The notes under the pieces: model-generated | Seen by the model: only the letters and a program-made list of their open reading frames with translations | The model's database searches: none | Told to the model about the DNA's origin: nothing | Virus record (IMG/VR): IMGVR_UViG_3300037067_009690 | Coordinates: 20,250 to 84,249 of that record | Length of the DNA: 64,000 nucleotides | Direction: 5' to 3' (one strand) | Source: a virus | Taxonomy: Duplodnaviria; Caudoviricetes | Part shown: positions 1 through 64,000 of the stretch, in pieces | Position numbering within the stretch: position 1 is the stretch's first letter | Layout: each line of letters begins with the position of its first letter | Translations under genes and position numbers: made by a program

Positions 1-2
1 TC

Positions 3-128
3 GCCCAGGACGGGGCCACATGGGCCGACGCATCGGTTTACGTCCCCGGCCCGGACTTCGACGTTGTCAGTCTCCCGCGCCCGGACGCCATCCGCAGCGG
101 AACAACCAGCAAGGAGGCCGCCAGGTGA
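3..128 (+). CDS. 3' end of hypothetical protein (partial at window edge)
   Basis: Open frame from base 3 (AQDGATWADASVYVPG...) to TGA 126-128, which overlaps the next GTG (GTGA coupling). Confidence 0.5.
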   Translation, partial: AQDGATWADASVYVPGPDFDVVSLPRPDAIRSGTTSKEAAR

Positions 129-436
129 CTGAGACCCCGATGACCGCCGAGGAGTTCGGTGGCCGCGAATACAACGGGCTGCTCGTCCAGCCGCTCACCG
201 ACGACGGCGAACTGTATGTCGCACACGGACACGTCGGAATGACCCAGTTCATTCGCGCCATCCAGGAATGCGACCTAGCCGACTGTGGTGACGGCCTGCC
301 GGATCTCACGGTCGACGACATCGACCACAGGTGGGCGACCCGAGTTAGCGGTGATGGCGTCGAGTACGAATGGCGCATCGATTGGTGCCAGTCGAACACG
401 CCCGGAGCGTTCCCCGTCACCACATGGCAAGCCTGA
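125..436 (+). CDS. hypothetical phage protein
   Basis: AAGGAGG RBS at about 111-117, GTGA overlap start. Confidence 0.7.
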   Translation: MTETPMTAEEFGGREYNGLLVQPLTDDGELYVAHGHVGMTQFIRAIQECDLADCGDGLPDLTVDDIDHRWATRVSGDGVEYEWRIDWCQSNTPGAFPVTTWQA

Positions 437-445
437 GGAGGATTA

Positions 446-763
446 GTGACCATGTATGCGCTTACCGAGGACATCGGTACCGGGATTCGGGCGATCGTCG
501 GCAATGGCCAGCGGCTCGAGTTCCCACCCGAGGACGGCCCGATGCTCGCGGACCTCCTCCACGACCAGTGGCCGCAGTGCGCCGGCGGCTGCGAGGCCCG
601 CGAGGACGTCTGTGAATGCTGCAATTTCTGCCCGGATTGCGGGTCCTGCGAGGAATGCAAGGACGAGGAATGCCCCGAGTGTGGCACCGAAGTCCCTGAG
701 GACGACATCTGCGATGACTGCGGGCACTGTACCGACTGCTGCGCATGCGAGGAGACTGCCTGA
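446..763 (+). CDS. cysteine-rich acidic metal-binding protein
   Basis: 17 Cys in the last ~61 aa, mostly CxxC; AGGAGG RBS; TGATG coupling to PNKP. Confidence 0.7.
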   Translation: MTMYALTEDIGTGIRAIVGNGQRLEFPPEDGPMLADLLHDQWPQCAGGCEAREDVCECCNFCPDCGSCEECKDEECPECGTEVPEDDICDDCGHCTDCCACEETA

Positions 764-1683
764 TGCCGACGCTGATCATCACCCGAGGCCTGCCGGGGTG
801 CGGGAAAACAACGCGGGCCGTCACGTGGGTCGCCGAGGACCCCGTTGGCAGGGCGCGTGTGAACCGGGACGACCTGCGGTCCATGGCCCACGACGGGGCG
901 TGGATCGGCCGGGACGCTGGGACTCCAGGGACGGAGCGGGCGATCACCGGCGCGCGGGACGCGGCCATCACGGCCATGCTGTCCGCCAGCGTGGACGTGG
1001 TGTGTGATGACACGAATCTCCCGGCGCGTGTTGTCCGGGACCTCATGGCCCTGGCTGGGCGGTGTGGCGCGCAGGTCGAGGTGTGGGACATGACCGACGT
1101 GGACGTGGACGTGTGTGTCGAGCGGGACGCGACAAGGGCGGGGAGTGCCCAGGTCGGGGCCGCCGTGATCCGCGGCCTGCACAACCGGCACATCGCTGGC
1201 CGCGCCTGTCCGCTGCCCGTCCCGGAGCCCAAGCCAGGACAGGAGCCGCCAGCCCCGTATGTGCCGCCCGAGGGGAAGCCGACGGCGTGGATCGTGGATG
1301 TCGACGGGACACTCGCCCACATGTCCGGCCGGAGCCCGTTCGACTGGGCCAGGGTCGGGGAGGACACCGCCAACCCAGCGGTCCTCGATTTCGTGAATAC
1401 GGTCGCTCACCGACGCACGGTGATCGTCATGTCCGGCAGGGATGGGTCGTGTCGGGATGCGACGGAGGAATGGCTCCGTGACAACTTTGTTGCATTCGAT
1501 CTGCTGCTCATGCGCGCCGAAGGGGATATGCGCGACGACACGATTGTGAAACGCGAGTTGTTCGACCAGCACATCCGCGACCGGTTCCAAGTGGTCGGCG
1601 TGCTCGACGACCGGAACAAGGTCGTCGCAATGTGGCGGGCAATGGGGATCCCCTGTTTCCAGGTCGCCGAGGGGGACTTCTGA
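763..1683 (+). CDS. polynucleotide kinase / 3'-phosphatase (T4 PseT-like)
   Basis: P-loop GLPGCGKT, RVNRDDLR, HAD motif DVDGTLA, C-terminal DDRNKVVAMWR..GIPCFQVAEGDF. Confidence 0.92.
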   Translation: MPTLIITRGLPGCGKTTRAVTWVAEDPVGRARVNRDDLRSMAHDGAWIGRDAGTPGTERAITGARDAAITAMLSASVDVVCDDTNLPARVVRDLMALAGRCGAQVEVWDMTDVDVDVCVERDATRAGSAQVGAAVIRGLHNRHIAGRACPLPVPEPKPGQEPPAPYVPPEGKPTAWIVDVDGTLAHMSGRSPFDWARVGEDTANPAVLDFVNTVAHRRTVIVMSGRDGSCRDATEEWLRDNFVAFDLLLMRAEGDMRDDTIVKRELFDQHIRDRFQVVGVLDDRNKVVAMWRAMGIPCFQVAEGDF

Positions 1684-1820
1684 TGGCAACGATCATCATC
1701 ACGTGTAACCGGTGCGGCGGGCAGGCCACTACCACGTCTGTAGCCGAAACAATGGCATGGGATGAGTCCCACGACGCCCATTGCCCCGCACTAACCGGCA
1801 GCGAGGACAATGGATCGTGA
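1683..1820 (+). CDS. small Zn-finger-like hypothetical protein
   Basis: CxxC...HxxxC; coupled to genes at both ends. Confidence 0.55.
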   Translation: MATIIITCNRCGGQATTTSVAETMAWDESHDAHCPALTGSEDNGS

Positions 1821-2896
1821 GCGCCAATACCAGCATCGCGTGGACCGATGCGACATGGTCGCCGGTTTCCGGGTGCACACGATTGTCGCCCGGCTGTGAG
1901 AACTGCTACATCGACCGGACTCCGCCGCTGCGGATGGCGCGGCGCAGGTTCGACCGCCCGGGTGTCGGCGGGACCACAGGGGTCCTGCTGCACCCGGAGC
2001 GCCTCGGGCAGCCGCTCCGCTGGCGGAAGCCACGCCGGGTGTTCGTGTGCTCAATGTCGGACCTGTTCCACGACTCCGTCCCCGACGGGTTCATCGCCCA
2101 AGTCTGGGACGTGATGGGGCAGTGTCCCCAGCACACATTCCAGATCCTCACCAAGCGCCCCGCGCGGATGAGGTCCTGGGTGACCCGCTGGGCCGACACC
2201 ATCAGTGACGCCGGCATGGTTCCTGGGTTTCCGTCGGCCCGGGGCCCTGAGGCCGTCCGCGGCACCTACACGTCCGGCAGGGCGCGGCTGTTCGCCGACA
2301 TGCTCGACTCGATGGGTGACCCGCCGGACGGCTGCGCGTACCCGCTGTACGACTGGATGGAGGGGCAGCGGTTCTGGCCGGCCGTCCTCCCGAATGTGCA
2401 TCTGGGTGTGACAGCGGAGGACCAGGACCGAGCGGACCAGCGGATCCCTGTCCTCTTCGACACGCCAGCGGCCGTCAGGTGGGTGTCCGTGGAGCCGATG
2501 CTCGGGCCGATCGACCTGGGCGGTGTCGCTGGCATCGACGCGCTTCACCCGGACTGGATGGGCGGCGCGGGTGGCGGCACTGGGGCGAGGCACCCGCTGC
2601 TCGACTGGGTCGTCGGCGGCGGTGAGTCGGGGCCGGGTGCGCGGCCCATGGAATTGGATTGGGCGACATCAATCCGTGACCAGTGCGTCAATGCCGGCGT
2701 CCCATTCTTTTTCAAACAATGGGGTAACTGGTGTCGGCCCGACCAGTTACCGGACGACTCATACCGTGAATGGGAACAAGCAAGCAACGACATTCACGTC
2801 ATCGACCGGCCGCTCAAGTTTCGGTCAACGAAGTTCACGGGCCGACTCCTGGACGGCCAGACATGGGACCAATACCCGAAGGAGACATTGAGGTGA
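1817..2896 (+). CDS. phage Gp37/Gp68 (DUF5131) radical-SAM-like protein
   Basis: TSIAWTDATWSPVSGCTRLSPGCENCY (CxxxxxxCxxC), VFVCSMSDLFH, FQILTKRP, WVSVEPMLG, GGESGPGARP, FFFKQWG. Confidence 0.9.
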   Translation: MSANTSIAWTDATWSPVSGCTRLSPGCENCYIDRTPPLRMARRRFDRPGVGGTTGVLLHPERLGQPLRWRKPRRVFVCSMSDLFHDSVPDGFIAQVWDVMGQCPQHTFQILTKRPARMRSWVTRWADTISDAGMVPGFPSARGPEAVRGTYTSGRARLFADMLDSMGDPPDGCAYPLYDWMEGQRFWPAVLPNVHLGVTAEDQDRADQRIPVLFDTPAAVRWVSVEPMLGPIDLGGVAGIDALHPDWMGGAGGGTGARHPLLDWVVGGGESGPGARPMELDWATSIRDQCVNAGVPFFFKQWGNWCRPDQLPDDSYREWEQASNDIHVIDRPLKFRSTKFTGRLLDGQTWDQYPKETLR

Positions 2897-3513
2897 CAGA
2901 CGTGGGAGTGTACAAGCGGCGTGACCCGGCGGTCCGGGCCATCCAATACGACGGGACATCGGTGTCCGCGTCGCAGGTACTGGCGTTCGTGAACCAGTCC
3001 CGCGACTACGCGGCATCCCGGGCAGTCATTCCATCCGGAGAAACCATTCTCCTGTTCTGCCGGACCGACAGGGTCACCACCACCACGGCCATCACCGACG
3101 GGGACTGGGTCGTCAACGAATTTGATGGCACCATGCGCGTATTCCCGCACGCGTCTTTCGCCCAGGAGTACCAGGCGTGCTCTGATCCCGGGTACATGGG
3201 CGCAGTGTTCGACGACCCGCTGCGCATGGAGGACGACGAAGTGGGCGAGATGGTCCACTGGAGTCTGTCCAAGGATTGCGTCTTGGATTTCATCGATGAC
3301 CGGGGTGTTGAGTCGGAGTTCGTGCCTGCCGTGGGCCCCCGGGGTGTGCACGTCACGATCTCGACCGGCCCGGATTTCCCGGGGTCCGGGGTCCAGCATC
3401 GGGCCGTGACCGCCGACCAACTGGAGGCGTACGCGCGGAGGCTGCGCGGCCTCGCCTATGAGTGCCGGCTCCGCGATGCCGCGGCCTCGACCGAGACGGA
3501 GACCTCGCCGTGA
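2893..3513 (+). CDS. hypothetical phage protein (AIQYDG...GDWVV family)
   Basis: GTGA coupling; common phage motif VRAIQYDG..GDWVV..F..F..EY. Confidence 0.65.
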   Translation: MTDVGVYKRRDPAVRAIQYDGTSVSASQVLAFVNQSRDYAASRAVIPSGETILLFCRTDRVTTTTAITDGDWVVNEFDGTMRVFPHASFAQEYQACSDPGYMGAVFDDPLRMEDDEVGEMVHWSLSKDCVLDFIDDRGVESEFVPAVGPRGVHVTISTGPDFPGSGVQHRAVTADQLEAYARRLRGLAYECRLRDAAASTETETSP

Positions 3514-4016
3514 CCACTGAGCCGCCTGCCGCCCCACAGGACCCGTCCGAGCTGGTGGCCGTGTCCCTGGCCCGACTGGACGCCCTGGAGGCGCTCCACT
3601 ACCACGCGGCGTCCCTGCTCCGGGACGACGGGACGTCCACCGTGTCGATCGGTGCCCTGGCCGGGGATGTCGTGGCCGTGGCCGTCACGTCGTCCATGCG
3701 GCACGCGTGCGCGTGCACGCCCCGCCTGGTCCGTACGGCCGCTGATATCCGGGCCCTAGGCCAGGCTGTCGCCGACGGAGACCCCGACGCCGCCCCCGAC
3801 GGCGTGCCCATGGTGATACTGGTGGAGGACTGTGACGTGCCGCGTGTATGGACGGTGGTCGGCGTACTGCACGGTGACCCAGGTGACCCGCCGACTGTGT
3901 ATATGACGGAGTGCTGGGGTCGGAACACCCGGTGGCTCACTGACCGCGCCACTGACGATGGGATCGCCGGCCACGGCCCGTGGCGGGTTGCGTGGAGCAG
4001 GGGAGTGCAGTGGTGA
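3510..4016 (+). CDS. hypothetical protein
   Basis: GTGA-coupled ORF in operon. Confidence 0.6.
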   Translation: MTTEPPAAPQDPSELVAVSLARLDALEALHYHAASLLRDDGTSTVSIGALAGDVVAVAVTSSMRHACACTPRLVRTAADIRALGQAVADGDPDAAPDGVPMVILVEDCDVPRVWTVVGVLHGDPGDPPTVYMTECWGRNTRWLTDRATDDGIAGHGPWRVAWSRGVQW

Positions 4017-4375
4017 GCGTGCGGACAGGACTCGGGGCGATGCGGGTGCAGGTGTGGTGCTGCGTGGTACCAGCGCACCGGATGGTCGAGTGGCGCGGTG
4101 ACGTCGCGCACTGCGTGGAGCCCGGGTGCCAGGTGACATCGGATGTCACTGGCGAGTGGATCCGGGAGGCCGCGGACATTGGCGCCCGGGAGGCGCTGGA
4201 GGCGATGGCTGTGTTCCTGCTCGGCGTGTCCGGCGACATGCCCCCAGGCCATCCGTGGCGCCAGAAATACATGGACGCCGCGAACCTCGTCGGCGACCCG
4301 GAGCACATCGACACCGTCATCCGACTCCTGGCTGCGCGACCGGGACGTCCCGCCGCCGAGAATGGGAGCCAGTAA
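4013..4375 (+). CDS. hypothetical protein
   Basis: GTGA/TAATG coupling. Confidence 0.6.
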   Translation: MSVRTGLGAMRVQVWCCVVPAHRMVEWRGDVAHCVEPGCQVTSDVTGEWIREAADIGAREALEAMAVFLLGVSGDMPPGHPWRQKYMDAANLVGDPEHIDTVIRLLAARPGRPAAENGSQ

Positions 4376-4638
4376 TGGGCTGGGCATCCGCAGGAGCCAT
4401 TTTCAACCCCATCGCGCAGGCACTCATTAACCTGGGCGCGCCAGACGAAATGAAACGAGAAATCCTCGGGAAACTGATCGGTGTCCTCCAAGGCGAGGAC
4501 TGGGACACTGAAGAAGAGTCCCTCGACCGGTTCGCTGATGATCCTGTGATTGTGCAGGCATTCGCGGACCACGGCGTCCCCGGATGCAATGTCTGCGGCG
4601 GATACGAATGCGACTGCGAAGAGGAGGAAACCACGTGA
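4375..4638 (+). CDS. conserved actinophage hypothetical protein
   Basis: MGWASAGAIF...LI..LQ.EDWDTEEESL..F..DP motif. Confidence 0.7.
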   Translation: MGWASAGAIFNPIAQALINLGAPDEMKREILGKLIGVLQGEDWDTEEESLDRFADDPVIVQAFADHGVPGCNVCGGYECDCEEEETT

Positions 4639-5396
4639 TTGTCAGTGGTGAGGTGCCGCGGTGTTTCATGCTCGTCCGGGAGACCGACGTTACTGGCGTG
4701 TCGGGGACCGGAGCGGTAGCGGATGGCGTCCGGTGGCCGGACGGTTCGGTGACCGTCAGGTGGCGCGGGGAATGGCCGACCGTCCAGCACCACGACCGCG
4801 GCCAGGATTCGGTCGACCACATCCACGGTCACGGCGGCGCGACCCGCGTCGTGTGGCTCGACCCGGACGTCCTTGACGCGGACCTCACGGAGGCCCGACG
4901 GCTGGCCGAGAACGCCGCGATGGCGGAGGCCGAGAACTGCGACGACGCGCAGCTCCTCGCCGACTACCGGGCCGCGAACAAGCACATGCTCCCGGTCATC
5001 TACGAGGCCGCACGGCTCCGGGCCGCACTCCACGCCACGCACACCACCACCCGAGGCGGAATCGAGTGGCGCCGGGAGTCCATCACGTTCCTGCGGGACC
5101 GGGACATCCCGTCGCCCGATGGGCCTGAGCGGGACAGCCTGCACCGGTGGCGGGTCCACCTCGGAGGGACCAATGAGGCGTGCGCCTGGCGGTTGGAGCG
5201 CGAGGGACGCGTCGGGTGGCCGTCGATCCGGTGCGCCCCGAGCGGACTCCAGGTGCACGTGCGTGAGGTCGACACCCCGTGCGACTGCGCCGAGAGTGGC
5301 GCTATCGCGGCCGCCACGGTGTGGTGCAGGACATGCGGGAAGGTGTCCCCGGCCGGCACCCCACACGACAACTGCGGCGCCGAGATGACGCCATGA
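4635..5396 (+). CDS. conserved actinophage hypothetical protein
   Basis: F.LVRETDVTGVSGTG.VADGV.WPDG.V.VRW motif. Confidence 0.7.
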   Translation: MIVSGEVPRCFMLVRETDVTGVSGTGAVADGVRWPDGSVTVRWRGEWPTVQHHDRGQDSVDHIHGHGGATRVVWLDPDVLDADLTEARRLAENAAMAEAENCDDAQLLADYRAANKHMLPVIYEAARLRAALHATHTTTRGGIEWRRESITFLRDRDIPSPDGPERDSLHRWRVHLGGTNEACAWRLEREGRVGWPSIRCAPSGLQVHVREVDTPCDCAESGAIAAATVWCRTCGKVSPAGTPHDNCGAEMTP

Positions 5397-5731
5397 CCAG
5401 CAGGAGCGACATTCCACCCATCGACGTGACTGCCCACACGTATCGCGTGTCGCCGTTTCCCACAGACAGTGAGGCCGGCAAACTGTGGGCGGCCTGGATC
5501 AAGTCGGATAACCACGGGCGATGGCTGGTGTCGAGCGCATACAGTTCAGTCCCCGAAGAATACCTCACCCGTGACGGATGGTGGACTTTCCAGAAAGGCG
5601 ACGACACCCTGTATTCATTTGAGGACGCCGAGAAACTGGCGCGCGAAGCAGTGACGAAGATAGTCGTCAACGGTATTGATATTCATGGTGCCGTGAAACG
5701 GGAGGTGCCGCGCCGTGGCCACGCCGAGTGA
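5393..5731 (+). CDS. hypothetical protein
   Basis: ATGA coupling. Confidence 0.6.
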   Translation: MTSRSDIPPIDVTAHTYRVSPFPTDSEAGKLWAAWIKSDNHGRWLVSSAYSSVPEEYLTRDGWWTFQKGDDTLYSFEDAEKLAREAVTKIVVNGIDIHGAVKREVPRRGHAE

Positions 5732-5939
5732 CGCTGTCCGGGAGGCCGTGCACGCCCGGATCAGCGACGCCCTGACCGACGTCGGGATCGTCGGCCGGTG
5801 GGCCCTGGTCGCCGAGGTCATCGACATGGACGGCCGCACCTCGGTGCTGACCGTCCCTGCACCGGGACTCGCCGCATGGGAATGCATGGGCCTCCACGGG
5901 CACGCACAAGCCCTCGCGAAGGAGGCGAGCATCCAGTGA
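5715..5939 (+). CDS. hypothetical protein
   Basis: GGAGG RBS, operon context. Confidence 0.6.
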   Translation: MATPSDAVREAVHARISDALTDVGIVGRWALVAEVIDMDGRTSVLTVPAPGLAAWECMGLHGHAQALAKEASIQ

Positions 5940-6640
5940 CAATCATCCACCTGGTCGACCCCGGGGCTCCGGCCCGGCCGCCACTGACGGTCGCCGAGTC
6001 CCACGTCCTCAACGTCCCGGCCGAGACGAGCCGCGCGGCGCTCCTCGCGCATACCCGCAGGGTCGCCCAGCTCCTCGCGGAGCTGTCGACCGCTAGGGGC
6101 ATGCCGGAGGCCAGGCAGGTCCACGAGCACCACGGGTGGGCGTGGCTTCCCGCCCTGGGGGTGGCCCTTTCGCAGGCCCTGGACCTGGGCATGGAGACCG
6201 ATCCGGGGCGGGTTCACGGGTGGGTCGGGGACCATGCGTTCCCGTCCGGGAGATGGTCGATGCGGGATGCGCTGCGCGTAGATGTCCCCAGGTACCAGCA
6301 CGGCAGGACCGTGTCGTGGTGCCCGATCCCCGGGCCCCGAGGCGGGGCGTGCAAGCAACCCGGGAGAACGTTCACGCGGCTAGTCACCGACCCTATGACC
6401 GGTGACTGGGTGCTCGCCATGGTGTGCCCGGCGCATCGGCCCCAGGTCGACGCCGCGCGGATCGCCGCGCCAACGCCGCCACCGAACCGCGGCGGGATCC
6501 TCGCCAGGGTGTTCCCCGAGTGGGACCTCGACGGGTTGTACGGGTGGGCTGACGACCGGTACACAGCCACCGGCGAGGTCCTGGGGGCCAATCCGGTGAA
6601 GCGCCCGAGGCTCCGGGTTATAGACGGAGGGATATCTTGA
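5936..6640 (+). CDS. hypothetical protein
   Basis: GGAGG RBS, GTGA coupling. Confidence 0.6.
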   Translation: MTIIHLVDPGAPARPPLTVAESHVLNVPAETSRAALLAHTRRVAQLLAELSTARGMPEARQVHEHHGWAWLPALGVALSQALDLGMETDPGRVHGWVGDHAFPSGRWSMRDALRVDVPRYQHGRTVSWCPIPGPRGGACKQPGRTFTRLVTDPMTGDWVLAMVCPAHRPQVDAARIAAPTPPPNRGGILARVFPEWDLDGLYGWADDRYTATGEVLGANPVKRPRLRVIDGGIS

Positions 6641-7080
6641 GAGGGCGCGCCAATCGGGCTGTATTCATGGTCGACGGTCCGGCCGCTGGTTGTGTCGAGC
6701 AGGTAAAAGGCAACGTATTCAACGTTGTCGAAAGCGTAGGATCCCCACTCAGTGCGTATACGCAAGACGGGTACCCTGACGTATTTTTCACGTACACGGT
6801 GCGCACGATTGCAATCCCAATGGAACCGATCAGCAAATGCCCGGAATGCTTGTCGCGGCTAGAACCAATAGCATTCCGGTATATGGCGTACCACGATATC
6901 GGGTTATGCGGGCGCGTGAACGGAAATGATCCCGCCGTAATGGCAGCGCTCACGCCGTCTATCGCGTCCTGCGAAGAGACGCTTATCGAGAAGCGCACTC
7001 TGTACTGCAATGGGTGCCACCGCGTCAACCCAGGCCAGATATACAACCATGTCGCCAAGGAGACCACCAAAAATGGCTGA
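6637..7080 (+). CDS. hypothetical protein, lower GC, several Cys
   Basis: TTGA overlap; CPEC and C..CH motifs. Confidence 0.5.
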   Translation: MRGRANRAVFMVDGPAAGCVEQVKGNVFNVVESVGSPLSAYTQDGYPDVFFTYTVRTIAIPMEPISKCPECLSRLEPIAFRYMAYHDIGLCGRVNGNDPAVMAALTPSIASCEETLIEKRTLYCNGCHRVNPGQIYNHVAKETTKNG

Positions 7081-7360
7081 TACGACTGTTGAAACGCTAC
7101 GCCGTCAACTCATTACGGCATCAGAAATGTGGCAGAAACGATCCGACACCACACTGTCCAACACGGGACACGACGACCCAGGCGCCACCATGGCCGCCAT
7201 CTACGCATACACCCTCGCCGCAACTCTCCGGATCATCAATGACCAGTACAGCGAGGAAGTAGCACAGTGTCTCGCCACTGACATCACCGGCATCCTCACC
7301 GATGGTGACTTCGATGACGTCAACGGCGACATCCTCGTCGCAGAAGGCGGCGTCCGGTGA
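7073..7360 (+). CDS. hypothetical protein
   Basis: AAGGAG RBS before ATG 7073. Confidence 0.65.
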   Translation: MADTTVETLRRQLITASEMWQKRSDTTLSNTGHDDPGATMAAIYAYTLAATLRIINDQYSEEVAQCLATDITGILTDGDFDDVNGDILVAEGGVR

Positions 7361-7494
7361 TGTCGACTGACCCGGCTTGCGACATGTGTGGCGGGACTAT
7401 CCACGTGCGGCCCGTGAAGGTCGACCTGGATGTACCAGTGGTGTTGCTGTGCGGCCCGTGCTGGTACGGGATGCTCGCCGGGGAGGGTGCGTGA
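7360..7494 (+). CDS. small Zn-ribbon protein (MSTDPACDMCGG...LCGPCW), 44 aa, not in ORF track
   Basis: TGATG and GTGA coupling on both sides; two CxxC pairs. Confidence 0.6.
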   Translation: MSTDPACDMCGGTIHVRPVKVDLDVPVVLLCGPCWYGMLAGEGA

Positions 7495-7712
7495 CCGCCC
7501 ACGGCCCGGAAGAGTTGGCTCGGTGGATGGCGTGGCTGGGGACAACGGACTGCCCGTGCGACCACCGGTGGAACAACGCCAGGGCGACCCTGCACGGCAT
7601 GTGGATGCGCAACGGCTGGGAACGGACAACCACGGAGGCCGGATGCCCGCACCACGGGACCGACGCCGAGGCCGCCCGGGAACAGCGGAACAGGGAAGCG
7701 GGGATCTGGTGA
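7491..7712 (+). CDS. hypothetical protein
   Basis: GTGA coupling; WLG..DCPC...CP.HG. Confidence 0.6.
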   Translation: MTAHGPEELARWMAWLGTTDCPCDHRWNNARATLHGMWMRNGWERTTTEAGCPHHGTDAEAAREQRNREAGIW

Positions 7713-8272
7713 CTCGTCGTCGCCGAGCGTCTACCGTTCGCACCAGGCTGGTTACATCCACCGATGAGGCGCCGTCTAGACCGCACGCAAGAGCGAGAAC
7801 TGTCGCGCGGCAGGCAATGGATAGGACCGTGGCGGCACCATGGCGCAGCGGTGGCGACGACACCAGTAGCGCAACGGCGAAGCCGCGCCTTAAGGAAACG
7901 AAACCATCCGCAGCGAAACCTAGGGGTAAGACGAGGAGGCTCCGGCAATCGGAAGTCTGGGAGTCGAGCGACCTTAACCGCCCGCGCCCCAAGGTCGGCC
8001 CACTATCGCTTCCACGTATCCTGCATCTGCGGGCGATGCCGTACCGGGAGTATCTGAGGACACCGGAGTGGACGGCACGCAGAATCGGGAAGATCGTTGA
8101 CGCGGATGGGCGCTGCCAGGTTTGCAATTCTCCGAAGGATCTTGAGGTGCATCACCGAACCTATGAGCGTCGCGGCGCCGAGAAGTGGAACGACTTGACG
8201 GTGCTGTGCGCCGAGTGTCACGGGCTGTTCAGTGCGCACGGGAAAATGGTCAAGGATGCGGGTGGGAAGTAG
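7709..8272 (+). CDS. HNH endonuclease
   Basis: YREYLRTPEW..RR...RCQVC...LEVHH.TYER.G.E..NDL.VLC.ECH. Confidence 0.85.
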   Translation: MTRRRRASTVRTRLVTSTDEAPSRPHARARTVARQAMDRTVAAPWRSGGDDTSSATAKPRLKETKPSAAKPRGKTRRLRQSEVWESSDLNRPRPKVGPLSLPRILHLRAMPYREYLRTPEWTARRIGKIVDADGRCQVCNSPKDLEVHHRTYERRGAEKWNDLTVLCAECHGLFSAHGKMVKDAGGK

Positions 8273-8381
8273 GCGAGAAGCCCCACGGTCTACTGCACCA
8301 ACCGGGCCTGGGTGAGGGATAGGCGGAAACCATCCGTCGCGCGGACAGGAGTTATCCATCAGCGCGGCAGTGAAATGAAAC

Positions 8382-8411
8382 GGTCCGCCCGGGTTGCAGC
8401 CCGGGCGGACC
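8382..8411 (-). terminator. intrinsic terminator at convergent junction
   Basis: 12-bp stem GGTCCGCCCGGG/CCCGGGCGGACC; T-rich tail on the minus strand. Confidence 0.65.
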
Positions 8412-8456
8412 AGGAACCAGATGACCCCCTCTAAGGAATCTCAGGTGCGCGCCAAG

Positions 8457-8990
8457 CTACCCGATGATCCTCGCGGCTAGCCCGGCGGGCCACTCCGGGG
8501 GCCACCCGGCGGACACCGACACCAGCCACGCCACCACCGGAACCAGCGCGGCACGCGCCACAGCCTCCGACAGGCCACCGACCTTGAGGCCGACGCCGAC
8601 CCTGCACCACCAGGGCATCACCGGGATCCCGCCGTCCGCGCCGAACAAGAAGTCCCCGACCAGATGCGACGACCACCCGGCGACGAGGGCCACCGCCCAC
8701 CACGGCCCGGACGTGACCCACAGCGCCGCGCCTGCCACCAATGGCAGCGCGAACCAGTGAGTGATCCCGCGGTGCCGCATCGGGCCGCTCTCCCCCAACC
8801 ACTCGTCGGGGAGCCACCGGTCCAGGAGGCGCCACCACGCGGACTGGTCCATGTCGGGTGACGTGTGCCCGGCGGATGTGATCATCGCCAGCGGGACGCA
8901 GAGGACCTGTTGCCACCAGGGGAGGCCAAGGACGTGCCCGGTGACGATGCCGGTTGCGGCTCCCAGGAGAGCGTGTGTCGGGCCGTTCAC
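8457..8990 (-). CDS. membrane-bound metal-dependent hydrolase (YdjM-like)
   Basis: N-terminal TH, PDMD, HRGITH motifs, hydrophobic helices. Confidence 0.82.
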   Translation of the reverse strand: MNGPTHALLGAATGIVTGHVLGLPWWQQVLCVPLAMITSAGHTSPDMDQSAWWRLLDRWLPDEWLGESGPMRHRGITHWFALPLVAGAALWVTSGPWWAVALVAGWSSHLVGDFLFGADGGIPVMPWWCRVGVGLKVGGLSEAVARAALVPVVAWLVSVSAGWPPEWPAGLAARIIG

Positions 8991-9110
8991 TGAGTACCCC
9001 CATCAGGTTAGGTTAGGCTACTTTTACTGTCGATAACTCCTGCTTATCGGCGGTAACTTTTCACAAGAAAACCTTGATCGAAAACAGTTGTGATCTTGAA
9101 CCGTTGAAGA

Positions 9111-9437
9111 TCAGAAACGGTATGGGGACCGCCACACCCGCACCGCCACCACCACGACGCCCACCACGGCCGCACCCCCCGCTACCCATGGCCACGCCAT
9201 ACCCAGGACACGTGACCAGTCGATGGCCATGACCACCCTGGTCGCCGCGTACCCAATCGCGCCCAGGATGCCCAGCATGACCAGCCGGCCGCCGAACAGG
9301 GTCCGTAGCCATGACCGCTTGCCCAGCTCGATCTGAGCGAACCCCTTGGTCTGCTGGTCACCGATGAGCATGGCCAGGTGCGGGTGTCGTGTCCCGAACT
9401 CCTCGCGGGCACCCGCGCGACGCAACGGACTGGGCAT
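9111..9437 (-). CDS. small membrane protein (spread/Spd-like position)
   Basis: two C-terminal TM segments; in tra operon. Confidence 0.65.
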   Translation of the reverse strand: MPSPLRRAGAREEFGTRHPHLAMLIGDQQTKGFAQIELGKRSWLRTLFGGRLVMLGILGAIGYAATRVVMAIDWSRVLGMAWPWVAGGAAVVGVVVVAVRVWRSPYRF

Positions 9438-9452
9438 GAGGTCCTCCCCTGG

Positions 9453-9851
9453 TTAGGCGTGCGGGTCGAAGCTGGTCAGCTTCTGCTGTGACCTGCTGAA
9501 CGTGTTGTTGTACTCGATACCCATTTTCACCAGGAGTTTCGCCTCCGCCTCACGGCAGGACGCCAACGCCCGGTACAGGCGGCGCATCTTGCGCCTCGCC
9601 ACCATTTTGTCCACCCCGAACGGCCACGTCGAGGCCTCCTTGATCGCCCGGTCCAGGGCGTTCCCGGCCTCGTGGTACGCGGTGGAGTCGACCATCGCCT
9701 GGTGCCGGCAGGCGTTGCGCCACGCCCGGTGGGCCGATCCCTTACCTGTCCCTTCCCATCGCTGCACCGGCGAACTGGTCCTGGCCTGCTGCTGGCCCCC
9801 AGCCCCGTTGCGTGCGGAGCGTTCCTGAGTCTGCGTGCCCGACTCGCTCAT
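9453..9851 (-). CDS. putative plasmid transfer accessory protein (TraA-like)
   Basis: Adjacent to TraB; basic ARRKMRR helix resembles actinomycete plasmid TraA-type proteins; GGAGG RBS. Confidence 0.5.
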   Translation of the reverse strand: MSESGTQTQERSARNGAGGQQQARTSSPVQRWEGTGKGSAHRAWRNACRHQAMVDSTAYHEAGNALDRAIKEASTWPFGVDKMVARRKMRRLYRALASCREAEAKLLVKMGIEYNNTFSRSQQKLTSFDPHA

Positions 9852-9867
9852 CGTTACCCTCCGTAAG

Positions 9868-9981
9868 TTCAGTGATCGTTTTCAGCCGGTCGTTCAGCCC
9901 ACCTAAATCGCCGATTCAGCCCCACGCCAGGAGCTGAATCCCCTAAGGGGAGAGGCTCAGTTCAGTTCAGGAATTCAGCCC
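9868..9981. repeat. candidate clt (cis-acting locus of transfer), clustered TTCAG(CCC) repeats
   Basis: TTCAGCCC at 9893, 9915, 9974; TTCAGCCG at 9881; TTCAG at 9868, 9961, 9966; inverted CTGAA at 9934; directly downstream of traB. Confidence 0.55.
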
Positions 9982-12128
9982 GCCAGGGCGTCTCCGCTGT
10001 CGTCACCACCAGTAGTCGCCCCGGCATCCCACGTCGCTGGAGCGGACACGAAATGCCACCACACCGGGTCCTGCTCGTCCTGCGCCATCAGCCCGAGGTC
10101 GGCCAGGCGAGCCAGCCGCATGTACGGCCACGGCCGCCCCCCGCCACCCGGGATCGAATGCCACACCGTGGACAACTCAGTCTGCGACACGGACGACTGC
10201 CCGCCGTCGTGGCGCTCGATCAGCATCCGCCGGAACCGCTCGTTGCGTTCCGCCGTGGACAGCCGCGACGCAGTCAGGTCACCGAGATCCACGTCATCGG
10301 CTGACGTGTCCTGGTCATCACGGTCAGGGTCGACACCGGTCAGGTCGATCCCGTCGAGCATGGGCATGGGTAGGTCCTCCATGTCGTCTCCGGCCATGTC
10401 CAGGTCATCGCTGTCCTGGTCATGACCGGACTGGTCGGTGGTCACCGTGGACACGGTGACCTGGTCACGGCGGCTGGTCACGGGGGCAGTGGCCGTGGGC
10501 ATGTCCATCTGGTCATCGTCGCCGCTGGCCATGTCGGCTAGGACCTGGTCACGGCGGCCTAGCCAGTTCTGGTAGGCCGGGCCCAGCGCCGTGACCATCA
10601 CCGGGTCAAGTTGGGCACGGACATGGGCATGGGCACGGACCACCTCGGTGAGGACCGTCAGGTCCTCGGTGTCCCCGTCGCGCGTCGGCAGGTCACCGCG
10701 GATCGGCATCGCCCACCGGGACTCCGGGACGTCGGGCGCGGACATGATGTGCATCCCAGGCTTGCCCATCCACGCGTCCGGGCGTGCCCCCGCGTCGATC
10801 ACGTGATCCGGGAGGCAGAACCCAGCGTCGGCGATGTCGAGCACCCAGAAGCAGGTGCGGCGGATCAGGTTCGCGCGGACGTCGGTGTCCATCCGCCCAT
10901 GGGAGGCGCGCTGGAGAGACATGCAGAACTCGATGCCGGCCTTCCGTGCCTGCTCGGCGATCTTCACTAGCGCACCGTTGTCGACGAGCCATGCGGCTTC
11001 CTCGAACTGGACGAACACCTTCGGGATCCCGTGGCGCGTGAACGCCCTCGGCTCCCACTTCGTCATCCGATGCGACGCCAGGTCCGCGATCCGCGCAGGG
11101 ACGGCCCGGAGGATCCCAGCGACCATCGCCTTCGCGTCCTTGTCGTCCACGGCTGGCCATGCGACGCCGTCGATGATCGGCGCGGCGGACTGTGGTCCGG
11201 CGATCGGGTCGCACCACAGGACACACACGTCCCGGCGGGTCATCATCCTGGTCGCCTTGACCAGGTCCCGGATGGACTTCCCTGATCCAGTGGTGCCCAT
11301 GACCAACTCGTGACCAGCGAACACGGTCTCTGCTGGTGTCCCATCCGCGTAGGTCCCTACCCGGATCGGGTCAGCGATCGACAGGGCACCCGAGAAACCC
11401 ACAGGTGGCGCCGGGGGCTCGAATGGCATTGTCGCGTCAAGGCGTGTCGTGTCCACTGGCCGAATGATTGTCTGACCGCGGTGCTTCCCGATCCGCGCAA
11501 TCAACGTCCCCGGTCGCAGCTTAAACAGGGACTCCCACCGCTCAAGCTGTGACCTGACATCCGAGACAGTCTGGCCGTCCTTGTGGTCGATCACTACTTC
11601 CTGGGAGTCTTTCCCCGCGGGGCGAACAGTTGTTCCGGCAGCGAGCCCGAGGGCCTCCGGGTCGACGCCCTTGACGACGTGCGTGTCTTCGCCTGTACCC
11701 TTGACCCTTTTTGACTCCTGGGCGTTGAAGATCACCGCCGCGGCGACACCGGAAATGAGGTAGACGATCGCCCATGCAATCTCGTCGGCGAGCAACACTG
11801 AGAGTGCCGCTCCTACACCAGCGGCAGCGAACACCCCCGTGACGTTTTCACGTTCCACTTTCCGACGCGGACCCATGAGAACCCAGATCCGCCACGCAAC
11901 GAGACTGGTAGCAGCGAGGATGCACACGACAGTGAGCACCCATTCACTGGTCGACCCATACTTTTCCAGCGTCCCGTGCGCAGCAAGACCGGCTAGGTAA
12001 ATCCCGGGGAGGCACAGCCATGCGATTTCATCGCGTGTAGACCCCGACTTATTCAGGTCGCCTTTCTTCGGCGACCTGACGGACACAGACAGGGGCCTCG
12101 GCCTCGTTGACATCCTGGATTTCGCCAT
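9975..12128 (-). CDS. traB: TraB-like FtsK/SpoIIIE conjugal DNA translocase
   Basis: N-terminal TM helices, Walker A GTTGSGKS, Walker B FVQFEEAA, ARKAGI...SLQR, C-terminal winged helix; TAATG coupling to upstream gene. Confidence 0.85.
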   Translation of the reverse strand: MAKSRMSTRPRPLSVSVRSPKKGDLNKSGSTRDEIAWLCLPGIYLAGLAAHGTLEKYGSTSEWVLTVVCILAATSLVAWRIWVLMGPRRKVERENVTGVFAAAGVGAALSVLLADEIAWAIVYLISGVAAAVIFNAQESKRVKGTGEDTHVVKGVDPEALGLAAGTTVRPAGKDSQEVVIDHKDGQTVSDVRSQLERWESLFKLRPGTLIARIGKHRGQTIIRPVDTTRLDATMPFEPPAPPVGFSGALSIADPIRVGTYADGTPAETVFAGHELVMGTTGSGKSIRDLVKATRMMTRRDVCVLWCDPIAGPQSAAPIIDGVAWPAVDDKDAKAMVAGILRAVPARIADLASHRMTKWEPRAFTRHGIPKVFVQFEEAAWLVDNGALVKIAEQARKAGIEFCMSLQRASHGRMDTDVRANLIRRTCFWVLDIADAGFCLPDHVIDAGARPDAWMGKPGMHIMSAPDVPESRWAMPIRGDLPTRDGDTEDLTVLTEVVRAHAHVRAQLDPVMVTALGPAYQNWLGRRDQVLADMASGDDDQMDMPTATAPVTSRRDQVTVSTVTTDQSGHDQDSDDLDMAGDDMEDLPMPMLDGIDLTGVDPDRDDQDTSADDVDLGDLTASRLSTAERNERFRRMLIERHDGGQSSVSQTELSTVWHSIPGGGGRPWPYMRLARLADLGLMAQDEQDPVWWHFVSAPATWDAGATTGGDDSGDALAG

Positions 12129-13204
12129 TACCCGCTCACCTCTCTGCGCGTGTCTCGGTCGGCCCGGTACGCGGACCACAGGGCGCGAGCCTCCGGACCG
12201 GACAGTGGGTGCCCGGCAGCCCGTACGGCGGCGGGCAGGGTGTCCCTGTTCACGCGCTCTCCCACGCCCTCCATTCGCTCTGCTATTCCGCGGGCGACGG
12301 CGAGGAGTTCTCCGGGCACATCGACGGTCGCCGACACTCTCGTCGAATGGGGATTGGGTGTGGACGGCACTGCCGTCAGCGCCCGGCGGATGGGTGACCG
12401 CGGTAACTCGTGCTCCGGCGTGTGCACCACTGGCGGCGCACCATCCAGCACCAGATCAGCGAGACCAGCGAGGACCTCCCCCGGTGCCTGCCGGTCCACG
12501 GACCGGGTCACAGCAAGGACCTGCGCCGGATCCAGGGCACCCGTGCGCAGCCACCGGGCGACCTCACGGCGGACCCTCCGCCCGGACCGGCCACGGGCCG
12601 ACAGGCGCAGCGCGGTCCGCGCCGCACCAAGGACCGCCGCGTCCCGCCTTGCGCCCACAGCAGCCGACAGCCGCGCCAGATGCAGCCACGTCCGCGCCGA
12701 CTCCACCGGGGCCGTGACCCACAACCGCGCAGGGATCCGGTCGACTGCGGTCTGCTCGGCCCGCCAGTCGCCGATGGCGTCCCGCGCCGACAACTCGACC
12801 AGTACCGCCCACACGGCCGGGGCAACGACGTGCCACGGAACAGCTGCGGTCGTGTTCGCGGCGAGGGCGTTCAGGGCGATGGTCCCGGCGATCCCCGCGT
12901 GTGCGGTGACCCGCCACGCCGGCACCGGGCGACCGAGACGCGCGCCAGCCACATACCGCAAGGAAGCGCCGAGGATCAGAGCGTCCACGAGGAGCGGGAA
13001 CCCAGCCGCGAGCACCGGCGGGAAAACGTCGGCCGCCGCCCCATACAGGGACGCGTAGGACAGGGCCGCTCCGATCCCTGCCACAGCGGCGAGGATCCCC
13101 ACCGCTACCGCGCGGATACGAGCTACCCACGGCGGCGGCGGGCCGCCCGTGAGATGCCCGCACTCGGGGCACACCTCGGGTGGGCCCGGATGATCGACGG
13201 CCAT
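12128..13204 (-). CDS. DUF2637 / SpdB-like membrane protein with C-terminal HTH
   Basis: AALSYASLY..A...FPLLVDA..LG motif, 4 TM segments, RIP..LW...P..SAR.W. Confidence 0.72.
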   Translation of the reverse strand: MAVDHPGPPEVCPECGHLTGGPPPPWVARIRAVAVGILAAVAGIGAALSYASLYGAAADVFPPVLAAGFPLLVDALILGASLRYVAGARLGRPVPAWRVTAHAGIAGTIALNALAANTTAAVPWHVVAPAVWAVLVELSARDAIGDWRAEQTAVDRIPARLWVTAPVESARTWLHLARLSAAVGARRDAAVLGAARTALRLSARGRSGRRVRREVARWLRTGALDPAQVLAVTRSVDRQAPGEVLAGLADLVLDGAPPVVHTPEHELPRSPIRRALTAVPSTPNPHSTRVSATVDVPGELLAVARGIAERMEGVGERVNRDTLPAAVRAAGHPLSGPEARALWSAYRADRDTRREVSG

Positions 13205-13230
13205 GGTCGCCCCCTTTAGTCGAGTTGTCG

Positions 13231-13674
13231 TCAGTGGGCGCCATCGAAGCTGACGGCCTTGATGGCGGACCACGGCCCGTGCCCACGGTGGCCGCGGAAC
13301 CGGATGGTCTGCCGGCCGTACGCGCCGACCCGGTAGGTCCTGGACACGGTCGTCACGGTCCCGACCCCGCAGGTCTTGGCCACGGCGCGGCCCCAGCCAT
13401 GGAATCTGGCGCGCGCGTGCAGGTACGCGCAGTGGTGATCCCACTTCGCGTCCTTCACGGAGTAGGTGACCCGGATCCGGGTCGTCCCGTCGGCGGCGAC
13501 CCATGTCCCGGTGTGACTCACACACCCGGTCATCCCGGGCGCGCTGATCCGGTAGCGCCACCCGAATTCGTCGCCGCATTGCAGACGCTCGGATGCGGCG
13601 GCAGGGCCTGCTCCGGCAGTCAGTGCCGCGGCGATCAGCGCCGGCGCGGCGGCTGCGATGGTGATCCCGTGCAT
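13231..13674 (-). CDS. secreted protein
   Basis: AAGGAG RBS; signal peptide ending in PAAA; 4 Cys. Confidence 0.65.
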   Translation of the reverse strand: MHGITIAAAAPALIAAALTAGAGPAAASERLQCGDEFGWRYRISAPGMTGCVSHTGTWVAADGTTRIRVTYSVKDAKWDHHCAYLHARARFHGWGRAVAKTCGVGTVTTVSRTYRVGAYGRQTIRFRGHRGHGPWSAIKAVSFDGAH

Positions 13675-13778
13675 GTCGTGTCTCCTTGTGTCGTGTCTCC
13701 GTGCCGCCCCAGCCTGGGGGGTGGCTGGGGCGGCCGGTCCCGTCGCCGAGGGGGAGCAGCGACGGGGGTCAGTGGTGG

Positions 13779-14051
13779 TCAGGTGTCGGCTGGGAGGTCC
13801 AGTGCCGACGCCCGGATAGCGGGCTGGGCGTGCATGTCGTCGAGGTCCAGCTCGATGCGGGCCCGGTGCCGCTCGATCTCGGCGAGGGCAGCGGCCTGCC
13901 TGGCCTCGTCGAGGCGGGCAGCGACCCGGACCCGGACCGCAGTCCGGTCCCGCCACGCGTCGACGTGGATCAGGGCCACGGTCCCGGCCCACGACAGGAC
14001 CAGCAGTGCGCCGGCGCCGGTCGCTGCGGTGAGGATCTCCGCGGCGGTCAC
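13779..14051 (-). CDS. membrane-anchored hypothetical protein
   Basis: GTGA coupling; N-terminal TM plus coiled coil. Confidence 0.6.
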   Translation of the reverse strand: MTAAEILTAATGAGALLVLSWAGTVALIHVDAWRDRTAVRVRVAARLDEARQAAALAEIERHRARIELDLDDMHAQPAIRASALDLPADT

Positions 14052-14362
14052 GGTCCCTCCCTGCGTGGCCACGTGGCGGCCGTCCACTGGCCCTCAGGTG
14101 GCGCGGTCAACGTCACCGTGCCCCGTGTGCCACGGATGACACGGGTGCCGGTCAGGGCCGCGACGACGGCCCCGACCCTGTCGAGGAGGTCATCGGCGAT
14201 GACCTGCCGGTCGATGGCCGGAGTGTCGAGCCTGGTCCCGGCGTCTGTCATCGCGGACACCAGCGACCACGTCGCGGCCGCGAGGGCCTGCTGGGTCTCG
14301 GCCAGCTCCCGCTGGAGCCGGTCGACCTCAGCGATGAGGACCGCCGTGTCGTCGTCGGTCAC
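14048..14362 (-). CDS. hypothetical coiled-coil protein
   Basis: GTGA coupling. Confidence 0.6.
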   Translation of the reverse strand: MTDDDTAVLIAEVDRLQRELAETQQALAAATWSLVSAMTDAGTRLDTPAIDRQVIADDLLDRVGAVVAALTGTRVIRGTRGTVTLTAPPEGQWTAATWPRREGP

Positions 14363-15009
14363 CGGACTGCCACATCCGCGTCGCTGTGGACGTGGATACC
14401 GGTGATCTCCCCGGCGGAGATAGGGACACCGCCGACGGTGAACACGAGGTCACCGCTGCTGGCGTCGACGTCGGTGATGGGTCCGCGGATGCACCTGCGG
14501 ACCCCCTCGGGGTGCCGAGACCACGACCGGTCCGTCCACCACAGGGTCGCCGTCACCCCAGGAGAGAGCAGCCCGAATGTGGTGGTGGATGCCCCTGGTG
14601 GCATCGGGGGCAGGGTGTCGCCGCCGAGGATCAGCAGCGGGCACGGCTGGTCTGTGAGGGGCATCCGGTGCAGGGGGTGCTCGGCGATGGTGGGGATGAT
14701 CCGCCCGTAGCGGGGCGCGCCGGTGATGACACAGGCCGCCCACTCGGTGGCGGATGGCCGGAAGTTGGTGATGGTCGCCCACTGGCCGACTCGGGCGCGG
14801 GCAACGGCCCGGTTCCACCGGGCGCGGGCCTCGTAGTTGCGGCAGGTGGGCGCCAGGAGCCACCACCAGACGCCCACGATGGTCGCCAGGAGCAGGACCA
14901 CGGCGGTGGCCTGCCTGCCGGACGCGGCCGCGAATGGCGTCGCCAGGGCCACAGCGACCGTGGCGGGCACGATCGCCCGCATCTGTGTGTCGGTGCTCGG
15001 TGTCCTCAT
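14359..15009 (-). CDS. membrane protein, first gene of tra operon
   Basis: GAGGGGG RBS; two N-terminal TM segments. Confidence 0.55.
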   Translation of the reverse strand: MRTPSTDTQMRAIVPATVAVALATPFAAASGRQATAVVLLLATIVGVWWWLLAPTCRNYEARARWNRAVARARVGQWATITNFRPSATEWAACVITGAPRYGRIIPTIAEHPLHRMPLTDQPCPLLILGGDTLPPMPPGASTTTFGLLSPGVTATLWWTDRSWSRHPEGVRRCIRGPITDVDASSGDLVFTVGGVPISAGEITGIHVHSDADVAVR

Positions 15010-15062
15010 CGCGTCCCCCTCGGGCGCTGGGTGTCCGTGTCGCGGCCACCATACCCCGACGC

Positions 15063-15094
15063 GTCTACCGTTGTCTACCCCGATCGGATACAGT
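15063..15094. promoter_or_regulatory. divergent promoter / GntR operator candidate
   Basis: GTCTACC direct repeat at 15063 and 15073; TACAGT -10 7 nt before GTG 15102. Confidence 0.4.
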
Positions 15095-15101
15095 GGTGGC
15101 C

Positions 15102-15473
15102 GTGTCCACAACTGACGGCGGGATCGCCGCCCCCGCTGCCAGACTGTCCCGCGTGAGAGCCGGGACCCGATGGGCGCCGATCGCCGAGCACCTGCTCGGC
15201 GAGATCCGCGCGGGCCGGATACCGGTCGGCGGGATACTGCCGTCGATCACCGTGATCTGCGCTGAGCACCGGGTGGCGCGTCGCACCGCGTCCAAGGCTG
15301 TCGGGCACTTGCGGGACGTGGGCGTGGTGGAGATCCGGCCTGGCGCGGGGGCGTGGGTGGTAGCTGTGCCTGCCGATGGGTCGGCTGGTGTCGCGCTAGG
15401 TGTCCTGGCACGGCTGGACGGCCATGAGGCGCGGATCACCGCGCTGGAGGCCGAGGCACGCAGGCGCGGCTAG
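15102..15473 (+). CDS. GntR-family repressor (KorA/TraR/KorSA-like)
   Basis: W..IAEHL..EI.AG..P.G..LPS..I.AEH.VAR.T.KA..HL...G.V..RPGAGAWV wHTH; divergent from tra operon. Confidence 0.85.
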   Translation: MSTTDGGIAAPAARLSRVRAGTRWAPIAEHLLGEIRAGRIPVGGILPSITVICAEHRVARRTASKAVGHLRDVGVVEIRPGAGAWVVAVPADGSAGVALGVLARLDGHEARITALEAEARRRG

Positions 15474-15494
15474 GCGACGCTCGCCGGACGTGCG

Positions 15495-15520
15495 TGTGGC
15501 CCGACCGAAGCCGGGCCACA
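15495..15520. terminator. hairpin between convergent genes
   Basis: TGTGGCCCG/CGGGCCACA stem. Confidence 0.5.
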
Positions 15521-15529
15521 TTGTGCTGG

Positions 15530-15841
15530 TCAGTCGCTGGCAACGCCAGCCAGGGCCGTCACCATCCCTACGATGTTCTCGTGCCCGGCGGCGGACTCGG
15601 CCTCAGTGGAGTACCTGGCTGTGTACTCCTCATCCAGCTCCCCGTCCTTGAACACCATTGTTTCAAAGATCAGCGGCGGGCCAGACCCGAAGTTGTGGTC
15701 GATGACGAGGTGGATAGTGCTGACCAGGTAACCGCCTGTTTCTGTGCGGCCAACACGGCGAGACTTGTCATTGAACATCGCGGTCAGCGTCTCGGGTGTT
15801 GGATCACTTACGGATTCACCGGCCCGGGTGTAGTACGTCAT
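15530..15841 (-). CDS. conserved phage hypothetical protein
   Basis: VST.HL.IDHNF..GPPLIFETMVF...RYSTEAE..AGH motif. Confidence 0.8.
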   Translation of the reverse strand: MTYYTRAGESVSDPTPETLTAMFNDKSRRVGRTETGGYLVSTIHLVIDHNFGSGPPLIFETMVFKDGELDEEYTARYSTEAESAAGHENIVGMVTALAGVASD

Positions 15842-16161
15842 CGCGTTCCCCATTCTTCATTCTTCGGATTGCCGAGGCGTTTCGTGACGCCCGGGTGGGT
15901 CATGCTGGCGACCCGCCCGATCTCCCTGAGCGACGCGCCCCGGGCGCGGGCGGCGCGCATCAGGGCCGTCTGCTGGTCCCGGTCGGCGGCAATCCGGGCC
16001 GTCACGTCGGCTAGGGCCGCGAGGACGGCGTCGGCAGTGTCCTCGTCGAGGAGGACCGTTCCCGCGGTCGTGGTCAGCCACACCGCGTCAGTGTCGCCCG
16101 AAAGCGGGCACCCCTCAGGGGAGCCCGCCACAGGCAGGTCGGTAGTCACCTCCACCACCAT
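15838..16161 (-). CDS. HTH DNA-binding protein
   Basis: C-terminal ARARGASLREIGRVASMTHPGVTKRL HTH. Confidence 0.7.
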   Translation of the reverse strand: MVVEVTTDLPVAGSPEGCPLSGDTDAVWLTTTAGTVLLDEDTADAVLAALADVTARIAADRDQQTALMRAARARGASLREIGRVASMTHPGVTKRLGNPKNEEWGTR

Positions 16162-16619
16162 GCGGTAACCCGCTCCCGGAGCGACCATCGGCAGGGCGTC
16201 CCCTGCCCCATGTCGCATCCCCCCTGTATCCGGCCACAGGCGCAGAACATCTCTGCCCCCGGGTCGGTGTCCCCACATTCGGGGCAGGACCCGATCCCCT
16301 CGGGGTCCATGCGGTGCTGGGCGACCCCCGACCGGAGATACCGGGTGGCCCCGGCCATCGCCTTGGCCAGGGTCGGCGCGTTCGTGACGACCCCGCCGAC
16401 CAGACCCAGGCGGTCAGCGGGAACCCACTGCCACCGCCACCCGTGTTCCATGCCGTCGGCGCGGACAATCACGGCCCGACGGCCGCTGCGGACTAGGACC
16501 GCCAGCCGGTCCTGGTACTTCGTCCGGAAACCTGCGAGGCGGGCAGCTAGGCGGATATCCGCCCCGAGACTGTTTTCCGCGTCCGCAAGGAAACATGCGG
16601 ATTTTGCAAGATTGAACAT
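16146..16619 (-). CDS. hypothetical protein with Zn ribbon
   Basis: GGAGAGG RBS; CPECG...CACG. Confidence 0.55.
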   Translation of the reverse strand: MFNLAKSACFLADAENSLGADIRLAARLAGFRTKYQDRLAVLVRSGRRAVIVRADGMEHGWRWQWVPADRLGLVGGVVTNAPTLAKAMAGATRYLRSGVAQHRMDPEGIGSCPECGDTDPGAEMFCACGRIQGGCDMGQGTPCRWSLRERVTAWWWR

Positions 16620-16620
16620 T

Positions 16621-16848
16621 TCAATTCTTCCTCTCCGCCGCGCGTCGCGCGGATCTCTCGGCCTTGGCGGCCTTCTTGGCGGCGGCTTTCCGCCACCGGT
16701 CTTCCCGTTCCCGACGGAGACGCGCCTCCGTCGTTTCTGGGCGGCGGAGGACAGCCGCGTCCCGGTACCGCCGCATAGCGGTCTGCTCGGCGGTTTCCGG
16801 GGTCCACGAAAATGACTCATCCTCGCGATGAAACCCTAGATACCCCAT
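16621..16848 (-). CDS. basic hypothetical protein
   Basis: TGATG coupling. Confidence 0.55.
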   Translation of the reverse strand: MGYLGFHREDESFSWTPETAEQTAMRRYRDAAVLRRPETTEARLRREREDRWRKAAAKKAAKAERSARRAAERKN

Positions 16849-17054
16849 CAGCTCTGCGCTCTGCTAATAGCCGCACTCTTCCGAGTGTGATTCCAGACCT
16901 TCAGTCGAAGGCCCGTGCGCGTCCAGGACCGGATTTCCTTCGTCGATATCACAAGCCGTGCCGTCCAGCACCACTCCGTGTGGGGCGCAGGGTCCCCCAC
17001 ATACCACCCCTGGGTGGCCTTATGGTTTTTCCATGACTTCCACAGAACTGGCAT
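16848..17054 (-). CDS. hypothetical protein
   Basis: AGGAGGAAAGG RBS before ATG 17054. Confidence 0.6.
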   Translation of the reverse strand: MPVLWKSWKNHKATQGWYVGDPAPHTEWCWTARLVISTKEIRSWTRTGLRLKVWNHTRKSAAISRAQS

Positions 17055-17086
17055 TTCCTTTCCTCCTGCGTCCTGGTGGGGATCCT

Positions 17087-17128
17087 GGCTTCCACGGTCG
17101 CCCCTGGGGCACCGGGGGCGACCGAAGC
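17087..17128 (-). repeat. conserved intergenic stem-loop, copy 1
   Basis: GCTTCGGTCGCCCC...GGGGCGACCGTGGAAGCC, 2 nt after a stop codon. Confidence 0.7.
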
Positions 17129-17130
17129 AG

Positions 17131-17388
17131 TCAGGAATCAATGGCGTCCTCAGCGTCTCTCCGCACCCCGGATACGAGTCGCAGCCATTCGTTGACCCAG
17201 ATAGTTGGGTCTTTCTGGGTTGCCGCACTGAGCCCGGTAACAATGCGGGGGCCGGCGAGGAAATCCACCTCATAGATATCGGCTGCGAGTTTGTTGACCG
17301 TGGCGATAGCCTGGGTCATCGCCACCACCGCCTCCTCGACTGGCTTGAGCGCAGCGACAAGCTCAGCGTGATTGGTTATCTTCCTCAT
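17131..17388 (-). CDS. hypothetical protein
   Basis: GAGGGAG RBS. Confidence 0.65.
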   Translation of the reverse strand: MRKITNHAELVAALKPVEEAVVAMTQAIATVNKLAADIYEVDFLAGPRIVTGLSAATQKDPTIWVNEWLRLVSGVRRDAEDAIDS

Positions 17389-17421
17389 GATGCTCCCTCT
17401 TTCCATTCGGCGCTGTGTCCT

Positions 17422-17463
17422 GGCTTCCACGGCCGTCCCCGGTGTCCCGGGGGCGACCGAAGC
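17422..17463 (-). repeat. conserved intergenic stem-loop, copy 2
   Basis: GCTTCGGTCGCCCCCGG...GGGGACGGCCGTGGAAGCC. Confidence 0.7.
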
Positions 17464-17465
17464 GG

Positions 17466-17909
17466 TCAGGGCCTGGGGATCTCAGTGATCCCGGCCTGGT
17501 AGCCGTCGGCCCCGAGGGCCTGCGCCTCGCCCTCCGCGTCGGCCAGGCTCCAGCACGTCCGCCCGTCGACCTCGTACAGGGCACCGTCGGTGTCGGAGAG
17601 CCGGTGGAGTCCCCGGCAGCCGATGATCCGGCCGTTGTCGTCGCGGACCTCACCCCAGGGGGCGACGACGTCGGCCCGCGTCCCCTGGAGTGCCAGGAGG
17701 CACACCAGGGACACGATGTAGGTGGTGTCCTTGGCGGGTGACGCGAGCCCGGCCAGGCGCCCGTAGCGGACGGTGGTGACGTCCCCGGCCGTCCCGATGG
17801 CCTCGGTGGTGATCCGCGCCGCCTGGCCGGTGGCCGGGTAGGTGGCGGCGGTGGAGCCGTCGGCGTCGAGGATCGTCACGGCGTGGGGGGTGAGGTTGAC
17901 GTACTGCAT
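17466..17909 (-). CDS. conserved phage protein (NLTPH...VRD..GRIIGCRGL family)
   Basis: VNLTPH, YIVS, VRDDNGRIIGCRGL motifs; AAGGAG RBS. Confidence 0.8.
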   Translation of the reverse strand: MQYVNLTPHAVTILDADGSTAATYPATGQAARITTEAIGTAGDVTTVRYGRLAGLASPAKDTTYIVSLVCLLALQGTRADVVAPWGEVRDDNGRIIGCRGLHRLSDTDGALYEVDGRTCWSLADAEGEAQALGADGYQAGITEIPRP

Positions 17910-17942
17910 CGAATGCTCCTTGGTGGGTGGTGGGCTTCCCTT

Positions 17943-17992
17943 GTGGTTACTAAGTTACCACCCTAGTGGGGTGCTGTCAACTCAGTAACCAC
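17943..17992 (-). promoter_or_regulatory. sigma70/HrdB-type promoter flanked by 14-bp inverted operators
   Basis: TTGACA-17-TAACTT; GTGGTTACT(A/G)AGTT inverted repeat at 17943 and 17979. Confidence 0.7.
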
Positions 17993-18055
17993 ACCGGGCC
18001 GGGCCAAAACGCGGCCGGCCCCCACCAGCAGGCAGAGGCCAGCACGCAACGCAGG

Positions 18056-18394
18056 TCAGACGACCCGGGCACCCGCCAGGAACGCCAGGATCTCCCCAAC
18101 CACCACCCCCAACTGCCCAGACCCCACCCGCCGGAAATCCGTCTCCGACATCCCATCCCGGACCCGGATCCACAGCTGGCACTCCCGCGCCATCTGCTCC
18201 GCCACAGCCGCCTGCCGCCACTCCGCCGGGACCGTCAACAGCAACTCCCGCACGTCACCCCTGTACATGCCGTCAGGGTCCGCCAACGCCCCGTCCGTCA
18301 ACTCCGCCAAGACGTGTGTGTGTGTGTGCAGATCCGCGACCGGCGTGTAATGCACGTCGCGGGCTATCTGCCATTCGCTGGTGAAACCAGACAC
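18056..18394 (-). CDS. hypothetical protein
   Basis: ORF with RBS; contains a (GT)7 tract encoding HTHTH. Confidence 0.55.
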   Translation of the reverse strand: MSGFTSEWQIARDVHYTPVADLHTHTHVLAELTDGALADPDGMYRGDVRELLLTVPAEWRQAAVAEQMARECQLWIRVRDGMSETDFRRVGSGQLGVVVGEILAFLAGARVV

Positions 18395-18418
18395 AGGAAC
18401 TCCTCATGGTCGCAGGTG

Positions 18419-18622
18419 CTACGGGCAAGGCCAGATCAGGTCAGCGACAATCCTCAGGATGAACGCCGCGTACAACGCTATGCCGGAAGCAACCGCCAAC
18501 CGATACGCTCTTTCCGTATCCCCAGCCCGGCGGGCGTTACTTGACCGGACAGTCAATACCAGGGCAAGCACGATGCCCGGTGACGTCAGCATGTTGAGCA
18601 GGTAGCTTATCCGGTGGCTCAT
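18419..18622 (-). CDS. small 2-TM membrane protein
   Basis: hydrophobic helices; GGGGG RBS. Confidence 0.55.
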   Translation of the reverse strand: MSHRISYLLNMLTSPGIVLALVLTVRSSNARRAGDTERAYRLAVASGIALYAAFILRIVADLIWPCP

Positions 18623-18655
18623 CTTGTACCCCCTGAATGTTTCGGCTGATAGCGG

Positions 18656-18844
18656 TCAGGCATTTCCGCTGTGACATTGGCATTCAGTGTCGACTATCTC
18701 AGCAATCACCCTGCCCTCATGCACGTCTTTCACGCATCTTCCGTACTCGCACATTGTGCGTTCTGTCTTCATCCCTAGGCTGCGTTTCGCGGCCTCGTAC
18801 GCCGCGAGGGACTCAGGTGTCACCGGTTCGTCAACGTATGGCAT
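18656..18844 (-). CDS. hypothetical protein
   Basis: overlap-coupled ORF; Cys/His motif. Confidence 0.5.
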   Translation of the reverse strand: MPYVDEPVTPESLAAYEAAKRSLGMKTERTMCEYGRCVKDVHEGRVIAEIVDTECQCHSGNA

Positions 18845-19397
18845 AGCGCCGCAGCACCTCCGTGAGTTTCCCGAGGGCTAGGGCGACGCCCTCGGCCTTC
18901 GCGTGGAGCCGGGACGCCTCCGGGCCAGTCGCGGGATGCCTGCGCGCCATCGCGACCAGCGCCCCATAGTCGGCGTCCAGTCGCTGCGATAGGTCCATGA
19001 GGTCCGCGATGACCTCCCCCACGGACACCGTGGGGGTCAGCGGACGGGGGACGGGGGTGACGCTTTCGACCGTCGCTCTCAGCCTCACCATTGGCACCTG
19101 GACGGAATGCCCGTCCATAGCACCGACGACAGCGGCCATCTCCCTGGTCAGAGCGTCCGCTTCCCGGACGAGATCGTCCGTGTTGAGGTCGGCCCCACCG
19201 AGCTGTGTGTCGATGGTGCCAATGCGGTGGCCCATCTCGTCGTCGATGGCGAGGTAGACCATGTCATCAGCCGGGGCGGCCGTCTCTCCGTAGATGATCA
19301 CCCGAGGAGCGTGGCGCTCCTTGGCCGCGGAGTTGACACGGACAATCAGCGAGTCGATCAAGTTCGTGCGGAGCGACGCGTGCGTGGTGCCGGTCAT
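18831..19397 (-). CDS. hypothetical protein
   Basis: AAGGAG RBS before ATG 19397. Confidence 0.65.
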   Translation of the reverse strand: MTGTTHASLRTNLIDSLIVRVNSAAKERHAPRVIIYGETAAPADDMVYLAIDDEMGHRIGTIDTQLGGADLNTDDLVREADALTREMAAVVGAMDGHSVQVPMVRLRATVESVTPVPRPLTPTVSVGEVIADLMDLSQRLDADYGALVAMARRHPATGPEASRLHAKAEGVALALGKLTEVLRRYAIR

Positions 19398-19429
19398 GGT
19401 CGTGTCTCCTTCTCGGGTCTGCGGGTGTC

Positions 19430-19473
19430 CTGGTGTCCACGGCCGTCCACCCGCCGGGTGGGCGACCGAAGAC
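19430..19473 (-). repeat. conserved intergenic stem-loop, copy 3
   Basis: GTCTTCGGTCGCCCACCC..GGGTGGACGGCCGTGGACACCAGGA. Confidence 0.65.
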
Positions 19474-19474
19474 A

Positions 19475-19705
19475 TCAGATCCATTCGGCGAGATGTGCGG
19501 ACCGTCGGGCGACCCACGGGGTGCCGTCTGGGCCGGACCCGACGATCTGGAGCCGGCTGTCGTCCCACTCGGGGGACGACAGGTCCAGTGGGACGCCGCC
19601 GATGGCGCCTTCCGCGCACCCGAAGGACACAACATCGGATGGCGTGGACTCGGCGGTGAGCGCGTCGAGCGCGATGAGCCACTCGGTGCGGGTAGTGATG
19701 GTCAT
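19475..19705 (-). CDS. hypothetical protein
   Basis: AGGAGG RBS. Confidence 0.65.
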   Translation of the reverse strand: MTITTRTEWLIALDALTAESTPSDVVSFGCAEGAIGGVPLDLSSPEWDDSRLQIVGSGPDGTPWVARRSAHLAEWI

Positions 19706-19736
19706 GGCTGGCCTCCTGTGTTGCGGCGGGTGACTG

Positions 19737-19788
19737 GTGTGCTGTGCTGACACCACAGACACTACATCCATCCGGATGCACTGTCAAG
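19737..19788 (-). promoter_or_regulatory. early promoter P1
   Basis: TTGACA-17-TAGTGT, plus a leader nearly identical to P3. Confidence 0.8.
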
Positions 19789-20062
19789 CTGGTGCCTGGC
19801 GGGTCCTCGCGGACCCCCGGGACCTGGACTCCCCCCGGGGCCAGTTACCCGACCCGGGGCACGCGGCGACCCACGCCCGGAGCGTCGGCGCCAGCCAGCA
19901 CGGCGACCGGCCGACATACCCATCAGGGGCGGGACGCCTACCGCGCGAACCATACGATTTCCACGTGTGGATGGACATCGGGCGGCCCAGGTAGGTCAGG
20001 TAGTCGACGGCCTCCCCGTTGCCGAGGAGTGTGGTGTCGAGGGGCGGGGCGTAGGCGGTCAT
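19784..20062 (-). CDS. MerR/AlpA-like HTH DNA-binding protein (probable autoregulator)
   Basis: EA..YL...G.P.S..TWKSY.SRG..PAPDG.VGRSP.W...TL.AW...PGSG. Confidence 0.75.
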   Translation of the reverse strand: MTAYAPPLDTTLLGNGEAVDYLTYLGRPMSIHTWKSYGSRGRRPAPDGYVGRSPCWLAPTLRAWVAACPGSGNWPRGESRSRGSARTRQAPA

Positions 20063-20068
20063 GCCGAC

Positions 20069-20097
20069 ATGCTACATCCATCCGGTTGCAGGATCAA
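20069..20097 (-). promoter_or_regulatory. promoter P2 (leaderless mRNA for the HTH gene)
   Basis: TTGATC-17-TAGCAT, 6 nt before ATG. Confidence 0.7.
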
Positions 20098-20109
20098 TCT
20101 AGCGGGTGG

Positions 20110-20162
20110 CTTGACAGTGCACCCCAACGGATGTAGTGTCAGTGGTGTCAGCACAGGACACC
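20110..20162 (+). promoter_or_regulatory. early promoter P3
   Basis: TTGACA-17-TAGTGT; inverted near-copy of P1. Confidence 0.8.
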
Positions 20163-20180
20163 AGGCAGAAAGGCAAGACC

Positions 20181-20648
20181 ATGCGAGGCAATCCCAGCGA
20201 GTGGAAGCACCCCCAGGTCGCCGTCGCCGGGGAGTGGCACCCCGCCACCATCACCGCAGGACCCGGCAAAGACGGAACGTGGGGAGTCGAATACTCCCCT
20301 GGCCGCGGACGCCCCAGCCGCCGAATCCGAGTCACCTACGACCGGGTTCGCGACCAGGAGATGACGGCCCTGGAGGCCGCCCTCTACGGGCGCACCCCTG
20401 AGGACGCCTGCCGGAGATACGGGGTCACCGTCCGCGACGACCAGGTCACCGTCCGTGGCACCCACCTCCCGGAGCCCATGGCCCTCATGCGGGGCACCAA
20501 CGGCGAGTGGTACGTGGTCGCCGAGCACAAGCTCGCCCACGGAGACCCGTTGTCCAGCCTCGACAATGTCGCGGGTACCGGGTACCCGGACCAGCACACA
20601 GTGGCCCTCGCCTGGGCCATGGACCACTGCGACGTCCACGTCCGCTGA
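20181..20648 (+). CDS. hypothetical protein
   Basis: GAAAGG RBS downstream of P3. Confidence 0.7.
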   Translation: MRGNPSEWKHPQVAVAGEWHPATITAGPGKDGTWGVEYSPGRGRPSRRIRVTYDRVRDQEMTALEAALYGRTPEDACRRYGVTVRDDQVTVRGTHLPEPMALMRGTNGEWYVVAEHKLAHGDPLSSLDNVAGTGYPDQHTVALAWAMDHCDVHVR

Positions 20649-20998
20649 CCTCCCATGGTCGCCCCGGAGTGCGACCGGTCAGGTGGACCAGCACCGAGCA
20701 GGCAAGGGCGCACATGATCGTCCGGCACACCGGCACCGCCTGATCTATGCGGGCACGCGTGTCCGCCGCATTTCTGCCCGCAGCCATCCGGCCGGTCTCC
20801 CGACGAGGGGGCCGGCCGGTGGCGCGTCCACGGCCAGGTGACACCGGCACCGGCAGCCCGTGCACACATGCCGGTCACCAGGCCGCACATGGCCCGTCAC
20901 GGGCTGGGCGTCACGGCAATTCCGGGACAGGCCATCCGCCGCGAATACCGACATACCAGCATTGTAACCGGCAATGCGTGTATCGCGCACCTTGAATG

Positions 20999-21250
20999 TT
21001 AAGGGGATGGAATGCCATTGTTAGCCTCGCTGCGGCCGTCATTGGCCCATGATCTCCATGCGTGCGCGGACACCGTCGCGTACAACGCGGCGCCGGGAAT
21101 GAATCCCCACTGGCGGGTGACGCACGCGTACACGACCCACACGGCCTCTGTGGCCATGGTCACGGCCCACCCGACGGCGAGGCGCCGGCCGGTCAGCCAC
21201 AGGCCGAGGCCACCGAGCCCGGACAGGACCCACGACCACCAGACGCTCAC
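20999..21250 (-). CDS. small 3-TM membrane protein (PnuC-like as annotated in actinophages)
   Basis: WSWVL...G..GLWL.GR...GW....E.VW..YA..T.QWGFIPGA..Y..V....W. Confidence 0.65.
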   Translation of the reverse strand: MSVWWSWVLSGLGGLGLWLTGRRLAVGWAVTMATEAVWVVYACVTRQWGFIPGAALYATVSAHAWRSWANDGRSEANNGIPSP

Positions 21251-21639
21251 CGGGCCCATCCGGGTAGGTCTGGTGTCGCGGGGAGGCCATGCGCGGCGGG
21301 GTCGACGGGCGTGAGGCCGCCGTCGTCGTCGAGGAGCCACCATCCGGTGCCGAGCCACGCGGGGACGTCGGCGGGCTGGCGCGGGTCACGGAGGAGGATC
21401 CACCCGAGCGAGGCGGCACCCGGCCGGTCCTGATGCGCGGCCATGTGCAGCCGGTGGCACACATGCAGGCCGTTGCTGGCGACCCACGCCCCGGAGTGAC
21501 TGCGGTGGACCCGGTGCGACCAGTCCGTCGCCCGGTGCCCGCCGTGGACCTCACACACGCCACCAGACCGGGACCGGACCAGGGCACGCGCCCGCCGCTC
21601 AGCAGCCGCGACAACCGCCCGCCGGGCCACCAACGTCAC
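21247..21639 (-). CDS. HNH-family endonuclease (degenerate)
   Basis: RSGG.CE...HR..RSHSGAW..SNGL.VC...H...GW...P..VP..L...W.LLDDDG. Confidence 0.7.
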   Translation of the reverse strand: MTLVARRAVVAAAERRARALVRSRSGGVCEVHGGHRATDWSHRVHRSHSGAWVASNGLHVCHRLHMAAHQDRPGAASLGWILLRDPRQPADVPAWLGTGWWLLDDDGGLTPVDPAAHGLPATPDLPGWAR

Positions 21640-22010
21640 GGCTGGTCCCCCTGGTGGCCGCAGTGGCAGCCTTCGGCGCAGCAGGTGTCTTGGCGGTCGG
21701 TGTCGCCGTCGGTGTCGTGAAGGAAAGCTGCATGCGGGCAGCGCGGGGTGTTAGGGCATAGCCATGGAGAAGGCCACGAGGCGTCCTCCTGGTATCCGCG
21801 GGTGCGGTGGGCGGTGACGGCGTCCAGGCACGTATCCAGGGCCCCGCGGTGGTCGCCGGCGCCGCCGCTGGCTACGACCAGCGCACCGTTGCGGCACGCG
21901 TCCTGCCGGTCGGAGTCGGTGACCTCCCAGAACCACACCAGCCAGCCCGCGGCCATCTCACGCCACACGCGCCCGCGCACCGGATGCTCGGCGTTTGTTG
22001 TGTCAAGCAT
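21636..22010 (-). CDS. hypothetical protein
   Basis: ORF with Cys/His-rich C-terminus. Confidence 0.55.
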   Translation of the reverse strand: MLDTTNAEHPVRGRVWREMAAGWLVWFWEVTDSDRQDACRNGALVVASGGAGDHRGALDTCLDAVTAHRTRGYQEDASWPSPWLCPNTPRCPHAAFLHDTDGDTDRQDTCCAEGCHCGHQGDQP

Positions 22011-22025
22011 CTTTTTGTCTCACGT

Positions 22026-22101
22026 CTTTCGTGTGGATCCCCTGCCCTGCCCCGCCCGGCCAAGCCATGACTAGCCGCGCAGCGCCCAGCCACGCCATGC
22101 G
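22026..22101 (-). ncRNA. GGY-NN pentamer array unit C (putative guide RNA)
   Basis: CGCAT GGCGT GGCTG GGCGC TGCGC GGCTA GTCAT GGCTT GGCCG GGCGG GGCAG GGCAG plus tail GGGATCCACACGAAAG. Confidence 0.75.
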
Positions 22102-22104
22102 ACG

Positions 22105-22680
22105 TTATTGGCCCCCGATTTCACCGGTGTTCTCGTCAACGGTTTCCCCTGCAACCGTGACACGATCAGGCACACTAATACCCTGCGACTGTAGAGCAGC
22201 GACCAGGACATCGTATTTGTCGTCGACCTGGGTGACAGTTCTCCTGAGGTCAGCGATCTGGGTTTCATGCCGGTCAAGGACGGACGCCTGAAACACTAAG
22301 GCGTCAGTGAACGCGTCGATGCTCTTGCGTTGAGCGATGGATAGTTCGTTGCGGTCGACATGCGTGGTCGTCGCTACAGCTGACCGCATGCGGCGCCGGG
22401 CGCTTTTCTGGTAACCGCGGGCCTTAACTTCATGCTCGGATGCGTGGGCGATCTTGTATCCTACTCCGCGGACGGCTATGAGCATCCTGGATCGTTTGGT
22501 GAGGAGTTCTTGTCCGGCGCGTGCGATGGGGGTGCGTGATGCGCCTTGTTTCGCTGGGTTGTAGCCGAGGAGTTCGGTGAGGGTGTCGTAGGTGATGATG
22601 TCGCCTGGTTTAAGTTCTGCGGCGTGGTCGTATATTTCGCGCCACCTTGCGCGTGCCCCGGATGATTTAAATGGTGCCAC
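22105..22680 (-). CDS. winged-HTH-like DNA-binding protein with coiled coil (RAMP-associated)
   Basis: AAAGGAA RBS, GTG start; KPGDIITYDTL.ELLG...R..I.RA..EL...L.AVRGVGY. Confidence 0.75.
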   Translation of the reverse strand: MAPFKSSGARARWREIYDHAAELKPGDIITYDTLTELLGYNPAKQGASRTPIARAGQELLTKRSRMLIAVRGVGYKIAHASEHEVKARGYQKSARRRMRSAVATTTHVDRNELSIAQRKSIDAFTDALVFQASVLDRHETQIADLRRTVTQVDDKYDVLVAALQSQGISVPDRVTVAGETVDENTGEIGGQ

Positions 22681-22690
22681 GATGTGGTTC

Positions 22691-22756
22691 CTTTCGTGTG
22701 GATCCCCTGCCGAGCCTCGCCGTGCCATGCCATGGCGCGCCACGCCCCACCTCGCC
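22691..22756 (-). ncRNA. GGY-NN pentamer array unit B (putative guide RNA)
   Basis: GGCGA GGTGG GGCGT GGCGC GCCAT GGCAT GGCAC GGCGA GGCTC GGCAG plus tail GGGATCCACACGAAAG. Confidence 0.75.
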
Positions 22757-22757
22757 G

Positions 22758-22796
22758 TGCGATGGGCCGGAGTCGAACCGGCCATACGACCATCAC
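22758..22796 (-). ncRNA. tRNA-like minihelix (acceptor stem plus T arm)
   Basis: GTGATGG/CCATCGC 7-bp stem, GCCGG-TTCGACT-CCGGC T arm, discriminator A; no D or anticodon arm. Confidence 0.6.
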
Positions 22797-22809
22797 CGCA
22801 ACACACCCG

Positions 22810-23475
22810 TCAATCCTGATCCCAGTCTGCCGCCGAAATACCCTCGACAACAACAGGACCCAGATCAACAACACGCGCCCAGAATCGGCCATACCCGCCG
22901 CGCCTGAAATCACCGAGCCCAACGAACCGGCCCGCCCTGTCAGCGATGTCCACCAACTCATCGACATCAACAACAGTCTCATCGGACAGGAAATGGCACG
23001 ACAACCGCCACGACCGGAATATTGGCCTTACCCTGACGTTACGCGCTTGCCCGACTTTCACGGTCTGCCGAGACACGAAGTTGCTGTCTTCACACAGGAC
23101 TTCCGCAGTAGCCCCGACCGGATACCCGTCTGAGTCTTTTCTCGGCCACTTGAACCCGAGTCTACATGTGAAGTCGATGAGGGTGAGTCCCCGTTCGATT
23201 TTCATACCGGATTTCGTCATGCGCGCTCCCTCGGTGAGGGATTTCGCGACGTTCCTGCCCGGTAGGACCGGTGACCCGTTGTGGTCTACGTACAGTCCGG
23301 CCGCGTATTCCAGCCGGCCGATTTCTTCGTAGTCGCTGATAGTTTTCGTGCGTTTCCCGGATACTTTCTTGAATACCTTGGTTCGTTCGTCGAGCGGGTC
23401 GGCGAGCGTGTCGCAGTGCATGAGTAGTGGTGTCTTGCCTTTTATGTCGACTCGTACGTTACGCAATACGCCCAT
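22810..23475 (-). CDS. Cas7/RAMP-like protein (Vipr-like candidate)
   Basis: V.IKGKTPLLMH...ADPLD...K.SGKR.KT..D..EIGRLEY.AGLY...P.LP..N...TVKVGQARNVRVRPIF.SW...C-terminal Gly loop GRFVGLGDFRRGGYGRF. Confidence 0.75.
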   Translation of the reverse strand: MGVLRNVRVDIKGKTPLLMHCDTLADPLDERTKVFKKVSGKRTKTISDYEEIGRLEYAAGLYVDHNGSPVLPGRNVAKSLTEGARMTKSGMKIERGLTLIDFTCRLGFKWPRKDSDGYPVGATAEVLCEDSNFVSRQTVKVGQARNVRVRPIFRSWRLSCHFLSDETVVDVDELVDIADRAGRFVGLGDFRRGGYGRFWARVVDLGPVVVEGISAADWDQD

Positions 23476-23480
23476 CCCGT

Positions 23481-23546
23481 CTCTCGTGTGGATCCCCTGC
23501 CCTGCCTCGCCTCGCCAAGCCATGCCTGGCCACACCCTGCCCCGCA
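23481..23546 (-). ncRNA. GGY-NN pentamer array unit A (putative guide RNA)
   Basis: TGCGG GGCAG GGTGT GGCCA GGCAT GGCTT GGCGA GGCGA GGCAG GGCAG plus tail GGGATCCACACGAGAG. Confidence 0.75.
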
Positions 23547-23696
23547 TGCACATCATACGCGCGGATGCGGCTCGCCACGCGCAAGAAACGCGTGAACACC
23601 TAAATTAAGTTGCCGCCCCATGTAGCATTCTGGTCAATCAATGGCTTACCTTCGCTTATCGCGCAAACGGGTATGCCATCAGACGAAACAATCGCC

Positions 23697-24161
23697 TCAC
23701 GGCGCACCGCCGAGGCAGTCGGGGCACCAGCCTGCGACACGGCCCGTCCCAGGCACCGTGACACGGACACCCGCCAGAGCCGACCTCGCCACACCCGCCC
23801 GGTCAGCGACCGCCATGGACCGGACCACACCCGCCGCGGCGCACGGCGCGAGAGCCGCATGCACCAGGTCCGTCAGCTCCCACAGGCTGTCATCGCGGTC
23901 CACGCGGTGCCGGACATGCACCGCGCCCGCTGCGGTGACCACGGCGGCGCGATGCCGCCTGACGGCCTGCTCAGCGACAGTCACGACCTCCCGGACCAGG
24001 CCGTGGGAGTCGACGACCACACCGGCGACGCCCCCCGGGATGTCGGGCACCCACCACCAGCCCCACCCGGACACACCAAGGTCTGGGCCACGGTCCACGA
24101 CCACACCGGGGCCGTGACCCGGTAGGTCCAGGACCATCCCAGGCGCCACGGCCGGCGTCAC
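23697..24161 (-). CDS. hypothetical protein
   Basis: GTGA coupling. Confidence 0.5.
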   Translation of the reverse strand: MTPAVAPGMVLDLPGHGPGVVVDRGPDLGVSGWGWWWVPDIPGGVAGVVVDSHGLVREVVTVAEQAVRRHRAAVVTAAGAVHVRHRVDRDDSLWELTDLVHAALAPCAAAGVVRSMAVADRAGVARSALAGVRVTVPGTGRVAGWCPDCLGGAP

Positions 24162-24412
24162 AGCCCGGCCCCGAGGTGCGCGTGAGCCGCCGGGCACCTG
24201 CGCCCGGATAGGGCACACACCGGGACGCCGAGGACCTCCGCCAGGTCCAGGGCCCGCAGCAGCGTTGGGTTCCTTGAGCCGGCCTCCCACGACACGACGG
24301 TGCCGGGTGCGACGTGCATCCTGGCGGCCAGCCCAGCCGTGGACATGCCGCGGGCGTGACGGGCCGCCTGGATCGCGCGTCCGACCTGCCGCGCCGACAC
24401 CCCGGCGATCAC
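24158..24412 (-). CDS. XRE-family HTH protein
   Basis: GRAIQAARHARGMS.AGLAARM.V...TV.SWEAG.RNP.L..L.EVLGV. Confidence 0.85.
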   Translation of the reverse strand: MIAGVSARQVGRAIQAARHARGMSTAGLAARMHVAPGTVVSWEAGSRNPTLLRALDLAEVLGVPVCALSGRRCPAAHAHLGAGL

Positions 24413-25131
24413 CGGGGGACACCATCCTCCGTCGCGCGCCGGGCTGGCCCGGGGCAGGGGTCGGCATGCTGCGTGGACCGGAGGCCGCCGGTGCCACACG
24501 CGGGGCACATCCCGGTCCAAGGCTGGCCGTGAGCCGACGTGCGACACAGGGTCCCGTGCGTCGCGGCGGAACCGGCCATGGCCCGGGCGACAACCTGCTC
24601 GGCGGTCTCCACAGGCACCGTGGCCCGCGCAGCCACCGCGCCCGGCGTCCCCAGCGACGACCGGCCGATCAGGTCACGGATGTCCGCGTCGGCGATGCTG
24701 CGGGACGACTCCGGGGCCGTCCCGGGGATCCGCACGGGCCAGTGCCGTCCGTCCGGGGTGGTGATCACCCAGTCGCCGGGGCACACGATGGTGCTCTCGA
24801 TCCACCCGTGGTCCCGGATGACCCTCCCGCATGCGCCGCACACGTGATCCTCGTCCCGGGTGGGGTGGACTCCGGCAGTGACGGAGGGGTGGTCACCGGA
24901 GCACCACCACTGAACCGCGGTGGCCTTCCCTGGCGTGTCCACCCTCAGGATCTCCGGTGTCCCAACACCCTCCCTGCGGCCGGTGACGATCAGGACCCTG
25001 GCACCGTCTGGACCGACCTGGGTATCCGCGAGACGACACGTCCCGGAGCACACGAGCACGTAATTGTCCTCGATGGTGCATGTTCCGGTCTCACCCGTGT
25101 CCTGGTCAGTGGCGGTGACAATCGTGGCCAT
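24409..25131 (-). CDS. hypothetical multi-domain phage protein
   Basis: HGWIE...VCPGDWVIT motif; TGATG coupling. Confidence 0.65.
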   Translation of the reverse strand: MATIVTATDQDTGETGTCTIEDNYVLVCSGTCRLADTQVGPDGARVLIVTGRREGVGTPEILRVDTPGKATAVQWWCSGDHPSVTAGVHPTRDEDHVCGACGRVIRDHGWIESTIVCPGDWVITTPDGRHWPVRIPGTAPESSRSIADADIRDLIGRSSLGTPGAVAARATVPVETAEQVVARAMAGSAATHGTLCRTSAHGQPWTGMCPACGTGGLRSTQHADPCPGPARRATEDGVPR

Positions 25132-25727
25132 CAGTTCTCCTCAACGGTGGTGGGCGCCCGGAATATCGTGTCCCGGTACGCCTTGAGTTCAGCGATCGTG
25201 TCGAGGCAGTCCGGGATAACCCGGTGCTTCTTCTCCGGGTGCAGGCCGAAATCCGTGCCCGGATACCAGCGTGCCGCTAATTCCCTGATAGACGACACGT
25301 CAATGATCCGATAGTGGAAGAACCCCTCAAGCTCCGGCATTCGCGCGTTGAGCCACGTCCTGTCGAACCGCACCGATGACCCGGTCAACGGCATTGTCCC
25401 TGGTGCGACACCCCACTCCCGGAGCCAGTCCAGCGCGGACCCCACTATGTCGATGCGGTCCGTGTCACCTCCCCCGGCGCAGTCGTCCCACAGCCCGGAG
25501 ACGTCGTGCATGTCCCGGACACGATCGGAGCAGCACTCCCGGATCCATTCGAGCTGGCCATGGGGGTGGCCGAGGACCGCGGACCATGCACTGATCGGGG
25601 CCAGGTCCTGGCCGACGAGGACCATCCCGACCTCCAGGATCAGCCCGCCGTTGTGCAGGCCACCGGGGGCCGCGTCAGGCAGGCCGGTGGTCTCGATGTC
25701 GATGACGATCTGCCGGGTGTCGGTCAC
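25131..25727 (-). CDS. orn: oligoribonuclease (Orn-like DEDDh exonuclease)
   Basis: IDIETTGL, LILEVG, MH..SGL, GSSV.FDR..L...MPELE.FFHYRIIDVSSI.ELA.RWYP, KKHR...DC..TI.EL..YR. Confidence 0.88.
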   Translation of the reverse strand: MTDTRQIVIDIETTGLPDAAPGGLHNGGLILEVGMVLVGQDLAPISAWSAVLGHPHGQLEWIRECCSDRVRDMHDVSGLWDDCAGGGDTDRIDIVGSALDWLREWGVAPGTMPLTGSSVRFDRTWLNARMPELEGFFHYRIIDVSSIRELAARWYPGTDFGLHPEKKHRVIPDCLDTIAELKAYRDTIFRAPTTVEEN

Positions 25728-26374
25728 CGGTGCGCCTCCCTGGCCTGCATGTGCGCGTCGTTCTTCGCGGCGTCGAGGGCATCCTGTGCCCGCCTGGCTG
25801 TGGCTGCGGTCTGGGTGTGTACCCCGCCCATCAGGTCCCCGACGCCGGGGCATCGGGCGAGGGCGACGCCGACGCAGTGCAGGGCAGCGATGAGATCCTC
25901 AGCGACATCACCGGGGTGCTTGATGTCCTCGCGTTCGATGCGCGTCGACAGCCAGTCGGCGAGCATGCGGATGACGTGCGCGTCGCCTTCGGCAGTGCCC
26001 TGCTTGAGCTGGTTGTAGACGCTGATTCTGTGCCAGTCGTCGCGGTTCTCCGGGACCATGGGGATCGCCGGGAACGTCACTCGCGGGGGCGCGTCGACCT
26101 CGCTGACGCCGTCGCTGGTCCATGGGTGCGCGACCGACACGGGGATGGTGGCGACCTTCACGCCCCACGGGTCGGTGGGCCGGACCGCGTCGTCGCCGAG
26201 GTTCGCGACCAGGTCCACGGCGAAGCACGGCCCGTAGGCGCCGGTCTCTGGGTTGCGGCGGCACGTGGGGATGCCGGTGCCGGGTTGTGGCTCGTCGGGG
26301 TGCCGGCACGTCAGGGCGTAATCCGCGGCACCAACGCTGTTGATGGTCACGGTCAGGGTGTGGTCGGCGATCAT
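25724..26374 (-). CDS. hypothetical protein
   Basis: GAGG RBS, ATGA coupling. Confidence 0.6.
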   Translation of the reverse strand: MIADHTLTVTINSVGAADYALTCRHPDEPQPGTGIPTCRRNPETGAYGPCFAVDLVANLGDDAVRPTDPWGVKVATIPVSVAHPWTSDGVSEVDAPPRVTFPAIPMVPENRDDWHRISVYNQLKQGTAEGDAHVIRMLADWLSTRIEREDIKHPGDVAEDLIAALHCVGVALARCPGVGDLMGGVHTQTAATARRAQDALDAAKNDAHMQAREAHR

Positions 26375-26568
26375 CGGTGGGTGTCCTCGTCTTCGGGTGG
26401 GCGTGGCGGGTCCGGGTGCCAGTAGCCGCCCTGCATGTCGGTGACCGTCCAGCCGCGGTTCTCGGCGGATCCGGCGGACCGGCGGGCGTGGGCTTTCCGG
26501 CGGGCCCAGGAGGTGCGTGTCCGGCCCTGTGGGTCGCGGGTGGTGAGGCGCCACAATCTTTCGCGCAT
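26371..26568 (-). CDS. small basic hypothetical protein (leaderless)
   Basis: TACACT -10 6 nt upstream of ATG. Confidence 0.5.
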   Translation of the reverse strand: MRERLWRLTTRDPQGRTRTSWARRKAHARRSAGSAENRGWTVTDMQGGYWHPDPPRPPEDEDTHR

Positions 26569-26574
26569 GCCGCT

Positions 26575-26613
26575 AGTGTATCCCACTGTGGGACGTGAGC
26601 GTCCCACAGTGGG
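26575..26613 (-). promoter_or_regulatory. promoter with paired CCCAC(T/A)GTGGG operators
   Basis: CCCACTGTGGGAC-gtgagc-GTCCCACAGTGGG inverted repeat next to TACACT. Confidence 0.5.
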
Positions 26614-26615
26614 TG

Positions 26616-26990
26616 TCACGGCGTGTCCGGCCACGCCGAGATCAGCGCCACCAGACACCCCACCAGCCCAGCCAGCGCCGCCAGGCCACCGGCCACCGCA
26701 AAAGCCCGCGCCCACGGCGACCACGACCGGTCAGACGTCCGGCGCCGCTGATCCTCCGCCTCAGCCAGAGCCGCAGCCGTCGCCACCGTTGTCGCCGCAG
26801 ACGCATCAGCCTGATCACCGAGCCGCTGCACCGCCAACGTCAGATCGGTCAGGGCCTGGAGCAGGGACGCGAGAGACCCGTTGATCGCGGCGAAATGCCT
26901 GTCGTGGGAGTCCAGTCGCTCGGCGACACCACCCTCATACCGGCCACGGTCATACGCCTCATCCGTCAATTGGTCACGTCCTGGCTTCAT
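26616..26990 (-). CDS. coiled-coil protein with C-terminal TM
   Basis: AYDRGRYEG.V..RL..HD.HF..INGS motif; C-terminal hydrophobic helix. Confidence 0.65.
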   Translation of the reverse strand: MKPGRDQLTDEAYDRGRYEGGVAERLDSHDRHFAAINGSLASLLQALTDLTLAVQRLGDQADASAATTVATAAALAEAEDQRRRTSDRSWSPWARAFAVAGGLAALAGLVGCLVALISAWPDTP

Positions 26991-27291
26991 TGACCATGTC
27001 AGCGATTCTGAGCGCATCATCGAAACATGGGCACCCATGGACCGCATACCTCCCGGGGGCCAGCCGGACAGGTTCCCCAGCAACCACCGTCCGCCCGCAT
27101 TCCACGTGCAACCACGCCAACCCTTTCACCCTGGCCATGCCAACACATTCACGCGTGAACCTGTCCGCCTCACCGGCCAGATAGTCGGCCGCTGACCGCA
27201 GTGCTGCCGGGACGGCGGCTGCCAGGGGCTCTGCGTCGCCGGGTGAGATGGCGTGCATCGGCTGGTCTCCTGTCGAGGGCGGATCGGTCAT
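26974..27291 (-). CDS. hypothetical protein
   Basis: AGGAGG RBS, ATGA coupling. Confidence 0.6.
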   Translation of the reverse strand: MTDPPSTGDQPMHAISPGDAEPLAAAVPAALRSAADYLAGEADRFTRECVGMARVKGLAWLHVECGRTVVAGEPVRLAPGRYAVHGCPCFDDALRIADMVNEART

Positions 27292-27935
27292 GAGGCGCCT
27301 CCTGTGGCGTGGGTGTCGCGGGCGACCATGTCGGCGAGGAGGGCGAGCTGCCGGCGGCGGTGGGCCTCGGCCTGGTCGATCTCGGCGCGGGTGAGGGCCT
27401 TGACCGGGGGAGCGGGCCGGGTCCTGGGCTGTGGCTGGCCGTCCCTCGCGGGGTCGACGGCGGGGAGCCGTTGGGTGATGGCCTTCGGGTCGCGGGCGGT
27501 GGCCTGCCGCAGCAGGTCGATGACGTCGCCGGGGGCCGGGGTGGGAGCGGGCTCCCCTGAGGTGATGGCTCGGCGATGGACGCCGCCAGGGAGGGCCGCG
27601 GGGTCCACTGCGGGCGCCGGGGTCGACGCCACCAGGGCACGATGCACCCGGAGCTCCGCGAGGTACGCGGCCACATCCTCGGGGTCGGCGGTCGGAACGT
27701 AGTCGTCGGCGCCCTCCAACCTCCTGGCGCGCAGCCTCTTCGCCTCGGCGCGCAGCACCGACGGGTCGATCCACGTGTCCCGCTTCGCCACCGCCGGCAG
27801 GACGGCCCGGACATCATCGGCTGTGACGTCGTCGAGGACGACATGCCACCCAGCTGGGGTCTCGGCGTCGAACCGTTGCGCGGGCTTGATGGACGCCGCC
27901 ACCCGGCACAGGCGCTGGACTTCCTCCATTGTCAT
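27288..27935 (-). CDS. putative helicase loader/inhibitor-like protein downstream of Rep
   Basis: AGW..VL.DVT.DD..A.....A....WI.P motif typical of actinophage genes after the replication initiator. Confidence 0.55.
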   Translation of the reverse strand: MTMEEVQRLCRVAASIKPAQRFDAETPAGWHVVLDDVTADDVRAVLPAVAKRDTWIDPSVLRAEAKRLRARRLEGADDYVPTADPEDVAAYLAELRVHRALVASTPAPAVDPAALPGGVHRRAITSGEPAPTPAPGDVIDLLRQATARDPKAITQRLPAVDPARDGQPQPRTRPAPPVKALTRAEIDQAEAHRRRQLALLADMVARDTHATGGAS

Positions 27936-27946
27936 GGGTCCTCCTC

Positions 27947-28843
27947 TCAGATGAAGTCGACGATTGTTCTGGCGCCGCGGGAGTCGAGTAGCGCCTGGCC
28001 GTTGCGGCCCCAGTCTTCCCATTTGGCGTTGCGGGATGCGATTTCCTGGTCCCGGCGGGATTGGCGGGGTCTGGTGTGGTCATCGTGGGATGTCTTAGCC
28101 CAGTTCTTCCATACGAGGTCCCACCTGGTTTTCCGTCCGTCTTTCCCTGGCTTGGACACCCAGTAGTTGCGGAACTTTTCCACTTCGGCCCATCCGACTG
28201 TGGGGCAGTTCTGTCGGGTCCAGGCTTGGAGGGCGGCGTCTGGCTCCCAGTCTTCGGGGAGTCGGGTGCCCCGGTCTGATCGGGGCTTCGGGGGTGGGTC
28301 GTTGAGTGGGAGCGGCTGTTGTGCGGTGGGGGTGGGAGCTGGCGCAGCCTGCGACGCTTCTCTCTCTTGTACTGGCTCTTGTACTGGCTCTTGTGTTTTC
28401 TGCCGCATGGGTGCGGGTACCCCCTCCGCACGGGTGCGGCTACCCCTCCGCGCGGGTGCGGCTACCCCTGTACCTGCATCGGCGCGGATGTCCGCACGGG
28501 TGCGGCTACCTCTATCGGGCACACCGCGTTCAACGTCATGTATGGTGTATATACTCGCTTTCAGGACGTTGCCAGTACCGTGCTGTTGCTCGACAGTAAG
28601 CACCCCGGCCATTACGAGTTCCTTCGCTGCCCGGTCGACAGTGTCTGTTGAACGTCCCATTAATTCAGCGAGTTCTGACCGGTAGAGCTGGTAGCTACGT
28701 GTTGCTAGGTCAGCGAATGTCGCGATGATCGCGTAAAGCGTTTTCGCGTTAGGTGAAAGCGTCTGGTCGCGGATTATTTCAGTCGATAGCTGAACGAAAG
28801 GAAGGGCTCGCGCCCGTGCGACTCTAATCTCAGTGTCAGCCAT
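27947..28843 (-). CDS. replication initiator (lambda O-like, N-terminal wHTH)
   Basis: IIRDQTLSPNAK.LYA.I...LAE.MG.S.DTV.RA.KEL..AG.L; C-terminal GTRLPEDW.P...EKFRNYW...K..W...WKNW. Confidence 0.8.
   Translation of the reverse strand: MADTEIRVARARALPFVQLSTEIIRDQTLSPNAKTLYAIIATFADLATRSYQLYRSELAELMGRSTDTVDRAAKELVMAGVLTVEQQHGTGNVLKASIYTIHDVERGVPDRGSRTRADIRADAGTGVAAPARRGSRTRAEGVPAPMRQKTQEPVQEPVQEREASQAAPAPTPTAQQPLPLNDPPPKPRSDRGTRLPEDWEPDAALQAWTRQNCPTVGWAEVEKFRNYWVSKPGKDGRKTRWDLVWKNWAKTSHDDHTRPRQSRRDQEIASRNAKWEDWGRNGQALLDSRGARTIVDFI
28409..28513. repeat. iterons (candidate origin) inside rep
   Basis: GGGTGCGG(C/G)TACC(C/T)CT at about 28409, 28432, 28454, 28498 (22-bp period), next to A/T-rich TCTTGTACTGGC repeats. 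Confidence 0.7.
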
Positions 28844-28872
28844 TGTCGCCCCCGTCAATCTTGGGGCCGGGT

Positions 28873-29070
28873 TTACACGTGCAGGGCTTGGGTGAGATAC
28901 TCACCGTGAGAGCCCCCTTTCCGAGTGTGCGGATTGGGCTGGCTGGCGGGCCCCTGGTGGTACAGGTGCCCGCCACATTTTTTGGTCCGCCCCCATCCTA
29001 CCGTCACGGCGTGTACGCCCGGACACGCCACGTAATGGCCCCAGGTCACCGGGTGTCCGGCGGCCGTCAT
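28873..29070 (-). CDS. small hypothetical protein
   Basis: ATGA coupling. Confidence 0.4.
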   Translation of the reverse strand: MTAAGHPVTWGHYVACPGVHAVTVGWGRTKKCGGHLYHQGPASQPNPHTRKGGSHGEYLTQALHV

Positions 29071-29942
29071 GCGGCGTCCCGGGCGGGTTCACGGCGGTCC
29101 AGGCGCTCGATCAGGTCCCCACGGTCCTGGCGCTGAAGGCACCGGCGCACAGCCTCCACCGTCACCCCCAGGTCCCGGGCGATGCCCTCCCACCGCTCCA
29201 AGGCCTCCACGCGGAGCTCGATCCGGTCGACACGGTCGACGGGATCCCTGCGGTGCTCGACGCCACGGACCCCGGACGGGACGGTGTCAGGGTCGTCGAT
29301 CGTGTCGTCATCCCATGCGAGGGGCGGAGGCCACCCCGCGGCCAGAGCGCGGGCCCTGGTGGCCTCAGACGGCCCCGGGGTCATAGCCAGCCGCTGGTAG
29401 ACGCCGGCGATCACCGTGGCTCTGCCGGCTGTGATCCGCGGGCGCCTGAGGGTCTGACTCAGGGAGCACCTGGGGACTCCGGCGTCCCGGGCGATCGCGG
29501 ACATGGACCAGCCGACCGCGTGCAGCGCCCTGAGCCTGCGCTGCGACCCGCATGCAGGGACCATCAGCTCCGGGGCGACCCCCACGTGCGTGCAGCGGAC
29601 CGCGGTGAGCCTGCGGGCGGTGGACGCGCGGACACCGACGAGGGGCCGGTGGTAGAGGATTGTCTCGATCGTCGGGTCTGGGACATGTGACACGGCGGCG
29701 ATGGCCGCGATAGACATGCCCTGGTCGATGCGGTCCCGCAGGTGGGTGATGACGGGCCTGGGGTCGGTGAGGTGGTCGGCCTGCCCGCGGGTCACGGCGA
29801 GCCGGTATCGGCCCTGGGCGACCATGGCCGCGTGTCGGCAGGCATCGCAGCGGCAGCCGTGGTGGTTGTATGCGCGGGCCGTGCCGTGCCAGGTCTCACC
29901 GGGTGAGACGGGCATATGGACGTCGGCGTGCTGAGGCATCAT
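29067..29942 (-). CDS. multi-HTH DNA-binding protein (actinophage family)
   Basis: HGT.RAY.HHGCRCD.CR; GSQRRL.AL.AVGWS; GWPPPLAWDDD.IDDP. Confidence 0.8.
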   Translation of the reverse strand: MMPQHADVHMPVSPGETWHGTARAYNHHGCRCDACRHAAMVAQGRYRLAVTRGQADHLTDPRPVITHLRDRIDQGMSIAAIAAVSHVPDPTIETILYHRPLVGVRASTARRLTAVRCTHVGVAPELMVPACGSQRRLRALHAVGWSMSAIARDAGVPRCSLSQTLRRPRITAGRATVIAGVYQRLAMTPGPSEATRARALAAGWPPPLAWDDDTIDDPDTVPSGVRGVEHRRDPVDRVDRIELRVEALERWEGIARDLGVTVEAVRRCLQRQDRGDLIERLDRREPARDAA

Positions 29943-30145
29943 GGTGGTGATGCCACTCCTTCCGGTTGTGTCGGATGAGCGTGGAAGTCGTGGCGCCCCT
30001 GTTTCCGCAGGGGCGTCGCGCGTTTCGCGCGGCGCGGCTTCCGGGTGTGGAGTTGTCCCGCCGATCCTACCGTCAGGGTGATCGGCTGGCCCCTGTCTGT
30101 GACGGGTGTCCGGGCTGGCCACGGCCGGCCCCGGCCACTTGTCAC
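29939..30145 (-). CDS. small basic hypothetical protein
   Basis: GTGA and ATGA coupling at both ends. Confidence 0.4.
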   Translation of the reverse strand: MTSGRGRPWPARTPVTDRGQPITLTVGSAGQLHTRKPRRAKRATPLRKQGRHDFHAHPTQPEGVASPP

Positions 30146-30699
30146 CGTCGCGTGGGATCATCAGACGCTCCCTCGTTGATCTCGCGGGACACTGCGGCCG
30201 GCGTCTGGGCTCCATCCCCGGTGCCGGCCGTCGCCCGTCTCGGGCGCCCCCCGCGGGCCAGCTGATCCCGGGCAGCGTGGACGGCGTGCCGCACCTGCGC
30301 GCGGGACACCCGCCGGCCGATCTCATCCGACCTGGCCAGGGCGATCTCCTCATAGGACAGGCCCTGGTCGTGCATGGCCAGGCACTCCCACTGGGGGGCC
30401 ATCACGGGCCGCTGGGGGATCACGTGCGCGTGCCGCTTGCGCCACGTGGCGGCCGTCGTCTTCGACACGCCGAGCTCGGCGCAGATCCCGTCCATCGTCG
30501 CGCCCGCGGCGAGCATCGGCACGGCCAGGGCCTCACGCTCCGACATGTCCTCCGGTGTCGGCGGTGGCTCCGGGTCTGACTCGGGTGGGATGGCGCGTGG
30601 TGACAGCCATGGCCTCGACGGCTGCCCGTGGACCCGCATCCACGCGGCCCGGTCGCCTGGTTTCCACCGGTGCCAGTCCGACGGCGGGCGCCCGGTCAC
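30142..30699 (-). CDS. double HTH protein
   Basis: GATMDGICAELGVSKTTAATW and QGLSYEEIA..VSRAQVR. Confidence 0.65.
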   Translation of the reverse strand: MTGRPPSDWHRWKPGDRAAWMRVHGQPSRPWLSPRAIPPESDPEPPPTPEDMSEREALAVPMLAAGATMDGICAELGVSKTTAATWRKRHAHVIPQRPVMAPQWECLAMHDQGLSYEEIALARSDEIGRRVSRAQVRHAVHAARDQLARGGRPRRATAGTGDGAQTPAAVSREINEGASDDPTRR

Positions 30700-31130
30700 G
30701 ACGCCCTCCGTGCGGCTCGGGCGACCGTCGAGTGGGCGCGTCCCATGGCGTGCGCCGCGGCCCGCAGCGACATCGATGACAGCAGGGCCTTCGCCTCACC
30801 GGGGTCCACAGACGCCGGCTTGCGTCGCCTCGACGCAGCGACCCGCGCCGCACGCTCCTCGTCGTCGATCGACGGATCCGCGCACCACCGCTCATACCGG
30901 TCCATGCCGCCCCATATGCCCCACATGGAGCTGATGGCGGCGCCCGCCTCGTACGTGGCAGCCAGGTCCATGCACTCCATCCGGACTGGGCACAACCCGC
31001 ATTCTTTCTTGGCCTTTTTTTCCATCCGCCGATTATCGGATTCACCGATAACAGTGGAATCCAGGCCGTGCCACAGGTCAGGGTCGGTGGTCCGGCACCG
31101 GGCCTGCTCCAGCCATTCCATGTCACTCAC
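30696..31130 (-). CDS. whiB: WhiB-family Fe-S transcription factor with extra C-terminal HTH
   Basis: W.EQARC...DPDLW...AK..C..CPVR.EC...WGIWGG....ER. Confidence 0.9.
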   Translation of the reverse strand: MSDMEWLEQARCRTTDPDLWHGLDSTVIGESDNRRMEKKAKKECGLCPVRMECMDLAATYEAGAAISSMWGIWGGMDRYERWCADPSIDDEERAARVAASRRRKPASVDPGEAKALLSSMSLRAAAHAMGRAHSTVARAARRAS

Positions 31131-31330
31131 CGGGTCACCCGCTTTCCCCGGTCACTGGACACCACGTCCTGCATCCCGTGACCAGCGAAGCACATGGCGC
31201 GCACGCTCGGCGGCGGAACAGTGGGCCCCCCGGCGGCGGTAGTACCGCCGCCCTCCCGGACACACCCGCAGGCCAGGACACGCACCCACATACGCCCGGC
31301 CTTCGTCTTAGCTTTCGCGTCAATACCCAC
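31127..31330 (-). CDS. small Zn-binding protein
   Basis: LACGC...C..GHG. Confidence 0.5.
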   Translation of the reverse strand: MGIDAKAKTKAGRMWVRVLACGCVREGGGTTAAGGPTVPPPSVRAMCFAGHGMQDVVSSDRGKRVTR

Positions 31331-31679
31331 GCCGCGCTCCTATCCTCGCCAACTCTCCAGCGATAACACCATTGTCCAGGTCACACGGCCGCCACACGCC
31401 GGCGTCCATTCCCGCCGACCTGAGCATCCCCAGCACGAGTTGCTGCGCCGGGGACACGACACCTCGCGCAGACTTCAACTCCCGGAACAGCGCCTGGCCC
31501 GTCCCGTCTGGGTTAGTGCGCATCAACACCAGGTCAGGCCACCCGCCGGCAGACCGCCGCGAATCGTATGGGTGATAAACCCACCATCCGAGGGCCTTCG
31601 CTAATTCCAGGACCTTATCCTGGAACAATTCCTCGGGGCCTTTCTTGCGGGTCTTCACCGCCGAGGCCACCGCGGTCAT
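31320..31679 (-). CDS. VRR-NUC-like PD-(D/E)XK nuclease
   Basis: EE.FQ..V..LA..LGW..YH..DSRRS..GWPDLVL...FRELK...G..S..Q...L..L..AG....VWRP.DL. Confidence 0.85.
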   Translation of the reverse strand: MTAVASAVKTRKKGPEELFQDKVLELAKALGWWVYHPYDSRRSAGGWPDLVLMRTNPDGTGQALFRELKSARGVVSPAQQLVLGMLRSAGMDAGVWRPCDLDNGVIAGELARIGARRGY

Positions 31680-31864
31680 GGCAGGCACCTCCCTGCGGGC
31701 GGGCCGGCCACGCACACGGGGATCGGGTCGGTCACCCCGTCGTGCCACGCGATCCACAAGGCGACCACGACCACCGTGAGGGCCAAGGCCGCAGCGAGGA
31801 TCCACCGGTCGACGAGGGCCACGTGGCGGCCCATGCGGGCAGTCCGGTGCTGGCCGCGGGTCAC
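31676..31864 (-). CDS. small membrane protein
   Basis: single TM; coupled. Confidence 0.55.
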   Translation of the reverse strand: MTRGQHRTARMGRHVALVDRWILAAALALTVVVVALWIAWHDGVTDPIPVCVAGPPAGRCLP

Positions 31865-32223
31865 GTGCCGGGGCCCATCGGCACCGACCCCGGCGTGACC
31901 TGCGGGGCCATGTCCGACTCTGCCGGCAGGACCGGCAGCAGCGGCCCCGGGACCGGGACATCCGGGGCCGACTCAACCGGACCACGCGGCACCGCCAACG
32001 TTTCCCCCGGCAGAACCGGGAAAGACACGCGGATACCATGCGCCTCCAATGTTTCCGCCAACTGCCGGTTCCGGGCGATCGTGTACCTCTGCAATTGACA
32101 GTCCGCGCACGGCGGGATAGGCGACGGGACCGACAGTCGTTTAACGACAGGCCGCATATTGATGCCGATACCCCACCCGACGCCTGCCGCGAACGCGACC
32201 AATATGATTCCCTCAACAATCAC
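31861..32223 (-). CDS. membrane-anchored protein
   Basis: N-terminal TM; CxxC. Confidence 0.6.
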   Translation of the reverse strand: MIVEGIILVAFAAGVGWGIGINMRPVVKRLSVPSPIPPCADCQLQRYTIARNRQLAETLEAHGIRVSFPVLPGETLAVPRGPVESAPDVPVPGPLLPVLPAESDMAPQVTPGSVPMGPGT

Positions 32224-32732
32224 TGCCGTCCCCTATTCCGCCCCGGGACACGCGCCCCAGAGGTCTTGAGGACCTGCGCGAGCAAGGCCGTTACCGCGCG
32301 GGCCTGCAACTCCGACAGGAGCTCGTTTTCCTTCCGATGCACGAGCCTCTCCGGAGTCACCACGGCATGCACAGCCATATCGCGCAGGACCGTCCACGTG
32401 TAACCTCCGGGCAACCGGATACCGGGCCTTGACGCCTCCACCAGTGCCCGCTGGACCTCAGGGTCAGTGAGAGTGATACCGCGGTGCCTATTGTGGACCC
32501 GCGTTATCCATCCCCCGGCCTCCAAGGCATCCAGGTGAGGGCGGACCGCGGAAAGGTTCCTAAACCCGACCGCGTCGCACAGCTCCCGGTGCGTGGGTGG
32601 CCGCATTCCCTGCCGGTCCCGGTGGATGAGGAGGCATAGGACGGCGCGGCGGTCGGCGTCCATCGCCTCGGGTGTCTCGTCGATGAGCTGGAGGTGGGGG
32701 CCGGACATCGGCACGTGATTGGGCATGGTCAC
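32220..32732 (-). CDS. LexA-like DNA-binding-domain protein lacking the peptidase domain
   Basis: G.RPPT.RELCDAVG..NLSAV..HLDALE..G.I.R..NR.R.I.L. Confidence 0.75.
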   Translation of the reverse strand: MTMPNHVPMSGPHLQLIDETPEAMDADRRAVLCLLIHRDRQGMRPPTHRELCDAVGFRNLSAVRPHLDALEAGGWITRVHNRHRGITLTDPEVQRALVEASRPGIRLPGGYTWTVLRDMAVHAVVTPERLVHRKENELLSELQARAVTALLAQVLKTSGARVPGRNRGRQ

Positions 32733-32869
32733 TACCCTCCCCGATGCTGATCATGACGGTGGGGGAGGCTGGCCCGGCGGTCTGACACCACCCACCATGC
32801 GATCAGCGCCAGCAGCGCCGCCACCCCCGCTGCGGAGATGGCGACGCCGGCGGCGACGAGGACGGTCAC
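32732..32869 (-). CDS. small membrane peptide (45 aa, not in ORF track)
   Basis: MTVLVAAGVAISAAGVAALLALIAWWVV...; coupled on both sides. Confidence 0.55.
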   Translation of the reverse strand: MTVLVAAGVAISAAGVAALLALIAWWVVSDRRASLPHRHDQHRGG

Positions 32870-33084
32870 GGCGGATCCGCCTCGCCCCGGAGGACCCTGG
32901 CCGCGGCCTCGACGCGTCTCCTGCCGTCACTGTGGGGCATCCACTCCGTGGCCTCCGTGAGGCCGTCGGCGCGGCCATTGAGACGACACTCGGCCAGTAG
33001 CCCGGCCAGCATCGCCCGCCAGACGATTGACGTAGCGACCGCGCTGATGACTGCGCCCACAGTGAAGGCGTCCAGGACGCTCAC
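32866..33084 (-). CDS. small membrane protein
   Basis: GTGA coupling. Confidence 0.55.
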   Translation of the reverse strand: MSVLDAFTVGAVISAVATSIVWRAMLAGLLAECRLNGRADGLTEATEWMPHSDGRRRVEAAARVLRGEADPP

Positions 33085-33290
33085 TCCCCGGCCGCCTGGT
33101 GTCCCTCGTCCCAGGCGAAGTCGAGGACCGGCAGGACCGCGGCGACCACAGCGGCGGCACGGTCCCGCGGGTCGGGGCCCCGGGCGACGAGTGCCTCCAG
33201 GACCACGCGGGACAGGTCCGCGCGCAGCCCGGGCGACACCCGGTGGACGGCTGGCGGGTCCTGCCCACCGTCAGTCAGGTCGATGGTCAC
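33081..33290 (-). CDS. hypothetical protein
   Basis: GAGGAG RBS, coupling. Confidence 0.55.
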   Translation of the reverse strand: MTIDLTDGGQDPPAVHRVSPGLRADLSRVVLEALVARGPDPRDRAAAVVAAVLPVLDFAWDEGHQAAGE

Positions 33291-33547
33291 AGGGTCTCCT
33301 CAGGTCGGGTGATGTCGGTGGGGTGGCCCCAGTCGACGTCGATGTCTGAGATGCCGCGGTACCGGCGCCAGGACCGGGCGTACGGCGCTGTCAGGTACGG
33401 GGCGGTGGCCGCCCACGTGTCGCACGCGGCCACCGCTTCAGCCTCAGACACGGGCCACAGGCGGCGGATCAGCCGCACAGCCCGTTCCGGGTCGCCGATC
33501 ACGTCTTCCATGACCCCGGCGACCTGCTCAGGCAGCAGGACGATCAC
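33287..33547 (-). CDS. hypothetical protein
   Basis: GTGA coupling. Confidence 0.55.
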   Translation of the reverse strand: MIVLLPEQVAGVMEDVIGDPERAVRLIRRLWPVSEAEAVAACDTWAATAPYLTAPYARSWRRYRGISDIDVDWGHPTDITRPEETL

Positions 33548-34848
33548 GAGGCGACCTGCCCGTCCTCGATCACGATCCCGACACCCTCAGCGCCAGCGTC
33601 ACGGACCATCTCGCACCACACCTGGTAGCCGTTCTCCGCGGCCATCTCCTCGATCATCCGCAGGCTTTCGGTGTCCAGCAGCGACCCGTCCTGCACGCGG
33701 ATCACCCTGACCGTCGGGTTGAGGCGCATCGCGATCGCCACGGACACCCGCAGCTGCTCCGACGATGAGCACTGCCTCAACGGCACCCCACCGAAGGTGA
33801 CGCCGTCGCCAGCGAAACCCAGGCCCGGAAGGGGCATGTCGGCCTCTTCGAGGATCGTCCGCTTCGTCTCGTCCACGTCGTCGATGTCGCGGGTCAGGCG
33901 CTCCGACTCGGCCCGGGCGGCGGCGAGTTCGTCGGCGACACGCTGCCGGTCTCGTGCTTCCCGGACGGCCCGGTTCACGACGTCGACCTCGGCGAGCCGG
34001 CCCGCGAACCCGTCCATGTCCGGGCGGGTCATCCCCTCGGCGGCGGCCCGGTCCCGGGCTGCGGTGGACGTGGCGTCCTCGGCCGCCGCACGCCGGGCGT
34101 CGCGGGCCACGGTGAGCCGCTGGATCTCGGCGTCCAGCCGGTCGGCCTCAGCCCGGTGCTGCTCGGCCTCCCGCTGCGCGCGGTCCACATCGGCGCGGGC
34201 CTGGTCGATGCGCTGGCACTCGGCCTGCGCGGCGGTCATCTCCGCGACGATCGAGGCGGCGGACACCTCGACGGCGGGGGTGGATGGGTCAGCGGCGGGC
34301 ATCCCCGCGAGCTGGCCTTCCAGGGCCTTCACCGTCCGGTTCACGCCCGTCCGGGCCATGTACAGCTCGTTGCGGCGGGCGTCCAGGACACGGGGGTCCT
34401 CGGGGAGGTCGATCAGGTCCAGGAGGGTCTTGACCTGGTCAGATTCGCGTTGCTGCACGAAACCGAGAGGGTCGAAAGACAGGGATCCGATGAGCCGGTC
34501 GAGCATCGCTTGAGGCCGGGAGAAACTCGCGCCCTCGCCGTTCTCGACCTTCAGGGTCGTGCCCTTCTCCGTCCACCTTCTGGTCACGACGATGTCGCCG
34601 AGATCGAGGCGGACCGTGGCGGTTTCCCTGTCGTTGTTGATCGGACACGGAATGCCCCTCGCGGCGGCGGCATTCGACAGGGCCGCCCAGATCGCGTGCA
34701 GAACACTAGACTTTCCCTGGCCGTTCCGGCCCGCGATGACAACCAGCGACCCGTCCGGGTCCGGCGTGATATCCACGGCCGTCAGCCGCATGAATCCCTC
34801 GGCGCGCAGGCTCACAACACGCAGGCGACGATCCGGTTCAGTATTCAC
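33544..34848 (-). CDS. SMC/RecF/SbcC-like AAA ATPase
   Basis: Walker A GRNGQGKS, long coiled coil, ABC signature-like CSSSEQ, IRVQDG/LD. Confidence 0.88.
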   Translation of the reverse strand: MNTEPDRRLRVVSLRAEGFMRLTAVDITPDPDGSLVVIAGRNGQGKSSVLHAIWAALSNAAAARGIPCPINNDRETATVRLDLGDIVVTRRWTEKGTTLKVENGEGASFSRPQAMLDRLIGSLSFDPLGFVQQRESDQVKTLLDLIDLPEDPRVLDARRNELYMARTGVNRTVKALEGQLAGMPAADPSTPAVEVSAASIVAEMTAAQAECQRIDQARADVDRAQREAEQHRAEADRLDAEIQRLTVARDARRAAAEDATSTAARDRAAAEGMTRPDMDGFAGRLAEVDVVNRAVREARDRQRVADELAAARAESERLTRDIDDVDETKRTILEEADMPLPGLGFAGDGVTFGGVPLRQCSSSEQLRVSVAIAMRLNPTVRVIRVQDGSLLDTESLRMIEEMAAENGYQVWCEMVRDAGAEGVGIVIEDGQVAS

Positions 34849-35708
34849 AGTCGCTTCCCCTCAGTAGCGGCGGTTCCAGCAGTCGAAACAGCAGGAGCCT
34901 TCTGCGGCAGAATGTCGTCAGCGCTAACACGCTCCGAAGGGAACTCGTCCTCGATGCGAATCTCTCCGCGCTGCAACGACTTGAAAATCACAGTCAACTG
35001 GGCAATGTCGTGCTCAGTCCACTTCTCGCGTTTCCGATCCAGCCTCACCTCAAGCTGGTCAGCTGAGACCCCGATCATCCCGTACGCCTTGATCGCGTCG
35101 GCGACACGGACATCGAGGGGCTTCCCTCCGCCGTCCGTCAACGTCTTCGAGCACAGATCCTTAGCCTCCTCCGTGAACCACGGAGGGAGAATCGAGAAGA
35201 TCGCCTCCCGGAGACGCCGTGCCCCGTTGTTCGCGTTGTTCTCGTACACGTCGCGCATATCGACAAGCTTCTTCGTGCCATTCTTCGTGTCCCTCTTGTG
35301 GGGAACAACGAACGTCTGAGACGAACGCGTGTTGGTCTGCACATCCCACGCCCACGCCTGCATCTCCGAATATCCGTCGACATCGTCGCGACGCAACTCG
35401 GAGATCCCGTACTGAACATTCCCCCAGCACCTGGCCAATTCTCGGGCCAGGTGCACCGATGATCCCGTCACCGGCGACCCGCCGCGCGAGAACCGGTAGA
35501 ACGCCCGGTCGGCGAGACCAGGCTGCGCGCACGACGCCCGCATCTGCTCCATGGCCGCAGGGATAGACCTCGGCACCTGCTGGGCCACGACGATCGCGGC
35601 CTGCACCTCGGCGACGGCCCTGGACTGCTCCACTACTGTCGCCTGACCGACATGCCTCGGTGACGGGGCGGCCTGCACCCCCATGATTTCCTGCGCCGTG
35701 ACAGTCAT
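34845..35708 (-). CDS. single-strand annealing recombinase (RecT/Sak-like)
   Basis: EVQAA..VA...PR....A...LA..A.Y.F.RGG..V.G.SV.LARELARCWGN..YG; adjacent to RecE. Confidence 0.75.
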   Translation of the reverse strand: MTVTAQEIMGVQAAPSPRHVGQATVVEQSRAVAEVQAAIVVAQQVPRSIPAAMEQMRASCAQPGLADRAFYRFSRGGSPVTGSSVHLARELARCWGNVQYGISELRRDDVDGYSEMQAWAWDVQTNTRSSQTFVVPHKRDTKNGTKKLVDMRDVYENNANNGARRLREAIFSILPPWFTEEAKDLCSKTLTDGGGKPLDVRVADAIKAYGMIGVSADQLEVRLDRKREKWTEHDIAQLTVIFKSLQRGEIRIEDEFPSERVSADDILPQKAPAVSTAGTAATEGKRL

Positions 35709-36565
35709 GCTGCGACCTCAATCTCAGCTAGTTTCCTGCTCTCATACCAGTACGGAAGAGAGATGTGCTCTACGTCATCGGAATATCCTGGCCACTGGTC
35801 TGTCTCTCGGCATTCCGCGTAAACCCTGAGTGCCCTGCGGTTCAGGGCCCGGCCGATTTTCATTGCCGTCGAGTCGAGTTCGATGACGTTCACGAGATAC
35901 GGCGCGGTCTTCTCTTGGACGATGAACACGAACGCAGCGTCATAGGAGATGTCGAGGCATTCGACGCCGTCGAGATACCACGCGCCTTGTTGGTGGTACC
36001 CATACTCTGCTGCGGCGCGCTGGAACGCGTCGTTAGAGGCGCACCTTGCCGTCTTGTAGTCTGGGACGATCATTCTTCGTCCGCTGACCGGGTCGGGCAT
36101 GAAGTCGATGAGGGCACGCCGCCACACTCCGGTTTCGGGGTCAGGCCAGAACAGTGCCTGTTCTGGTTTCCCTGCGGCGTGGTTCAGTAGGGCCGCTGCG
36201 ATCGGGTGCCGGAGTAGTGCCGATGCCATCGCCGTGACGCACTGGTATTCGTCTGGGAGGACTGGGATGAGGCCTTCGGCGTACGCGTTGTCGCGCGCCT
36301 CTCTGGTGGCTTTCCGCCGGTAGTCGTCGGCGTCCAATTGGATGATGTCGGCGCCTGCGGAAAGGACCAGTCGGTGCGCGGCGTGCCCTAGGTCGAATAC
36401 GGCTTTGTGTGGCTGGCCGTGGAGTTGCTCGTGTCGGAATAGGGCCGGGCAGGATGGTGGGAGGAGCTTCCTGGCTCCAGATGACGAGAGGGATCCGCCC
36501 GGTATGGGGTCGGCGTGGTATTCGTCGGCGGTCATCGGGTGGATGCCAGCGTGGGTGACGGTCAT
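35705..36565 (-). CDS. RecE-like exonuclease (PD-(D/E)XK, DUF3799)
   Basis: EYHAD..SLSSSGARKLL.PSCPA.F, LG.AAH..VL, EQ..FW.D..TGV..RA..D, DYKT, YGYHQQ.AWY.DG. Confidence 0.9.
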   Translation of the reverse strand: MTVTHAGIHPMTADEYHADPIPGGSLSSSGARKLLPPSCPALFRHEQLHGQPHKAVFDLGHAAHRLVLSAGADIIQLDADDYRRKATREARDNAYAEGLIPVLPDEYQCVTAMASALLRHPIAAALLNHAAGKPEQALFWPDPETGVWRRALIDFMPDPVSGRRMIVPDYKTARCASNDAFQRAAAEYGYHQQGAWYLDGVECLDISYDAAFVFIVQEKTAPYLVNVIELDSTAMKIGRALNRRALRVYAECRETDQWPGYSDDVEHISLPYWYESRKLAEIEVAA

Positions 36566-36801
36566 GCGGTCACCTCGGCGGTGCCTGCTCGGACTGCGGC
36601 GCGGCACCAGCAGCACATGCCGTCGTCGCTGTCGGCGATCGAGTCGCAGGGCTCCAGTCGGGTTAGGTCGATTCCGTGGCAGGTCTCGACGTCCTCGTCG
36701 AGGAGGTCGTCGAGGATGTCGTCGGCGGTGCGGATCGACGCGATGAGGCGGGCGACGTCCTCGGGGTGGACGGTGGGCCGGGCCAGGGTCGGGGCGGTCA
36801 T
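36562..36801 (-). CDS. hypothetical protein
   Basis: coupled ORF. Confidence 0.55.
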   Translation of the reverse strand: MTAPTLARPTVHPEDVARLIASIRTADDILDDLLDEDVETCHGIDLTRLEPCDSIADSDDGMCCWCRAAVRAGTAEVTA

Positions 36802-37418
36802 CACGCGACCTCGGTCCGCGCGCATCGGGCGGTGATCCGCAGGTCGGTGAGGTCGATGTCGACGAGCTGGTCGTCGTCCTCGTCGTGGCAGTGGGCGTAG
36901 GGGGTCTCCTCGTGCGGGTGCACGGTCAGGACGACGATGACGTGCCGGTCGTCGGCGCGGGTCCGCCACGCCAGGGTGAGCCCTGTGGGGTCCTGCGGGT
37001 CGTAGACGGCGACGTCCCCGGGCTCGATCCTGCTGGTGACGGTGACGGGCCCGGTGGGGGTGCGGATCACGACCCGGTCAGGCTCGCGGTCGATGATCTG
37101 GTCGCGCCAGGGTCGGTCGGTGATGGCGTCGAGGGCCGTGGTGATGTCGCCCAGGGTTCCGACGGTGACGGTGATGCGGGCGCCGTCCACGTGGACGGCG
37201 GCGGGGATGTTCGCGTGCTGGAGGTCGGCGCGGTATTGGCCGGCGGTGATGCCGGGGAGGACCCCGGCCGCGGCGTACCTACGTGTCGCCCGACCGGCGT
37301 GTCCCGATTGGGCGACAGTGACGTCCGTCGCCCTGGATAGCCTGTCCTGAGGCGAATAACCCCCGTGACCGGGTTGTGCATCTGGTGCCGCGTACGGCAC
37401 CATGGCGACAGCGGACAT
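36801..37418 (-). CDS. hypothetical protein
   Basis: GAGAGGG RBS. Confidence 0.55.
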   Translation of the reverse strand: MSAVAMVPYAAPDAQPGHGGYSPQDRLSRATDVTVAQSGHAGRATRRYAAAGVLPGITAGQYRADLQHANIPAAVHVDGARITVTVGTLGDITTALDAITDRPWRDQIIDREPDRVVIRTPTGPVTVTSRIEPGDVAVYDPQDPTGLTLAWRTRADDRHVIVVLTVHPHEETPYAHCHDEDDDQLVDIDLTDLRITARCARTEVA

Positions 37419-37557
37419 GCAGGTGTCCCTCTCTGCACCCGTGGCGAGCTGGCAGCTGTGGCCGTGGGTGCGTGCTGGAGTGAGCGGTAGGTTGGAGGGC
37501 ACCCCCGCACGGAGCTGGAAGAGTCACGTGCGGGGGTTGCCCAGTCTCTGGGGGGAC

Positions 37558-37647
37558 TTAGACGATCAGGTGCCCGACGGCGCCAAAGATGATTGCCGCG
37601 ACGGCGCACATGATGACCGTGATCATCACGTATTCAGGGGTCCTCAC
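37558..37647 (-). CDS. 29-aa membrane peptide (not in ORF track)
   Basis: MRTPEYVMITVIMCAVAAIIFGAVGHLIV; GTGA coupling. Confidence 0.45.
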   Translation of the reverse strand: MRTPEYVMITVIMCAVAAIIFGAVGHLIV

Positions 37648-37874
37648 GCCGCACCGGCCAGCGCGCCGCGCCGGCTAGGGTCCGGCGACTCCTGGGAGTC
37701 CGGGTCATCGATCCACGCGTACCGTCTGCCGCGTCTCGGTGCTGGGGCTTCGTAGATGTGCCTCGACATCACCGGGTCGCGCCGGTAGTCGTGGAATGTC
37801 TTTACGTGCACGCCGAGCTGGGCGGCTATCTCCTCAGCCGTTCTCAGCTCGGAGCGGTCATGGGTTCTTGCCAT
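37644..37874 (-). CDS. excisionase/Cro-like HTH protein
   Basis: LRTAEEIAAQLGVHVKTF; first gene of the leftward replication operon. Confidence 0.7.
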   Translation of the reverse strand: MARTHDRSELRTAEEIAAQLGVHVKTFHDYRRDPVMSRHIYEAPAPRRGRRYAWIDDPDSQESPDPSRRGALAGAA

Positions 37875-37880
37875 GCCTGA

Positions 37881-37909
37881 ACCCTAGACCCCTTAGACTC
37901 CCTTGTCAA
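37881..37909 (-). promoter_or_regulatory. leftward promoter (leaderless)
   Basis: TTGACA-17-TAGGGT, 6 nt before ATG. Confidence 0.7.
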
Positions 37910-38006
37910 CCCTTACTCTCCGCTACCCGCCCGAGGATGGACTCATCCAGGCCGAGCGGAGAGTAGCCGCCGACACTGCCTCCCGCCCTGGCCTGCGCGC
38001 TACTCA

Positions 38007-38031
38007 GAGGGTGGTCACAGTGACCACCCTC
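38007..38031. repeat. 25-bp palindrome, copy 1
   Basis: GAGGGTGGTCAC-A-GTGACCACCCTC. Confidence 0.85.
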
Positions 38032-38442
38032 CCCAGGGGAAAAGAGAGGCCCCCGCGGCTGGTCTGCGGGGGCCCTCGTGCCACCCGGGACGTGAGCCGG
38101 GCGGCGAAGCACTCGGCCAGGTAACCAGCCTGGCGTCATGGTGCGTCGGCATAATAACCCACATCGGGCGTAGATCGCACGATCGCATCCGGCGCGCAAC
38201 CGTGCTACGTTCGCCCACGGCGTCATAGTGGCGCTGGCTCCCCCTAACCAGGGGATGGCCCCCAACCGCAAGGCGGGGCGGCGTGAAGACTGGACACGGA
38301 TACCTCAGTGCCGACGGGTGAGCACCCCATGGGGCCAGAGACAACCGGCCGGGCAGCCTCCTGATCCACCCGGTGACTCTGTCGATCACTGTGGGGGGTA
38401 AGGGGGGCGATTCCCTAGAGCCGTTGTCCTCGAAGCCTCCGG

Positions 38443-39030
38443 GTGGGCACTGAAAGGTCCAGGAACGAAGCCCCTGTATCTGACTTGGACTTAACCACAG
38501 ACAGGGGCTTCCTGGTGACATCGGTTAGGCGACGCAGCAAGACAATCTCTAAGACCAGCGGGAAAAAGTTCAGCGCGAATAGGAGCAACAAGCGCGGCGA
38601 CAAATCAATAAGCCCAGAGGTACGGAAACGCAACAGGGACGCGTACGCCGCGTGGCTGGAGGCGCAGCCGATAGATCCAAGAAAGCCATCCAGGCCAAGA
38701 TGGACCAGCAGTGAGTACGTATCGGAAGTAACGGTTACCGTCGGTGCCGAAACCTCCCGTACTGAACCTTCCTACACCCCGGAGCAGTTGCGCAGGATAA
38801 CAAAGGAGCGCGGGAGAATAAGCGAAAGAATGCGGTCACGGATAAAGCTGCGCGACAGGGGGACGTGCCGGTACTGTGGTGATATTCACGGGCCGTTCGA
38901 GATAGACCATGTGATCCCCGTGTCCCTGGGTGGGGATACTGCCATGCGCAATCTGGTCCTGGCGTGCCGGCAGTGTAACCAACGCAAGGGAAACCATGTC
39001 TGGAAACCTAAACCAGTCGGGCACTTCTAG
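38443..39030 (+). CDS. HNH endonuclease (start uncertain)
   Basis: RD..TCRYCG...EIDHVIP.S.GG.T..RNLVLAC..CN.RKG. Confidence 0.85.
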   Translation: MGTERSRNEAPVSDLDLTTDRGFLVTSVRRRSKTISKTSGKKFSANRSNKRGDKSISPEVRKRNRDAYAAWLEAQPIDPRKPSRPRWTSSEYVSEVTVTVGAETSRTEPSYTPEQLRRITKERGRISERMRSRIKLRDRGTCRYCGDIHGPFEIDHVIPVSLGGDTAMRNLVLACRQCNQRKGNHVWKPKPVGHF

Positions 39031-39108
39031 TGCGTGCGCGTGGTAGGGGTACGGGCTCCCTCCGCAACTCCCTCCGGAACACGGGGAAAACACGCCATGG
39101 TTCAGGTT

Positions 39109-39133
39109 GAGGGTGGTCACCGTGACCACCCTC
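39109..39133. repeat. 25-bp palindrome, copy 2
   Basis: GAGGGTGGTCAC-C-GTGACCACCCTC within a longer hairpin (about 39099-39145). Confidence 0.85.
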
Positions 39134-39365
39134 AAGGTCTGAACCCATTGGCTGCTCGTGCGGCGTCCCGGAGTCCCGCGTCCATGCCGGCCAGCCCGCG
39201 GACACCGGTCCGGTCGGCCTCGGCGAGGACCGCTATCGCCGCGTCATACGCGGCCTGCGCCAGGTTGGATCCCTGGTCCCGGCGGAGCTCCGCGACCATC
39301 ACCGCGGACAGGGCCCGGATGGCGGACTCCACCAGGACGGCTGTGGCGTCCAGCGACGGGCCCAT
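39132..39365 (-). CDS. hypothetical protein
   Basis: TGATG coupling. Confidence 0.5.
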   Translation of the reverse strand: MGPSLDATAVLVESAIRALSAVMVAELRRDQGSNLAQAAYDAAIAVLAEADRTGVRGLAGMDAGLRDAARAANGFRP

Positions 39366-39637
39366 CACGCCGGCACCCCCGCCGACAGTGCCGCGCACAT
39401 AGCGTCCACGCCGTCGAGGATCAGCACCGGGTCCCCGTCGTCCCCGATCTCCGGGGTGATCAGCGCGATCCGGCGCACGCCGCGGTGCAGGTACCCGGGG
39501 AGCAGCCACCAGTCGGCCTGCCCCTCGTCCTCCGTGAAAGATGGGAGTAGGGCGACGTCCCCGTCGTCCGTGACCAGCGGAAACAGGCCGGCCTTCACGG
39601 CGACGTTGGCGACACGCTGCGCATCGGTGGTCAACAC
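39365..39637 (-). CDS. hypothetical protein
   Basis: GAGGAGG RBS. Confidence 0.6.
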   Translation of the reverse strand: MLTTDAQRVANVAVKAGLFPLVTDDGDVALLPSFTEDEGQADWWLLPGYLHRGVRRIALITPEIGDDGDPVLILDGVDAMCAALSAGVPA

Positions 39638-39692
39638 GGATCCTCCTCGGGTGGATGGTGGCGGCCCCCGGATGAGGCCGCCGCCGGGGTGG

Positions 39693-40190
39693 TCAGGCGG
39701 TGGGTTGCCCGTTGTCGAGGACGAGCACTTCGCCGTCCCTGTCGGAGCGGAACACGACGGGGGCCATGTTGACGCCGTTACCGCTGTTCGTGGCCCATGC
39801 CGGTGCACTGATCCGCCCGACGAAGTAGCCCTTCCTCCGGTCGGTGGCGATCTTGCGTGCCGGGTCCTGCGCGCAGGAAGGACTGAACCAGGCGGTTCCA
39901 CCATCGGCGGTGGTGATGGCCCATGCCCAGCCGTAGCGGGTCTGGACCTCGCGGGCGTCGAGCATGGTCCCGTCGAGGTCGAAGAGCGCGGGGAACTCGG
40001 CGGTCCCGCCGTTCTCCAGGATCTCGGCCTGGACGTCGTAGAGGCGGGCCATGGAGTCGGCGGCCCATTGGGAGAGGAATCCGTCGGTGTCGCAGCTGTC
40101 GAACGATGCGGCGGAGCGGCGACGGGCTGCGGTGGCCTCGGCCCGGAGTTCAGCCGCGCGTGCGAGCTGGACTGGGGTGGCGGTGGTCAT
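39693..40190 (-). CDS. conserved actinophage hypothetical protein
   Basis: SF.SCDTDGFLSQWA...F.ALFDLDG..TRYG..W motif. Confidence 0.75.
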   Translation of the reverse strand: MTTATPVQLARAAELRAEATAARRRSAASFDSCDTDGFLSQWAADSMARLYDVQAEILENGGTAEFPALFDLDGTMLDAREVQTRYGWAWAITTADGGTAWFSPSCAQDPARKIATDRRKGYFVGRISAPAWATNSGNGVNMAPVVFRSDRDGEVLVLDNGQPTA

Positions 40191-40245
40191 CGGATGCTCC
40201 TCTCGGGTGGTGGCCCCCACCGGGCGGGCGGGGACCAGGCGGGGG

Positions 40246-40563
40246 TCAGGCCAGGTGCTTGAGGCACGGCATGACCCGGGCGTCGTGGCGGAAGCAGTAC
40301 TCGACCTCGGCGGCCCACTCGGGGGTGCCTGGGCCGGCGTTGTCCGTGGCGATGTCACCCCAGATGTCCTCGGCGAGTTTGCGGAGGGTGTCCATGTCGG
40401 CGGGGTGGGTCTCCACCTCCCAGGCCTTGGCCCCCTTCAGGTCACGGCATCCGGGGGAGTGGAACTCGGTGGTCCCATTGCCGGGGGTGCGGGTGGTGGC
40501 CTGGGTGGCCAGCGGCCGGTCCAGGTCGGGTGCGGTGCGGCTGATGGCTGCGGTTGCTGGCAT
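40246..40563 (-). CDS. hypothetical protein (leaderless)
   Basis: ATG 6 nt after CACACT -10. Confidence 0.6.
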   Translation of the reverse strand: MPATAAISRTAPDLDRPLATQATTRTPGNGTTEFHSPGCRDLKGAKAWEVETHPADMDTLRKLAEDIWGDIATDNAGPGTPEWAAEVEYCFRHDARVMPCLKHLA

Positions 40564-40569
40564 GTCTCC

Positions 40570-40650
40570 AGTGTGCACCCCGGGTGGGAGGAAGTCAACT
40601 ACACACAAGCACAAGCTGTAGTTGACTCATGGGGAGATGTAGTGCATGCT
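40570..40650. promoter_or_regulatory. back-to-back divergent promoters with an 11-bp inverted repeat
   Basis: TTGACT-17-CACACT (minus) and TTGACT-17-CATGCT (plus); AGTCAACTACA...TGTAGTTGACT at 40593-40627. Confidence 0.7.
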
Positions 40651-40692
40651 GGTCACATCAGCAAGGGACACCACCTGAGGGGAGAACCAGCA

Positions 40693-40953
40693 GTGGCCGC
40701 CATCGACATCAGCGACGAGACCCGCGACTTCGTCGAGTTCCCCGCGCAGGTCCGGTACCGCGCCGCCCTCGCCGCCACCGGTCAGGCCGTGCGCCTCACC
40801 CAGCAATGGACCCGCGGCGGCGGACAGCACGTCTGGACCATCACCTCCGACGGCACCCAAACCTGGGCCACCTCCGACGCCGACACCATCTGCCTCGACA
40901 CCTACCGGGGCATGGGCCGGTTCCTGTACACCTACGGACCCTTCAACGCCTGA
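40693..40953 (+). CDS. hypothetical protein
   Basis: GGGGAG RBS. Confidence 0.65.
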   Translation: MAAIDISDETRDFVEFPAQVRYRAALAATGQAVRLTQQWTRGGGQHVWTITSDGTQTWATSDADTICLDTYRGMGRFLYTYGPFNA

Positions 40954-41004
40954 CCGACCCGGGGCCCGGGAAACCGGGCCCACCACCACAACAAGGAGGA
41001 CACC

Positions 41005-41628
41005 GTGCCCATCACCGACGCGCTCATCACCGTCACACCCGGCCGGTTGGCATTCATCGCCCGGATCACCGACGCCGACGGCCGCCCGATCCCCGACGAC
41101 GAGCACCCCTCGGATGAGCACAAGGGGATCCGCGGTGGACAGTTCATCGTCGAACTCGACGGCAATGGGACACCGTGGGTCGACCTCGTCGGTGACAAGG
41201 CCATGGAATATGGATGGGACATCGGGACGTACAGCTGGGCCGTTGGCGACGACGCAGAGACGTGGACGGCCAGAGCCAGAGACATGGGCGCTCGACCACA
41301 GCGATCCGAGGATCTAGCCGCACTTGCCCAGCCCCACGAGACCCGAGGCCAGGAGCCACCCGTCCTCGTGTGGACCGACGCCGACACCCGCTCCGTCACA
41401 ACCGGCACCATCGACGACTTCACCAGGTCACTCGCCCGATGCCCGGCCGACGAACAGCCGTTCGACCGGGTGTACGTCCTCGACGATGACGGAGGCCTGG
41501 CTGATGTCCACGTCGAGGAGGCGACCGGGAAGTTCGACGACGGTGACCGCGCGACGGTGACGGTCACCGTCATCAGCGACGGCCAGCGTGTCGCCACCGG
41601 GCACTACACGATCGATGGTCGCGCATGA
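41005..41628 (+). CDS. hypothetical protein
   Basis: AAGGAGG RBS. Confidence 0.7.
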   Translation: MPITDALITVTPGRLAFIARITDADGRPIPDDEHPSDEHKGIRGGQFIVELDGNGTPWVDLVGDKAMEYGWDIGTYSWAVGDDAETWTARARDMGARPQRSEDLAALAQPHETRGQEPPVLVWTDADTRSVTTGTIDDFTRSLARCPADEQPFDRVYVLDDDGGLADVHVEEATGKFDDGDRATVTVTVISDGQRVATGHYTIDGRA

Positions 41629-41840
41629 CCCGGACCGGGGGCCGCGCCCAGATCGGCACCACCGTCCAATCGGTGCGCCTCACCGACGCCATGCTCGCCC
41701 GCGTCGACGAGGTCGCTGCCGCCCACGGCATCACCCGGTCCAGGGCGATCCGGGCCCTCGTCGCCTGCGGCCTCACAGCCGACCCACTCAAGCTCGCCGC
41801 CGCCATCCACCAGCCGGCACCCGCCGAGGAGGACCAGTGA
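41625..41840 (+). CDS. ribbon-helix-helix (CopG-like) protein
   Basis: SVRLTDAMLARVDEVAAAHGITRSRAIRALV. Confidence 0.85.
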   Translation: MTRTGGRAQIGTTVQSVRLTDAMLARVDEVAAAHGITRSRAIRALVACGLTADPLKLAAAIHQPAPAEEDQ

Positions 41841-42307
41841 GGGCTTTGACGGTCCGGCAGCCATGGGCCTGGGCCATCGCACACGCGCACAAGGACATCG
41901 AGAACCGCACCCGGAACATCATCGGTGGGTACCACGGGACGGTCGCTATCCACGCGGCCCTGGCGTGGAGCGCAGACGGCGCCAGCGACAAGAACATTCT
42001 CGCGGCGTTCCAGAAATACCGCTGGCTCCACGAAGAACCAACACACCCTATTGACCCGGCGATGTACCAGGAGCGATTCACGCCGGGCGCAGTGATCGCC
42101 ACCGCCGAGATCCTCGGTGCCCACCGTCACGAGCCCGGGTGCTGCGAGTCGCCGTGGGCCATGCCCGGCCAGTGGCACATCAACCTCGGGTGCCCCATCG
42201 CCATACCTGAGCCAGTGCCGTGCCGGGGAGCCCTCGGACTGTGGCGCCTCGACAACACCGCATGGGCCGCCGTTGTCCGGCAGATCCAGACTGCCGCACC
42301 GTTCTGA
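41837..42307 (+). CDS. ASCH domain protein
   Basis: RALTVRQPWAWAI....KDIENR...IHA...CRGALGLW. Confidence 0.9.
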   Translation: MRALTVRQPWAWAIAHAHKDIENRTRNIIGGYHGTVAIHAALAWSADGASDKNILAAFQKYRWLHEEPTHPIDPAMYQERFTPGAVIATAEILGAHRHEPGCCESPWAMPGQWHINLGCPIAIPEPVPCRGALGLWRLDNTAWAAVVRQIQTAAPF

Positions 42308-42381
42308 TCATGAGGAGACCAACCGCAGGCCGCCGCCGAGGAGGATGCCAGGGCGTAGGATCCTGGCGCTTGGATTTCACA

Positions 42382-42415
42382 GTGGTGGCCACCCCCGGCC
42401 GGGGGTGGCCACCAC
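42382..42415. repeat. perfect 34-bp palindrome (possible terminator)
   Basis: GTGGTGGCCACCCCCGG|CCGGGGGTGGCCACCAC followed by ACTTTT. Confidence 0.75.
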
Positions 42416-42539
42416 ACTTTTGTGGCTGGACCCATGTTTCGTTTCCGTATTCCGTCACCCGCGAAATACGGATCCTCCGCCCGGGTGAATCCCGCAGTCC
42501 CGGCTCAACCCCGCCACACCCCGGCCCGATACACCACCC

Positions 42540-42938
42540 ATGACCAGCGCACACATCGTCACCGGGACCACCCCATCCACTCGTGTCGGCGGCGAAACAC
42601 TCGACACCGTCCTCCACTGGACCCCCGAGGACCCCCTGCGCGTCCACGTCACGTGGCGGCACCCGGACGGCGTGTACACCCGGTGGGCGATCTCCCGGGA
42701 GCTCCTGCGTGACGGGATGATGGCCCGCGCCGGGCGCGGCGACCTGGTCGTCACCCCCGCGGGGGACCGGCTGCACCTGACCCTGCGCGCCCGGTCCGCC
42801 GAGTCGGAGACCGTGTCCATGGACATGGGCAGGGTGAGGCGGATGCTGATCCGCACCCACCTCATGGTGCCGATCGGCATGGAGGACATCGACGTGCAGG
42901 TCGCCGTGGACGGGGCCGTCACCGGGACCGCCCGTTGA
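42540..42938 (+). CDS. SsgA-family sporulation/cell-division protein
   Basis: L.W..EDP..V...W.ISRELL.DG...AG.GDL...P...L.L......L.RT...VP.G.E. Confidence 0.8.
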   Translation: MTSAHIVTGTTPSTRVGGETLDTVLHWTPEDPLRVHVTWRHPDGVYTRWAISRELLRDGMMARAGRGDLVVTPAGDRLHLTLRARSAESETVSMDMGRVRRMLIRTHLMVPIGMEDIDVQVAVDGAVTGTAR

Positions 42939-43132
42939 CCCGGCGGATGACCCTCGCCGAGTGGGTGCAGGTGCAGCCGGCGACGAGTGACGCGGACTGG
43001 GGTGTGGAGGTCGAGGTCATCGAGGCCAGGGACCGGCAGGCGGAGGCGAGGGCGGAGGCCGCGGCGAGGGAGACGGACCGCATGGGGTCCCTGGCCGGTC
43101 GCCGCGCGACGCGGGTGTGGCCCCGCCGATGA
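42935..43132 (+). CDS. hypothetical protein
   Basis: TTGA overlap. Confidence 0.45.
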   Translation: MTRRMTLAEWVQVQPATSDADWGVEVEVIEARDRQAEARAEAAARETDRMGSLAGRRATRVWPRR

Positions 43133-43252
43133 GACGACGAGGCCACAAGATCCGGGTCAACAGATCGCGTCGAGGATAGTCCGGGCCCGCCGTGACGGGG
43201 GTGGCAGGGCGGGCCCGGTCGCAGGCGTCTCGGGACACCCGCGACACCCACG

Positions 43253-43450
43253 CTACCGGCCCGTGGCCGCTGGCAGGTCGAACTCCCCGGCCTTGACGCC
43301 CGCGAGGAACGCCGCCCACTCGGCGGCGGTGAACGCCAGGACCGGGCCCCTCGGGTCCTTCGAGTCGCGGACCAGGGTCATGTCGCCGTCGCGGGCGACC
43401 TCGACGCAGTCCCCGGACATCGACGTAGTGGATTTCCGCCACACGATCAT
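43253..43450 (-). CDS. DUF397 domain protein
   Basis: WRKST.S..GDCVEVA....VRDSKDP.GPVL.F..AEW.AFL.GVK.GEF. Confidence 0.92.
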   Translation of the reverse strand: MIVWRKSTTSMSGDCVEVARDGDMTLVRDSKDPRGPVLAFTAAEWAAFLAGVKAGEFDLPAATGR

Positions 43451-43778
43451 AGGTTGTCCATTTCCGCCCCTTTGTTGGGTGGCCTCGCTGGCACGGCGCG
43501 GGCCAGCGAGGCCACCCGCAATCATGCCATCAGAAAGTCCCGAGGGGATGCGGATGGTGCTGGAGTCGGTGCGCGAGGAGATTGAGGGGTATCGGGCGGA
43601 TATTCCGGCGGGTGGCGCGCTGTATCCAATGTCCCCGGCTCGGGCTGGTTGACCGTTCGGGTGAGACAGCATCTCACCCGAACAGGTAACCACGGGGAAT
43701 GCGGCAATGTGTTTTGACTTTCCGCCGCCCATTGGATAGGAATGCACTATCCAACCAGCCTATCCTTAGGGGCATTCC

Positions 43779-44099
43779 GTGGCGCAGAAGGTAACCGTCA
43801 TCCTCGCCGACGACATCGACGGCGGTCCCGCCGACGAGACAGTGCGTTTCGCTCTCGACGGGAAGACGTACGAGATCGACCTGTCCGATGTCAACGCCGC
43901 GGCCTTCCGGGCCGCTGTGGGGCCGTGGGCTGAGAAGGCACGGAAGGCCGGAGGGCAGCCCGCGCGGCGCGCCCGTGGCACGAAGGGCGGCCGGGACCTG
44001 AACGCGGTCCGCGCTTGGGCCCGGGAGGCCGGGTACCAGGTCAGTGACCGGGGCCGGGTGTCCGGCGAGGTATTGGCGCTGTACGACGCCGCGCACTGA
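43779..44099 (+). CDS. lsr2: Lsr2 nucleoid-associated protein
   Basis: MAQKV.V.L.DDIDGG.ADETV.FALDG..YEIDLS..N...R.WAREAG..VSDRGRV. Confidence 0.95.
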   Translation: MAQKVTVILADDIDGGPADETVRFALDGKTYEIDLSDVNAAAFRAAVGPWAEKARKAGGQPARRARGTKGGRDLNAVRAWAREAGYQVSDRGRVSGEVLALYDAAH

Positions 44100-44106
44100 C
44101 CGATGT

Positions 44107-44141
44107 GGCCGGGCCCCGATCTCCACGGTCGGGGCCCGGCC
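44107..44141 (+). terminator. hairpin after lsr2
   Basis: 13-bp stem GGCCGGGCCCCGA/TCGGGGCCCGGCC. Confidence 0.6.
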
Positions 44142-44408
44142 CGTGTCCACCGGCTGTGGGCGGGTGGGCGGCGGTCGCGCTGGGCGCTGCAACCACCCAC
44201 CCAGGGTTGCCCAGGGTGGGGTGGGGCGCATGCTACCGGCCGGTAATCCGTCCTTCGGGGGATGTAACACTCACCAATCGGACAGCCAGTCACCACCCCG
44301 GCACGACACGTCACCGGCATGTGCCACGATCAACGTGGCGGCGCACCGGGGGCCCTCCGTTCCCCAGCGCCAACATGGGATCCCAATCCACACGAAAGGT
44401 ACTCAGAT

Positions 44409-45143
44409 ATGCGCAACACCAGAATGGTGCTGGCTCTCAGCCTCGCCACGGCCCTCGTCGGCGCCGGCACCATCGCCGCCGTCGCCGCCAGCGCGCCTAC
44501 CCCGGTCGCCAAGCTCTGCAAGACGAAGGGCACCGGCGCTACCTACAGCAAGGCCGCGTGCCGTGCTGGTGACACCGCCATCACCCTCAAGGGCATCGTC
44601 GGGCCGATCGGCCCTCAGGGCCTCCCCGGTGTCGCCGGCCTTCCTGGCAAGGATGGGATCGACGGCAAGGACGGCCTCCCCGGTGTCGCCGGCCTTCCTG
44701 GCAAGGATGGGATCGACGGCAAGGACGGCCTCCCCGGTGTCGCCGGGGCTCCGGGCGCCAAGGGCGACCAGGGCACCCAGGGCATCCCCGGACTGCCTGG
44801 TGAGGCCGCCGGCTGGGGATCGAAGTGTGTGAGCACGGTCGTCAACGCCACGTTCCAGGGTCGGCCCGCCGCCCAGCGCCAGGTCGACATCAAGGGACTC
44901 CCGCCGTACCACCAGGCGCACTTCGGGTCGATCTCCCAGAATGGCGACGCGTGGTCCGACAACACCGGCGGGATCCCCACTGGGGTCGGTCACGTGAACG
45001 TCGTCTACCTCGGCGGGTACATCGACGGTTCGACTGAGGGCCACTACCAGATCAACCCGATCGGGTTCACCGGATCGGATTCGGCGACCGTCCTGATCTG
45101 CGCGTCCAGGATGGACCTCGAAAAGATCGCAGCCTCCAGCTGA
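44409..45143 (+). CDS. secreted collagen-like (Gly-X-Y) protein
   Basis: signal peptide; GXY triplets encoded in part by a 54-bp tandem repeat at 44619-44746. Confidence 0.8.
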   Translation: MRNTRMVLALSLATALVGAGTIAAVAASAPTPVAKLCKTKGTGATYSKAACRAGDTAITLKGIVGPIGPQGLPGVAGLPGKDGIDGKDGLPGVAGLPGKDGIDGKDGLPGVAGAPGAKGDQGTQGIPGLPGEAAGWGSKCVSTVVNATFQGRPAAQRQVDIKGLPPYHQAHFGSISQNGDAWSDNTGGIPTGVGHVNVVYLGGYIDGSTEGHYQINPIGFTGSDSATVLICASRMDLEKIAASS

Positions 45144-45156
45144 CCTGATCCGCGAC

Positions 45157-45192
45157 AATGGTGCCCGGCCCCACAAGGGGTCGGGCACCATT
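45157..45192 (+). terminator. intrinsic terminator
   Basis: AATGGTGCCCGGCCCC/GGGGTCGGGCACCATT followed by CGTTTC. Confidence 0.65.
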
Positions 45193-45215
45193 CGTTTCAG
45201 AGGGGACAAACACGC

Positions 45216-45482
45216 ATGATCAGGAGATCACTCGTCGGCGCTGCGGCGGTAGCTATGGCCCTCGCATGCGCTGCACCAGCGTCAGCCGCTCCATCCGCGG
45301 GGCAGTTCTGCGGAAAGCCCGACCACGGGAAGACAGTGAGCGGCCTGACGTGCACCCAGGACGCGGACGGGAAGTACTGGCGCTGGCGGGATGCCCAGGA
45401 GGTGCAGGCGCCGGAGGCCGTCCGGACGCCAATACCGACGGCCGACCCGGTCGTCGGCAAGGAGCCGACATTCACCGGCTGA
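45216..45482 (+). CDS. small secreted protein
   Basis: signal peptide APASA; GQFC...G.T..GLTC..DG..WRW. Confidence 0.7.
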   Translation: MIRRSLVGAAAVAMALACAAPASAAPSAGQFCGKPDHGKTVSGLTCTQDADGKYWRWRDAQEVQAPEAVRTPIPTADPVVGKEPTFTG

Positions 45483-45498
45483 TCCTGCCGTAACGCAA

Positions 45499-45533
45499 CA
45501 GTGGCGCCCACCCCGATGGGGTGGGCGCCACTG
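45499..45533. terminator. hairpin between early (+) and lysis (-) regions
   Basis: CAGTGGCGCCCACCCC-gat-GGGGTGGGCGCCACTG. Confidence 0.7.
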
Positions 45534-45753
45534 CTTAGTCCCGGCGGGTGCCTGGGAGACTCCGGCCCGGAGTCTGGGGGGACACGATGCGGGCCGGGAC
45601 CTGCCCGGGCGGGGTGGATCAGCCGGGCACCAGGACTTTACCGGGCCACCAAAACAGCCGAAGCCGGGCCGCCCGGGAGACTGGACACGATCAGCCCACC
45701 AGGCGGCCCGGCCACCTCACCACCTACCACCCTCCGGCCCCAGCCGGAAGCCT

Positions 45754-46023
45754 CTATCCCCTTGAGCCCGTCCCGTAGCACGTCGTGGCCCTGCTCCACA
45801 CCAGCCAGCACCACTGGCCGACACCCACCGCCGCGGCCGTCACAGCCGACCACGCGACCGGCCCGGACGGCACCTCACCCGTCACCATCCAATCCCTGGC
45901 CAGCATCGCCAGGGACGCCACCAGCAGGGCACCGGGGCCGACGATCAGGTCCCGCGCCCACGTCGGACACCGGTCCAGCCACCCCGCCACAACCCTCGCG
46001 GTGGCCGTCCCATCACCAGGCAC
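45754..46023 (-). CDS. putative holin (start uncertain)
   Basis: two TM segments; position after endolysin. Confidence 0.55.
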   Translation of the reverse strand: MPGDGTATARVVAGWLDRCPTWARDLIVGPGALLVASLAMLARDWMVTGEVPSGPVAWSAVTAAAVGVGQWCWLVWSRATTCYGTGSRG

Positions 46024-46095
46024 GGCCCCAGACTCAGTTACCACCACCACCACCACCACGCGCGTTGATTCCCACGGCTGCCACCTCCCTCTCCC

Positions 46096-46563
46096 TCAAC
46101 TTTCTGCCCGCGCTGTGACCCTCGACCTCGGGTGCGCCGGGATCGGAGGCGTCTGCCCGCCACTGGCCCTGGCCTGCGCCTCAGCGGCCAGGGCCCATGC
46201 ATGCAGGTCCTCAGCCCAGTCTCGCACGCACGTCATCTCCGCCCGGTCGACGGCACGGTCCCGCGTGAGCGTGTTCACCCGGTCACTGAGTCCACGGATC
46301 TCGTCGGCATCGACCGTGGCCCGCGCTTCCAACGCCGCGACCTTGACCCGCAGGGCCTCGTTCTCCCCGGACAAGGCGTCGACCCGGCGGGTGAGGTCCT
46401 CAACCATTGCCCGCGCTGCGCGCTCGATGGCCTCCGCTGCGGTGGCCTCCGATTCCTTGGCCTGCGCGAGGGCCGGGCGCCTACCGATCCATGATCCGAG
46501 GAGTCCTGACGCCCCGAGGGCACTCCCGGCGGCGATCAGTGATTCGGGGTCTGACCACCTCAC
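46096..46563 (-). CDS. membrane-anchored coiled-coil lysis-cassette protein
   Basis: N-terminal TM plus coiled coil; GTGA coupling to endolysin. Confidence 0.7.
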   Translation of the reverse strand: MRWSDPESLIAAGSALGASGLLGSWIGRRPALAQAKESEATAAEAIERAARAMVEDLTRRVDALSGENEALRVKVAALEARATVDADEIRGLSDRVNTLTRDRAVDRAEMTCVRDWAEDLHAWALAAEAQARASGGQTPPIPAHPRSRVTARAES

Positions 46564-47342
46564 GTTCGGACTCGCAGGGACGACAGGGCGGTGGTAATAG
46601 CCTGGAGGGTCTTTCCCTGGGCTTTCACGGCCTCGGCGAGGGCGGCGACAGCGTGGCGCATCTCATCCTGGGTGGCCTCGATGTCGGCGAGGGTGGTCCG
46701 CGGGGTACGCGTCTGGGATTCCCGGTCTTTCCCGTTGGGGTTCGGGATAGTATCCGCGCCCCACACGGCGTCAGCTATTTCTTTCGCGTTCGGCATGTCG
46801 CCCTCCTGTAGCACGTCGCGGATCTTCTTCCGCATCCACTCATCAGATATCCCGGCCGGGTCGATTTTCCGGTACGGCGCCCACGTCCGGTGCGAGCAAT
46901 ACCACGTCTCATCGCGGCCCATGACCCGCAGTTGCGCTGCGTGCACGCGTGGCATTGCCCACAGTTGCCAGTCGGTGTATTTCCCGTCTCCGTCGTCCTC
47001 GGCTTCGCAGCCCATGACGTGGACGTTTCCTGTGATGCCACGGTATGCCCCGGGTCCGGCGTTGTTGGCTTTCCCAGCCGCGACAATCCATACCCGCTGA
47101 TCCGCGTCAGCCAGGCCCCTCGGCAGAAACGTGGTGCACAGGGGCCCGGACAGCCCAGGGCGGCCATGGACACACACATCAAGAGACGCCCGGTCACCGT
47201 TGCGTGGCCCGGCCGTGTGATGCCCCATCGACACCATCGGTGTATACGGGACCACGCCCCGGGACTCCCAGCCGCGGACACACTCCACCCGCAAACCAAC
47301 CCGCGCCAACTCCCTAGGGAGCCCCAACACCAGACCCACCAC
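46560..47342 (-). CDS. endolysin, N-acetylmuramoyl-L-alanine amidase (Amidase_2)
   Basis: GWE.RG...GHHTAG...GRPGL.GPLC..G.AN.AG.G...G.EAE..SHR.WAP.RKIDP. Confidence 0.9.
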   Translation of the reverse strand: MVGLVLGLPRELARVGLRVECVRGWESRGVVPYTPMVSMGHHTAGPRNGDRASLDVCVHGRPGLSGPLCTTFLPRGLADADQRVWIVAAGKANNAGPGAYRGITGNVHVMGCEAEDDGDGKYTDWQLWAMPRVHAAQLRVMGRDETWYCSHRTWAPYRKIDPAGISDEWMRKKIRDVLQEGDMPNAKEIADAVWGADTIPNPNGKDRESQTRTPRTTLADIEATQDEMRHAVAALAEAVKAQGKTLQAITTALSSLRVRT

Positions 47343-47489
47343 ACACCTCCCTCCGTGCCGTCAGAACGCCATTGTCCAGGACCCAGGACCGGCCCATCCT
47401 GCGGAAACATTGAACGTACACGTAGTCACTCGAATACCTCCATGATCTCCGTAAGTGTGGGCTCAACCACTGAGGTCATGTGATACCTC

Positions 47490-47699
47490 CTATCTCACGT
47501 GGCCACAACAGCACCTCGGCGACAGCGCGGTCTGGCCGCCGGTGATGGCCGCGGCTCGGCGTCGGCGTAGGACTCGCAGGGCGACGAGGATCCAGTGTCC
47601 GAGTTCGTCCCATGACTCGTACAGGTCGTCATCGGACGGGTCGCTGTCGCCGATTTCGTCGCGGATCGCTGCGAGGTCGGTTTCTGTCAGTCCAGCCAC
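47490..47699 (-). CDS. short, possibly truncated structural (adaptor-like) protein
   Basis: LAAIRDEIGD.DP.DD.L...ALRVLRRRRA motif, ends abruptly. Confidence 0.4.
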   Translation of the reverse strand: MAGLTETDLAAIRDEIGDSDPSDDDLYESWDELGHWILVALRVLRRRRAAAITGGQTALSPRCCCGHVR

Positions 47700-47718
47700 G
47701 GGTGGCCCCCCCCCCGGC

Positions 47719-48056
47719 CTAGTCTCCGGTCAGGCCGACCGTACCGACCCACAGCATGATGTCCTCGCCGGTGAGGTGGCCGCCTTCGACGCCGGTTATC
47801 CGTAGCCACAGCCCGTACCTGCCGGGGTCCTGTCCGGTGATCAGGTGGGTGGCGATGGTGGTGGTGGATGTCCAGGCTGCCAGGTCCCATCCGGTGGCTA
47901 GTGCGGTGTCGCGGGATCGGGTGGAGTCGGGGTCCAGGGCGGTGTGGATGGCGCAGTCGGATGGCCGCTCACGGTTCCGCCGACGAAACGCGATGCCGTT
48001 GCTCCAGCAAGCTGGACACGCCTCTGGCGAACATTGGTGGGGCGAAGAATTGCCAT
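47719..48056 (-). pseudogene. probable frameshifted minor tail gene
   Basis: GAGGAG RBS and ATG 48056 (MAILRPTNVRQ...) are in a different frame from the C-terminal W..A.W...GRYGLWLRITG segment. Confidence 0.4.
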
Positions 48057-48067
48057 GAGTTTTCTCC

Positions 48068-49498
48068 TCAGACCAGCGTGTCGATGCCAAGAGCGGTCAG
48101 ATCAAAAAGAGCGAGTTCGGCGATGTCCACTGTCCCCGTCGTGGCAGCCTTGACGTACACCTGTGGATTGAGGACCGCTCCATCGGCGGTGAACTTCTGC
48201 CAGAATCTTCCCAAGTATGGCTCTGTTCCACCTGTAGAAATTGCGTACGCAGCTCCACCAACAACACCGCTGCATTGAACATAGACACCGCCGCTAGCCG
48301 TCAACGCCGTGCGGATCCTGCCCGTCATGGCATAGACATTTCCGGGCGTACAGGCAACATTTCCAACATGGTAAAGAGTTACATCTAACGCACTTGCCGC
48401 GAACGTCATCCGATACCAATTGCCTCTGATCGACGTATCGCCGCTGACGATTGTTCCGGACACCAGAGATCCGCCGTTGATAAGATTCCATGATGCTGGC
48501 GCGGAGTTAGTGATAGCAGTAGACAACCACAATGGGTTCAGCGCCTGGAGAATATTGGAAGTATCAGCGGCGTCGAACAGTGAAGGAACACTGGCAGGCG
48601 GGATGGAATCAGCCATGTCGGCTGCGAAACGCTGCCCTAATGTCCATTGCCCGAGCGGGTTCGGGTGGATGTGATCACCAGAATCGTATATTGCCTGGAG
48701 CGCTCCCGTCGCTGGATACACCAGTGCATCGTAGAAGTCGACAATCCTTATCCCGTGCGTAGAAGCGTAGGCGCGCAGCCAGTTGTTCCATGCAGCAATT
48801 GTTGGAGCGTAACTGGCGCTACCTGGTGTGATGGTTACCAGTACTGGAGTTGCATGAATCTCTCTGATCTTTTCTACTAAAGCGGCGATGTTCGCCTGAT
48901 AGGTTGCCAGTGAAACGGTGGCGTTAATGTCATTGACACCGGCGGCAATTGTCACCATGTTTGGTGCGAATGTAGTAACGTCAGTGTCAAACCTGGCAAG
49001 CATTTGAGCAGACGTGTTGCCAGTTACTCCGGCGTTCCTCACTAGGTGCAGTCGCTCATCTGTGGCCATCGCTGCGAACATCGGCCACGATAGACCCCGG
49101 GCGCGGTCGCCGTCTGATCCTTTCGTGATCGAATCTCCCAACGCCACCCACCGTCCTCCCAAAATGGCTGCCGGAGAATACATGTTTGCAACTGCTATGT
49201 CGGCTGCGATCTGCGCTGGTGTGAGTGGCGTCTTGCCCATCACTGTCCACACTGTTCCGACGCCCACGAGCTGAACTGTCTCGCCGGCGATGGTTAGGAC
49301 TACGCTCCCGGCGGTGACCGAATACGACCCCGTGACATTAGTGACGGCTATGCGAGCATTTTCAACAACCGCCGGTAGAGTCACGACGTGCGCCGCACCC
49401 GGAGACACCAGCAGCCACTCCCCAGCGACCGCAGTCGACGACGCACCAGAGACGACGCGCTGCGTAAGTGGACGCTCAGTAGGTGTATACAGCGGCAT
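48068..49498 (-). CDS. SGNH/GDSL hydrolase-containing tail (receptor-binding/esterase) protein
   Basis: ALGDSIT, NAGVTG, GVND, DHIHP blocks; lower GC. Confidence 0.85.
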   Translation of the reverse strand: MPLYTPTERPLTQRVVSGASSTAVAGEWLLVSPGAAHVVTLPAVVENARIAVTNVTGSYSVTAGSVVLTIAGETVQLVGVGTVWTVMGKTPLTPAQIAADIAVANMYSPAAILGGRWVALGDSITKGSDGDRARGLSWPMFAAMATDERLHLVRNAGVTGNTSAQMLARFDTDVTTFAPNMVTIAAGVNDINATVSLATYQANIAALVEKIREIHATPVLVTITPGSASYAPTIAAWNNWLRAYASTHGIRIVDFYDALVYPATGALQAIYDSGDHIHPNPLGQWTLGQRFAADMADSIPPASVPSLFDAADTSNILQALNPLWLSTAITNSAPASWNLINGGSLVSGTIVSGDTSIRGNWYRMTFAASALDVTLYHVGNVACTPGNVYAMTGRIRTALTASGGVYVQCSGVVGGAAYAISTGGTEPYLGRFWQKFTADGAVLNPQVYVKAATTGTVDIAELALFDLTALGIDTLV

Positions 49499-49803
49499 CA
49501 GACGTACACCTCCGTGACAAGCGCGTAACCGTTGACGGACGCCCACACTCCGGTGATGATCCCGGAATAGCAGCCAGTAGGTTCACCGTCGTCATCGACG
49601 TCCCCGACAGACACCTCGTAGAACCCGGCCGCCGGAACAATGACCGTGAACGATGAAGTGGATGCGCCAGCCCCGAGCTTCACGTACAGGTCGGCCGTGG
49701 AATCATTGTAGATGGACAGTCCGATGCGTTCATTCCTCGGTGACTTCAGTGTCTTTGTCTCAGTGGCGGCCTTGATGCGTGCCACGACAGAGTTCGCTGC
49801 CAT
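49498..49803 (-). CDS. minor tail/structural protein
   Basis: R.GL.IYNDS.A.LYVKLG...Y.GIITG.W motif. Confidence 0.7.
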   Translation of the reverse strand: MAANSVVARIKAATETKTLKSPRNERIGLSIYNDSTADLYVKLGAGASTSSFTVIVPAAGFYEVSVGDVDDDGEPTGCYSGIITGVWASVNGYALVTEVYV

Positions 49804-49856
49804 TTCACCCTCCAGTTGCTTCACCGGTGATTGTGTTCAAGCAAATTACGTGACCG

Positions 49857-50333
49857 TCAAGACCCCTCTACTGATGTCAGTGCGGCATGCTCGACGAGCA
49901 GTCGACACTCCCCGACCGCCCTTGACCCGAGGTGAGTCACAGCCACAGCGATCCGTGTCCCAGACGACACCGTCAGCGGAATGGCGAGATCCCTGGTCGC
50001 GCCCGGGCACCCGACATCCGAGCCTGCGGACGCCAGCGCCCACGCGACAGGCAGGATCCCAATGTCAGCCTCAGACATGGCCTCACCGACAGCGACCTTG
50101 ATTTTCAGGGCGCTGGTGTTTGCCGTCAGAAACCCTTCGACAGCCTGCAATGACACGGAAGTGACGTACCGGTCATACGAGTTGGCGGCAGCGGAAATCA
50201 ACTCGACATACGCGCTGTACGCCCCAGACGTCCCCGGTGTGACAGCGACAGAAAACGGCTCCGGGTACACGACAGTATTGGCTTTACCGACATACCGGCC
50301 CGGCGCCGGAGGCGGATACACAGATACACCCAC
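49857..50333 (-). CDS. minor tail protein
   Basis: beta-rich, tail module. Confidence 0.65.
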   Translation of the reverse strand: MGVSVYPPPAPGRYVGKANTVVYPEPFSVAVTPGTSGAYSAYVELISAAANSYDRYVTSVSLQAVEGFLTANTSALKIKVAVGEAMSEADIGILPVAWALASAGSDVGCPGATRDLAIPLTVSSGTRIAVAVTHLGSRAVGECRLLVEHAALTSVEGS

Positions 50334-50336
50334 AGG

Positions 50337-51302
50337 TCACTCCGTCCATCCGGCGGCATGCCACGCCATCGTCGCATCAGTAGCCGCGTACGTTGCGGTC
50401 GACGCCGCCCCGAGAACAATCGGGTCATCGACCATGACAATCCCGCCAGGGGCGATAGACACCCCGTCGAGAACCTTCTTCGTTGCGACAGTCAACGTCG
50501 CCGCACCCGTCACCGAGTCAGTGTTCTGCACCCACCATTGGGTGACGACACGATCCGTCGCATCCGTGGACACCAGCGTCCCAGACCCGGCACCGGACGC
50601 GAACCCCAATCGGGCGACATCCGTGGACGCCGCGAGAAGGTCAACGAACGTCGCAGTCACATCCACCGCCCCGCCAACAACTGTCACCGACAGGGCCTCG
50701 CCGGCGTTCAACACGAACACTGTCGACAGCTCCATGACGGATCTACCAGTGATCGGGATACCCGTCGCCGCTGCTGTAGCGCCGATCGTGAGATCCAGTG
50801 CAGTGGATGTTGCCCCCGTGGCGACAACAATGGATTTCACGACCCGAATGTGGTCGGCGGCCGGCGCGGACACGACCGTCGATGTCGCCGCCACAGTGGC
50901 CGTCGCTGCCGTGAGCCCAGCGCACGCCCCGCCGGGAGCAGCGACAGCCCTGGTCTCCGCAGCGGCCCCCACGTCCCCCGCATGGGCGGTCACCGACGTC
51001 GCACCGATCGACCGGAGACCAGCGGTCCCGGCCGCAGGATTCTGCCACGTCGCGTTAGCGACAACCACCGACACCCACGCGCCATTGACGCGCGCCGAGA
51101 ACGCGTCAGCGTCCGCCAGGTAACACACCATCCCATCAACAGGCGACGGGATAGCCGCGTCCCTCGCCGCCGAATTAGCGTACCTGGCGACCAGCCTCGT
51201 ATCGACCTGCTCAGCGAGGGCCTGGAAATCCGCCGGGATATCCGGTTGCGCCGGGGTAGCAAGCGCCGGATACGGCAGGTCATTGATCGCAGTAGTTGGC
51301 AC
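50337..51302 (-). CDS. minor tail / fiber protein
   Basis: LPYP...PDIP.D.QALAE.VD..FA..AARDAAIPSP..GM..YL.D. Confidence 0.8.
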   Translation of the reverse strand: MPTTAINDLPYPALATPAQPDIPADFQALAEQVDTRLVARYANSAARDAAIPSPVDGMVCYLADADAFSARVNGAWVSVVVANATWQNPAAGTAGLRSIGATSVTAHAGDVGAAAETRAVAAPGGACAGLTAATATVAATSTVVSAPAADHIRVVKSIVVATGATSTALDLTIGATAAATGIPITGRSVMELSTVFVLNAGEALSVTVVGGAVDVTATFVDLLAASTDVARLGFASGAGSGTLVSTDATDRVVTQWWVQNTDSVTGAATLTVATKKVLDGVSIAPGGIVMVDDPIVLGAASTATYAATDATMAWHAAGWTE

Positions 51303-51313
51303 GGTCCCTCCTT

Positions 51314-51553
51314 TCAGGTCGGTTGAACAATTACGCCGGCGACGAGCAGCGTGTTATTGCACCGGAACAACGCGACACGGTCCGCTGGGGACGCTGCAAC
51401 GCCATCCAAGTACGGGAGGTCATCGAGGGTCTGACCGCCGACCGTGATCTGATTCGACCCGGCCGACCACGCGACAACAACTCCGACCCGGAATGTCACC
51501 CCATCGGCAGGGGAAAGGGCCTGGGACAGGAGAGACGCCAGGGACGCGCTCAC
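51314..51553 (-). CDS. minor tail protein (OB-fold-like)
   Basis: G.VVAW...V.VGG..L..L.Y...P.D.V. Confidence 0.7.
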   Translation of the reverse strand: MSASLASLLSQALSPADGVTFRVGVVVAWSAGSNQITVGGQTLDDLPYLDGVAASPADRVALFRCNNTLLVAGVIVQPT

Positions 51554-52698
51554 AGCCCGACCACCACCGTCGTCGTGTCCCGGGTCTGCAACGCCACGGC
51601 CCCAGTAGCGGCCAGCGGGATCGTCACCCTGTCCACCATGTGCAACTCGATGTCGTCCCATGCGTGCTCCACGGACAGCACATCCCATGGCTCTAGGGCC
51701 GGGTTAGGGACCGCGGAAAGGTCAAGGGAGTAGGGGATTCCGGTGGTGCGCGTCAAGTGGACCGCGGCGGCGGCCTCGGCCTCAATGTCGGTGGCCCAGA
51801 TCGGGGACTGGATTGTTGTCAGGCGCCGTCCGAAAGCGTCACCCCATGCGGTCATTGACCCAGCGCCTATATCAGATGCGAACCCGCGAACCGGATCCCG
51901 GTCTGTCGCGGCCTCACCGACCGCCAGGACACCATTGTATTGTCCGTCGCGGGTCATTGATCTACCAGAGTCAACTAGTACCCCACCACGGCCGGCGGCG
52001 ACAGTCCACACAGGGACACCCGGGTCAGGAATGTCAGCGACCTGACATATCCCCTCATGGTCGAACCACGCTGTTTTCCCGATAGCTTTCACTGCGTCGA
52101 GAAGGAAACGCCACCTGTCCGCGCCGTCCTCCAACAGCAGGACAGCACCAACGGAGGTAGCGACCGCATCGAAATCGAACTCCGCTGTCAGCAGTGAATG
52201 CGCCCCACCGAGGACGTCGATGAAAAGTTTCGACCATGTCGTGGACGCATCGAACAGGACCGGTTCGTTGGCTTTCGCCTCAGCGACCAGGCATGACCTG
52301 TCCTGGCCCACAATACGGATCTCCGGGGAATCCCGTTTCCCAGTCTGGGTGATGCCGGTGACCACGAAAACCCCGAGCTGCGCGAGCTCCAAGGAACCAT
52401 TACCGAACTCGACGCCCCGAGACACGTGCACCTGCACCCCGTACGGATTCGGCAGCAGCGCAGTGCCGTCCACGCGGCCGTCAGCGGCGACATCCGCGGC
52501 CGTAGGCCACGCCCCCTGGATGGTCATGTCGAGGCGGGCCCTGACGTCCGCTGTCGCGTCCAGGGTCACCGACCCGGACAGGATCGGCAGGGTAGCCCCG
52601 AGGGCAGTCGGGGACGCGTGTGACGCGATCCGGGCCCTAGCGACCATCTTGTGCGACCCTGTGAGTGCCGCCAAGAACTCGTCCGACACGGGCCTCAT
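51550..52698 (-). CDS. minor tail protein (DUF5047-like hub)
   Basis: MRPVSDEFLAAL.GSH...I.SGSV.LD.TA.VR..LD; PNPALEP.DV. Confidence 0.85.
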   Translation of the reverse strand: MRPVSDEFLAALTGSHKMVARARIASHASPTALGATLPILSGSVTLDATADVRARLDMTIQGAWPTAADVAADGRVDGTALLPNPYGVQVHVSRGVEFGNGSLELAQLGVFVVTGITQTGKRDSPEIRIVGQDRSCLVAEAKANEPVLFDASTTWSKLFIDVLGGAHSLLTAEFDFDAVATSVGAVLLLEDGADRWRFLLDAVKAIGKTAWFDHEGICQVADIPDPGVPVWTVAAGRGGVLVDSGRSMTRDGQYNGVLAVGEAATDRDPVRGFASDIGAGSMTAWGDAFGRRLTTIQSPIWATDIEAEAAAAVHLTRTTGIPYSLDLSAVPNPALEPWDVLSVEHAWDDIELHMVDRVTIPLAATGAVALQTRDTTTVVVGL

Positions 52699-53531
52699 CA
52701 GACTTCGATCTCTCCGGGCGGCGGCCCTATCAGGAGTTCCTGATAGGAGGACCACGCGGCCTTGACCGCTGCATACGACGCGTACGTGTCGTAGATCGTC
52801 TGATACGTCCATGCGACGCCGACGACGTCCAGGGACGGCTGCGCAACCTCGGTAACCTGCACTGTGACGAGGCGGTCCTCGGATGACCCGGGCCGGGATA
52901 TTGTGACGTCACCGGCCGAGAAATAGATCGGACCGGTGATCGCAGGCAGAGTCGTTGTCGCGGGGGCCTGAAGGAAGTAAATGTCCCCGTTGCACAGCAG
53001 GGTTTTCACGAGGAAAGCGTCAGCGGAGTCATCACACAATACTTGCAGCGACAGTTCACCTGCCGTGTGGATGTCTGTCACCACGACTGGTTTATCGGAT
53101 CCGACGATCGGGAATATCCCGCGCCGGGCCCTGAATGTCTCCTGAGACACGTTGCTGGTGACAGTACACGTCATGTTCCGGTACGGGTTCTGAATGGATT
53201 TGATCCACACATCCGACGGGACCGGCTGGATAGACGTTGTGACATCCACGCCCAGGTCGGTTGTGACACGGTAATTCGTCAGCCAGTACGTTGACCCGTC
53301 CGACGGGTCATACTCGTAATCGAACACGATCTCAGTGGTCCCGTACGAATCAATTGCGTTAGCGGCGCGGACCACAGCGGACTCGTACGGGACCGATGCG
53401 GTACCCGACCGGTGCGGGCGCAGGGACTGCCGGGTCACTGTCAGCACCTGCAACCCAGCGTCGAGGCCGGTGATGGACAGCATCACGCGGCCAGCGGACT
53501 CCTCGAATGACGCCACCACGGCCGCGACCAT
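52698..53531 (-). CDS. minor tail (distal tail-like) protein
   Basis: follows TMP; V.IKSI.NP..N. Confidence 0.75.
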   Translation of the reverse strand: MVAAVVASFEESAGRVMLSITGLDAGLQVLTVTRQSLRPHRSGTASVPYESAVVRAANAIDSYGTTEIVFDYEYDPSDGSTYWLTNYRVTTDLGVDVTTSIQPVPSDVWIKSIQNPYRNMTCTVTSNVSQETFRARRGIFPIVGSDKPVVVTDIHTAGELSLQVLCDDSADAFLVKTLLCNGDIYFLQAPATTTLPAITGPIYFSAGDVTISRPGSSEDRLVTVQVTEVAQPSLDVVGVAWTYQTIYDTYASYAAVKAAWSSYQELLIGPPPGEIEV

Positions 53532-56500
53532 CTATCTCACCCCCGCCAGGACCCGGGCCACAGTGTCAGCCTCGGACATGCTGATTTCTGTCCGGACAAT
53601 GTCGGTGATCTCTTGGTCGCCGACGAAGACCTTCACGTCGATGGGCCCGACCTGGGTGTCTCCGCCGCCACGGATGGCGTCCCATTGTCCGCCTGACAGT
53701 ACGGGCTCGGGCGACCCGGTGTTGTTGACGACTGTTGACAGGCCGGGGGGTAGCCATCCGCCGTCGTCGTATTCGACGAGCCCACCGGCGGAGAACCCTG
53801 GGAGTATTCCCTTCGCGTATTCGACGATCTCGTCGACTAGGCGGATTGGCATTCCGGCTGCGAGCCTCCCGAACGGGTACCCGTCTATTTCCTGGAGGAG
53901 CCGCAACGGTTTACGGATCATGTCGATGAGTGACCCGATGGGGTCGAGAATGTCGAGGAGGCCGTGTTCACCGGACTTCGACCCGCCCAGGTCTTTCAGG
54001 TACCATTGCTGCGGGAATGACGTTACGGATTTCGCGTTGGCGCCGACGAAGATACCGGACGCGGTGGATGCGGCCTCGAATGGCAGGCCACCGAGGGCGC
54101 CGGCCATGTGCTGGCCGGGGTCGACGCCGATCGTGTACAGGCCTAGGCCGCGCGCGAATCCGAGGGAACCGAAATCGGATGACGTAGTGAATGCCCGCCG
54201 GTATGATTGGCGTCCCTCTAGCCGGTTGAATGCCTCACCTGTTAGTCCGGAGTTGTGAACGACCACGCCGTCCGCGACGAAGTTGTGGTGACCCTCGACG
54301 TTAAGGTCGTACGTCGCTTCAACCTCAAGCTCGTCAATCCCAGCGACTGACCGCAGGCCGAAGGCGCCGCCCGTGAACATTCGGCGGACCATCGGCTTGT
54401 CATGCTCCATGTTCGCGTACGGTTCACGGTCATACCCAGAGACTGTGAACGAGTACAGCGGAAGAGCGTTCTTGACGAGCTTCCCCTTGATGGTGATCGG
54501 CTTCTTTCTCCGGTTCACCGTGACGTTAGTGACCCGATGCCCGGCCTGGAGGTGAATCGTCCTCACCTCGTCGATCAGGCGACGCGAACACCCCGCGTAG
54601 GACCGGCCGTCCCTGCCGTCATACCCGTCCGCGTCCCCGTAGCCACGCGCGAACGCCAGTTGAAGATCCCGGGACCACGACCACACAACATCAGGTACGC
54701 GCTTGTCCGCTCCGCGCCGCCACATACCGATCTCACGGAGAGACGACGCGACCTTGCGGCTGTTAACGATGAGGCCAGCCGTGGCATGCGGTGTAGCGGT
54801 GAGCCCGCACACCGACGCGAACGCCCGGATAGCGTCATCCTGGAAGTCCCCGAACGCGGCGAGCCGCACACCATCATCGGTAACAGTTCCGTCGCCGATA
54901 ATGGCCCCCAGCAGCCACGCGAGTTCCTCGGTTACCTCGGTACCGTCCGGGAGGACCGGGTGGGGGTCGCCCATATCGGGGGCCTCGTCGAGAACGACGA
55001 CCAAGTCGCCGCGCTTCAGTTCGTCGAGGCGAGTCCACTCAACGTCCCATTCTGCCCGTACTCCCTTGCCGTTGAAGCGGCCCGCGCCGTGTGGCTTGCT
55101 GGTCATGACGACCCGCAGGAACGGGTGATTAGCGGAGGCGTCGATGTTCCTGCCGCGCAGCCGCAGGCGATAGGTAATCTGGTCGATCGAACGCCATGCG
55201 TCGACGATCTTCTTTTCGACGATGCTTCCTTCGTCGTCCCGGCTCCAGATGATGTCCCCGGGCTCTAGCTCGTCGATGCGCTTCGGGCCGTAAGGTCCGG
55301 CGACGAGGGTCCGACCCGGGAGGCAACAGTCATACGCGTACGGCCCGACGGCGCCCCACACGTATGGCAGTGGGTCAACGGATGGCAGCCATGCCTTGGC
55401 GGCCTGGACACGGCCGCCGTCCGCGAACCTGGCCGTCCCGGACGGGTCGCCGCCGAGGTCGTATTCGTCGGCCCGGTTCAGGAGGTCAAGGTATCTGACG
55501 CCGAGTTTCTTCACGGCCGCGGACCGGATAACGTATTCGCCGTCTGATAGCCATGCGGGGATTTCGTCGGATGTCCCGGACCCTGGGCCGCGAATGTACC
55601 CGCCGGAAGCGAACCCCTCAGGGAGCTTGATGGGGCGAATGTTACTGGAGTCGACATCGAACCAGCTAGCCACAGTCTTGAATGGCGCGATGATTCCCTT
55701 GTTGATTACAGTGTCGACAATGAAACGGATGGGTTTCTTCGCTACGTCAGCGACCCTCTCCCACGCCTCCGATATCGCGTCCACACCAAGCTTGAACGCG
55801 GGGGCAAGGTGGTCGGTGATGTAGTCTCCGAGCAGCTTGAATACTGGCTTGATCCCAGTGTTCCACACGGTGCTTATCTTACTGGACACCTTGTCCCACA
55901 CTGGCTTTATGATGGTTTCGTAAAGCCACTTGAACACCGGCGCCAGGACTGTCTCTATGTACAGCTTTACCGCAGCGAATACGACCTTGATGGCGACCCA
56001 CGCGATACTGATGGCCGTGGAGATCAGCGACCACGCCAGTTCAATCGCCGGCCGCAGGTACGTGGTGAACAGCGGGCCTAGGACGTCAAGGACGAACCGG
56101 TTTATCGCGCGGAACACGGGAAGCACAACGTCGTTCCATGCCACGTTGATCGCCGTGTGGATCGCTGTCCACACCGGTGAAATGATGCTGTCGTACAGCC
56201 ACTTGAAAACAGGGCCGAGGACGGTACGAACGAACAACGCGATGTTCGTGAAGATCGGCGAGATGACAGTGTTCCATGCGTACTGGACAGCCAGATAGAT
56301 CCCAGTGAATGCTGGCACCACAATGTTCCGCCATAGCCATGAGAACACTGGGCCGAGGTCGTCACGCAGGAACGACCACATCGCCTGCAACGCGGGCTGA
56401 ATGAACCCCTCCCATGCGGCAACGACAGTGTCACGGATCGCTGCCCAGGCCGTGTTCACGATGTCCCGGAACGTCTCCGAATGCTGGTACGCGTAGACCA

Positions 56501-59500
56501 GCGCGGCACCCAGAGCGACGACGGCGGCAATCACCACGCCGATCACCAACCCCAACGGGATAGCCTCCAATGCGGCGACAGCCATCACCGCATTCAGGAC
56601 AGTCATAGCCGCAACAACGGCGCCGATAGCGACAGCGACAGCGGTGATAACAATCGGGTCCAGGGCGGCAATGAACTGTGACACCGCGAGAATAACCCGC
56701 AACAGGATGTCACCCAGAGGGGCCAGACCAACAGCAATGTTCGTGACCGCCAACACCAGCGCCCCGAGAATCTGCGCCACCAGCGGACCCGTGTCCCGGA
56801 TGTACGCTAGGAACGACTGGAACGCCTCCGACTGCGCCGCGCCCTGCGCCCACGCCGAGAACGCCTGCGACATCGACAGTAGGGCCTCACCGAACTGCAA
56901 CGACACCGGGTAGAACGCCATGAACAGTGCCGCGAGACCCTCAGTGAAATTACCGATCGTCTCACCCATGATGGTCAACGCCGGACCCGCGGTGTCAGCG
57001 ATGAACGTAAAGAAATCCATCCAGAATGGCCCACCCAGGGCCTGCCCGGCCCGCTGGAACAGGCCACCCATCGCCCTAGCCACGTTATCGACCAGGTCAG
57101 TTATCACCGGCAGGATAGGGAGCATCGCCGTCAGACCCGCCTGCAACCCCGGTAGCATTCCCGTCTGCGCGGTCCGCGACAATTCACGGAAAGCAGGAAT
57201 AAGCGTCCCGCGAATGAACGTAGCGAACGCGACACCCTCCGGTGTCAACTTCGCCATAGCGTCATTCAGCTTATTGACAGAAGCCGAACCGACCTCGCCA
57301 GCGGACTTCGAGGCCTCCTGCACGCCCCGCTGAGCATCCACCACGCCCCGCTGGGCATCAGCGATCGCCTCAGCCGACCGGATCTGGGCCTCAGCCGCCG
57401 CGTCCTGCGCGTCCGCTACGGCCTGCTCGGCGTCAGCGATTGCCCGCAGGGAATCCTGCCGCTGAAGATCCGACCTCGCCCGCGCGTCATCCAGGTCACG
57501 CTGCGCATCCGCGATCGCCCGAGCTCCATCCAGCTCCTGCTGCGCCGCAGCGGCCCGAGCCTCATCCAGGGCCCGCTGAGCCTCAGCCGACGCCCGATCC
57601 GCCTCCACCGCCCGGCGCGCCGCCTCATCGCGGGCATCCGTGAGAGCCTGCTCGGCCGCGCCAATAGCATCCAGGGCGCCCTGCTCCCGGCGGACAGCCT
57701 CAGCCCGCGCGTCGTCCACCGCCCTAGCAGCGTCAGCCGCGTCACGGTGAGCGTCCGCCAGGCGCTCCTGCGCCGACCGGACACGCTCCGCGCCATCCAC
57801 GCCAGCAGCGACCGCAGCGGCCTGCTCGTCACGCAGCGCCGCAGCCTCATCCCGCTGATCAGCCAGAGACAGGGTCGCCCGCTCCACCGCGATCCGGGCA
57901 CGCTCACGCTCAGCATCAGTCGCCCCAGGGTCCACCTCGACGTCCGCGAGACGCTGCTGTGCGTCCGCGAGATCCAGGACAGCGGACCGCTCATCGAGGT
58001 CCGCGCGGGTCAAGCGCTCCGAGTACGACGCGAGATTGTCTGCCGCCTCATTGCGCGCGTCCGCTAGGTCCTGCTCGGCACCAAGGACGTCACGGGCCGC
58101 GTCAGCCATTGACCTCTCGGCCCGCTCAATGTCCCGCAGTGACGCGAGGCGACTGTCAGCCGCCCGGTCCTGGGCGTCCCCGACACCCTGCTCGGCGTCA
58201 GCGATCCGCCTCAGCGAATCCAGGCGGGACCGCTCACCGTCAGCCTGTGCGTCCGATAGGGCCTGCTCCGCGTCCGTGACGGCCTGGACAGCATCCAGCC
58301 GGTCCTGCGCCGCACGGTCCTGGGCGTCAGCGAGGTCACGCTCAGCGTCCCTAATGCCCCTCAGGGCAGTGACCCGGTCCCGCGCCGCCTCGGCCTGCGC
58401 GTCATCCAGGGCCTGCGTCGCGTCCTCGATGCGACGCGCCGAGTCCTCCTCGGCCTGCGCTGCGTCCCGCGTGGCCCGCTCCACTGCCCGGTGTGCGTCC
58501 TCCACGCCGCGGACAGCCGACGCGAGCTGATCGTGCTGGCCGGCAGCCCGGGACGCGGACTGACCGGACGACCCGGTGGCCTGGCCCATCGCCTGCACCG
58601 CGCCGATCACCGGGGCCAACCCAAGGGCCAGCGTCCCGATACCCGCGGCGGCGGCACCAGCGGCACCAGCCACCGCCATCAGCGCGCCGACACCGACAGC
58701 GCCGATAGGTGCCAGCGCTGGGGAGATAGCGATGGCCGCGATATACACTCCGCGCAGGCCAATTGACGTCGCGGACGCCTGCACGGAAAGCGCCAGCAGC
58801 GAAGCACGCGCCGCCCCAGTATCCACGTCCACGTCGACGTTCACGTCATCCGCGGACACCCTGGCCACCTGCGCGGAGAACGCCGCTAGTTTCGCCTGAG
58901 CCGCGGCAGCGTCCACGCGGACCTGAATGTTCGCGGCGTTCGACGACAGGACAGACAAGCGTTCCTGCAACACCGTTATCTGGCGTCGCGCCTCATCGGC
59001 GTCAATGTCGATCCCGACCCGCTTATCAGACAGGGCCTTCAACTCGGACCGGACACCGGCTATCTCCCGGTCCGCATCCGACGAATCTGCGTTGATCTCC
59101 ACCTCAGGCAGAGCCTGCAACGCGGCCTGTAGCGCAGTCTTAATGGCACGCCCGAACGCCCCACCGTATCTCCCGCCGGCCCGGGGAGCGGACTCGTTCG
59201 AGCGTTCCTCAAAGTCCTCGACGGCCGCAGTAGCCGGCTTAGTGTCCGCGTCAACATTGACAGTCACCGGCTCATCGGCGAGTTCATGCAACGCCGTGAT
59301 CTCAGCGAATGCCCTATCAACGTTAGCGTCAACATTGACAGTAACGTTATCCGACAGGGCGTTGATTTCCTGTCGTGCCCGCGCAGTATCAGCAGTGACC
59401 TTTACCGTCGCGTCCTTCAACGCCGACCTGATCTCAGCGTTAGCGACCTTAGCGAACTCCCGACCGAACTGCCTGCCAGTCTGCGCGCCAACCGCGGTGA

Positions 59501-59699
59501 AGTTCATGCGGTCAAGGGAATCCTTGATACCGTCCGCCATGAGCTTCCCGGCGGTGCGGCCCATCACCTGGCCGATCCTCGCCGCCACCTGCTCGGCGTC
59601 CCTCAGCGTCCCGCGCTCAAGATCAGCCCGGAACCGCGAGAGATCCGGGGTGACAGTAACCTCAACTTCACCGGCGAAAGTCGCCACCCCGGACACCAC
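53532..59699 (-). CDS. tape measure protein with C-terminal NlpC/P60 domain interrupted by an intein
   Basis: 2055 aa, coiled-coil repeats, TM/W-periodic region, GPGSGTSD.IPA.LSDGEYV, PYVWGA.GP..YDC-[intein]-SGL. Confidence 0.92.
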   Translation of the reverse strand: MVSGVATFAGEVEVTVTPDLSRFRADLERGTLRDAEQVAARIGQVMGRTAGKLMADGIKDSLDRMNFTAVGAQTGRQFGREFAKVANAEIRSALKDATVKVTADTARARQEINALSDNVTVNVDANVDRAFAEITALHELADEPVTVNVDADTKPATAAVEDFEERSNESAPRAGGRYGGAFGRAIKTALQAALQALPEVEINADSSDADREIAGVRSELKALSDKRVGIDIDADEARRQITVLQERLSVLSSNAANIQVRVDAAAAQAKLAAFSAQVARVSADDVNVDVDVDTGAARASLLALSVQASATSIGLRGVYIAAIAISPALAPIGAVGVGALMAVAGAAGAAAAGIGTLALGLAPVIGAVQAMGQATGSSGQSASRAAGQHDQLASAVRGVEDAHRAVERATRDAAQAEEDSARRIEDATQALDDAQAEAARDRVTALRGIRDAERDLADAQDRAAQDRLDAVQAVTDAEQALSDAQADGERSRLDSLRRIADAEQGVGDAQDRAADSRLASLRDIERAERSMADAARDVLGAEQDLADARNEAADNLASYSERLTRADLDERSAVLDLADAQQRLADVEVDPGATDAERERARIAVERATLSLADQRDEAAALRDEQAAAVAAGVDGAERVRSAQERLADAHRDAADAARAVDDARAEAVRREQGALDAIGAAEQALTDARDEAARRAVEADRASAEAQRALDEARAAAAQQELDGARAIADAQRDLDDARARSDLQRQDSLRAIADAEQAVADAQDAAAEAQIRSAEAIADAQRGVVDAQRGVQEASKSAGEVGSASVNKLNDAMAKLTPEGVAFATFIRGTLIPAFRELSRTAQTGMLPGLQAGLTAMLPILPVITDLVDNVARAMGGLFQRAGQALGGPFWMDFFTFIADTAGPALTIMGETIGNFTEGLAALFMAFYPVSLQFGEALLSMSQAFSAWAQGAAQSEAFQSFLAYIRDTGPLVAQILGALVLAVTNIAVGLAPLGDILLRVILAVSQFIAALDPIVITAVAVAIGAVVAAMTVLNAVMAVAALEAIPLGLVIGVVIAAVVALGAALVYAYQHSETFRDIVNTAWAAIRDTVVAAWEGFIQPALQAMWSFLRDDLGPVFSWLWRNIVVPAFTGIYLAVQYAWNTVISPIFTNIALFVRTVLGPVFKWLYDSIISPVWTAIHTAINVAWNDVVLPVFRAINRFVLDVLGPLFTTYLRPAIELAWSLISTAISIAWVAIKVVFAAVKLYIETVLAPVFKWLYETIIKPVWDKVSSKISTVWNTGIKPVFKLLGDYITDHLAPAFKLGVDAISEAWERVADVAKKPIRFIVDTVINKGIIAPFKTVASWFDVDSSNIRPIKLPEGFASGGYIRGPGSGTSDEIPAWLSDGEYVIRSAAVKKLGVRYLDLLNRADEYDLGGDPSGTARFADGGRVQAAKAWLPSVDPLPYVWGAVGPYAYDCCLPGRTLVAGPYGPKRIDELEPGDIIWSRDDEGSIVEKKIVDAWRSIDQITYRLRLRGRNIDASANHPFLRVVMTSKPHGAGRFNGKGVRAEWDVEWTRLDELKRGDLVVVLDEAPDMGDPHPVLPDGTEVTEELAWLLGAIIGDGTVTDDGVRLAAFGDFQDDAIRAFASVCGLTATPHATAGLIVNSRKVASSLREIGMWRRGADKRVPDVVWSWSRDLQLAFARGYGDADGYDGRDGRSYAGCSRRLIDEVRTIHLQAGHRVTNVTVNRRKKPITIKGKLVKNALPLYSFTVSGYDREPYANMEHDKPMVRRMFTGGAFGLRSVAGIDELEVEATYDLNVEGHHNFVADGVVVHNSGLTGEAFNRLEGRQSYRRAFTTSSDFGSLGFARGLGLYTIGVDPGQHMAGALGGLPFEAASTASGIFVGANAKSVTSFPQQWYLKDLGGSKSGEHGLLDILDPIGSLIDMIRKPLRLLQEIDGYPFGRLAAGMPIRLVDEIVEYAKGILPGFSAGGLVEYDDGGWLPPGLSTVVNNTGSPEPVLSGGQWDAIRGGGDTQVGPIDVKVFVGDQEITDIVRTEISMSEADTVARVLAGVR
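54252..55325 (-). mobile_element. intein with LAGLIDADG homing endonuclease (358 aa)
   Basis: starts CLPGRTLV..., block B HPFL, LAWLLGAIIGDG and ARGYGDADG, ends YDLNVEGHHNFVADGVVVHN followed by Ser. Confidence 0.93.
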
Positions 59700-59706
59700 C
59701 CTTCAG

Positions 59707-60186
59707 TCAGTCGTCGAACACCGGGATAGGTTGCCTGTTCCTCACGGCTTCCATGACCGCCCACGCACGCGGGTCAACAGTCGCCTTCAATTCCTCGACG
59801 GACTGCGGTTTCCGCGTGGACTTGACGCCAGGACGGGGAATCGGGTCAGGCATCGGCGGAGGCGTCTTCCACTGCCCCAACACCCACGTCTGCTGCGCGA
59901 TCCTGTCCGCCACGGCAGCCAAGAGAAGTTCACCCCGGGACCACCTGCCGTGGCCCACGGTTTTCCCGTCGAGATCCTCGATCTGCTCTGGGGTCAGGGA
60001 CTCACGTATCTCCGTCATCGTCCACGAGTCACCGGGCAGCCGGCCGATGAGGACCATCGCCCTGCGTGCCGTGAGACCGCTGAACGGATCCCACAGTCCC
60101 CGGATATCGACCCCGCAGGATTGGAGGTCTGCTTCTATCGCCTCGCTGTGCGCATCGAGGAGCGACGCGAGGCGCGCGATTCCCCC
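59707..60186 (-). CDS. tail assembly chaperone, -1 frameshift extension
   Basis: open frame continues from the slippery site through EAIEADLQ..GVDIR.LW to 59707. Confidence 0.75.
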   Translation of the reverse strand, partial: GGIARLASLLDAHSEAIEADLQSCGVDIRGLWDPFSGLTARRAMVLIGRLPGDSWTMTEIRESLTPEQIEDLDGKTVGHGRWSRGELLLAAVADRIAQQTWVLGQWKTPPPMPDPIPRPGVKSTRKPQSVEELKATVDPRAWAVMEAVRNRQPIPVFDD

Positions 60187-60536
60187 TCGGACTGCCCGGA
60201 TGCCTCGACGACCGCCCCGTACCAGGCGATCAACTCGCCGATGTCAACGTTCGCGGCCAGCCAGTCCTCAAGGTCCTCGGGGTGCACGACATCAGCAGCC
60301 GCCTCATAGTTCCCGCCGTTCCGGAAAGCCGCGTACATTCCCCGAGGCCACCGGAAGAACGGCCTCACCCGGATATCGACCCCGCCGAGAGGAACAACCA
60401 ACCAATCAGACGCCAGAGCTTCAGCCTCAGCGGCGACTCGCCCGGACGCCTCACGCGCAGCGGACTCCCCACCGGTCGGCCTACTGACTGCCGTCCTACT
60501 GGCGGGCGCTCGTTTCCTTGGCGTAGTAGTCATCAC
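60135..60536 (-). CDS. tail assembly chaperone
   Basis: between major tail and TMP; ends near the GGGGGAA slippery site. Confidence 0.8.
   Translation of the reverse strand: MMTTTPRKRAPASRTAVSRPTGGESAAREASGRVAAEAEALASDWLVVPLGGVDIRVRPFFRWPRGMYAAFRNGGNYEAAADVVHPEDLEDWLAANVDIGELIAWYGAVVEASGQSEGESRASRRSSMRTARR
60180..60186 (-). other. programmed -1 frameshift site GGGGGAA
   Basis: same heptamer type as used by mycobacteriophage TAC genes. Confidence 0.75.
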
Positions 60537-60627
60537 ATCTCCCTGGTTTCATTCCCTGGTTTCAATGGTGCAGGGTGGGCGCGGCGGAAACCAGGGAAGG
60601 AAACGTCCGCGCCCACCCGACCATAGA

Positions 60628-61221
60628 TCAGGAGTTACCGGCCAGCCCTGGGATACGGTAGAACTCGGTAGCCGCCACGCCATTCAACGGGTACGCGGTG
60701 ACCGTGAACGTGTACAGCAAGGGCTTCCCGGACCCCACCTTCCGCTCCTTGCGGTCAGTGACATCCGCGATCGGGTAGTACACGCGAATGAAGTTCACGC
60801 CATCCATGATGTCTACCACGAACGAATACTGCTGGATGTTGATCTCACCGGTGGAGAACGAGAAATCTCCGTCAACGTCAACAACAATGTCGCCGATGTC
60901 GAGGCGGTTGAAGACCTCCAGGACCTCCTCGTTGGACTCCAGGCAAGTCACGTCGAACGTCTGCTCAGACGTCTTCGGGATCGTCCGCACCGGGACACCA
61001 GTCCCGTACGCCATGACCTTCTCGTTGGACTCCGAGATACCCAGGGTGATCCCATCATCGGAGATCAACCCCAGGGACGCCCAGCCAGCGGCCAGCGGGT
61101 TCGTTGCCGCCGTCGCCGTCGGCGCGGCAGTCCCAGTGGGCGCCACCCACAGCAGCTCACACCCCGACGCACCGGCCGCGCCAGTGCCAGCAAGAATCAG
61201 ATCACGATTGGCCAGTCCCAT
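60628..61221 (-). CDS. major tail protein
   Basis: VAP.GT..P....L..GW..LG.ISDDG.T...V.AYG...VR..LE.N.EVL. Confidence 0.88.
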   Translation of the reverse strand: MGLANRDLILAGTGAAGASGCELLWVAPTGTAAPTATAATNPLAAGWASLGLISDDGITLGISESNEKVMAYGTGVPVRTIPKTSEQTFDVTCLESNEEVLEVFNRLDIGDIVVDVDGDFSFSTGEINIQQYSFVVDIMDGVNFIRVYYPIADVTDRKERKVGSGKPLLYTFTVTAYPLNGVAATEFYRIPGLAGNS

Positions 61222-61312
61222 TAGGCCCTCCCTTATGTCATTGAATGTCGGCGCGCGACCGGGGATTCGGTGCGCGTCAGCCCAGGGACTGCCATCGAGT
61301 GTCCTGGGTAGG

Positions 61313-61717
61313 TTATGGGTTGCGTGCCTTGACGGTCACCGTGAACACATACCGGTGATAGTCCGGGTACCCTGGGTCAGGCATTGACCCGACACCGGCA
61401 GAAGTTTCCGTAACAGATACGACAGCACCACCGACGTCACCGGCGCCGACCATTTCGTGGACAATGTCGAACACGGCATTAGCTGTGTCGAACGCTGTCT
61501 TCTCCGTGGCCGCCCACGTCTGGAAATGCAACGCGGTCCGGTCCCACCGGTGCCCGTCGTCAGGCCCACTTCCTGGGGGCCGGTACACGGCGACCAGGGG
61601 CATAGCCGACGCCAGGTCATCCGGTACCGCGCCACTCACGCTGACGCCGCCAGGGAGACTCGGATGCCCGGACACCCATGTGATGACAGCGAGTTTAGTG
61701 TCCGGGAGATTACTCAC
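61313..61717 (-). CDS. tail terminator
   Basis: P.V.V.R.PG.G.D...D...Q.WA...A...Y.FTV.V. Confidence 0.8.
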   Translation of the reverse strand: MSNLPDTKLAVITWVSGHPSLPGGVSVSGAVPDDLASAMPLVAVYRPPGSGPDDGHRWDRTALHFQTWAATEKTAFDTANAVFDIVHEMVGAGDVGGAVVSVTETSAGVGSMPDPGYPDYHRYVFTVTVKARNP

Positions 61718-62061
61718 TGGGTCACGTCCTGGCAGGCCCCGGTCATGATGAGTTGCGGGAGTATGCCCAGCTTCTTCGGTTCATCGTGCGGGCAGGGTGT
61801 CGGCGCGATCGGGAGCCGCCGGGAGCACGTCCCGTACTCGACGAAATTGCTGTAGAAGGCTCCGGCGACAACCGCTGACCCGAACTCGTCGCGGTCCTCG
61901 ACAACCAGGAGACGCAAGTATTCACCGGTGTCCGCGTGTGGTGTCGCGCGTCGAACGGCTGCGGCGTGAACCTGCACGGCGACACCGTGAATGGCCTGCT
62001 GGCATTCAGGTGTCCGCCGGATCGTCAAGTGCAGATCCGATGGGGTAGTGACCCGTGTCAT
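61714..62061 (-). CDS. HK97 gp10-like head-tail protein
   Basis: A..R..P..DTGEY....Y..FVEYGT. Confidence 0.75.
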   Translation of the reverse strand: MTRVTTPSDLHLTIRRTPECQQAIHGVAVQVHAAAVRRATPHADTGEYLRLLVVEDRDEFGSAVVAGAFYSNFVEYGTCSRRLPIAPTPCPHDEPKKLGILPQLIMTGACQDVTQ

Positions 62062-62708
62062 GATCCTTCCCCCTCGTTCACTCGGCGCATTGTTGCCGTC
62101 GAATAACTTCCGCCCGTGGGGTCAACGTGCACCAGCGGGTCGCCGGTCAGCGTGTACGTGTATCCCTGGTAGTCGACGGCAGTCGAGTATGCGTCGACCC
62201 CGAGTGCCTCAAGGTCACCGTCGGCCCGGAGGTCCCATGTCTGCACGCGCCGCTGGCCGTCCGAGTGGTTTTCGGTGGCGGATGTCGGGGCGATCAGCGC
62301 GTGCACATTCACGCCAGACGCCGACGGAACGCGAACCACGCTTCCGTACGTGTCGATTGTCTCCACCGACGGATACACGGTGACCACCGTGTCGTCGCCG
62401 GTGATGTCGCCGCCGAGAACATCAGATCGGGTCGTCAAGAAAACCCTGGCGTGACGCATCCAGGGCCCGCGGGAATCTTGCACGATGGCCGCTGACACGA
62501 CACCCGTGCGACCGGCGGCAGTGATAACGGAACCCACCGTGGGGGCGGAACTCACCCGACAGATCAACTCAACCGAGTACGGGCATTTCGTGCCAGTCGA
62601 GGTGTTCACGGACCCGACAGACCTGCGCGGATTCGGTGTCACCGCGCACCGCAACGTAACCGGCGGTGCACCAACCTGCGCCGTGTCCCGCAGCAGAGCG
62701 AGAATCAC
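62058..62708 (-). CDS. head-to-tail stopper (apparently two tandem stopper-like domains)
   Basis: GTGA coupling; TV.V.P..E.ID.YG; position between adaptor and gp10-like gene. Confidence 0.6.
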   Translation of the reverse strand: MILALLRDTAQVGAPPVTLRCAVTPNPRRSVGSVNTSTGTKCPYSVELICRVSSAPTVGSVITAAGRTGVVSAAIVQDSRGPWMRHARVFLTTRSDVLGGDITGDDTVVTVYPSVETIDTYGSVVRVPSASGVNVHALIAPTSATENHSDGQRRVQTWDLRADGDLEALGVDAYSTAVDYQGYTYTLTGDPLVHVDPTGGSYSTATMRRVNEGEGS

Positions 62709-63094
62709 ATCCACGGCGCACACCCGAACAACGCGACCCCTGAAGAATCAACGGCACCCCGGAGAATATCCATCGCCGCAGGCGACAACCAGGGGACACC
62801 ACCAGACCAGTACGGTCCACCACCAGACCCCGCTGACGTGATGGTCCCCGCGACACCCTGCTCGTCGCCGGTCTCCAGCCACCACGCGGCCTGCTCGCAC
62901 GTCGCATCCAGTAGCGCCGCGGCCAGGAGAGTGTCCGTCGGCACACCGTCATCATCGACCGCGTACACCGCGGTCCGCAGCGCACTGTCGATGGCCCGCG
63001 ACGCACGGATCAGGAGACGCGTCGCGTCAGCGGGGGCGGTCAGCCCATCGGGGAGCATCGCTACCAGGTCAGACGTTTCCGCGTACACCGGCAT
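62705..63094 (-). CDS. head-to-tail adaptor
   Basis: YAE..DL...P.DA.RLL.RASR.ID...Y.VDDDG.P.D...AL.DATCEQAAWW...L.P.A.DIL. Confidence 0.85.
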   Translation of the reverse strand: MPVYAETSDLVAMLPDGLTAPADATRLLIRASRAIDSALRTAVYAVDDDGVPTDTLLAAALLDATCEQAAWWLETGDEQGVAGTITSAGSGGGPYWSGGVPWLSPAAMDILRGAVDSSGVALFGCAPWM

Positions 63095-63095
63095 G

Positions 63096-63986
63096 TCACC
63101 CTCCCCTGCCTTGCCTGGTGATTCGCCGCCACCGGTGTGACCTCTCGGCGGCCTGAGCTCGTGCCTGGCGGGACATTGCGACCGTGGTCCGCCGGTCCCA
63201 GGCCCGCGCATACCGGCCCCTGTATCGGCGCTCAGCGCGGGCCACACGGTCCACGCGGGGGATTGGCGCCCGGCGAGTGCCCCCGATGACCGGGCCCATC
63301 GGGTGCTGGCACCACGGGTGCCACAGGCCCTCACGTCGCGCCTGCGCGGCCGTACCCATGACAGTGATAGTGCGTTCCCGGCGGCCCACCCTGACCCGGT
63401 ACGTCCCCGCTGGTGTCCCGTCAATCGACACGATGCGACTGGACCACCGGTGGCATACCCTCGCGCACCCCTGCCCGGGCGCACCGTAAACCTGAGCGAA
63501 ACGTATCCCAGCGTCCAGCATAACCTGCTGGTACGACGCGAACGCCGCATCCGACAAATGCGAACGGACAACCGTCTCAACATACGCTTCAAGAGACCAA
63601 TTACGGCCCGCGCTATCAATGTAACCAGTGACCCCACGATTAGCGAGATCATCGAGGATCCGCTGCACTATCACCCGCGGATCAGCCCCACCCCTGGCGA
63701 CAGCCTCCATTGCCTGCCGGTATGTCGCGGCCAGAGTATGCACTATCCGCGGATTAGCTGACCGCAGGGCCTCAGTCAACTCCACCGCCCGCCGCGGGTC
63801 GACATCCGGGAGTATCCCACGCCACCTGAAATCCACGGCAGCAGACGCATATGCCCTGCGTGACACCGCAGTGATGGTCGCATCAGCGATAACCGCGACC
63901 TCACGGATCAGCACGTCCAGGCGGGCAGCCACCGTGACACGGAAACGCGACAGACCCAGCGGTAGAGCAGCGATCCACGCGGCCAA
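63096..63986 (-). CDS. phage minor capsid / head morphogenesis protein (5' partial)
   Basis: RG.TG..DSAGRNWSLE.YVE..VR; C..C..W..RI.S; GL.HP.C.H. Confidence 0.8.
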   Translation of the reverse strand: MAAWIAALPLGLSRFRVTVAARLDVLIREVAVIADATITAVSRRAYASAAVDFRWRGILPDVDPRRAVELTEALRSANPRIVHTLAATYRQAMEAVARGGADPRVIVQRILDDLANRGVTGYIDSAGRNWSLEAYVETVVRSHLSDAAFASYQQVMLDAGIRFAQVYGAPGQGCARVCHRWSSRIVSIDGTPAGTYRVRVGRRERTITVMGTAAQARREGLWHPWCQHPMGPVIGGTRRAPIPRVDRVARAERRYRGRYARAWDRRTTVAMSRQARAQAAERSHRWRRITRQGRGG

Positions 63987-64000
63987 AGCAGCCGCCCCCA

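Follow-up and report, generated by a model that had tools for sequence, protein, structure and literature searches.

We analyzed a 64,000-nucleotide window (positions 20,250 to 84,249) of the 84,249-bp IMG/VR virus record IMGVR_UViG_3300037067_009690; coordinates below are those of the window. Positions 8381-15473 are occupied by a single leftward operon, running from a promoter-like site (15077-15048) to a strong terminator (8412-8381), with a GntR-family gene facing the opposite way. All the genes of the operon are on the minus strand, the GntR gene is on the plus strand, and the reading frames are intact with third-position GC contents of 0.80-0.90. The ten frames of the module have a strong coding signal. 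Third-position GC and HMM matches thus confirm the layout in the initial annotation, a leftward operon of intact genes opposite a divergent GntR gene. The module has a GC content of 69.0%, compared to 66.2% in the rest of the record. We found no direct repeats flanking it, and no matches in an Rfam scan of positions 6500-17500.

The divergent intergenic region is 83 bp long. A consensus scan and inspection of the sequence located a putative promoter on the minus strand (-35 TAGACA, -10 TATGGT, within 15048..15079), and two GTCTACC direct repeats spaced 10 nt apart (15063-15069 and 15073-15079) overlap its -35 box as a candidate operator. At the other end of the operon, an intrinsic-terminator-like hairpin (8381..8412, minus strand) has a 13-bp stem with 11 G-C pairs and a T-rich tail. 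The GntR-family regulator (15093..15473, plus strand; PF00392, E = 1.8e-7) is short, at 126 amino acids, and its most likely start is the GTG at 15093. Its NCBIfam matches are to the HutC/PhnF-type N-terminal helix-turn-helix alone. It has no C-terminal effector domain, so it differs from TraR, KorA and KorSA, with which it had been grouped and which have a HutC-type UTRA domain and a length of ~240-260 residues (126 aa versus ~250 aa). Its winged-helix N-terminus and its position divergent from a tra/spd operon are both as in a kil-kor repressor, which makes it a candidate Kor-type repressor.

The operon begins with a gene for a 216-aa membrane protein with two hydrophobic segments (14359..15009; GC3 0.89), whose ATG has a ribosome-binding site, GGGGGA, upstream. 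It is followed by genes for a 104-aa helical protein (14048..14362; GC3 0.89), the start of which overlaps the preceding gene's stop, a 102-aa protein with one transmembrane segment (13779..14087; GC3 0.90), and a Cys-containing 147-aa protein (13231..13674; frame plot GC3 0.93-0.97, and translation). The last of these has an N-terminal signal peptide with an Ala-rich hydrophobic core and an AAS/E site, and is probably exported. The 216-aa protein has no family match in Pfam, NCBIfam or PHROG, and no family match was found for the 104-aa and 147-aa proteins.

The fifth gene codes for a 358-aa DUF2637/SpdB2-like integral membrane protein (12128..13204; PF10935, E = 1.8e-11, 44.7 bits against a cutoff of 22.8). 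Its presence was correctly noted initially, at a start of 13579 that we have corrected to 13204. The protein has about four hydrophobic segments by hydropathy and its gene adjoins traB, as expected of SpdB2, which we take to be equivalent to DUF2637. A tblastn search with it against plasmids gave no match. Its stop codon overlaps the traB start in the sequence TAATG, an arrangement already pointed out in the initial annotation and suggestive of translational coupling. Downstream of traB are genes for a soluble basic protein of 132 aa (9453..9851), a 108-aa protein with two transmembrane segments (9111..9437), and, as the final gene, a 177-aa homolog of the YdjM family of membrane-bound metal-dependent hydrolases (8457..8990; PF04307, E = 2.8e-11), which has no tblastn match in phages or plasmids. 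The 132-aa protein had been called TraA-like, but we rejected this identity for want of HMM support: it hits no TraA model in NCBIfam at E <= 0.1, and no other family.

The largest gene (9975..12128) encodes a TraB-type, FtsK-like double-stranded DNA translocase of 717 aa. Residues 53-707 align to positions 12-630 of the 639 positions of the NCBIfam model NF041214 (plasmid_TraB) with E = 1.5e-77; the score, 261.6 bits, is far below the equivalog cutoff of 800, so we regard the protein as a distant subfamily with predicted activity. It also matches phrog_24831 (E = 6.6e-54). The HMM check of TraB against septal FtsK that had been proposed comes out on the side of TraB: no NCBIfam FtsK or EccC model matches at E <= 0.1, nor does Pfam FtsK_SpoIIIE at E <= 0.01. 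The motor motifs are present (Walker A GxTGxGK, Walker B FEEA, and LQRAS), and residues G278, T280, G283, K284, E377 and R407 are invariant in 9 sequences. There is a profile match to FtsK in the PDB (E = 6e-5), and in Foldseek the predicted structure matches the FtsK motor (6t8o/2ius) with E = 1e-7 and a TM-score of ~0.48 on the target. The model, which has a pLDDT of 61 overall, contains four N-terminal helices (residues 31-141) and an H-b-H-H-b-b unit at residues 625-693 (pLDDT 65-88) that looks like a winged-helix domain.

Next to traB we found a clt-like array of seven direct copies and one inverted copy of CTGAA (9865..9980, minus strand; consensus ~GGGCTGAAaCC). One group of copies lies at the stop codon of traB, spacings of 12-22 nt separate the last four copies, and the inverted copy is carried in a small hairpin. 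Seven copies fall in one 130-nt bin, against a background of 0.65/kb and a next-best bin of 3 in the 84 kb, and the array is unique within the record. The same layout recurs at the same spot in two related contigs, L007 (8+1 copies) and L008 (7+1 copies), whose TraB proteins are ~50% identical to this one. Short direct repeats on the same replicon, at the position known for clt, make the array a candidate cis-acting clt site. The module thus contains the full TraB-type transfer and spread set that was initially described, plus a candidate cis site.

A TraB pump could in principle serve other ends, such as moving host or competitor DNA, a 'kil'/pock growth arrest that favors the phage, or superinfection exclusion. 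In Streptomyces plasmids, traB that escapes regulation is toxic (kil-kor; PMC4447253), and the short GntR protein and the YdjM hydrolase are non-standard parts of plasmid transfer regions. However, the phage's own DNA carries a conserved, phased, recognition-type array immediately downstream of traB, which suggests that the pump acts on the phage genome, and we consider these other purposes very improbable.

The DNA comes from a tailed phage, nearly complete in this record, whose host is a filamentous soil actinomycete. The record has head genes at its left end, and tail, lysis and head-tail genes at its right end, where a minor head protein gene is cut at its 5' side. Because both ends lie within one head-tail gene block, the operon is inside a phage genome, without host flanks. 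We identified the major capsid protein (phrog_283, E = 1e-63), the portal (phrog_533, E = 9e-95), a 2055-aa tape measure protein (phrog_4197, E = 4e-132), the large terminase, the tail terminator, the major tail protein and an endolysin, so the tail and lysis genes reported initially are indeed in the same contig, and the record has the complete set of virion, packaging and lysis genes expected of a phage-plasmid. Genes in the middle of the record also belong to phage families (phrog_1499, E = 1.6e-89; phrog_3657, E = 7e-109). A circularity check found no terminal overlap; a direct junction of the two ends is possible.

The initial annotation had suggested a phage-plasmid or a conjugative prophage, and neither label is supported by what we found. 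The ParA-type deviant Walker A motif (KGGxGK) is absent from every frame of the record, P-loops occur only in the ORFs for PNKP, an SbcC-like ATPase and TraB, and among the ~60 of 111 ORFs that were scanned there was no match to partition or plasmid Rep proteins and no plasmid maintenance gene. We did not find a clear lysogeny module, and the only integrases in the record are ~9 kb to the left of the module, past phage genes.

A tblastn search with TraB against 50,697 phage records gave no match, so no sequenced phage isolate in this set has a close TraB, and a megablast search with positions 7000-17000 against phages and plasmids also found nothing. Pattern scans recovered no relatives in IMG/VR or in GTDB species genomes, and only one 3.7-kb contig in JGI metagenomes. 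The closest named homologs are on Streptomyces plasmids, with at best 32-36% identity across about half the length. In a quick IQ-TREE phylogeny, unrooted and without an FtsK outgroup, this TraB clade is set apart from plasmid and chromosomal TraBs with SH-aLRT support of 100, and it was found only on contigs with phage-type neighbors. We found no second case of virion genes together with this clade; the related contigs are too short to carry both.

Independent metagenome contigs share a core consisting of the DUF2637 gene, traB, the repeat array, the two small genes and the YdjM gene, at 39-65% identity. The YdjM gene is the best conserved of the operon (65% in L007), the 132-aa and 108-aa proteins are kept with the module at 54-60% and 39-42% identity respectively, and the DUF2637 ortholog in L007/L010 is 45% identical. 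Operon genes 1-4 are not conserved in the relatives, and L010 has no counterpart of the GntR gene. In L007/L010 and L008, backbone genes accompany the module, at 33-56% identity as against 39-65% for the module itself.

These contigs bear on whether the module belongs to the phage. The record is a metagenome assembly, in which a plasmid or AICE fragment might have been joined to a phage contig. However, phage-family genes flank the module on both sides, the gene at its left junction (5798-6640) is also its convergent neighbor in the independent JGI contig L008, and DUF5131 and other backbone genes travel with it in Logan contig L010, so a chimera is extremely improbable. Alternatively, the module could be a captured piece of an AICE or conjugative plasmid, a neutral or decaying passenger without a phage function. 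Its higher GC content, the presence of the nearest named TraB homologs on Streptomyces plasmids, and its orientation relative to DUF5131, which differs between this record and L010, would all suit such a passenger. Against this, the ten frames are intact, the TraB clade is separate from the distant plasmid TraBs and keeps to phage-type neighborhoods, and the cis array and gene order are retained at ~50% protein divergence. Neither the Int/Xis and RepSA/RepAM genes joined to the transfer module of an AICE nor att repeats occur in or beside the module, and there is no adjoining integrase, excisionase, Rep or NUDIX gene. We therefore consider a passenger quite improbable. The shared core, the shared backbone and the kept left junction argue against both an assembly chimera and a recent AICE insertion, including the AICE fragment in a prophage that the initial annotation had offered as an alternative, and these sequence comparisons support the module as native to a phage lineage.

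The explanation we favor, with moderate confidence, is that the operon is an intact Streptomyces-type (TraB-dependent) system for transfer and spread of double-stranded DNA, native to a tailed actinophage genome. DNA binding by TraB and the GntR protein, control of expression, and transfer itself are our reading of the sequence. The short GntR protein, bound to the GTCTACC repeats over the -35 box, would hold the operon low, following kil-kor logic. Once expressed, TraB would insert into the membrane by its four N-terminal helices and assemble an FtsK-like hexameric pump, and its C-terminal winged-helix domain would recognize the phased GGCTGAA array downstream of traB as the cis site (clt). 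TraB could then move the circular, unprocessed phage genome into a hypha in contact with the donor or past septal cross-walls. Passage of the DNA across membrane and wall, and its spread inside the mycelium, would be helped by the SpdB2-like DUF2637 protein, by the small proteins that are membrane-bound or exported, and by the YdjM-type hydrolase.

It is also conceivable, though on balance unlikely, that the module acts only within one mycelium, where after infection TraB and the Spd-like proteins would carry replicating phage DNA across septal cross-walls and so enlarge the productive or lysogenized zone, with no conjugation between individuals. The work of Thoma et al. and the failure to find plasmid maintenance genes in the scanned ORFs are consistent with such a role, but the gene set equals that of intermycelial transfer, for which TraB alone suffices in Streptomyces plasmids (PMC4447253). 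The two roles are not mutually exclusive. For the favored system of transfer and spread, it is a reasonable inference that the phage has a dual mode of spread, by virions and by hyphal transfer, as has a precedent in pZL12.

We tentatively propose, as a possibility rather than an expectation, that this TraB subfamily, which has so far been seen only with phage-type backbones, in metagenomes and always with the GGCTGAA array, gives a true tailed phage that lacks plasmid-type genes for partition and replication another way to spread, one that needs no particles. A recent review (PMC12282955) states that none of the phage-plasmids and prophages is conjugative; a particle-free route via hyphal contacts or cross-walls, if true, would contradict this statement. 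The transfer routes of phages and of conjugative elements are usually treated as exclusive, a view that rests on type-IV-secretion markers and leaves out the TraB system, in which mycelial actinomycetes need a single protein. The idea was already published for pZL12 in 2010, pZL12 and pCQ4 are precedents, and a single case adds little to them. What is added here is a well-delimited, intact and divergent example, in a lineage unrelated to pZL12/pCQ4, in which the candidate cis site is clear and the regulator short. A functional module would let such phages spread with no need to adsorb to a receptor first, which would change our view of host range, plaque and pock formation, and gene flow in soil Streptomyces.

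Among cultured elements, pZL12 (phage ZL12) is a Streptomyces plasmid-phage that, in the accounts we drew on (PMC3583192, PMC4487206), is reported to spread also without virus particles (Zhong et al. 2010, J Bacteriol 192:3747). Its relative pCQ4 (NC_019307) has GntR, traA and traB genes beside terminase, portal and capsid genes, but the initial 50 kb of pCQ4, where its virion genes and tra locus are, match our record only in TraB (36% identity, 312 aa) and a single HNH gene, and by sequence the two backbones are unrelated. The TraB of the record is in a separate clade, and a further difference from pZL12 and its relatives pCQ4 and pSLE1 is that the YdjM gene is part of the operon. pZL12 and pSLE1 have ParAB, whereas no ParA, ParB or plasmid Rep was found among the ~60 of 111 ORFs scanned in our record. 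The regulator is also shorter, ~126 aa compared to 246 aa in pCQ4 and 252 aa in NZ_CP109440.

The latter (NZ_CP109440.1) is an 87.9-kb circular Streptomyces plasmid of strain NBC_01483, an unannotated phage-plasmid. It has homologs of the TerL (45%), portal (39%), scaffold, major tail, tape measure and DUF2637 proteins of our record, and the same layout, with a GntR gene opposing a leftward operon that includes DUF2637 and a large TraB-like ATPase. This ATPase, of 725 aa, has only a faint resemblance to TraB (E = 1.2e-5) and no tblastn match to the TraB of the record, and the plasmid differs in having ParA, a ParB-like gene, DciA and an integrase.

Like the transfer regions of pSVH1 (traR / spdB3-spd79-spdB2 / traB-clt) and pIJ101 (korA-tra-spd), described in PMC4447253, the module has an FtsK-like TraB, here with a predicted membrane region at the N-terminus and a putative DNA-recognition domain at the C-terminus. 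Other shared features are short direct repeats by traB as a candidate cis site, a membrane protein of the SpdB2 type, small membrane or exported proteins whose genes are translationally coupled, and a GntR-family gene facing the other way. SpdB2 homologs are also known from actinophages (PMC4447253). The module differs from the Streptomyces plasmids in that TraB identity is <=35% and confined to the motor, the array repeats the word GGCTGAA at a phasing of 12-13 nt instead of the published 8-bp words, the regulator has no ligand domain, a YdjM homolog is added, and the host replicon is a phage. With FtsK and SpoIIIE, TraB shares the motor fold with its Walker A/B and arginine-finger motifs and, in the structural model, an apparent order of four helices at the N-terminus, then a long linker, and at the C-terminus what looks like a winged helix; unlike them, it matches the plasmid TraB family best, and its gene belongs to the operon of a mobile element that has a repeat array of its own.

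The leftward operon proposed in the initial annotation is intact: delimiting its genes by a third-position GC frame plot and inspection of start codons, we found every gene that had been listed, each uninterrupted and on the minus strand. In the direction of transcription they encode a membrane protein (14359-15009), a small protein (14048-14362), a second small protein with one transmembrane segment (13779-14087), a signal-peptide protein (13231-13674), a DUF2637 protein with about four hydrophobic segments (12128-13204; PF10935, E = 1.8e-11), TraB (9975-12128), a 132-residue protein (9453-9851), a 108-residue protein with two transmembrane segments (9111-9437) and a YdjM family protein (8457-8990; PF04307, E = 2.8e-11). 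The DUF2637 and traB genes overlap at TAATG, which holds the stop codon of the first and the start codon of the second. A promoter-like site (-35 at 15077-15072, -10 at 15053-15048) marks the 5' border of the operon and a terminator with a 13-bp stem (8412-8381) its 3' border, both on the minus strand. Two of the original labels did not hold. The gene after traB, called TraA-like, has no match to any TraA model in NCBIfam, and the divergent GntR gene (PF00392, E = 1.8e-7), whose most plausible start is the GTG at 15093, encodes 126 residues, hardly more than the DNA-binding domain, rather than the roughly 250 of a TraR/KorA-type regulator. The 83-bp region between it and the operon contains two GTCTACC words 10 nt apart, one of which overlaps the -35 box.

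Outside these borders, the 1.3 kb or so from the operon terminator to the next well-supported gene (7080-8380) contains no ORF with a clear coding signal; both this stretch and YdjM are missing from L008, a related JGI metagenome contig. Two 53-nt direct repeats (17083-17135 and 17418-17470; 87% identical, 335 nt apart), each holding a G+C-rich hairpin, lie right of the module, where the coding signal is weak.

The ATPase is a TraB rather than a chromosomal FtsK or EccC, and clusters with neither. A Pfam search gave zero matches at E <= 0.01, and the NCBIfam model plasmid_TraB matches it end to end (E = 1.5e-77), with no FtsK or EccC model among its NCBIfam matches. Because its score of 262 bits is well below that model's equivalog cutoff of 800 bits, we place it in a remote subfamily. 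Metagenome assemblies are the only source of its nearest relatives (41-56% identity over the full length); named Streptomyces TraBs have 34-40% identity across about half the length. In a quick, unrooted maximum-likelihood tree, the nine close sequences group in a single clade (SH-aLRT 100), apart from a group that includes Streptomyces chromosomal and plasmid TraBs and the TraB of plasmid pCQ4. The Walker A, Walker B and arginine-finger-region residues are invariant in an alignment of this protein with eight relatives, and a profile made from that alignment matches FtsK motor structures (E = 6e-5). An AlphaFold model (pLDDT 61) begins with four helices at the N-terminus, followed by a beta-rich domain and the ATPase core; a disordered acidic linker then leads to a C-terminal unit of helix-strand-helix-helix-strand-strand with good local confidence. 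This predicted domain order resembles the architecture described for TraB (PMC4447253). The model's top structural matches are FtsK motors (E = 1e-7), followed by the FtsK-like coupling protein TcpA and then EccC.

Immediately downstream of traB is an array of the word CTGAA, with seven direct copies and one inverted copy on the coding strand at 9865-9980; the first copy and the traB stop codon overlap, and a small hairpin adjoins the inverted copy. Record-wide, CTGAA occurs on the operon's coding strand at 0.65 per kb, and the runner-up 130-nt bin in the 84 kb has three copies. Two independent metagenome contigs, L008 and the 23.5-kb Logan contig L007 (also L010), show the same layout in the orthologous spacer: copies near the stop codon, a hairpin some 45 nt further along that holds a single inverted copy, and after it another four to six copies, mostly in 12-13-nt steps. 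L007 has 8+1 copies in total; L008 has 7+1, mostly in the form CTGAC. Since this layout is kept although the TraB proteins of those loci are only 49-51% identical to the one here, we conclude that the array is under selection. Published clt sites, the cis sites of plasmid transfer, are short direct repeats recognized by the TraB C-terminus (PMC4447253), and the CTGAA array is our best candidate for a site of this type, to which TraB would bind. Separately, the word GCTGA[AC] occurs 79 times on the minus strand of the whole record and 32 times on the plus strand, a 2.5 times excess that may have no other cause than the dominant coding strand, or may be a bias in orientation linked to the TraB recognition word.

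The record that holds this operon (84,249 bp, of which the window covers bases 20250-84249; classed as linear; CheckV completeness 91%) is a permuted, near-complete phage genome with host DNA at neither end. GC content is 66.4%, and there are zero tRNAs. Its left end, before the window, carries on the minus strand a small-terminase-like gene, large terminase (phrog_2, E = 3e-45), portal (phrog_533, E = 9e-95), a scaffold-like gene, major capsid (phrog_283, E = 1e-63) and, directly after the latter, a transferase cassette (285-3214 of contig L003) with galactosyl transferase (phrog_1721) and methyltransferase-like (phrog_2675) genes, to whose final protein a head-tail connector domain (phrog_2322) is fused. 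The right end of the window, again on the minus strand, has a 5'-cut minor head protein gene running off the contig, a head-tail adaptor and head closure protein, tail terminator and major tail protein, and tail chaperones and tail proteins. Both ends carry morphogenesis genes and therefore fall within one morphogenesis block; there is no terminal overlap between them, and the phage genome is likely circular. The 2055-residue tape measure (53532-59699, minus; phrog_4197, E = 4e-132) carries a wall-hydrolase domain, because its residues 819-1447 match the endolysin family phrog_971 (E = 2.7e-81); the endolysin itself is at 46560-47342 (minus). Mid-record genes of phage families include phrog_1499 (E = 1.6e-89), phrog_3657 (E = 7e-109), a DUF3799 nuclease and, on the plus strand at 745-2896, a polynucleotide kinase-phosphatase (PNKP; PF25109, E = 7e-52, with AAA_33) followed by a DUF5131 protein (E = 4e-88). 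A full-length IS-type transposase gene (L003 9061-10284, plus; phrog_506, E = 3e-132), about 10 kb ahead of the window start, separates the packaging genes from the early region, so the phage genome appears to harbor an insertion sequence.

We considered whether the module was joined to this genome by an assembly chimera, or by recent insertion of a plasmid or an AICE (actinomycete integrative and conjugative element). GC content is slightly higher in the module (69.0% vs 66.2%). Against both explanations stands the combined evidence of relatives, divergence and borders. The core of L007 runs in the same order (DUF2637, then TraB, the array, the two small genes and YdjM). That contig also has DUF5131, homologs of three other genes found here, and early genes typical of phages (ThyX, VRR-NUC, a DNA methylase and a T4 endonuclease V-like gene). 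In L008, TraB and the two small genes are retained, and after them comes a convergent homolog (54%) of the gene at 5798-6640, which here is the nearest well-supported convergent gene left of the module, beyond a small ORF at 6637-7080. Divergence between loci is similar for module genes (39-65% identity) and backbone genes (33-56%), DUF5131 being the backbone gene best kept with the Logan contig (56%). We found no att-like direct repeats flanking the module, and Pfam, NCBIfam and PHROG profile searches found no integrase, excisionase, Rep or NUDIX gene adjoining it. No second long record uniting this TraB clade with virion genes was found in IMG/VR, GTDB species genomes or JGI metagenomes.

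The initial interpretation is supported in part: this is an intact, native TraB-type operon, with a conserved candidate clt, in a tailed-phage genome, and we infer that it serves transfer or spread. The further suggestion of a phage-plasmid fared less well, as plasmid maintenance genes were not detected: no frame of the record has a ParA-type Walker box, the only P-loop ORFs being PNKP, an SbcC-like ATPase and TraB, and a scan of about 60 of the 111 ORFs gave no partition or plasmid-initiator match. The record encodes two tyrosine recombinases, at a distance of about 9 kb to the left of the module.

Elements that form virions and carry a TraB locus are a kind already known. In the 84.8-kb Streptomyces plasmid pCQ4, terminase, portal and capsid genes directly adjoin a divergent GntR gene, small genes and traA-traB. 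A syntenic relative, pSLE1, has ParAB (PMC4487206). That phiC31 and VWB have SpdB2 homologs has long been on record (PMC4447253); our literature search turned up no study that treats TraB in phages systematically. By portal, the plasmids most closely related to this record are phage-like ones of Streptomyces, 88-93 kb in size. One of these, NZ_CP109440.1 from Streptomyces sp. NBC_01483, encodes ParA and a virion module, with a GntR gene facing DUF2637 and an ATPase that is faintly TraB-like. Complete, circular, 87.9 kb long and typed as non-mobilizable, it also encodes an integrase and a full siphovirus module, and looks like an unrecognized phage-plasmid of a cultured strain that carries a locus for transfer. 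Compared with the published cases, the present phage has no plasmid maintenance genes detected among the 60 or so of 111 ORFs scanned, and it differs in its unrelated backbone, its separate TraB clade, its short GntR and the YdjM gene inside its operon.

Follow-up and report, generated by a model that had tools for sequence, protein, structure and literature searches.

A 42-base element encoded at positions 22758-22799 of the minus strand, made up of a T arm, an acceptor-type stem and a purine discriminator without CCA, lies between a RAMP gene and a guide tract of a phage VIPR cassette. Judged by comparison of its copies, this minihelix is a real and conserved tRNA-like RNA module of one VIPR clade. 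Its shape and position suggest that it probably acts as punctuation that is cut by host RNase P and/or RNase Z. The element was found in a window of 64,000 nucleotides, which is the whole stretch of DNA analysed and a 64-kb part of an IMG/VR virus record of 84,249 bp with 66% G+C.

VIPR systems were first described in 2026 and have been proposed as the ancestor of CRISPR RAMP effectors. They consist of the RAMP protein Vipr, an adjacent accessory gene, vap, that often encodes a DNA-binding protein, and vrRNAs flanking vipr that carry 9-16 GGY/NN repeats with an invariant 3' tail and whose variable NN bases read DNA with a one-base skip (bioRxiv 10.64898/2026.04.26.720920). The cassette in the window is a VIPR system on account of the Csm3-like fold of its RAMP, of Felixounavirus homologues whose loci carry GGT/NN arrays and of tracts that end in one shared tail. 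Its vipr gene (P0002, 221 aa; 22810-23475, minus strand) belongs to phrog_4652, and searches of Pfam and PADLOC returned no match for P0002 or for the product of the following gene, P0001. An AF2 model of P0002 based on 43 homologues had a pLDDT of 95.4, and its best PDB matches were Csm3 (Cas7) chains of type III complexes (Foldseek probability 1.0, E 5e-7, TM ~0.5). As modelled, P0002 is a stand-alone minimal RAMP of the Csm3/Cas7 kind, which agrees with the RAMP mRNA named in the preliminary description of this DNA, and the invariant residues G182, G186 and G196 near its C-terminus fit a G-rich loop. Homologues of Vipr were found in ~130 GenBank phages, including Felixounavirus phages of E. 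coli and Salmonella (31% identity, E 1e-23), the Gordonia phages MakoManhole and Trine and the Mycobacterium phage LittleE. A second gene of ~150-190 aa directly follows the vipr homologue in every case inspected. In the window this is vap (P0001, 192 aa; 22105-22683, minus strand), whose GTG start is backed by a 45%-identical homologue, the gene after vipr in locus L007, that aligns from residue 3; the MakoManhole counterpart of P0001 is annotated as a DNA-binding protein. Among metagenomic relatives, Vipr identity is 54% in L007 and 42% in L011, and both loci have four or five tracts downstream of vap. The non-coding DNA around vipr/vap pairs is strictly 5-periodic, the unit being NNGGC in phages of high G+C and NNGGT in VpaE1, a phage of E. 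coli.

Three guide tracts of ~10-12 NNGGY repeats each are present in the cassette, all on the vipr strand, and each ends in the same 14-nt tail, GGGGAUCCACACGA, which occurs three times in the genome and always on that strand. Unit A (vrRNA A, 23484-23543; tract 23499-23543, tail 23484-23497) precedes vipr and is without a minihelix, having instead a -10-like TATGAT at 23552-23557. This would be its promoter on our own reading of the letters, and a scan for consensus promoters called none at this unit. Unit B lies in the 126-nt minus-strand gap between P0002 upstream and P0001 downstream, which is also where the minihelix is located. In minus-strand 5'-to-3' order, the gap contains the 10 nt that follow the vipr stop codon, GCGGTG, AUGGUCGUAU, GGCCGG, UUCGACU, CCGGCC, CAUCGC and the discriminator A, followed by ~11 phased NNGGY pentamers, GGGGAUCCACACGA, a ribosome-binding site and the GTG start of P0001. 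The guide tract of unit B occupies 22708-22757 (~10-11 phased NNGGY pentamers) and its tail 22694-22707, directly before the vap ribosome-binding site and start. As the tract begins directly after the discriminator, the GGC tract that had been described as adjoining the minihelix was found as stated. Unit C (vrRNA C, 22029-22098; tract 22044-22098, tail 22029-22042) is also without a minihelix; it begins 4 nt past the vap stop codon and precedes an ORF of 124 aa (21636-22010).

The structure of the minihelix was established from its minimum free energy fold together with its relatives. The letters quoted earlier, namely GTGATGG and CCATCGC (7 bp with one G-U), GCCGG and CCGGC, TTCGACT, the A and the missing CCA, were all recovered on the minus strand. 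The register drawn through them was not upheld. Both the fold and all relatives pair the acceptor-type 5' strand GCGGTG (22794-22799) with CAUCGC (22759-22764), and the T stem is formed by GGCCGG (22778-22783) and CCGGCC (22765-22770). The geometry is accordingly 6+6, amounting to 12 stacked bp, in place of the 7+5 proposed before, and the linker is a conserved 10-nt strand, AUGGUCGUAU (22784-22793), in place of 7 nt. U22800 could add a seventh acceptor pair with A22758. The T loop UUCGACU (22771-22777) follows the T54-U55-C56-R57-A58 consensus of tRNA and is closed by a G:C pair, and its columns are invariant or nearly so in the family. The A at the discriminator position (22758) is followed by CGG, or by CGC in most relatives, and not by CCA; the predicted RNase Z cut lies directly 3' of this A. 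Across the family the acceptor and T stems stack to 11 bp (23 copies) or 12 bp (11 copies) ahead of the discriminator, split 5+6 or 6+6 as opposed to 7+5 in tRNA.

The linker, ATGGTCGTAT in DNA letters, is a conserved part of the element and not a neutral spacer, with a family-invariant GG at 22790-22791. The D loop of tRNA has the pattern A14-R15-Y16-G18-G19-Y20-A21, and the linker, R-N-Y-G-G-Y-A, resembles such a loop stripped of its stem. Based on this resemblance, the element probably keeps the elbow between T loop and D loop in the absence of a D stem, as the tRNA-like domain of tmRNA does. The earlier statement that there is no D arm has to be corrected for this D-loop-like linker with its invariant GG. 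ARAGORN reported no tRNA in either the window or the full 84-kb record. A search with Rfam models, those for tRNA and tmRNA included, gave no match to the minihelix at E values up to 10. A tRNA gene was considered as an identity for the element and ruled out, as there is no cloverleaf and only 10-11 nt separate the acceptor and T stems.

The stability of the fold is unremarkable when taken alone (z = -0.71 against shuffled sequences), and the case against chance consequently rests on comparison. A covariance model, R1, was built from 19 copies and run on both strands of the window and 87 loci, 508 kb in all; 80 of the 87 loci had been fetched from IMG/VR by Vipr similarity alone. Searching for related loci with a single protein as query returned nothing, and a narrower alignment as query worked. 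The R1 search resulted in 58 matches (51 distinct) in 21 loci, every one of the 58 on the vipr strand. There was exactly one match in the 64-kb window (22752-22804; 46 bits, E 5e-9 for the 508-kb search), and each of the other 57 adjoins a GGY/NN tract of a Vipr locus. The model passed over the genuine tRNA genes that some of the searched loci contain. Among the 80 Vipr loci from IMG/VR the minihelix is present in 19, and carriers also include the Gordonia phages Trine and MakoManhole and the Mycobacterium phage LittleE, which have three or four elements each. Each tract of L007 and L011 has in front of it a hairpin whose loop is UUCGAnU and whose flanks are conserved, and L040 holds up to eight copies in one locus. 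Copies are more alike within a locus than between loci.

Covariation in homologous cassettes, which the preliminary description had put forward as the observation that could refute it, was found in both stems. Pairing in the T stem holds for 99.3% of cells, both sides have changed in five of its six pairs, and the loop-closing G:C, which corresponds to G53:C61 of tRNA, is invariant in 51 of 51 distinct copies. The same T stem was returned by RNAalifold on an independent MAFFT alignment. Since the acceptor helix shifts by one position between copies, ungapped MAFFT and covariance-model alignments run out of register (55-63% paired) and understate it. The helix was for this reason scored copy by copy, as the best helix right after the T stem, with flanks re-paired between copies as the control. 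Its mean length was 5.3 bp compared to 3.6 +/- 0.16 bp for re-paired flanks, with no permutation above 4.07, and 26 different complementary strand pairs were seen. In a subset of 16 copies with the same geometry, four of five acceptor pairs covary and slid-register controls collapse; these copies were selected for having the helix, meaning that their 100% pairing arises partly by construction. The linker measures 10-11 nt, and its GG is invariant in alignment A6 and conserved to at least 90% in alignment A2. Of 50 copies, 46 have A (32) or G (14) as the discriminator; the next three bases are CGC in 26 copies and CCA in none.

A phased GG tract was found directly downstream in 36 of the 51 distinct copies, directly upstream in 32 and on both sides in 24, against a background of 3.9%. 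Arrays accordingly run minihelix, tract, minihelix, tract. Some copies have a gene on one side: in the window, L007, L011 and Trine the minihelix separates a gene from the first tract, and it follows the last tract ahead of vipr in LittleE and ahead of vap in Trine. The last MakoManhole copy ends its array with no tract after it, only a short U run. The earlier view of the minihelix as a 5' signal of arrays thus holds for tract B, which it directly precedes, but is too narrow, as copies also occur 3' of tracts and before genes. The distance to the guide is fixed, the minihelix being phase-locked 2-3 nt before the first repeat. It is not obligatory for every guide behind an ORF, since none intervenes between vap and unit C in the window, or between vap and the first tract behind it in LittleE and MakoManhole. 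In L008 the units are also without a minihelix, each having a TTGACA-17-TAGGTT promoter and a terminator hairpin at its end. The RNA start predicted after cleavage of a minihelix (5'-CGC or CGG, then NNGGY) resembles the promoter-driven start (5'-(Y)GC, then NNGGY), a likeness seen in few loci and given here as an observation with no statistic attached.

Other delimiters were seen in sister loci. L017 has a terminator and a TTGACA/TATAGA promoter, and L019, L033, L056 and L063 have conserved hairpin tails. In L037 and L038, spacers of 8-14 nt such as GTAGTAGAGC separate the tracts, which is perhaps the arrangement called staggered. The Vipr homologue gp091 and gp092 of VpaE1 (NC_027337) lie between GGT/NN arrays (L006:1990-2440 and 3590-3820), whose units are separated by another conserved hairpin (CATCACTTAAGAG...TTAAGTGATG) and a structured tail that is not tRNA-like.

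The proposal that the minihelix is processed by host enzymes draws on its demonstrated structure, conservation, covariation, strand, position between units and interchangeability with promoters. RNase P and tRNase Z need no more of a tRNA than an acceptor/T-arm minihelix as substrate, and precursors without CCA are the natural substrates of RNase Z. In the proposed sequence of events vipr, vrRNA B and vap would be read as one minus-strand transcript. Host RNase P would cut at the 5' edge of the minihelix, leaving the upstream RNA with a defined 3' end, and RNase Z, the 3' tRNA-processing endonuclease, would cut after the discriminator, thereby setting the 5' end of the downstream RNA. The vrRNA B released in this way would start with C-G-G/C, 2-3 nt ahead of the first full repeat, close to the start expected for those vrRNAs of the family that have their own promoter, and Vipr protomers would then coat the tract. 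The base after the discriminator is a conserved C, and C as the first letter of CCA disfavours RNase Z in some species. The exact RNase Z cut site is uncertain for this reason, and the conserved C may shift or weaken the cut.

Extended to the clade, which consists mostly of high-G+C phages, the proposal is that guides are matured by host tRNA enzymes and not by a Cas6-like protein or a ribozyme, forming natural tRNA-guide polycistrons in which the element also separates guides from vipr and vap mRNAs and from which excised minihelices may persist, possibly with CCA added. We lean towards this wider picture by a small measure. The replacement of a Cas6 by the minihelix, as suggested in the preliminary description, fits the comparative anatomy, that is, the punctuation of units, the exchange with promoters and the slot that ribozymes occupy in other types; unit C, which is without a minihelix, does not conform to it.

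The main alternative is that the minihelix is retained as a 5' or 3' cap, which would protect the vrRNA or the neighbouring mRNA from exonucleases, such as RNase J, the 5'-3' exonuclease of actinobacteria, or would stop growth of the Vipr filament. The element does abut tracts on either side, the vrRNA 3' end of the SUSP1 clade is capped by a structured pseudoknot in the VIPR literature, and the terminal MakoManhole copy, which ends its array ahead of a U run, also fits a role as 3' cap or terminator. Against this, many tracts have no minihelix on one or both sides (units A and C of the window, L008, and the last tracts of L007, L011 and LittleE), and because such tracts occur in the same loci the minihelix is dispensable for a working vrRNA. 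Copies are also placed between a gene and a tract or before genes, and the T loop, its G:C closing pair, the linker GG and the purine discriminator are conserved beyond the need of a generic hairpin. Retention as a cap is on balance unlikely, though it carries some weight. That the minihelix is instead a binding or nucleation site for Vipr or Vap, which would seed or register the filament or regulate downstream translation, appears quite improbable. Such a site would account for the resemblance of the linker R-N-Y-G-G-Y to one GGY/NN repeat and for the phase lock 2-3 nt before the first repeat, but it leaves the constraints on T loop and acceptor unexplained, as Vipr reads GGY. Furthermore, promoter units work without a minihelix in the published system and occur in the same loci, and some copies have no tract downstream.

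Two further readings were weighed as well. A DNA-level recombination joint of the attC type, serving the shuffling or acquisition of guide cassettes, would be consistent with modular tract units delimited by the minihelix and with the greater likeness of copies within than between loci. We regard it as very improbable, as 58 of 58 copies lie on the transcribed vipr strand, compensatory changes keep pairs of the RNA type, G-U included, letters specific to the tRNA loop are conserved, and the conserved two-gene module has no recombinase. The chance that the element is a dead fragment of a tRNA gene, an attP core derived from a host tRNA 3' end or a fortuitous hairpin is close to negligible. A T arm joined to a 3' acceptor strand does resemble the integration sites of elements that target tRNA genes, and the fold energy alone would allow chance, but the acceptor 5' strand is present too, both stems covary, and up to eight copies occur per locus (L040), always with VIPR tracts. 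The string of 25 nt covering T arm and acceptor had no exact match in 185,579 species genomes or in IMG/VR. The attP core from a host tRNA 3' end was rejected as an identity for the element, since this 25-mer is absent from genomes and IMG/VR and the element is multi-copy and tied to VIPR tracts.

Processing of the minihelix by host tRNA enzymes would be a third, host-dependent way of delimiting the vrRNAs of an already known system, if our reading of the sequences is right. In VIPR types I and V, hammerhead ribozymes are placed 'between adjacent vrRNA segments', as confirmed by sRNA-seq (bioRxiv 10.64898/2026.04.26.720920, figs S19-S20), and cutting of multi-guide transcripts is stated only for ribozyme-interspersed and staggered VIPR arrays. 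Both arrangements put a structured RNA, taken to define guide ends, into the same slot between GGY/NN units; the hammerhead cleaves itself, however, whereas the minihelix has no ribozyme core and would need host tRNA enzymes. No hammerhead reached Rfam gathering scores in the 80 loci of the Vipr clade to which the window belongs, and the equivalence of the two slots is therefore drawn from the published paper alone. Neither tRNA nor RNase P nor RNase Z is mentioned in the main texts of the three VIPR preprints. In full-text literature searches for natural tRNA-like punctuation of phage guide arrays, the only cases that came up were engineered tRNA-gRNA and mascRNA designs. In those designs, namely tRNA-gRNA arrays (PMC4982333) and sgRNAs released by mascRNA (bioRxiv 10.64898/2026.08.20.745814), guides alternate with tRNA or tRNA-like units for release by RNase P and RNase Z, as is proposed here. 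The engineered tRNA-gRNA arrays differ in being man-made and in using full tRNAs and Cas9 or Cas12 guides, while the minihelix arrays are natural and use a mini-element of 42 nt.

Several natural systems share features with the minihelix. Mitochondrial tRNA punctuation, the t-elements of plant mitochondria and mascRNA at the MALAT1 3' end are cases in which non-decoding tRNA shapes mark RNase P and RNase Z cuts. Like these, the minihelix is proposed to be a tRNA-shaped cut marker within a longer transcript, but they are eukaryotic or organellar and mostly cloverleaf, whereas the minihelix is a reduced phage element that serves a guide array. An acceptor stem and T arm with a single-stranded D loop carrying GG and no anticodon arm are found in the tRNA-like domain of tmRNA, in YrlA and in the skipping-rope relatives in Rfam. 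The minihelix has the same plan of acceptor, T arm and GG strand, and differs in having no G3:U70, CCA, SmpB or Rsr and in its context of VIPR arrays. The processing of pre-crRNA by Cas6 or Cas5d in class 1 CRISPR-Cas systems also yields unit-length guides for a Cas7-type filament from a multi-unit transcript. Unlike those systems, the minihelix cassette has no gene for a dedicated nuclease and no repeat hairpin bound by the RAMP, and the recognition element would be a tRNA mimic.

If the minihelix is cut by host RNase P and RNase Z, it would be a natural parallel to the tRNA-gRNA arrays engineered for genome editing, in a guide system able to do without a dedicated processing nuclease, and would offer a compact 42-nt processing module for guide multiplexing in actinobacteria. 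Three of its carriers, Trine, MakoManhole and LittleE, are cultured phages with laboratory hosts.

The comparison also bears on gene annotation. In Trine (MH271318) the CDS of gp40 (267 aa) starts inside the vrRNA array (L004:3088-3384); its first ~99 codons consist of three minihelices and two GGC/NN tracts, and homology to vap begins at residue 128. The annotation can thus be corrected in that the 5' part of gp40 is array DNA, and the true start is likely the ATG near L004:3385. In the window, Met19 is the first residue of Vipr in the public annotation (P0003, 203 aa; region 23422-23475). The ATG at 23475 is the likelier start, because homologues align from residues 3-6. The Vipr ORF also has an extra ~15-20 aa at its C-terminus that are absent in homologues. 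Three T-arm stretches with loops TTCAAAT and TTCGAAT lie upstream in the Vipr contig of L011 (L011:60-340) and may be ordinary phage tRNA genes; real tRNA genes are located near VIPR loci in L017, L044, L047 and L057/58.

At 21636-23557 of the window (minus strand) guides are interleaved with genes, in a manner not seen in the relatives, each tail leading into the ribosome-binding site and start of vipr, vap or the ORF of 124 aa. The guide tracts are here located in 5' UTRs, and binding of Vipr to them could regulate these genes too. The G+C content of the cassette (22000-23600) is 57-61% compared to 70-76% in the flanks, and this lower value suggests recent acquisition from a source of lower G+C. 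Similar DNA for 22000-24000 was not found among GenBank phages by blastn, and IMG/VR contained no exact match, read with a 1-nt skip, to the patterns of vrRNAs A and B. Two DNA runs that contain this stretch confirmed the assembly and had no variant at the minihelix. In the source groundwater metagenome a separate 180-nt contig of lower depth matches only the minihelix (22756-22799), with two differences, and is probably a copy of the minihelix in another element of the same sample.
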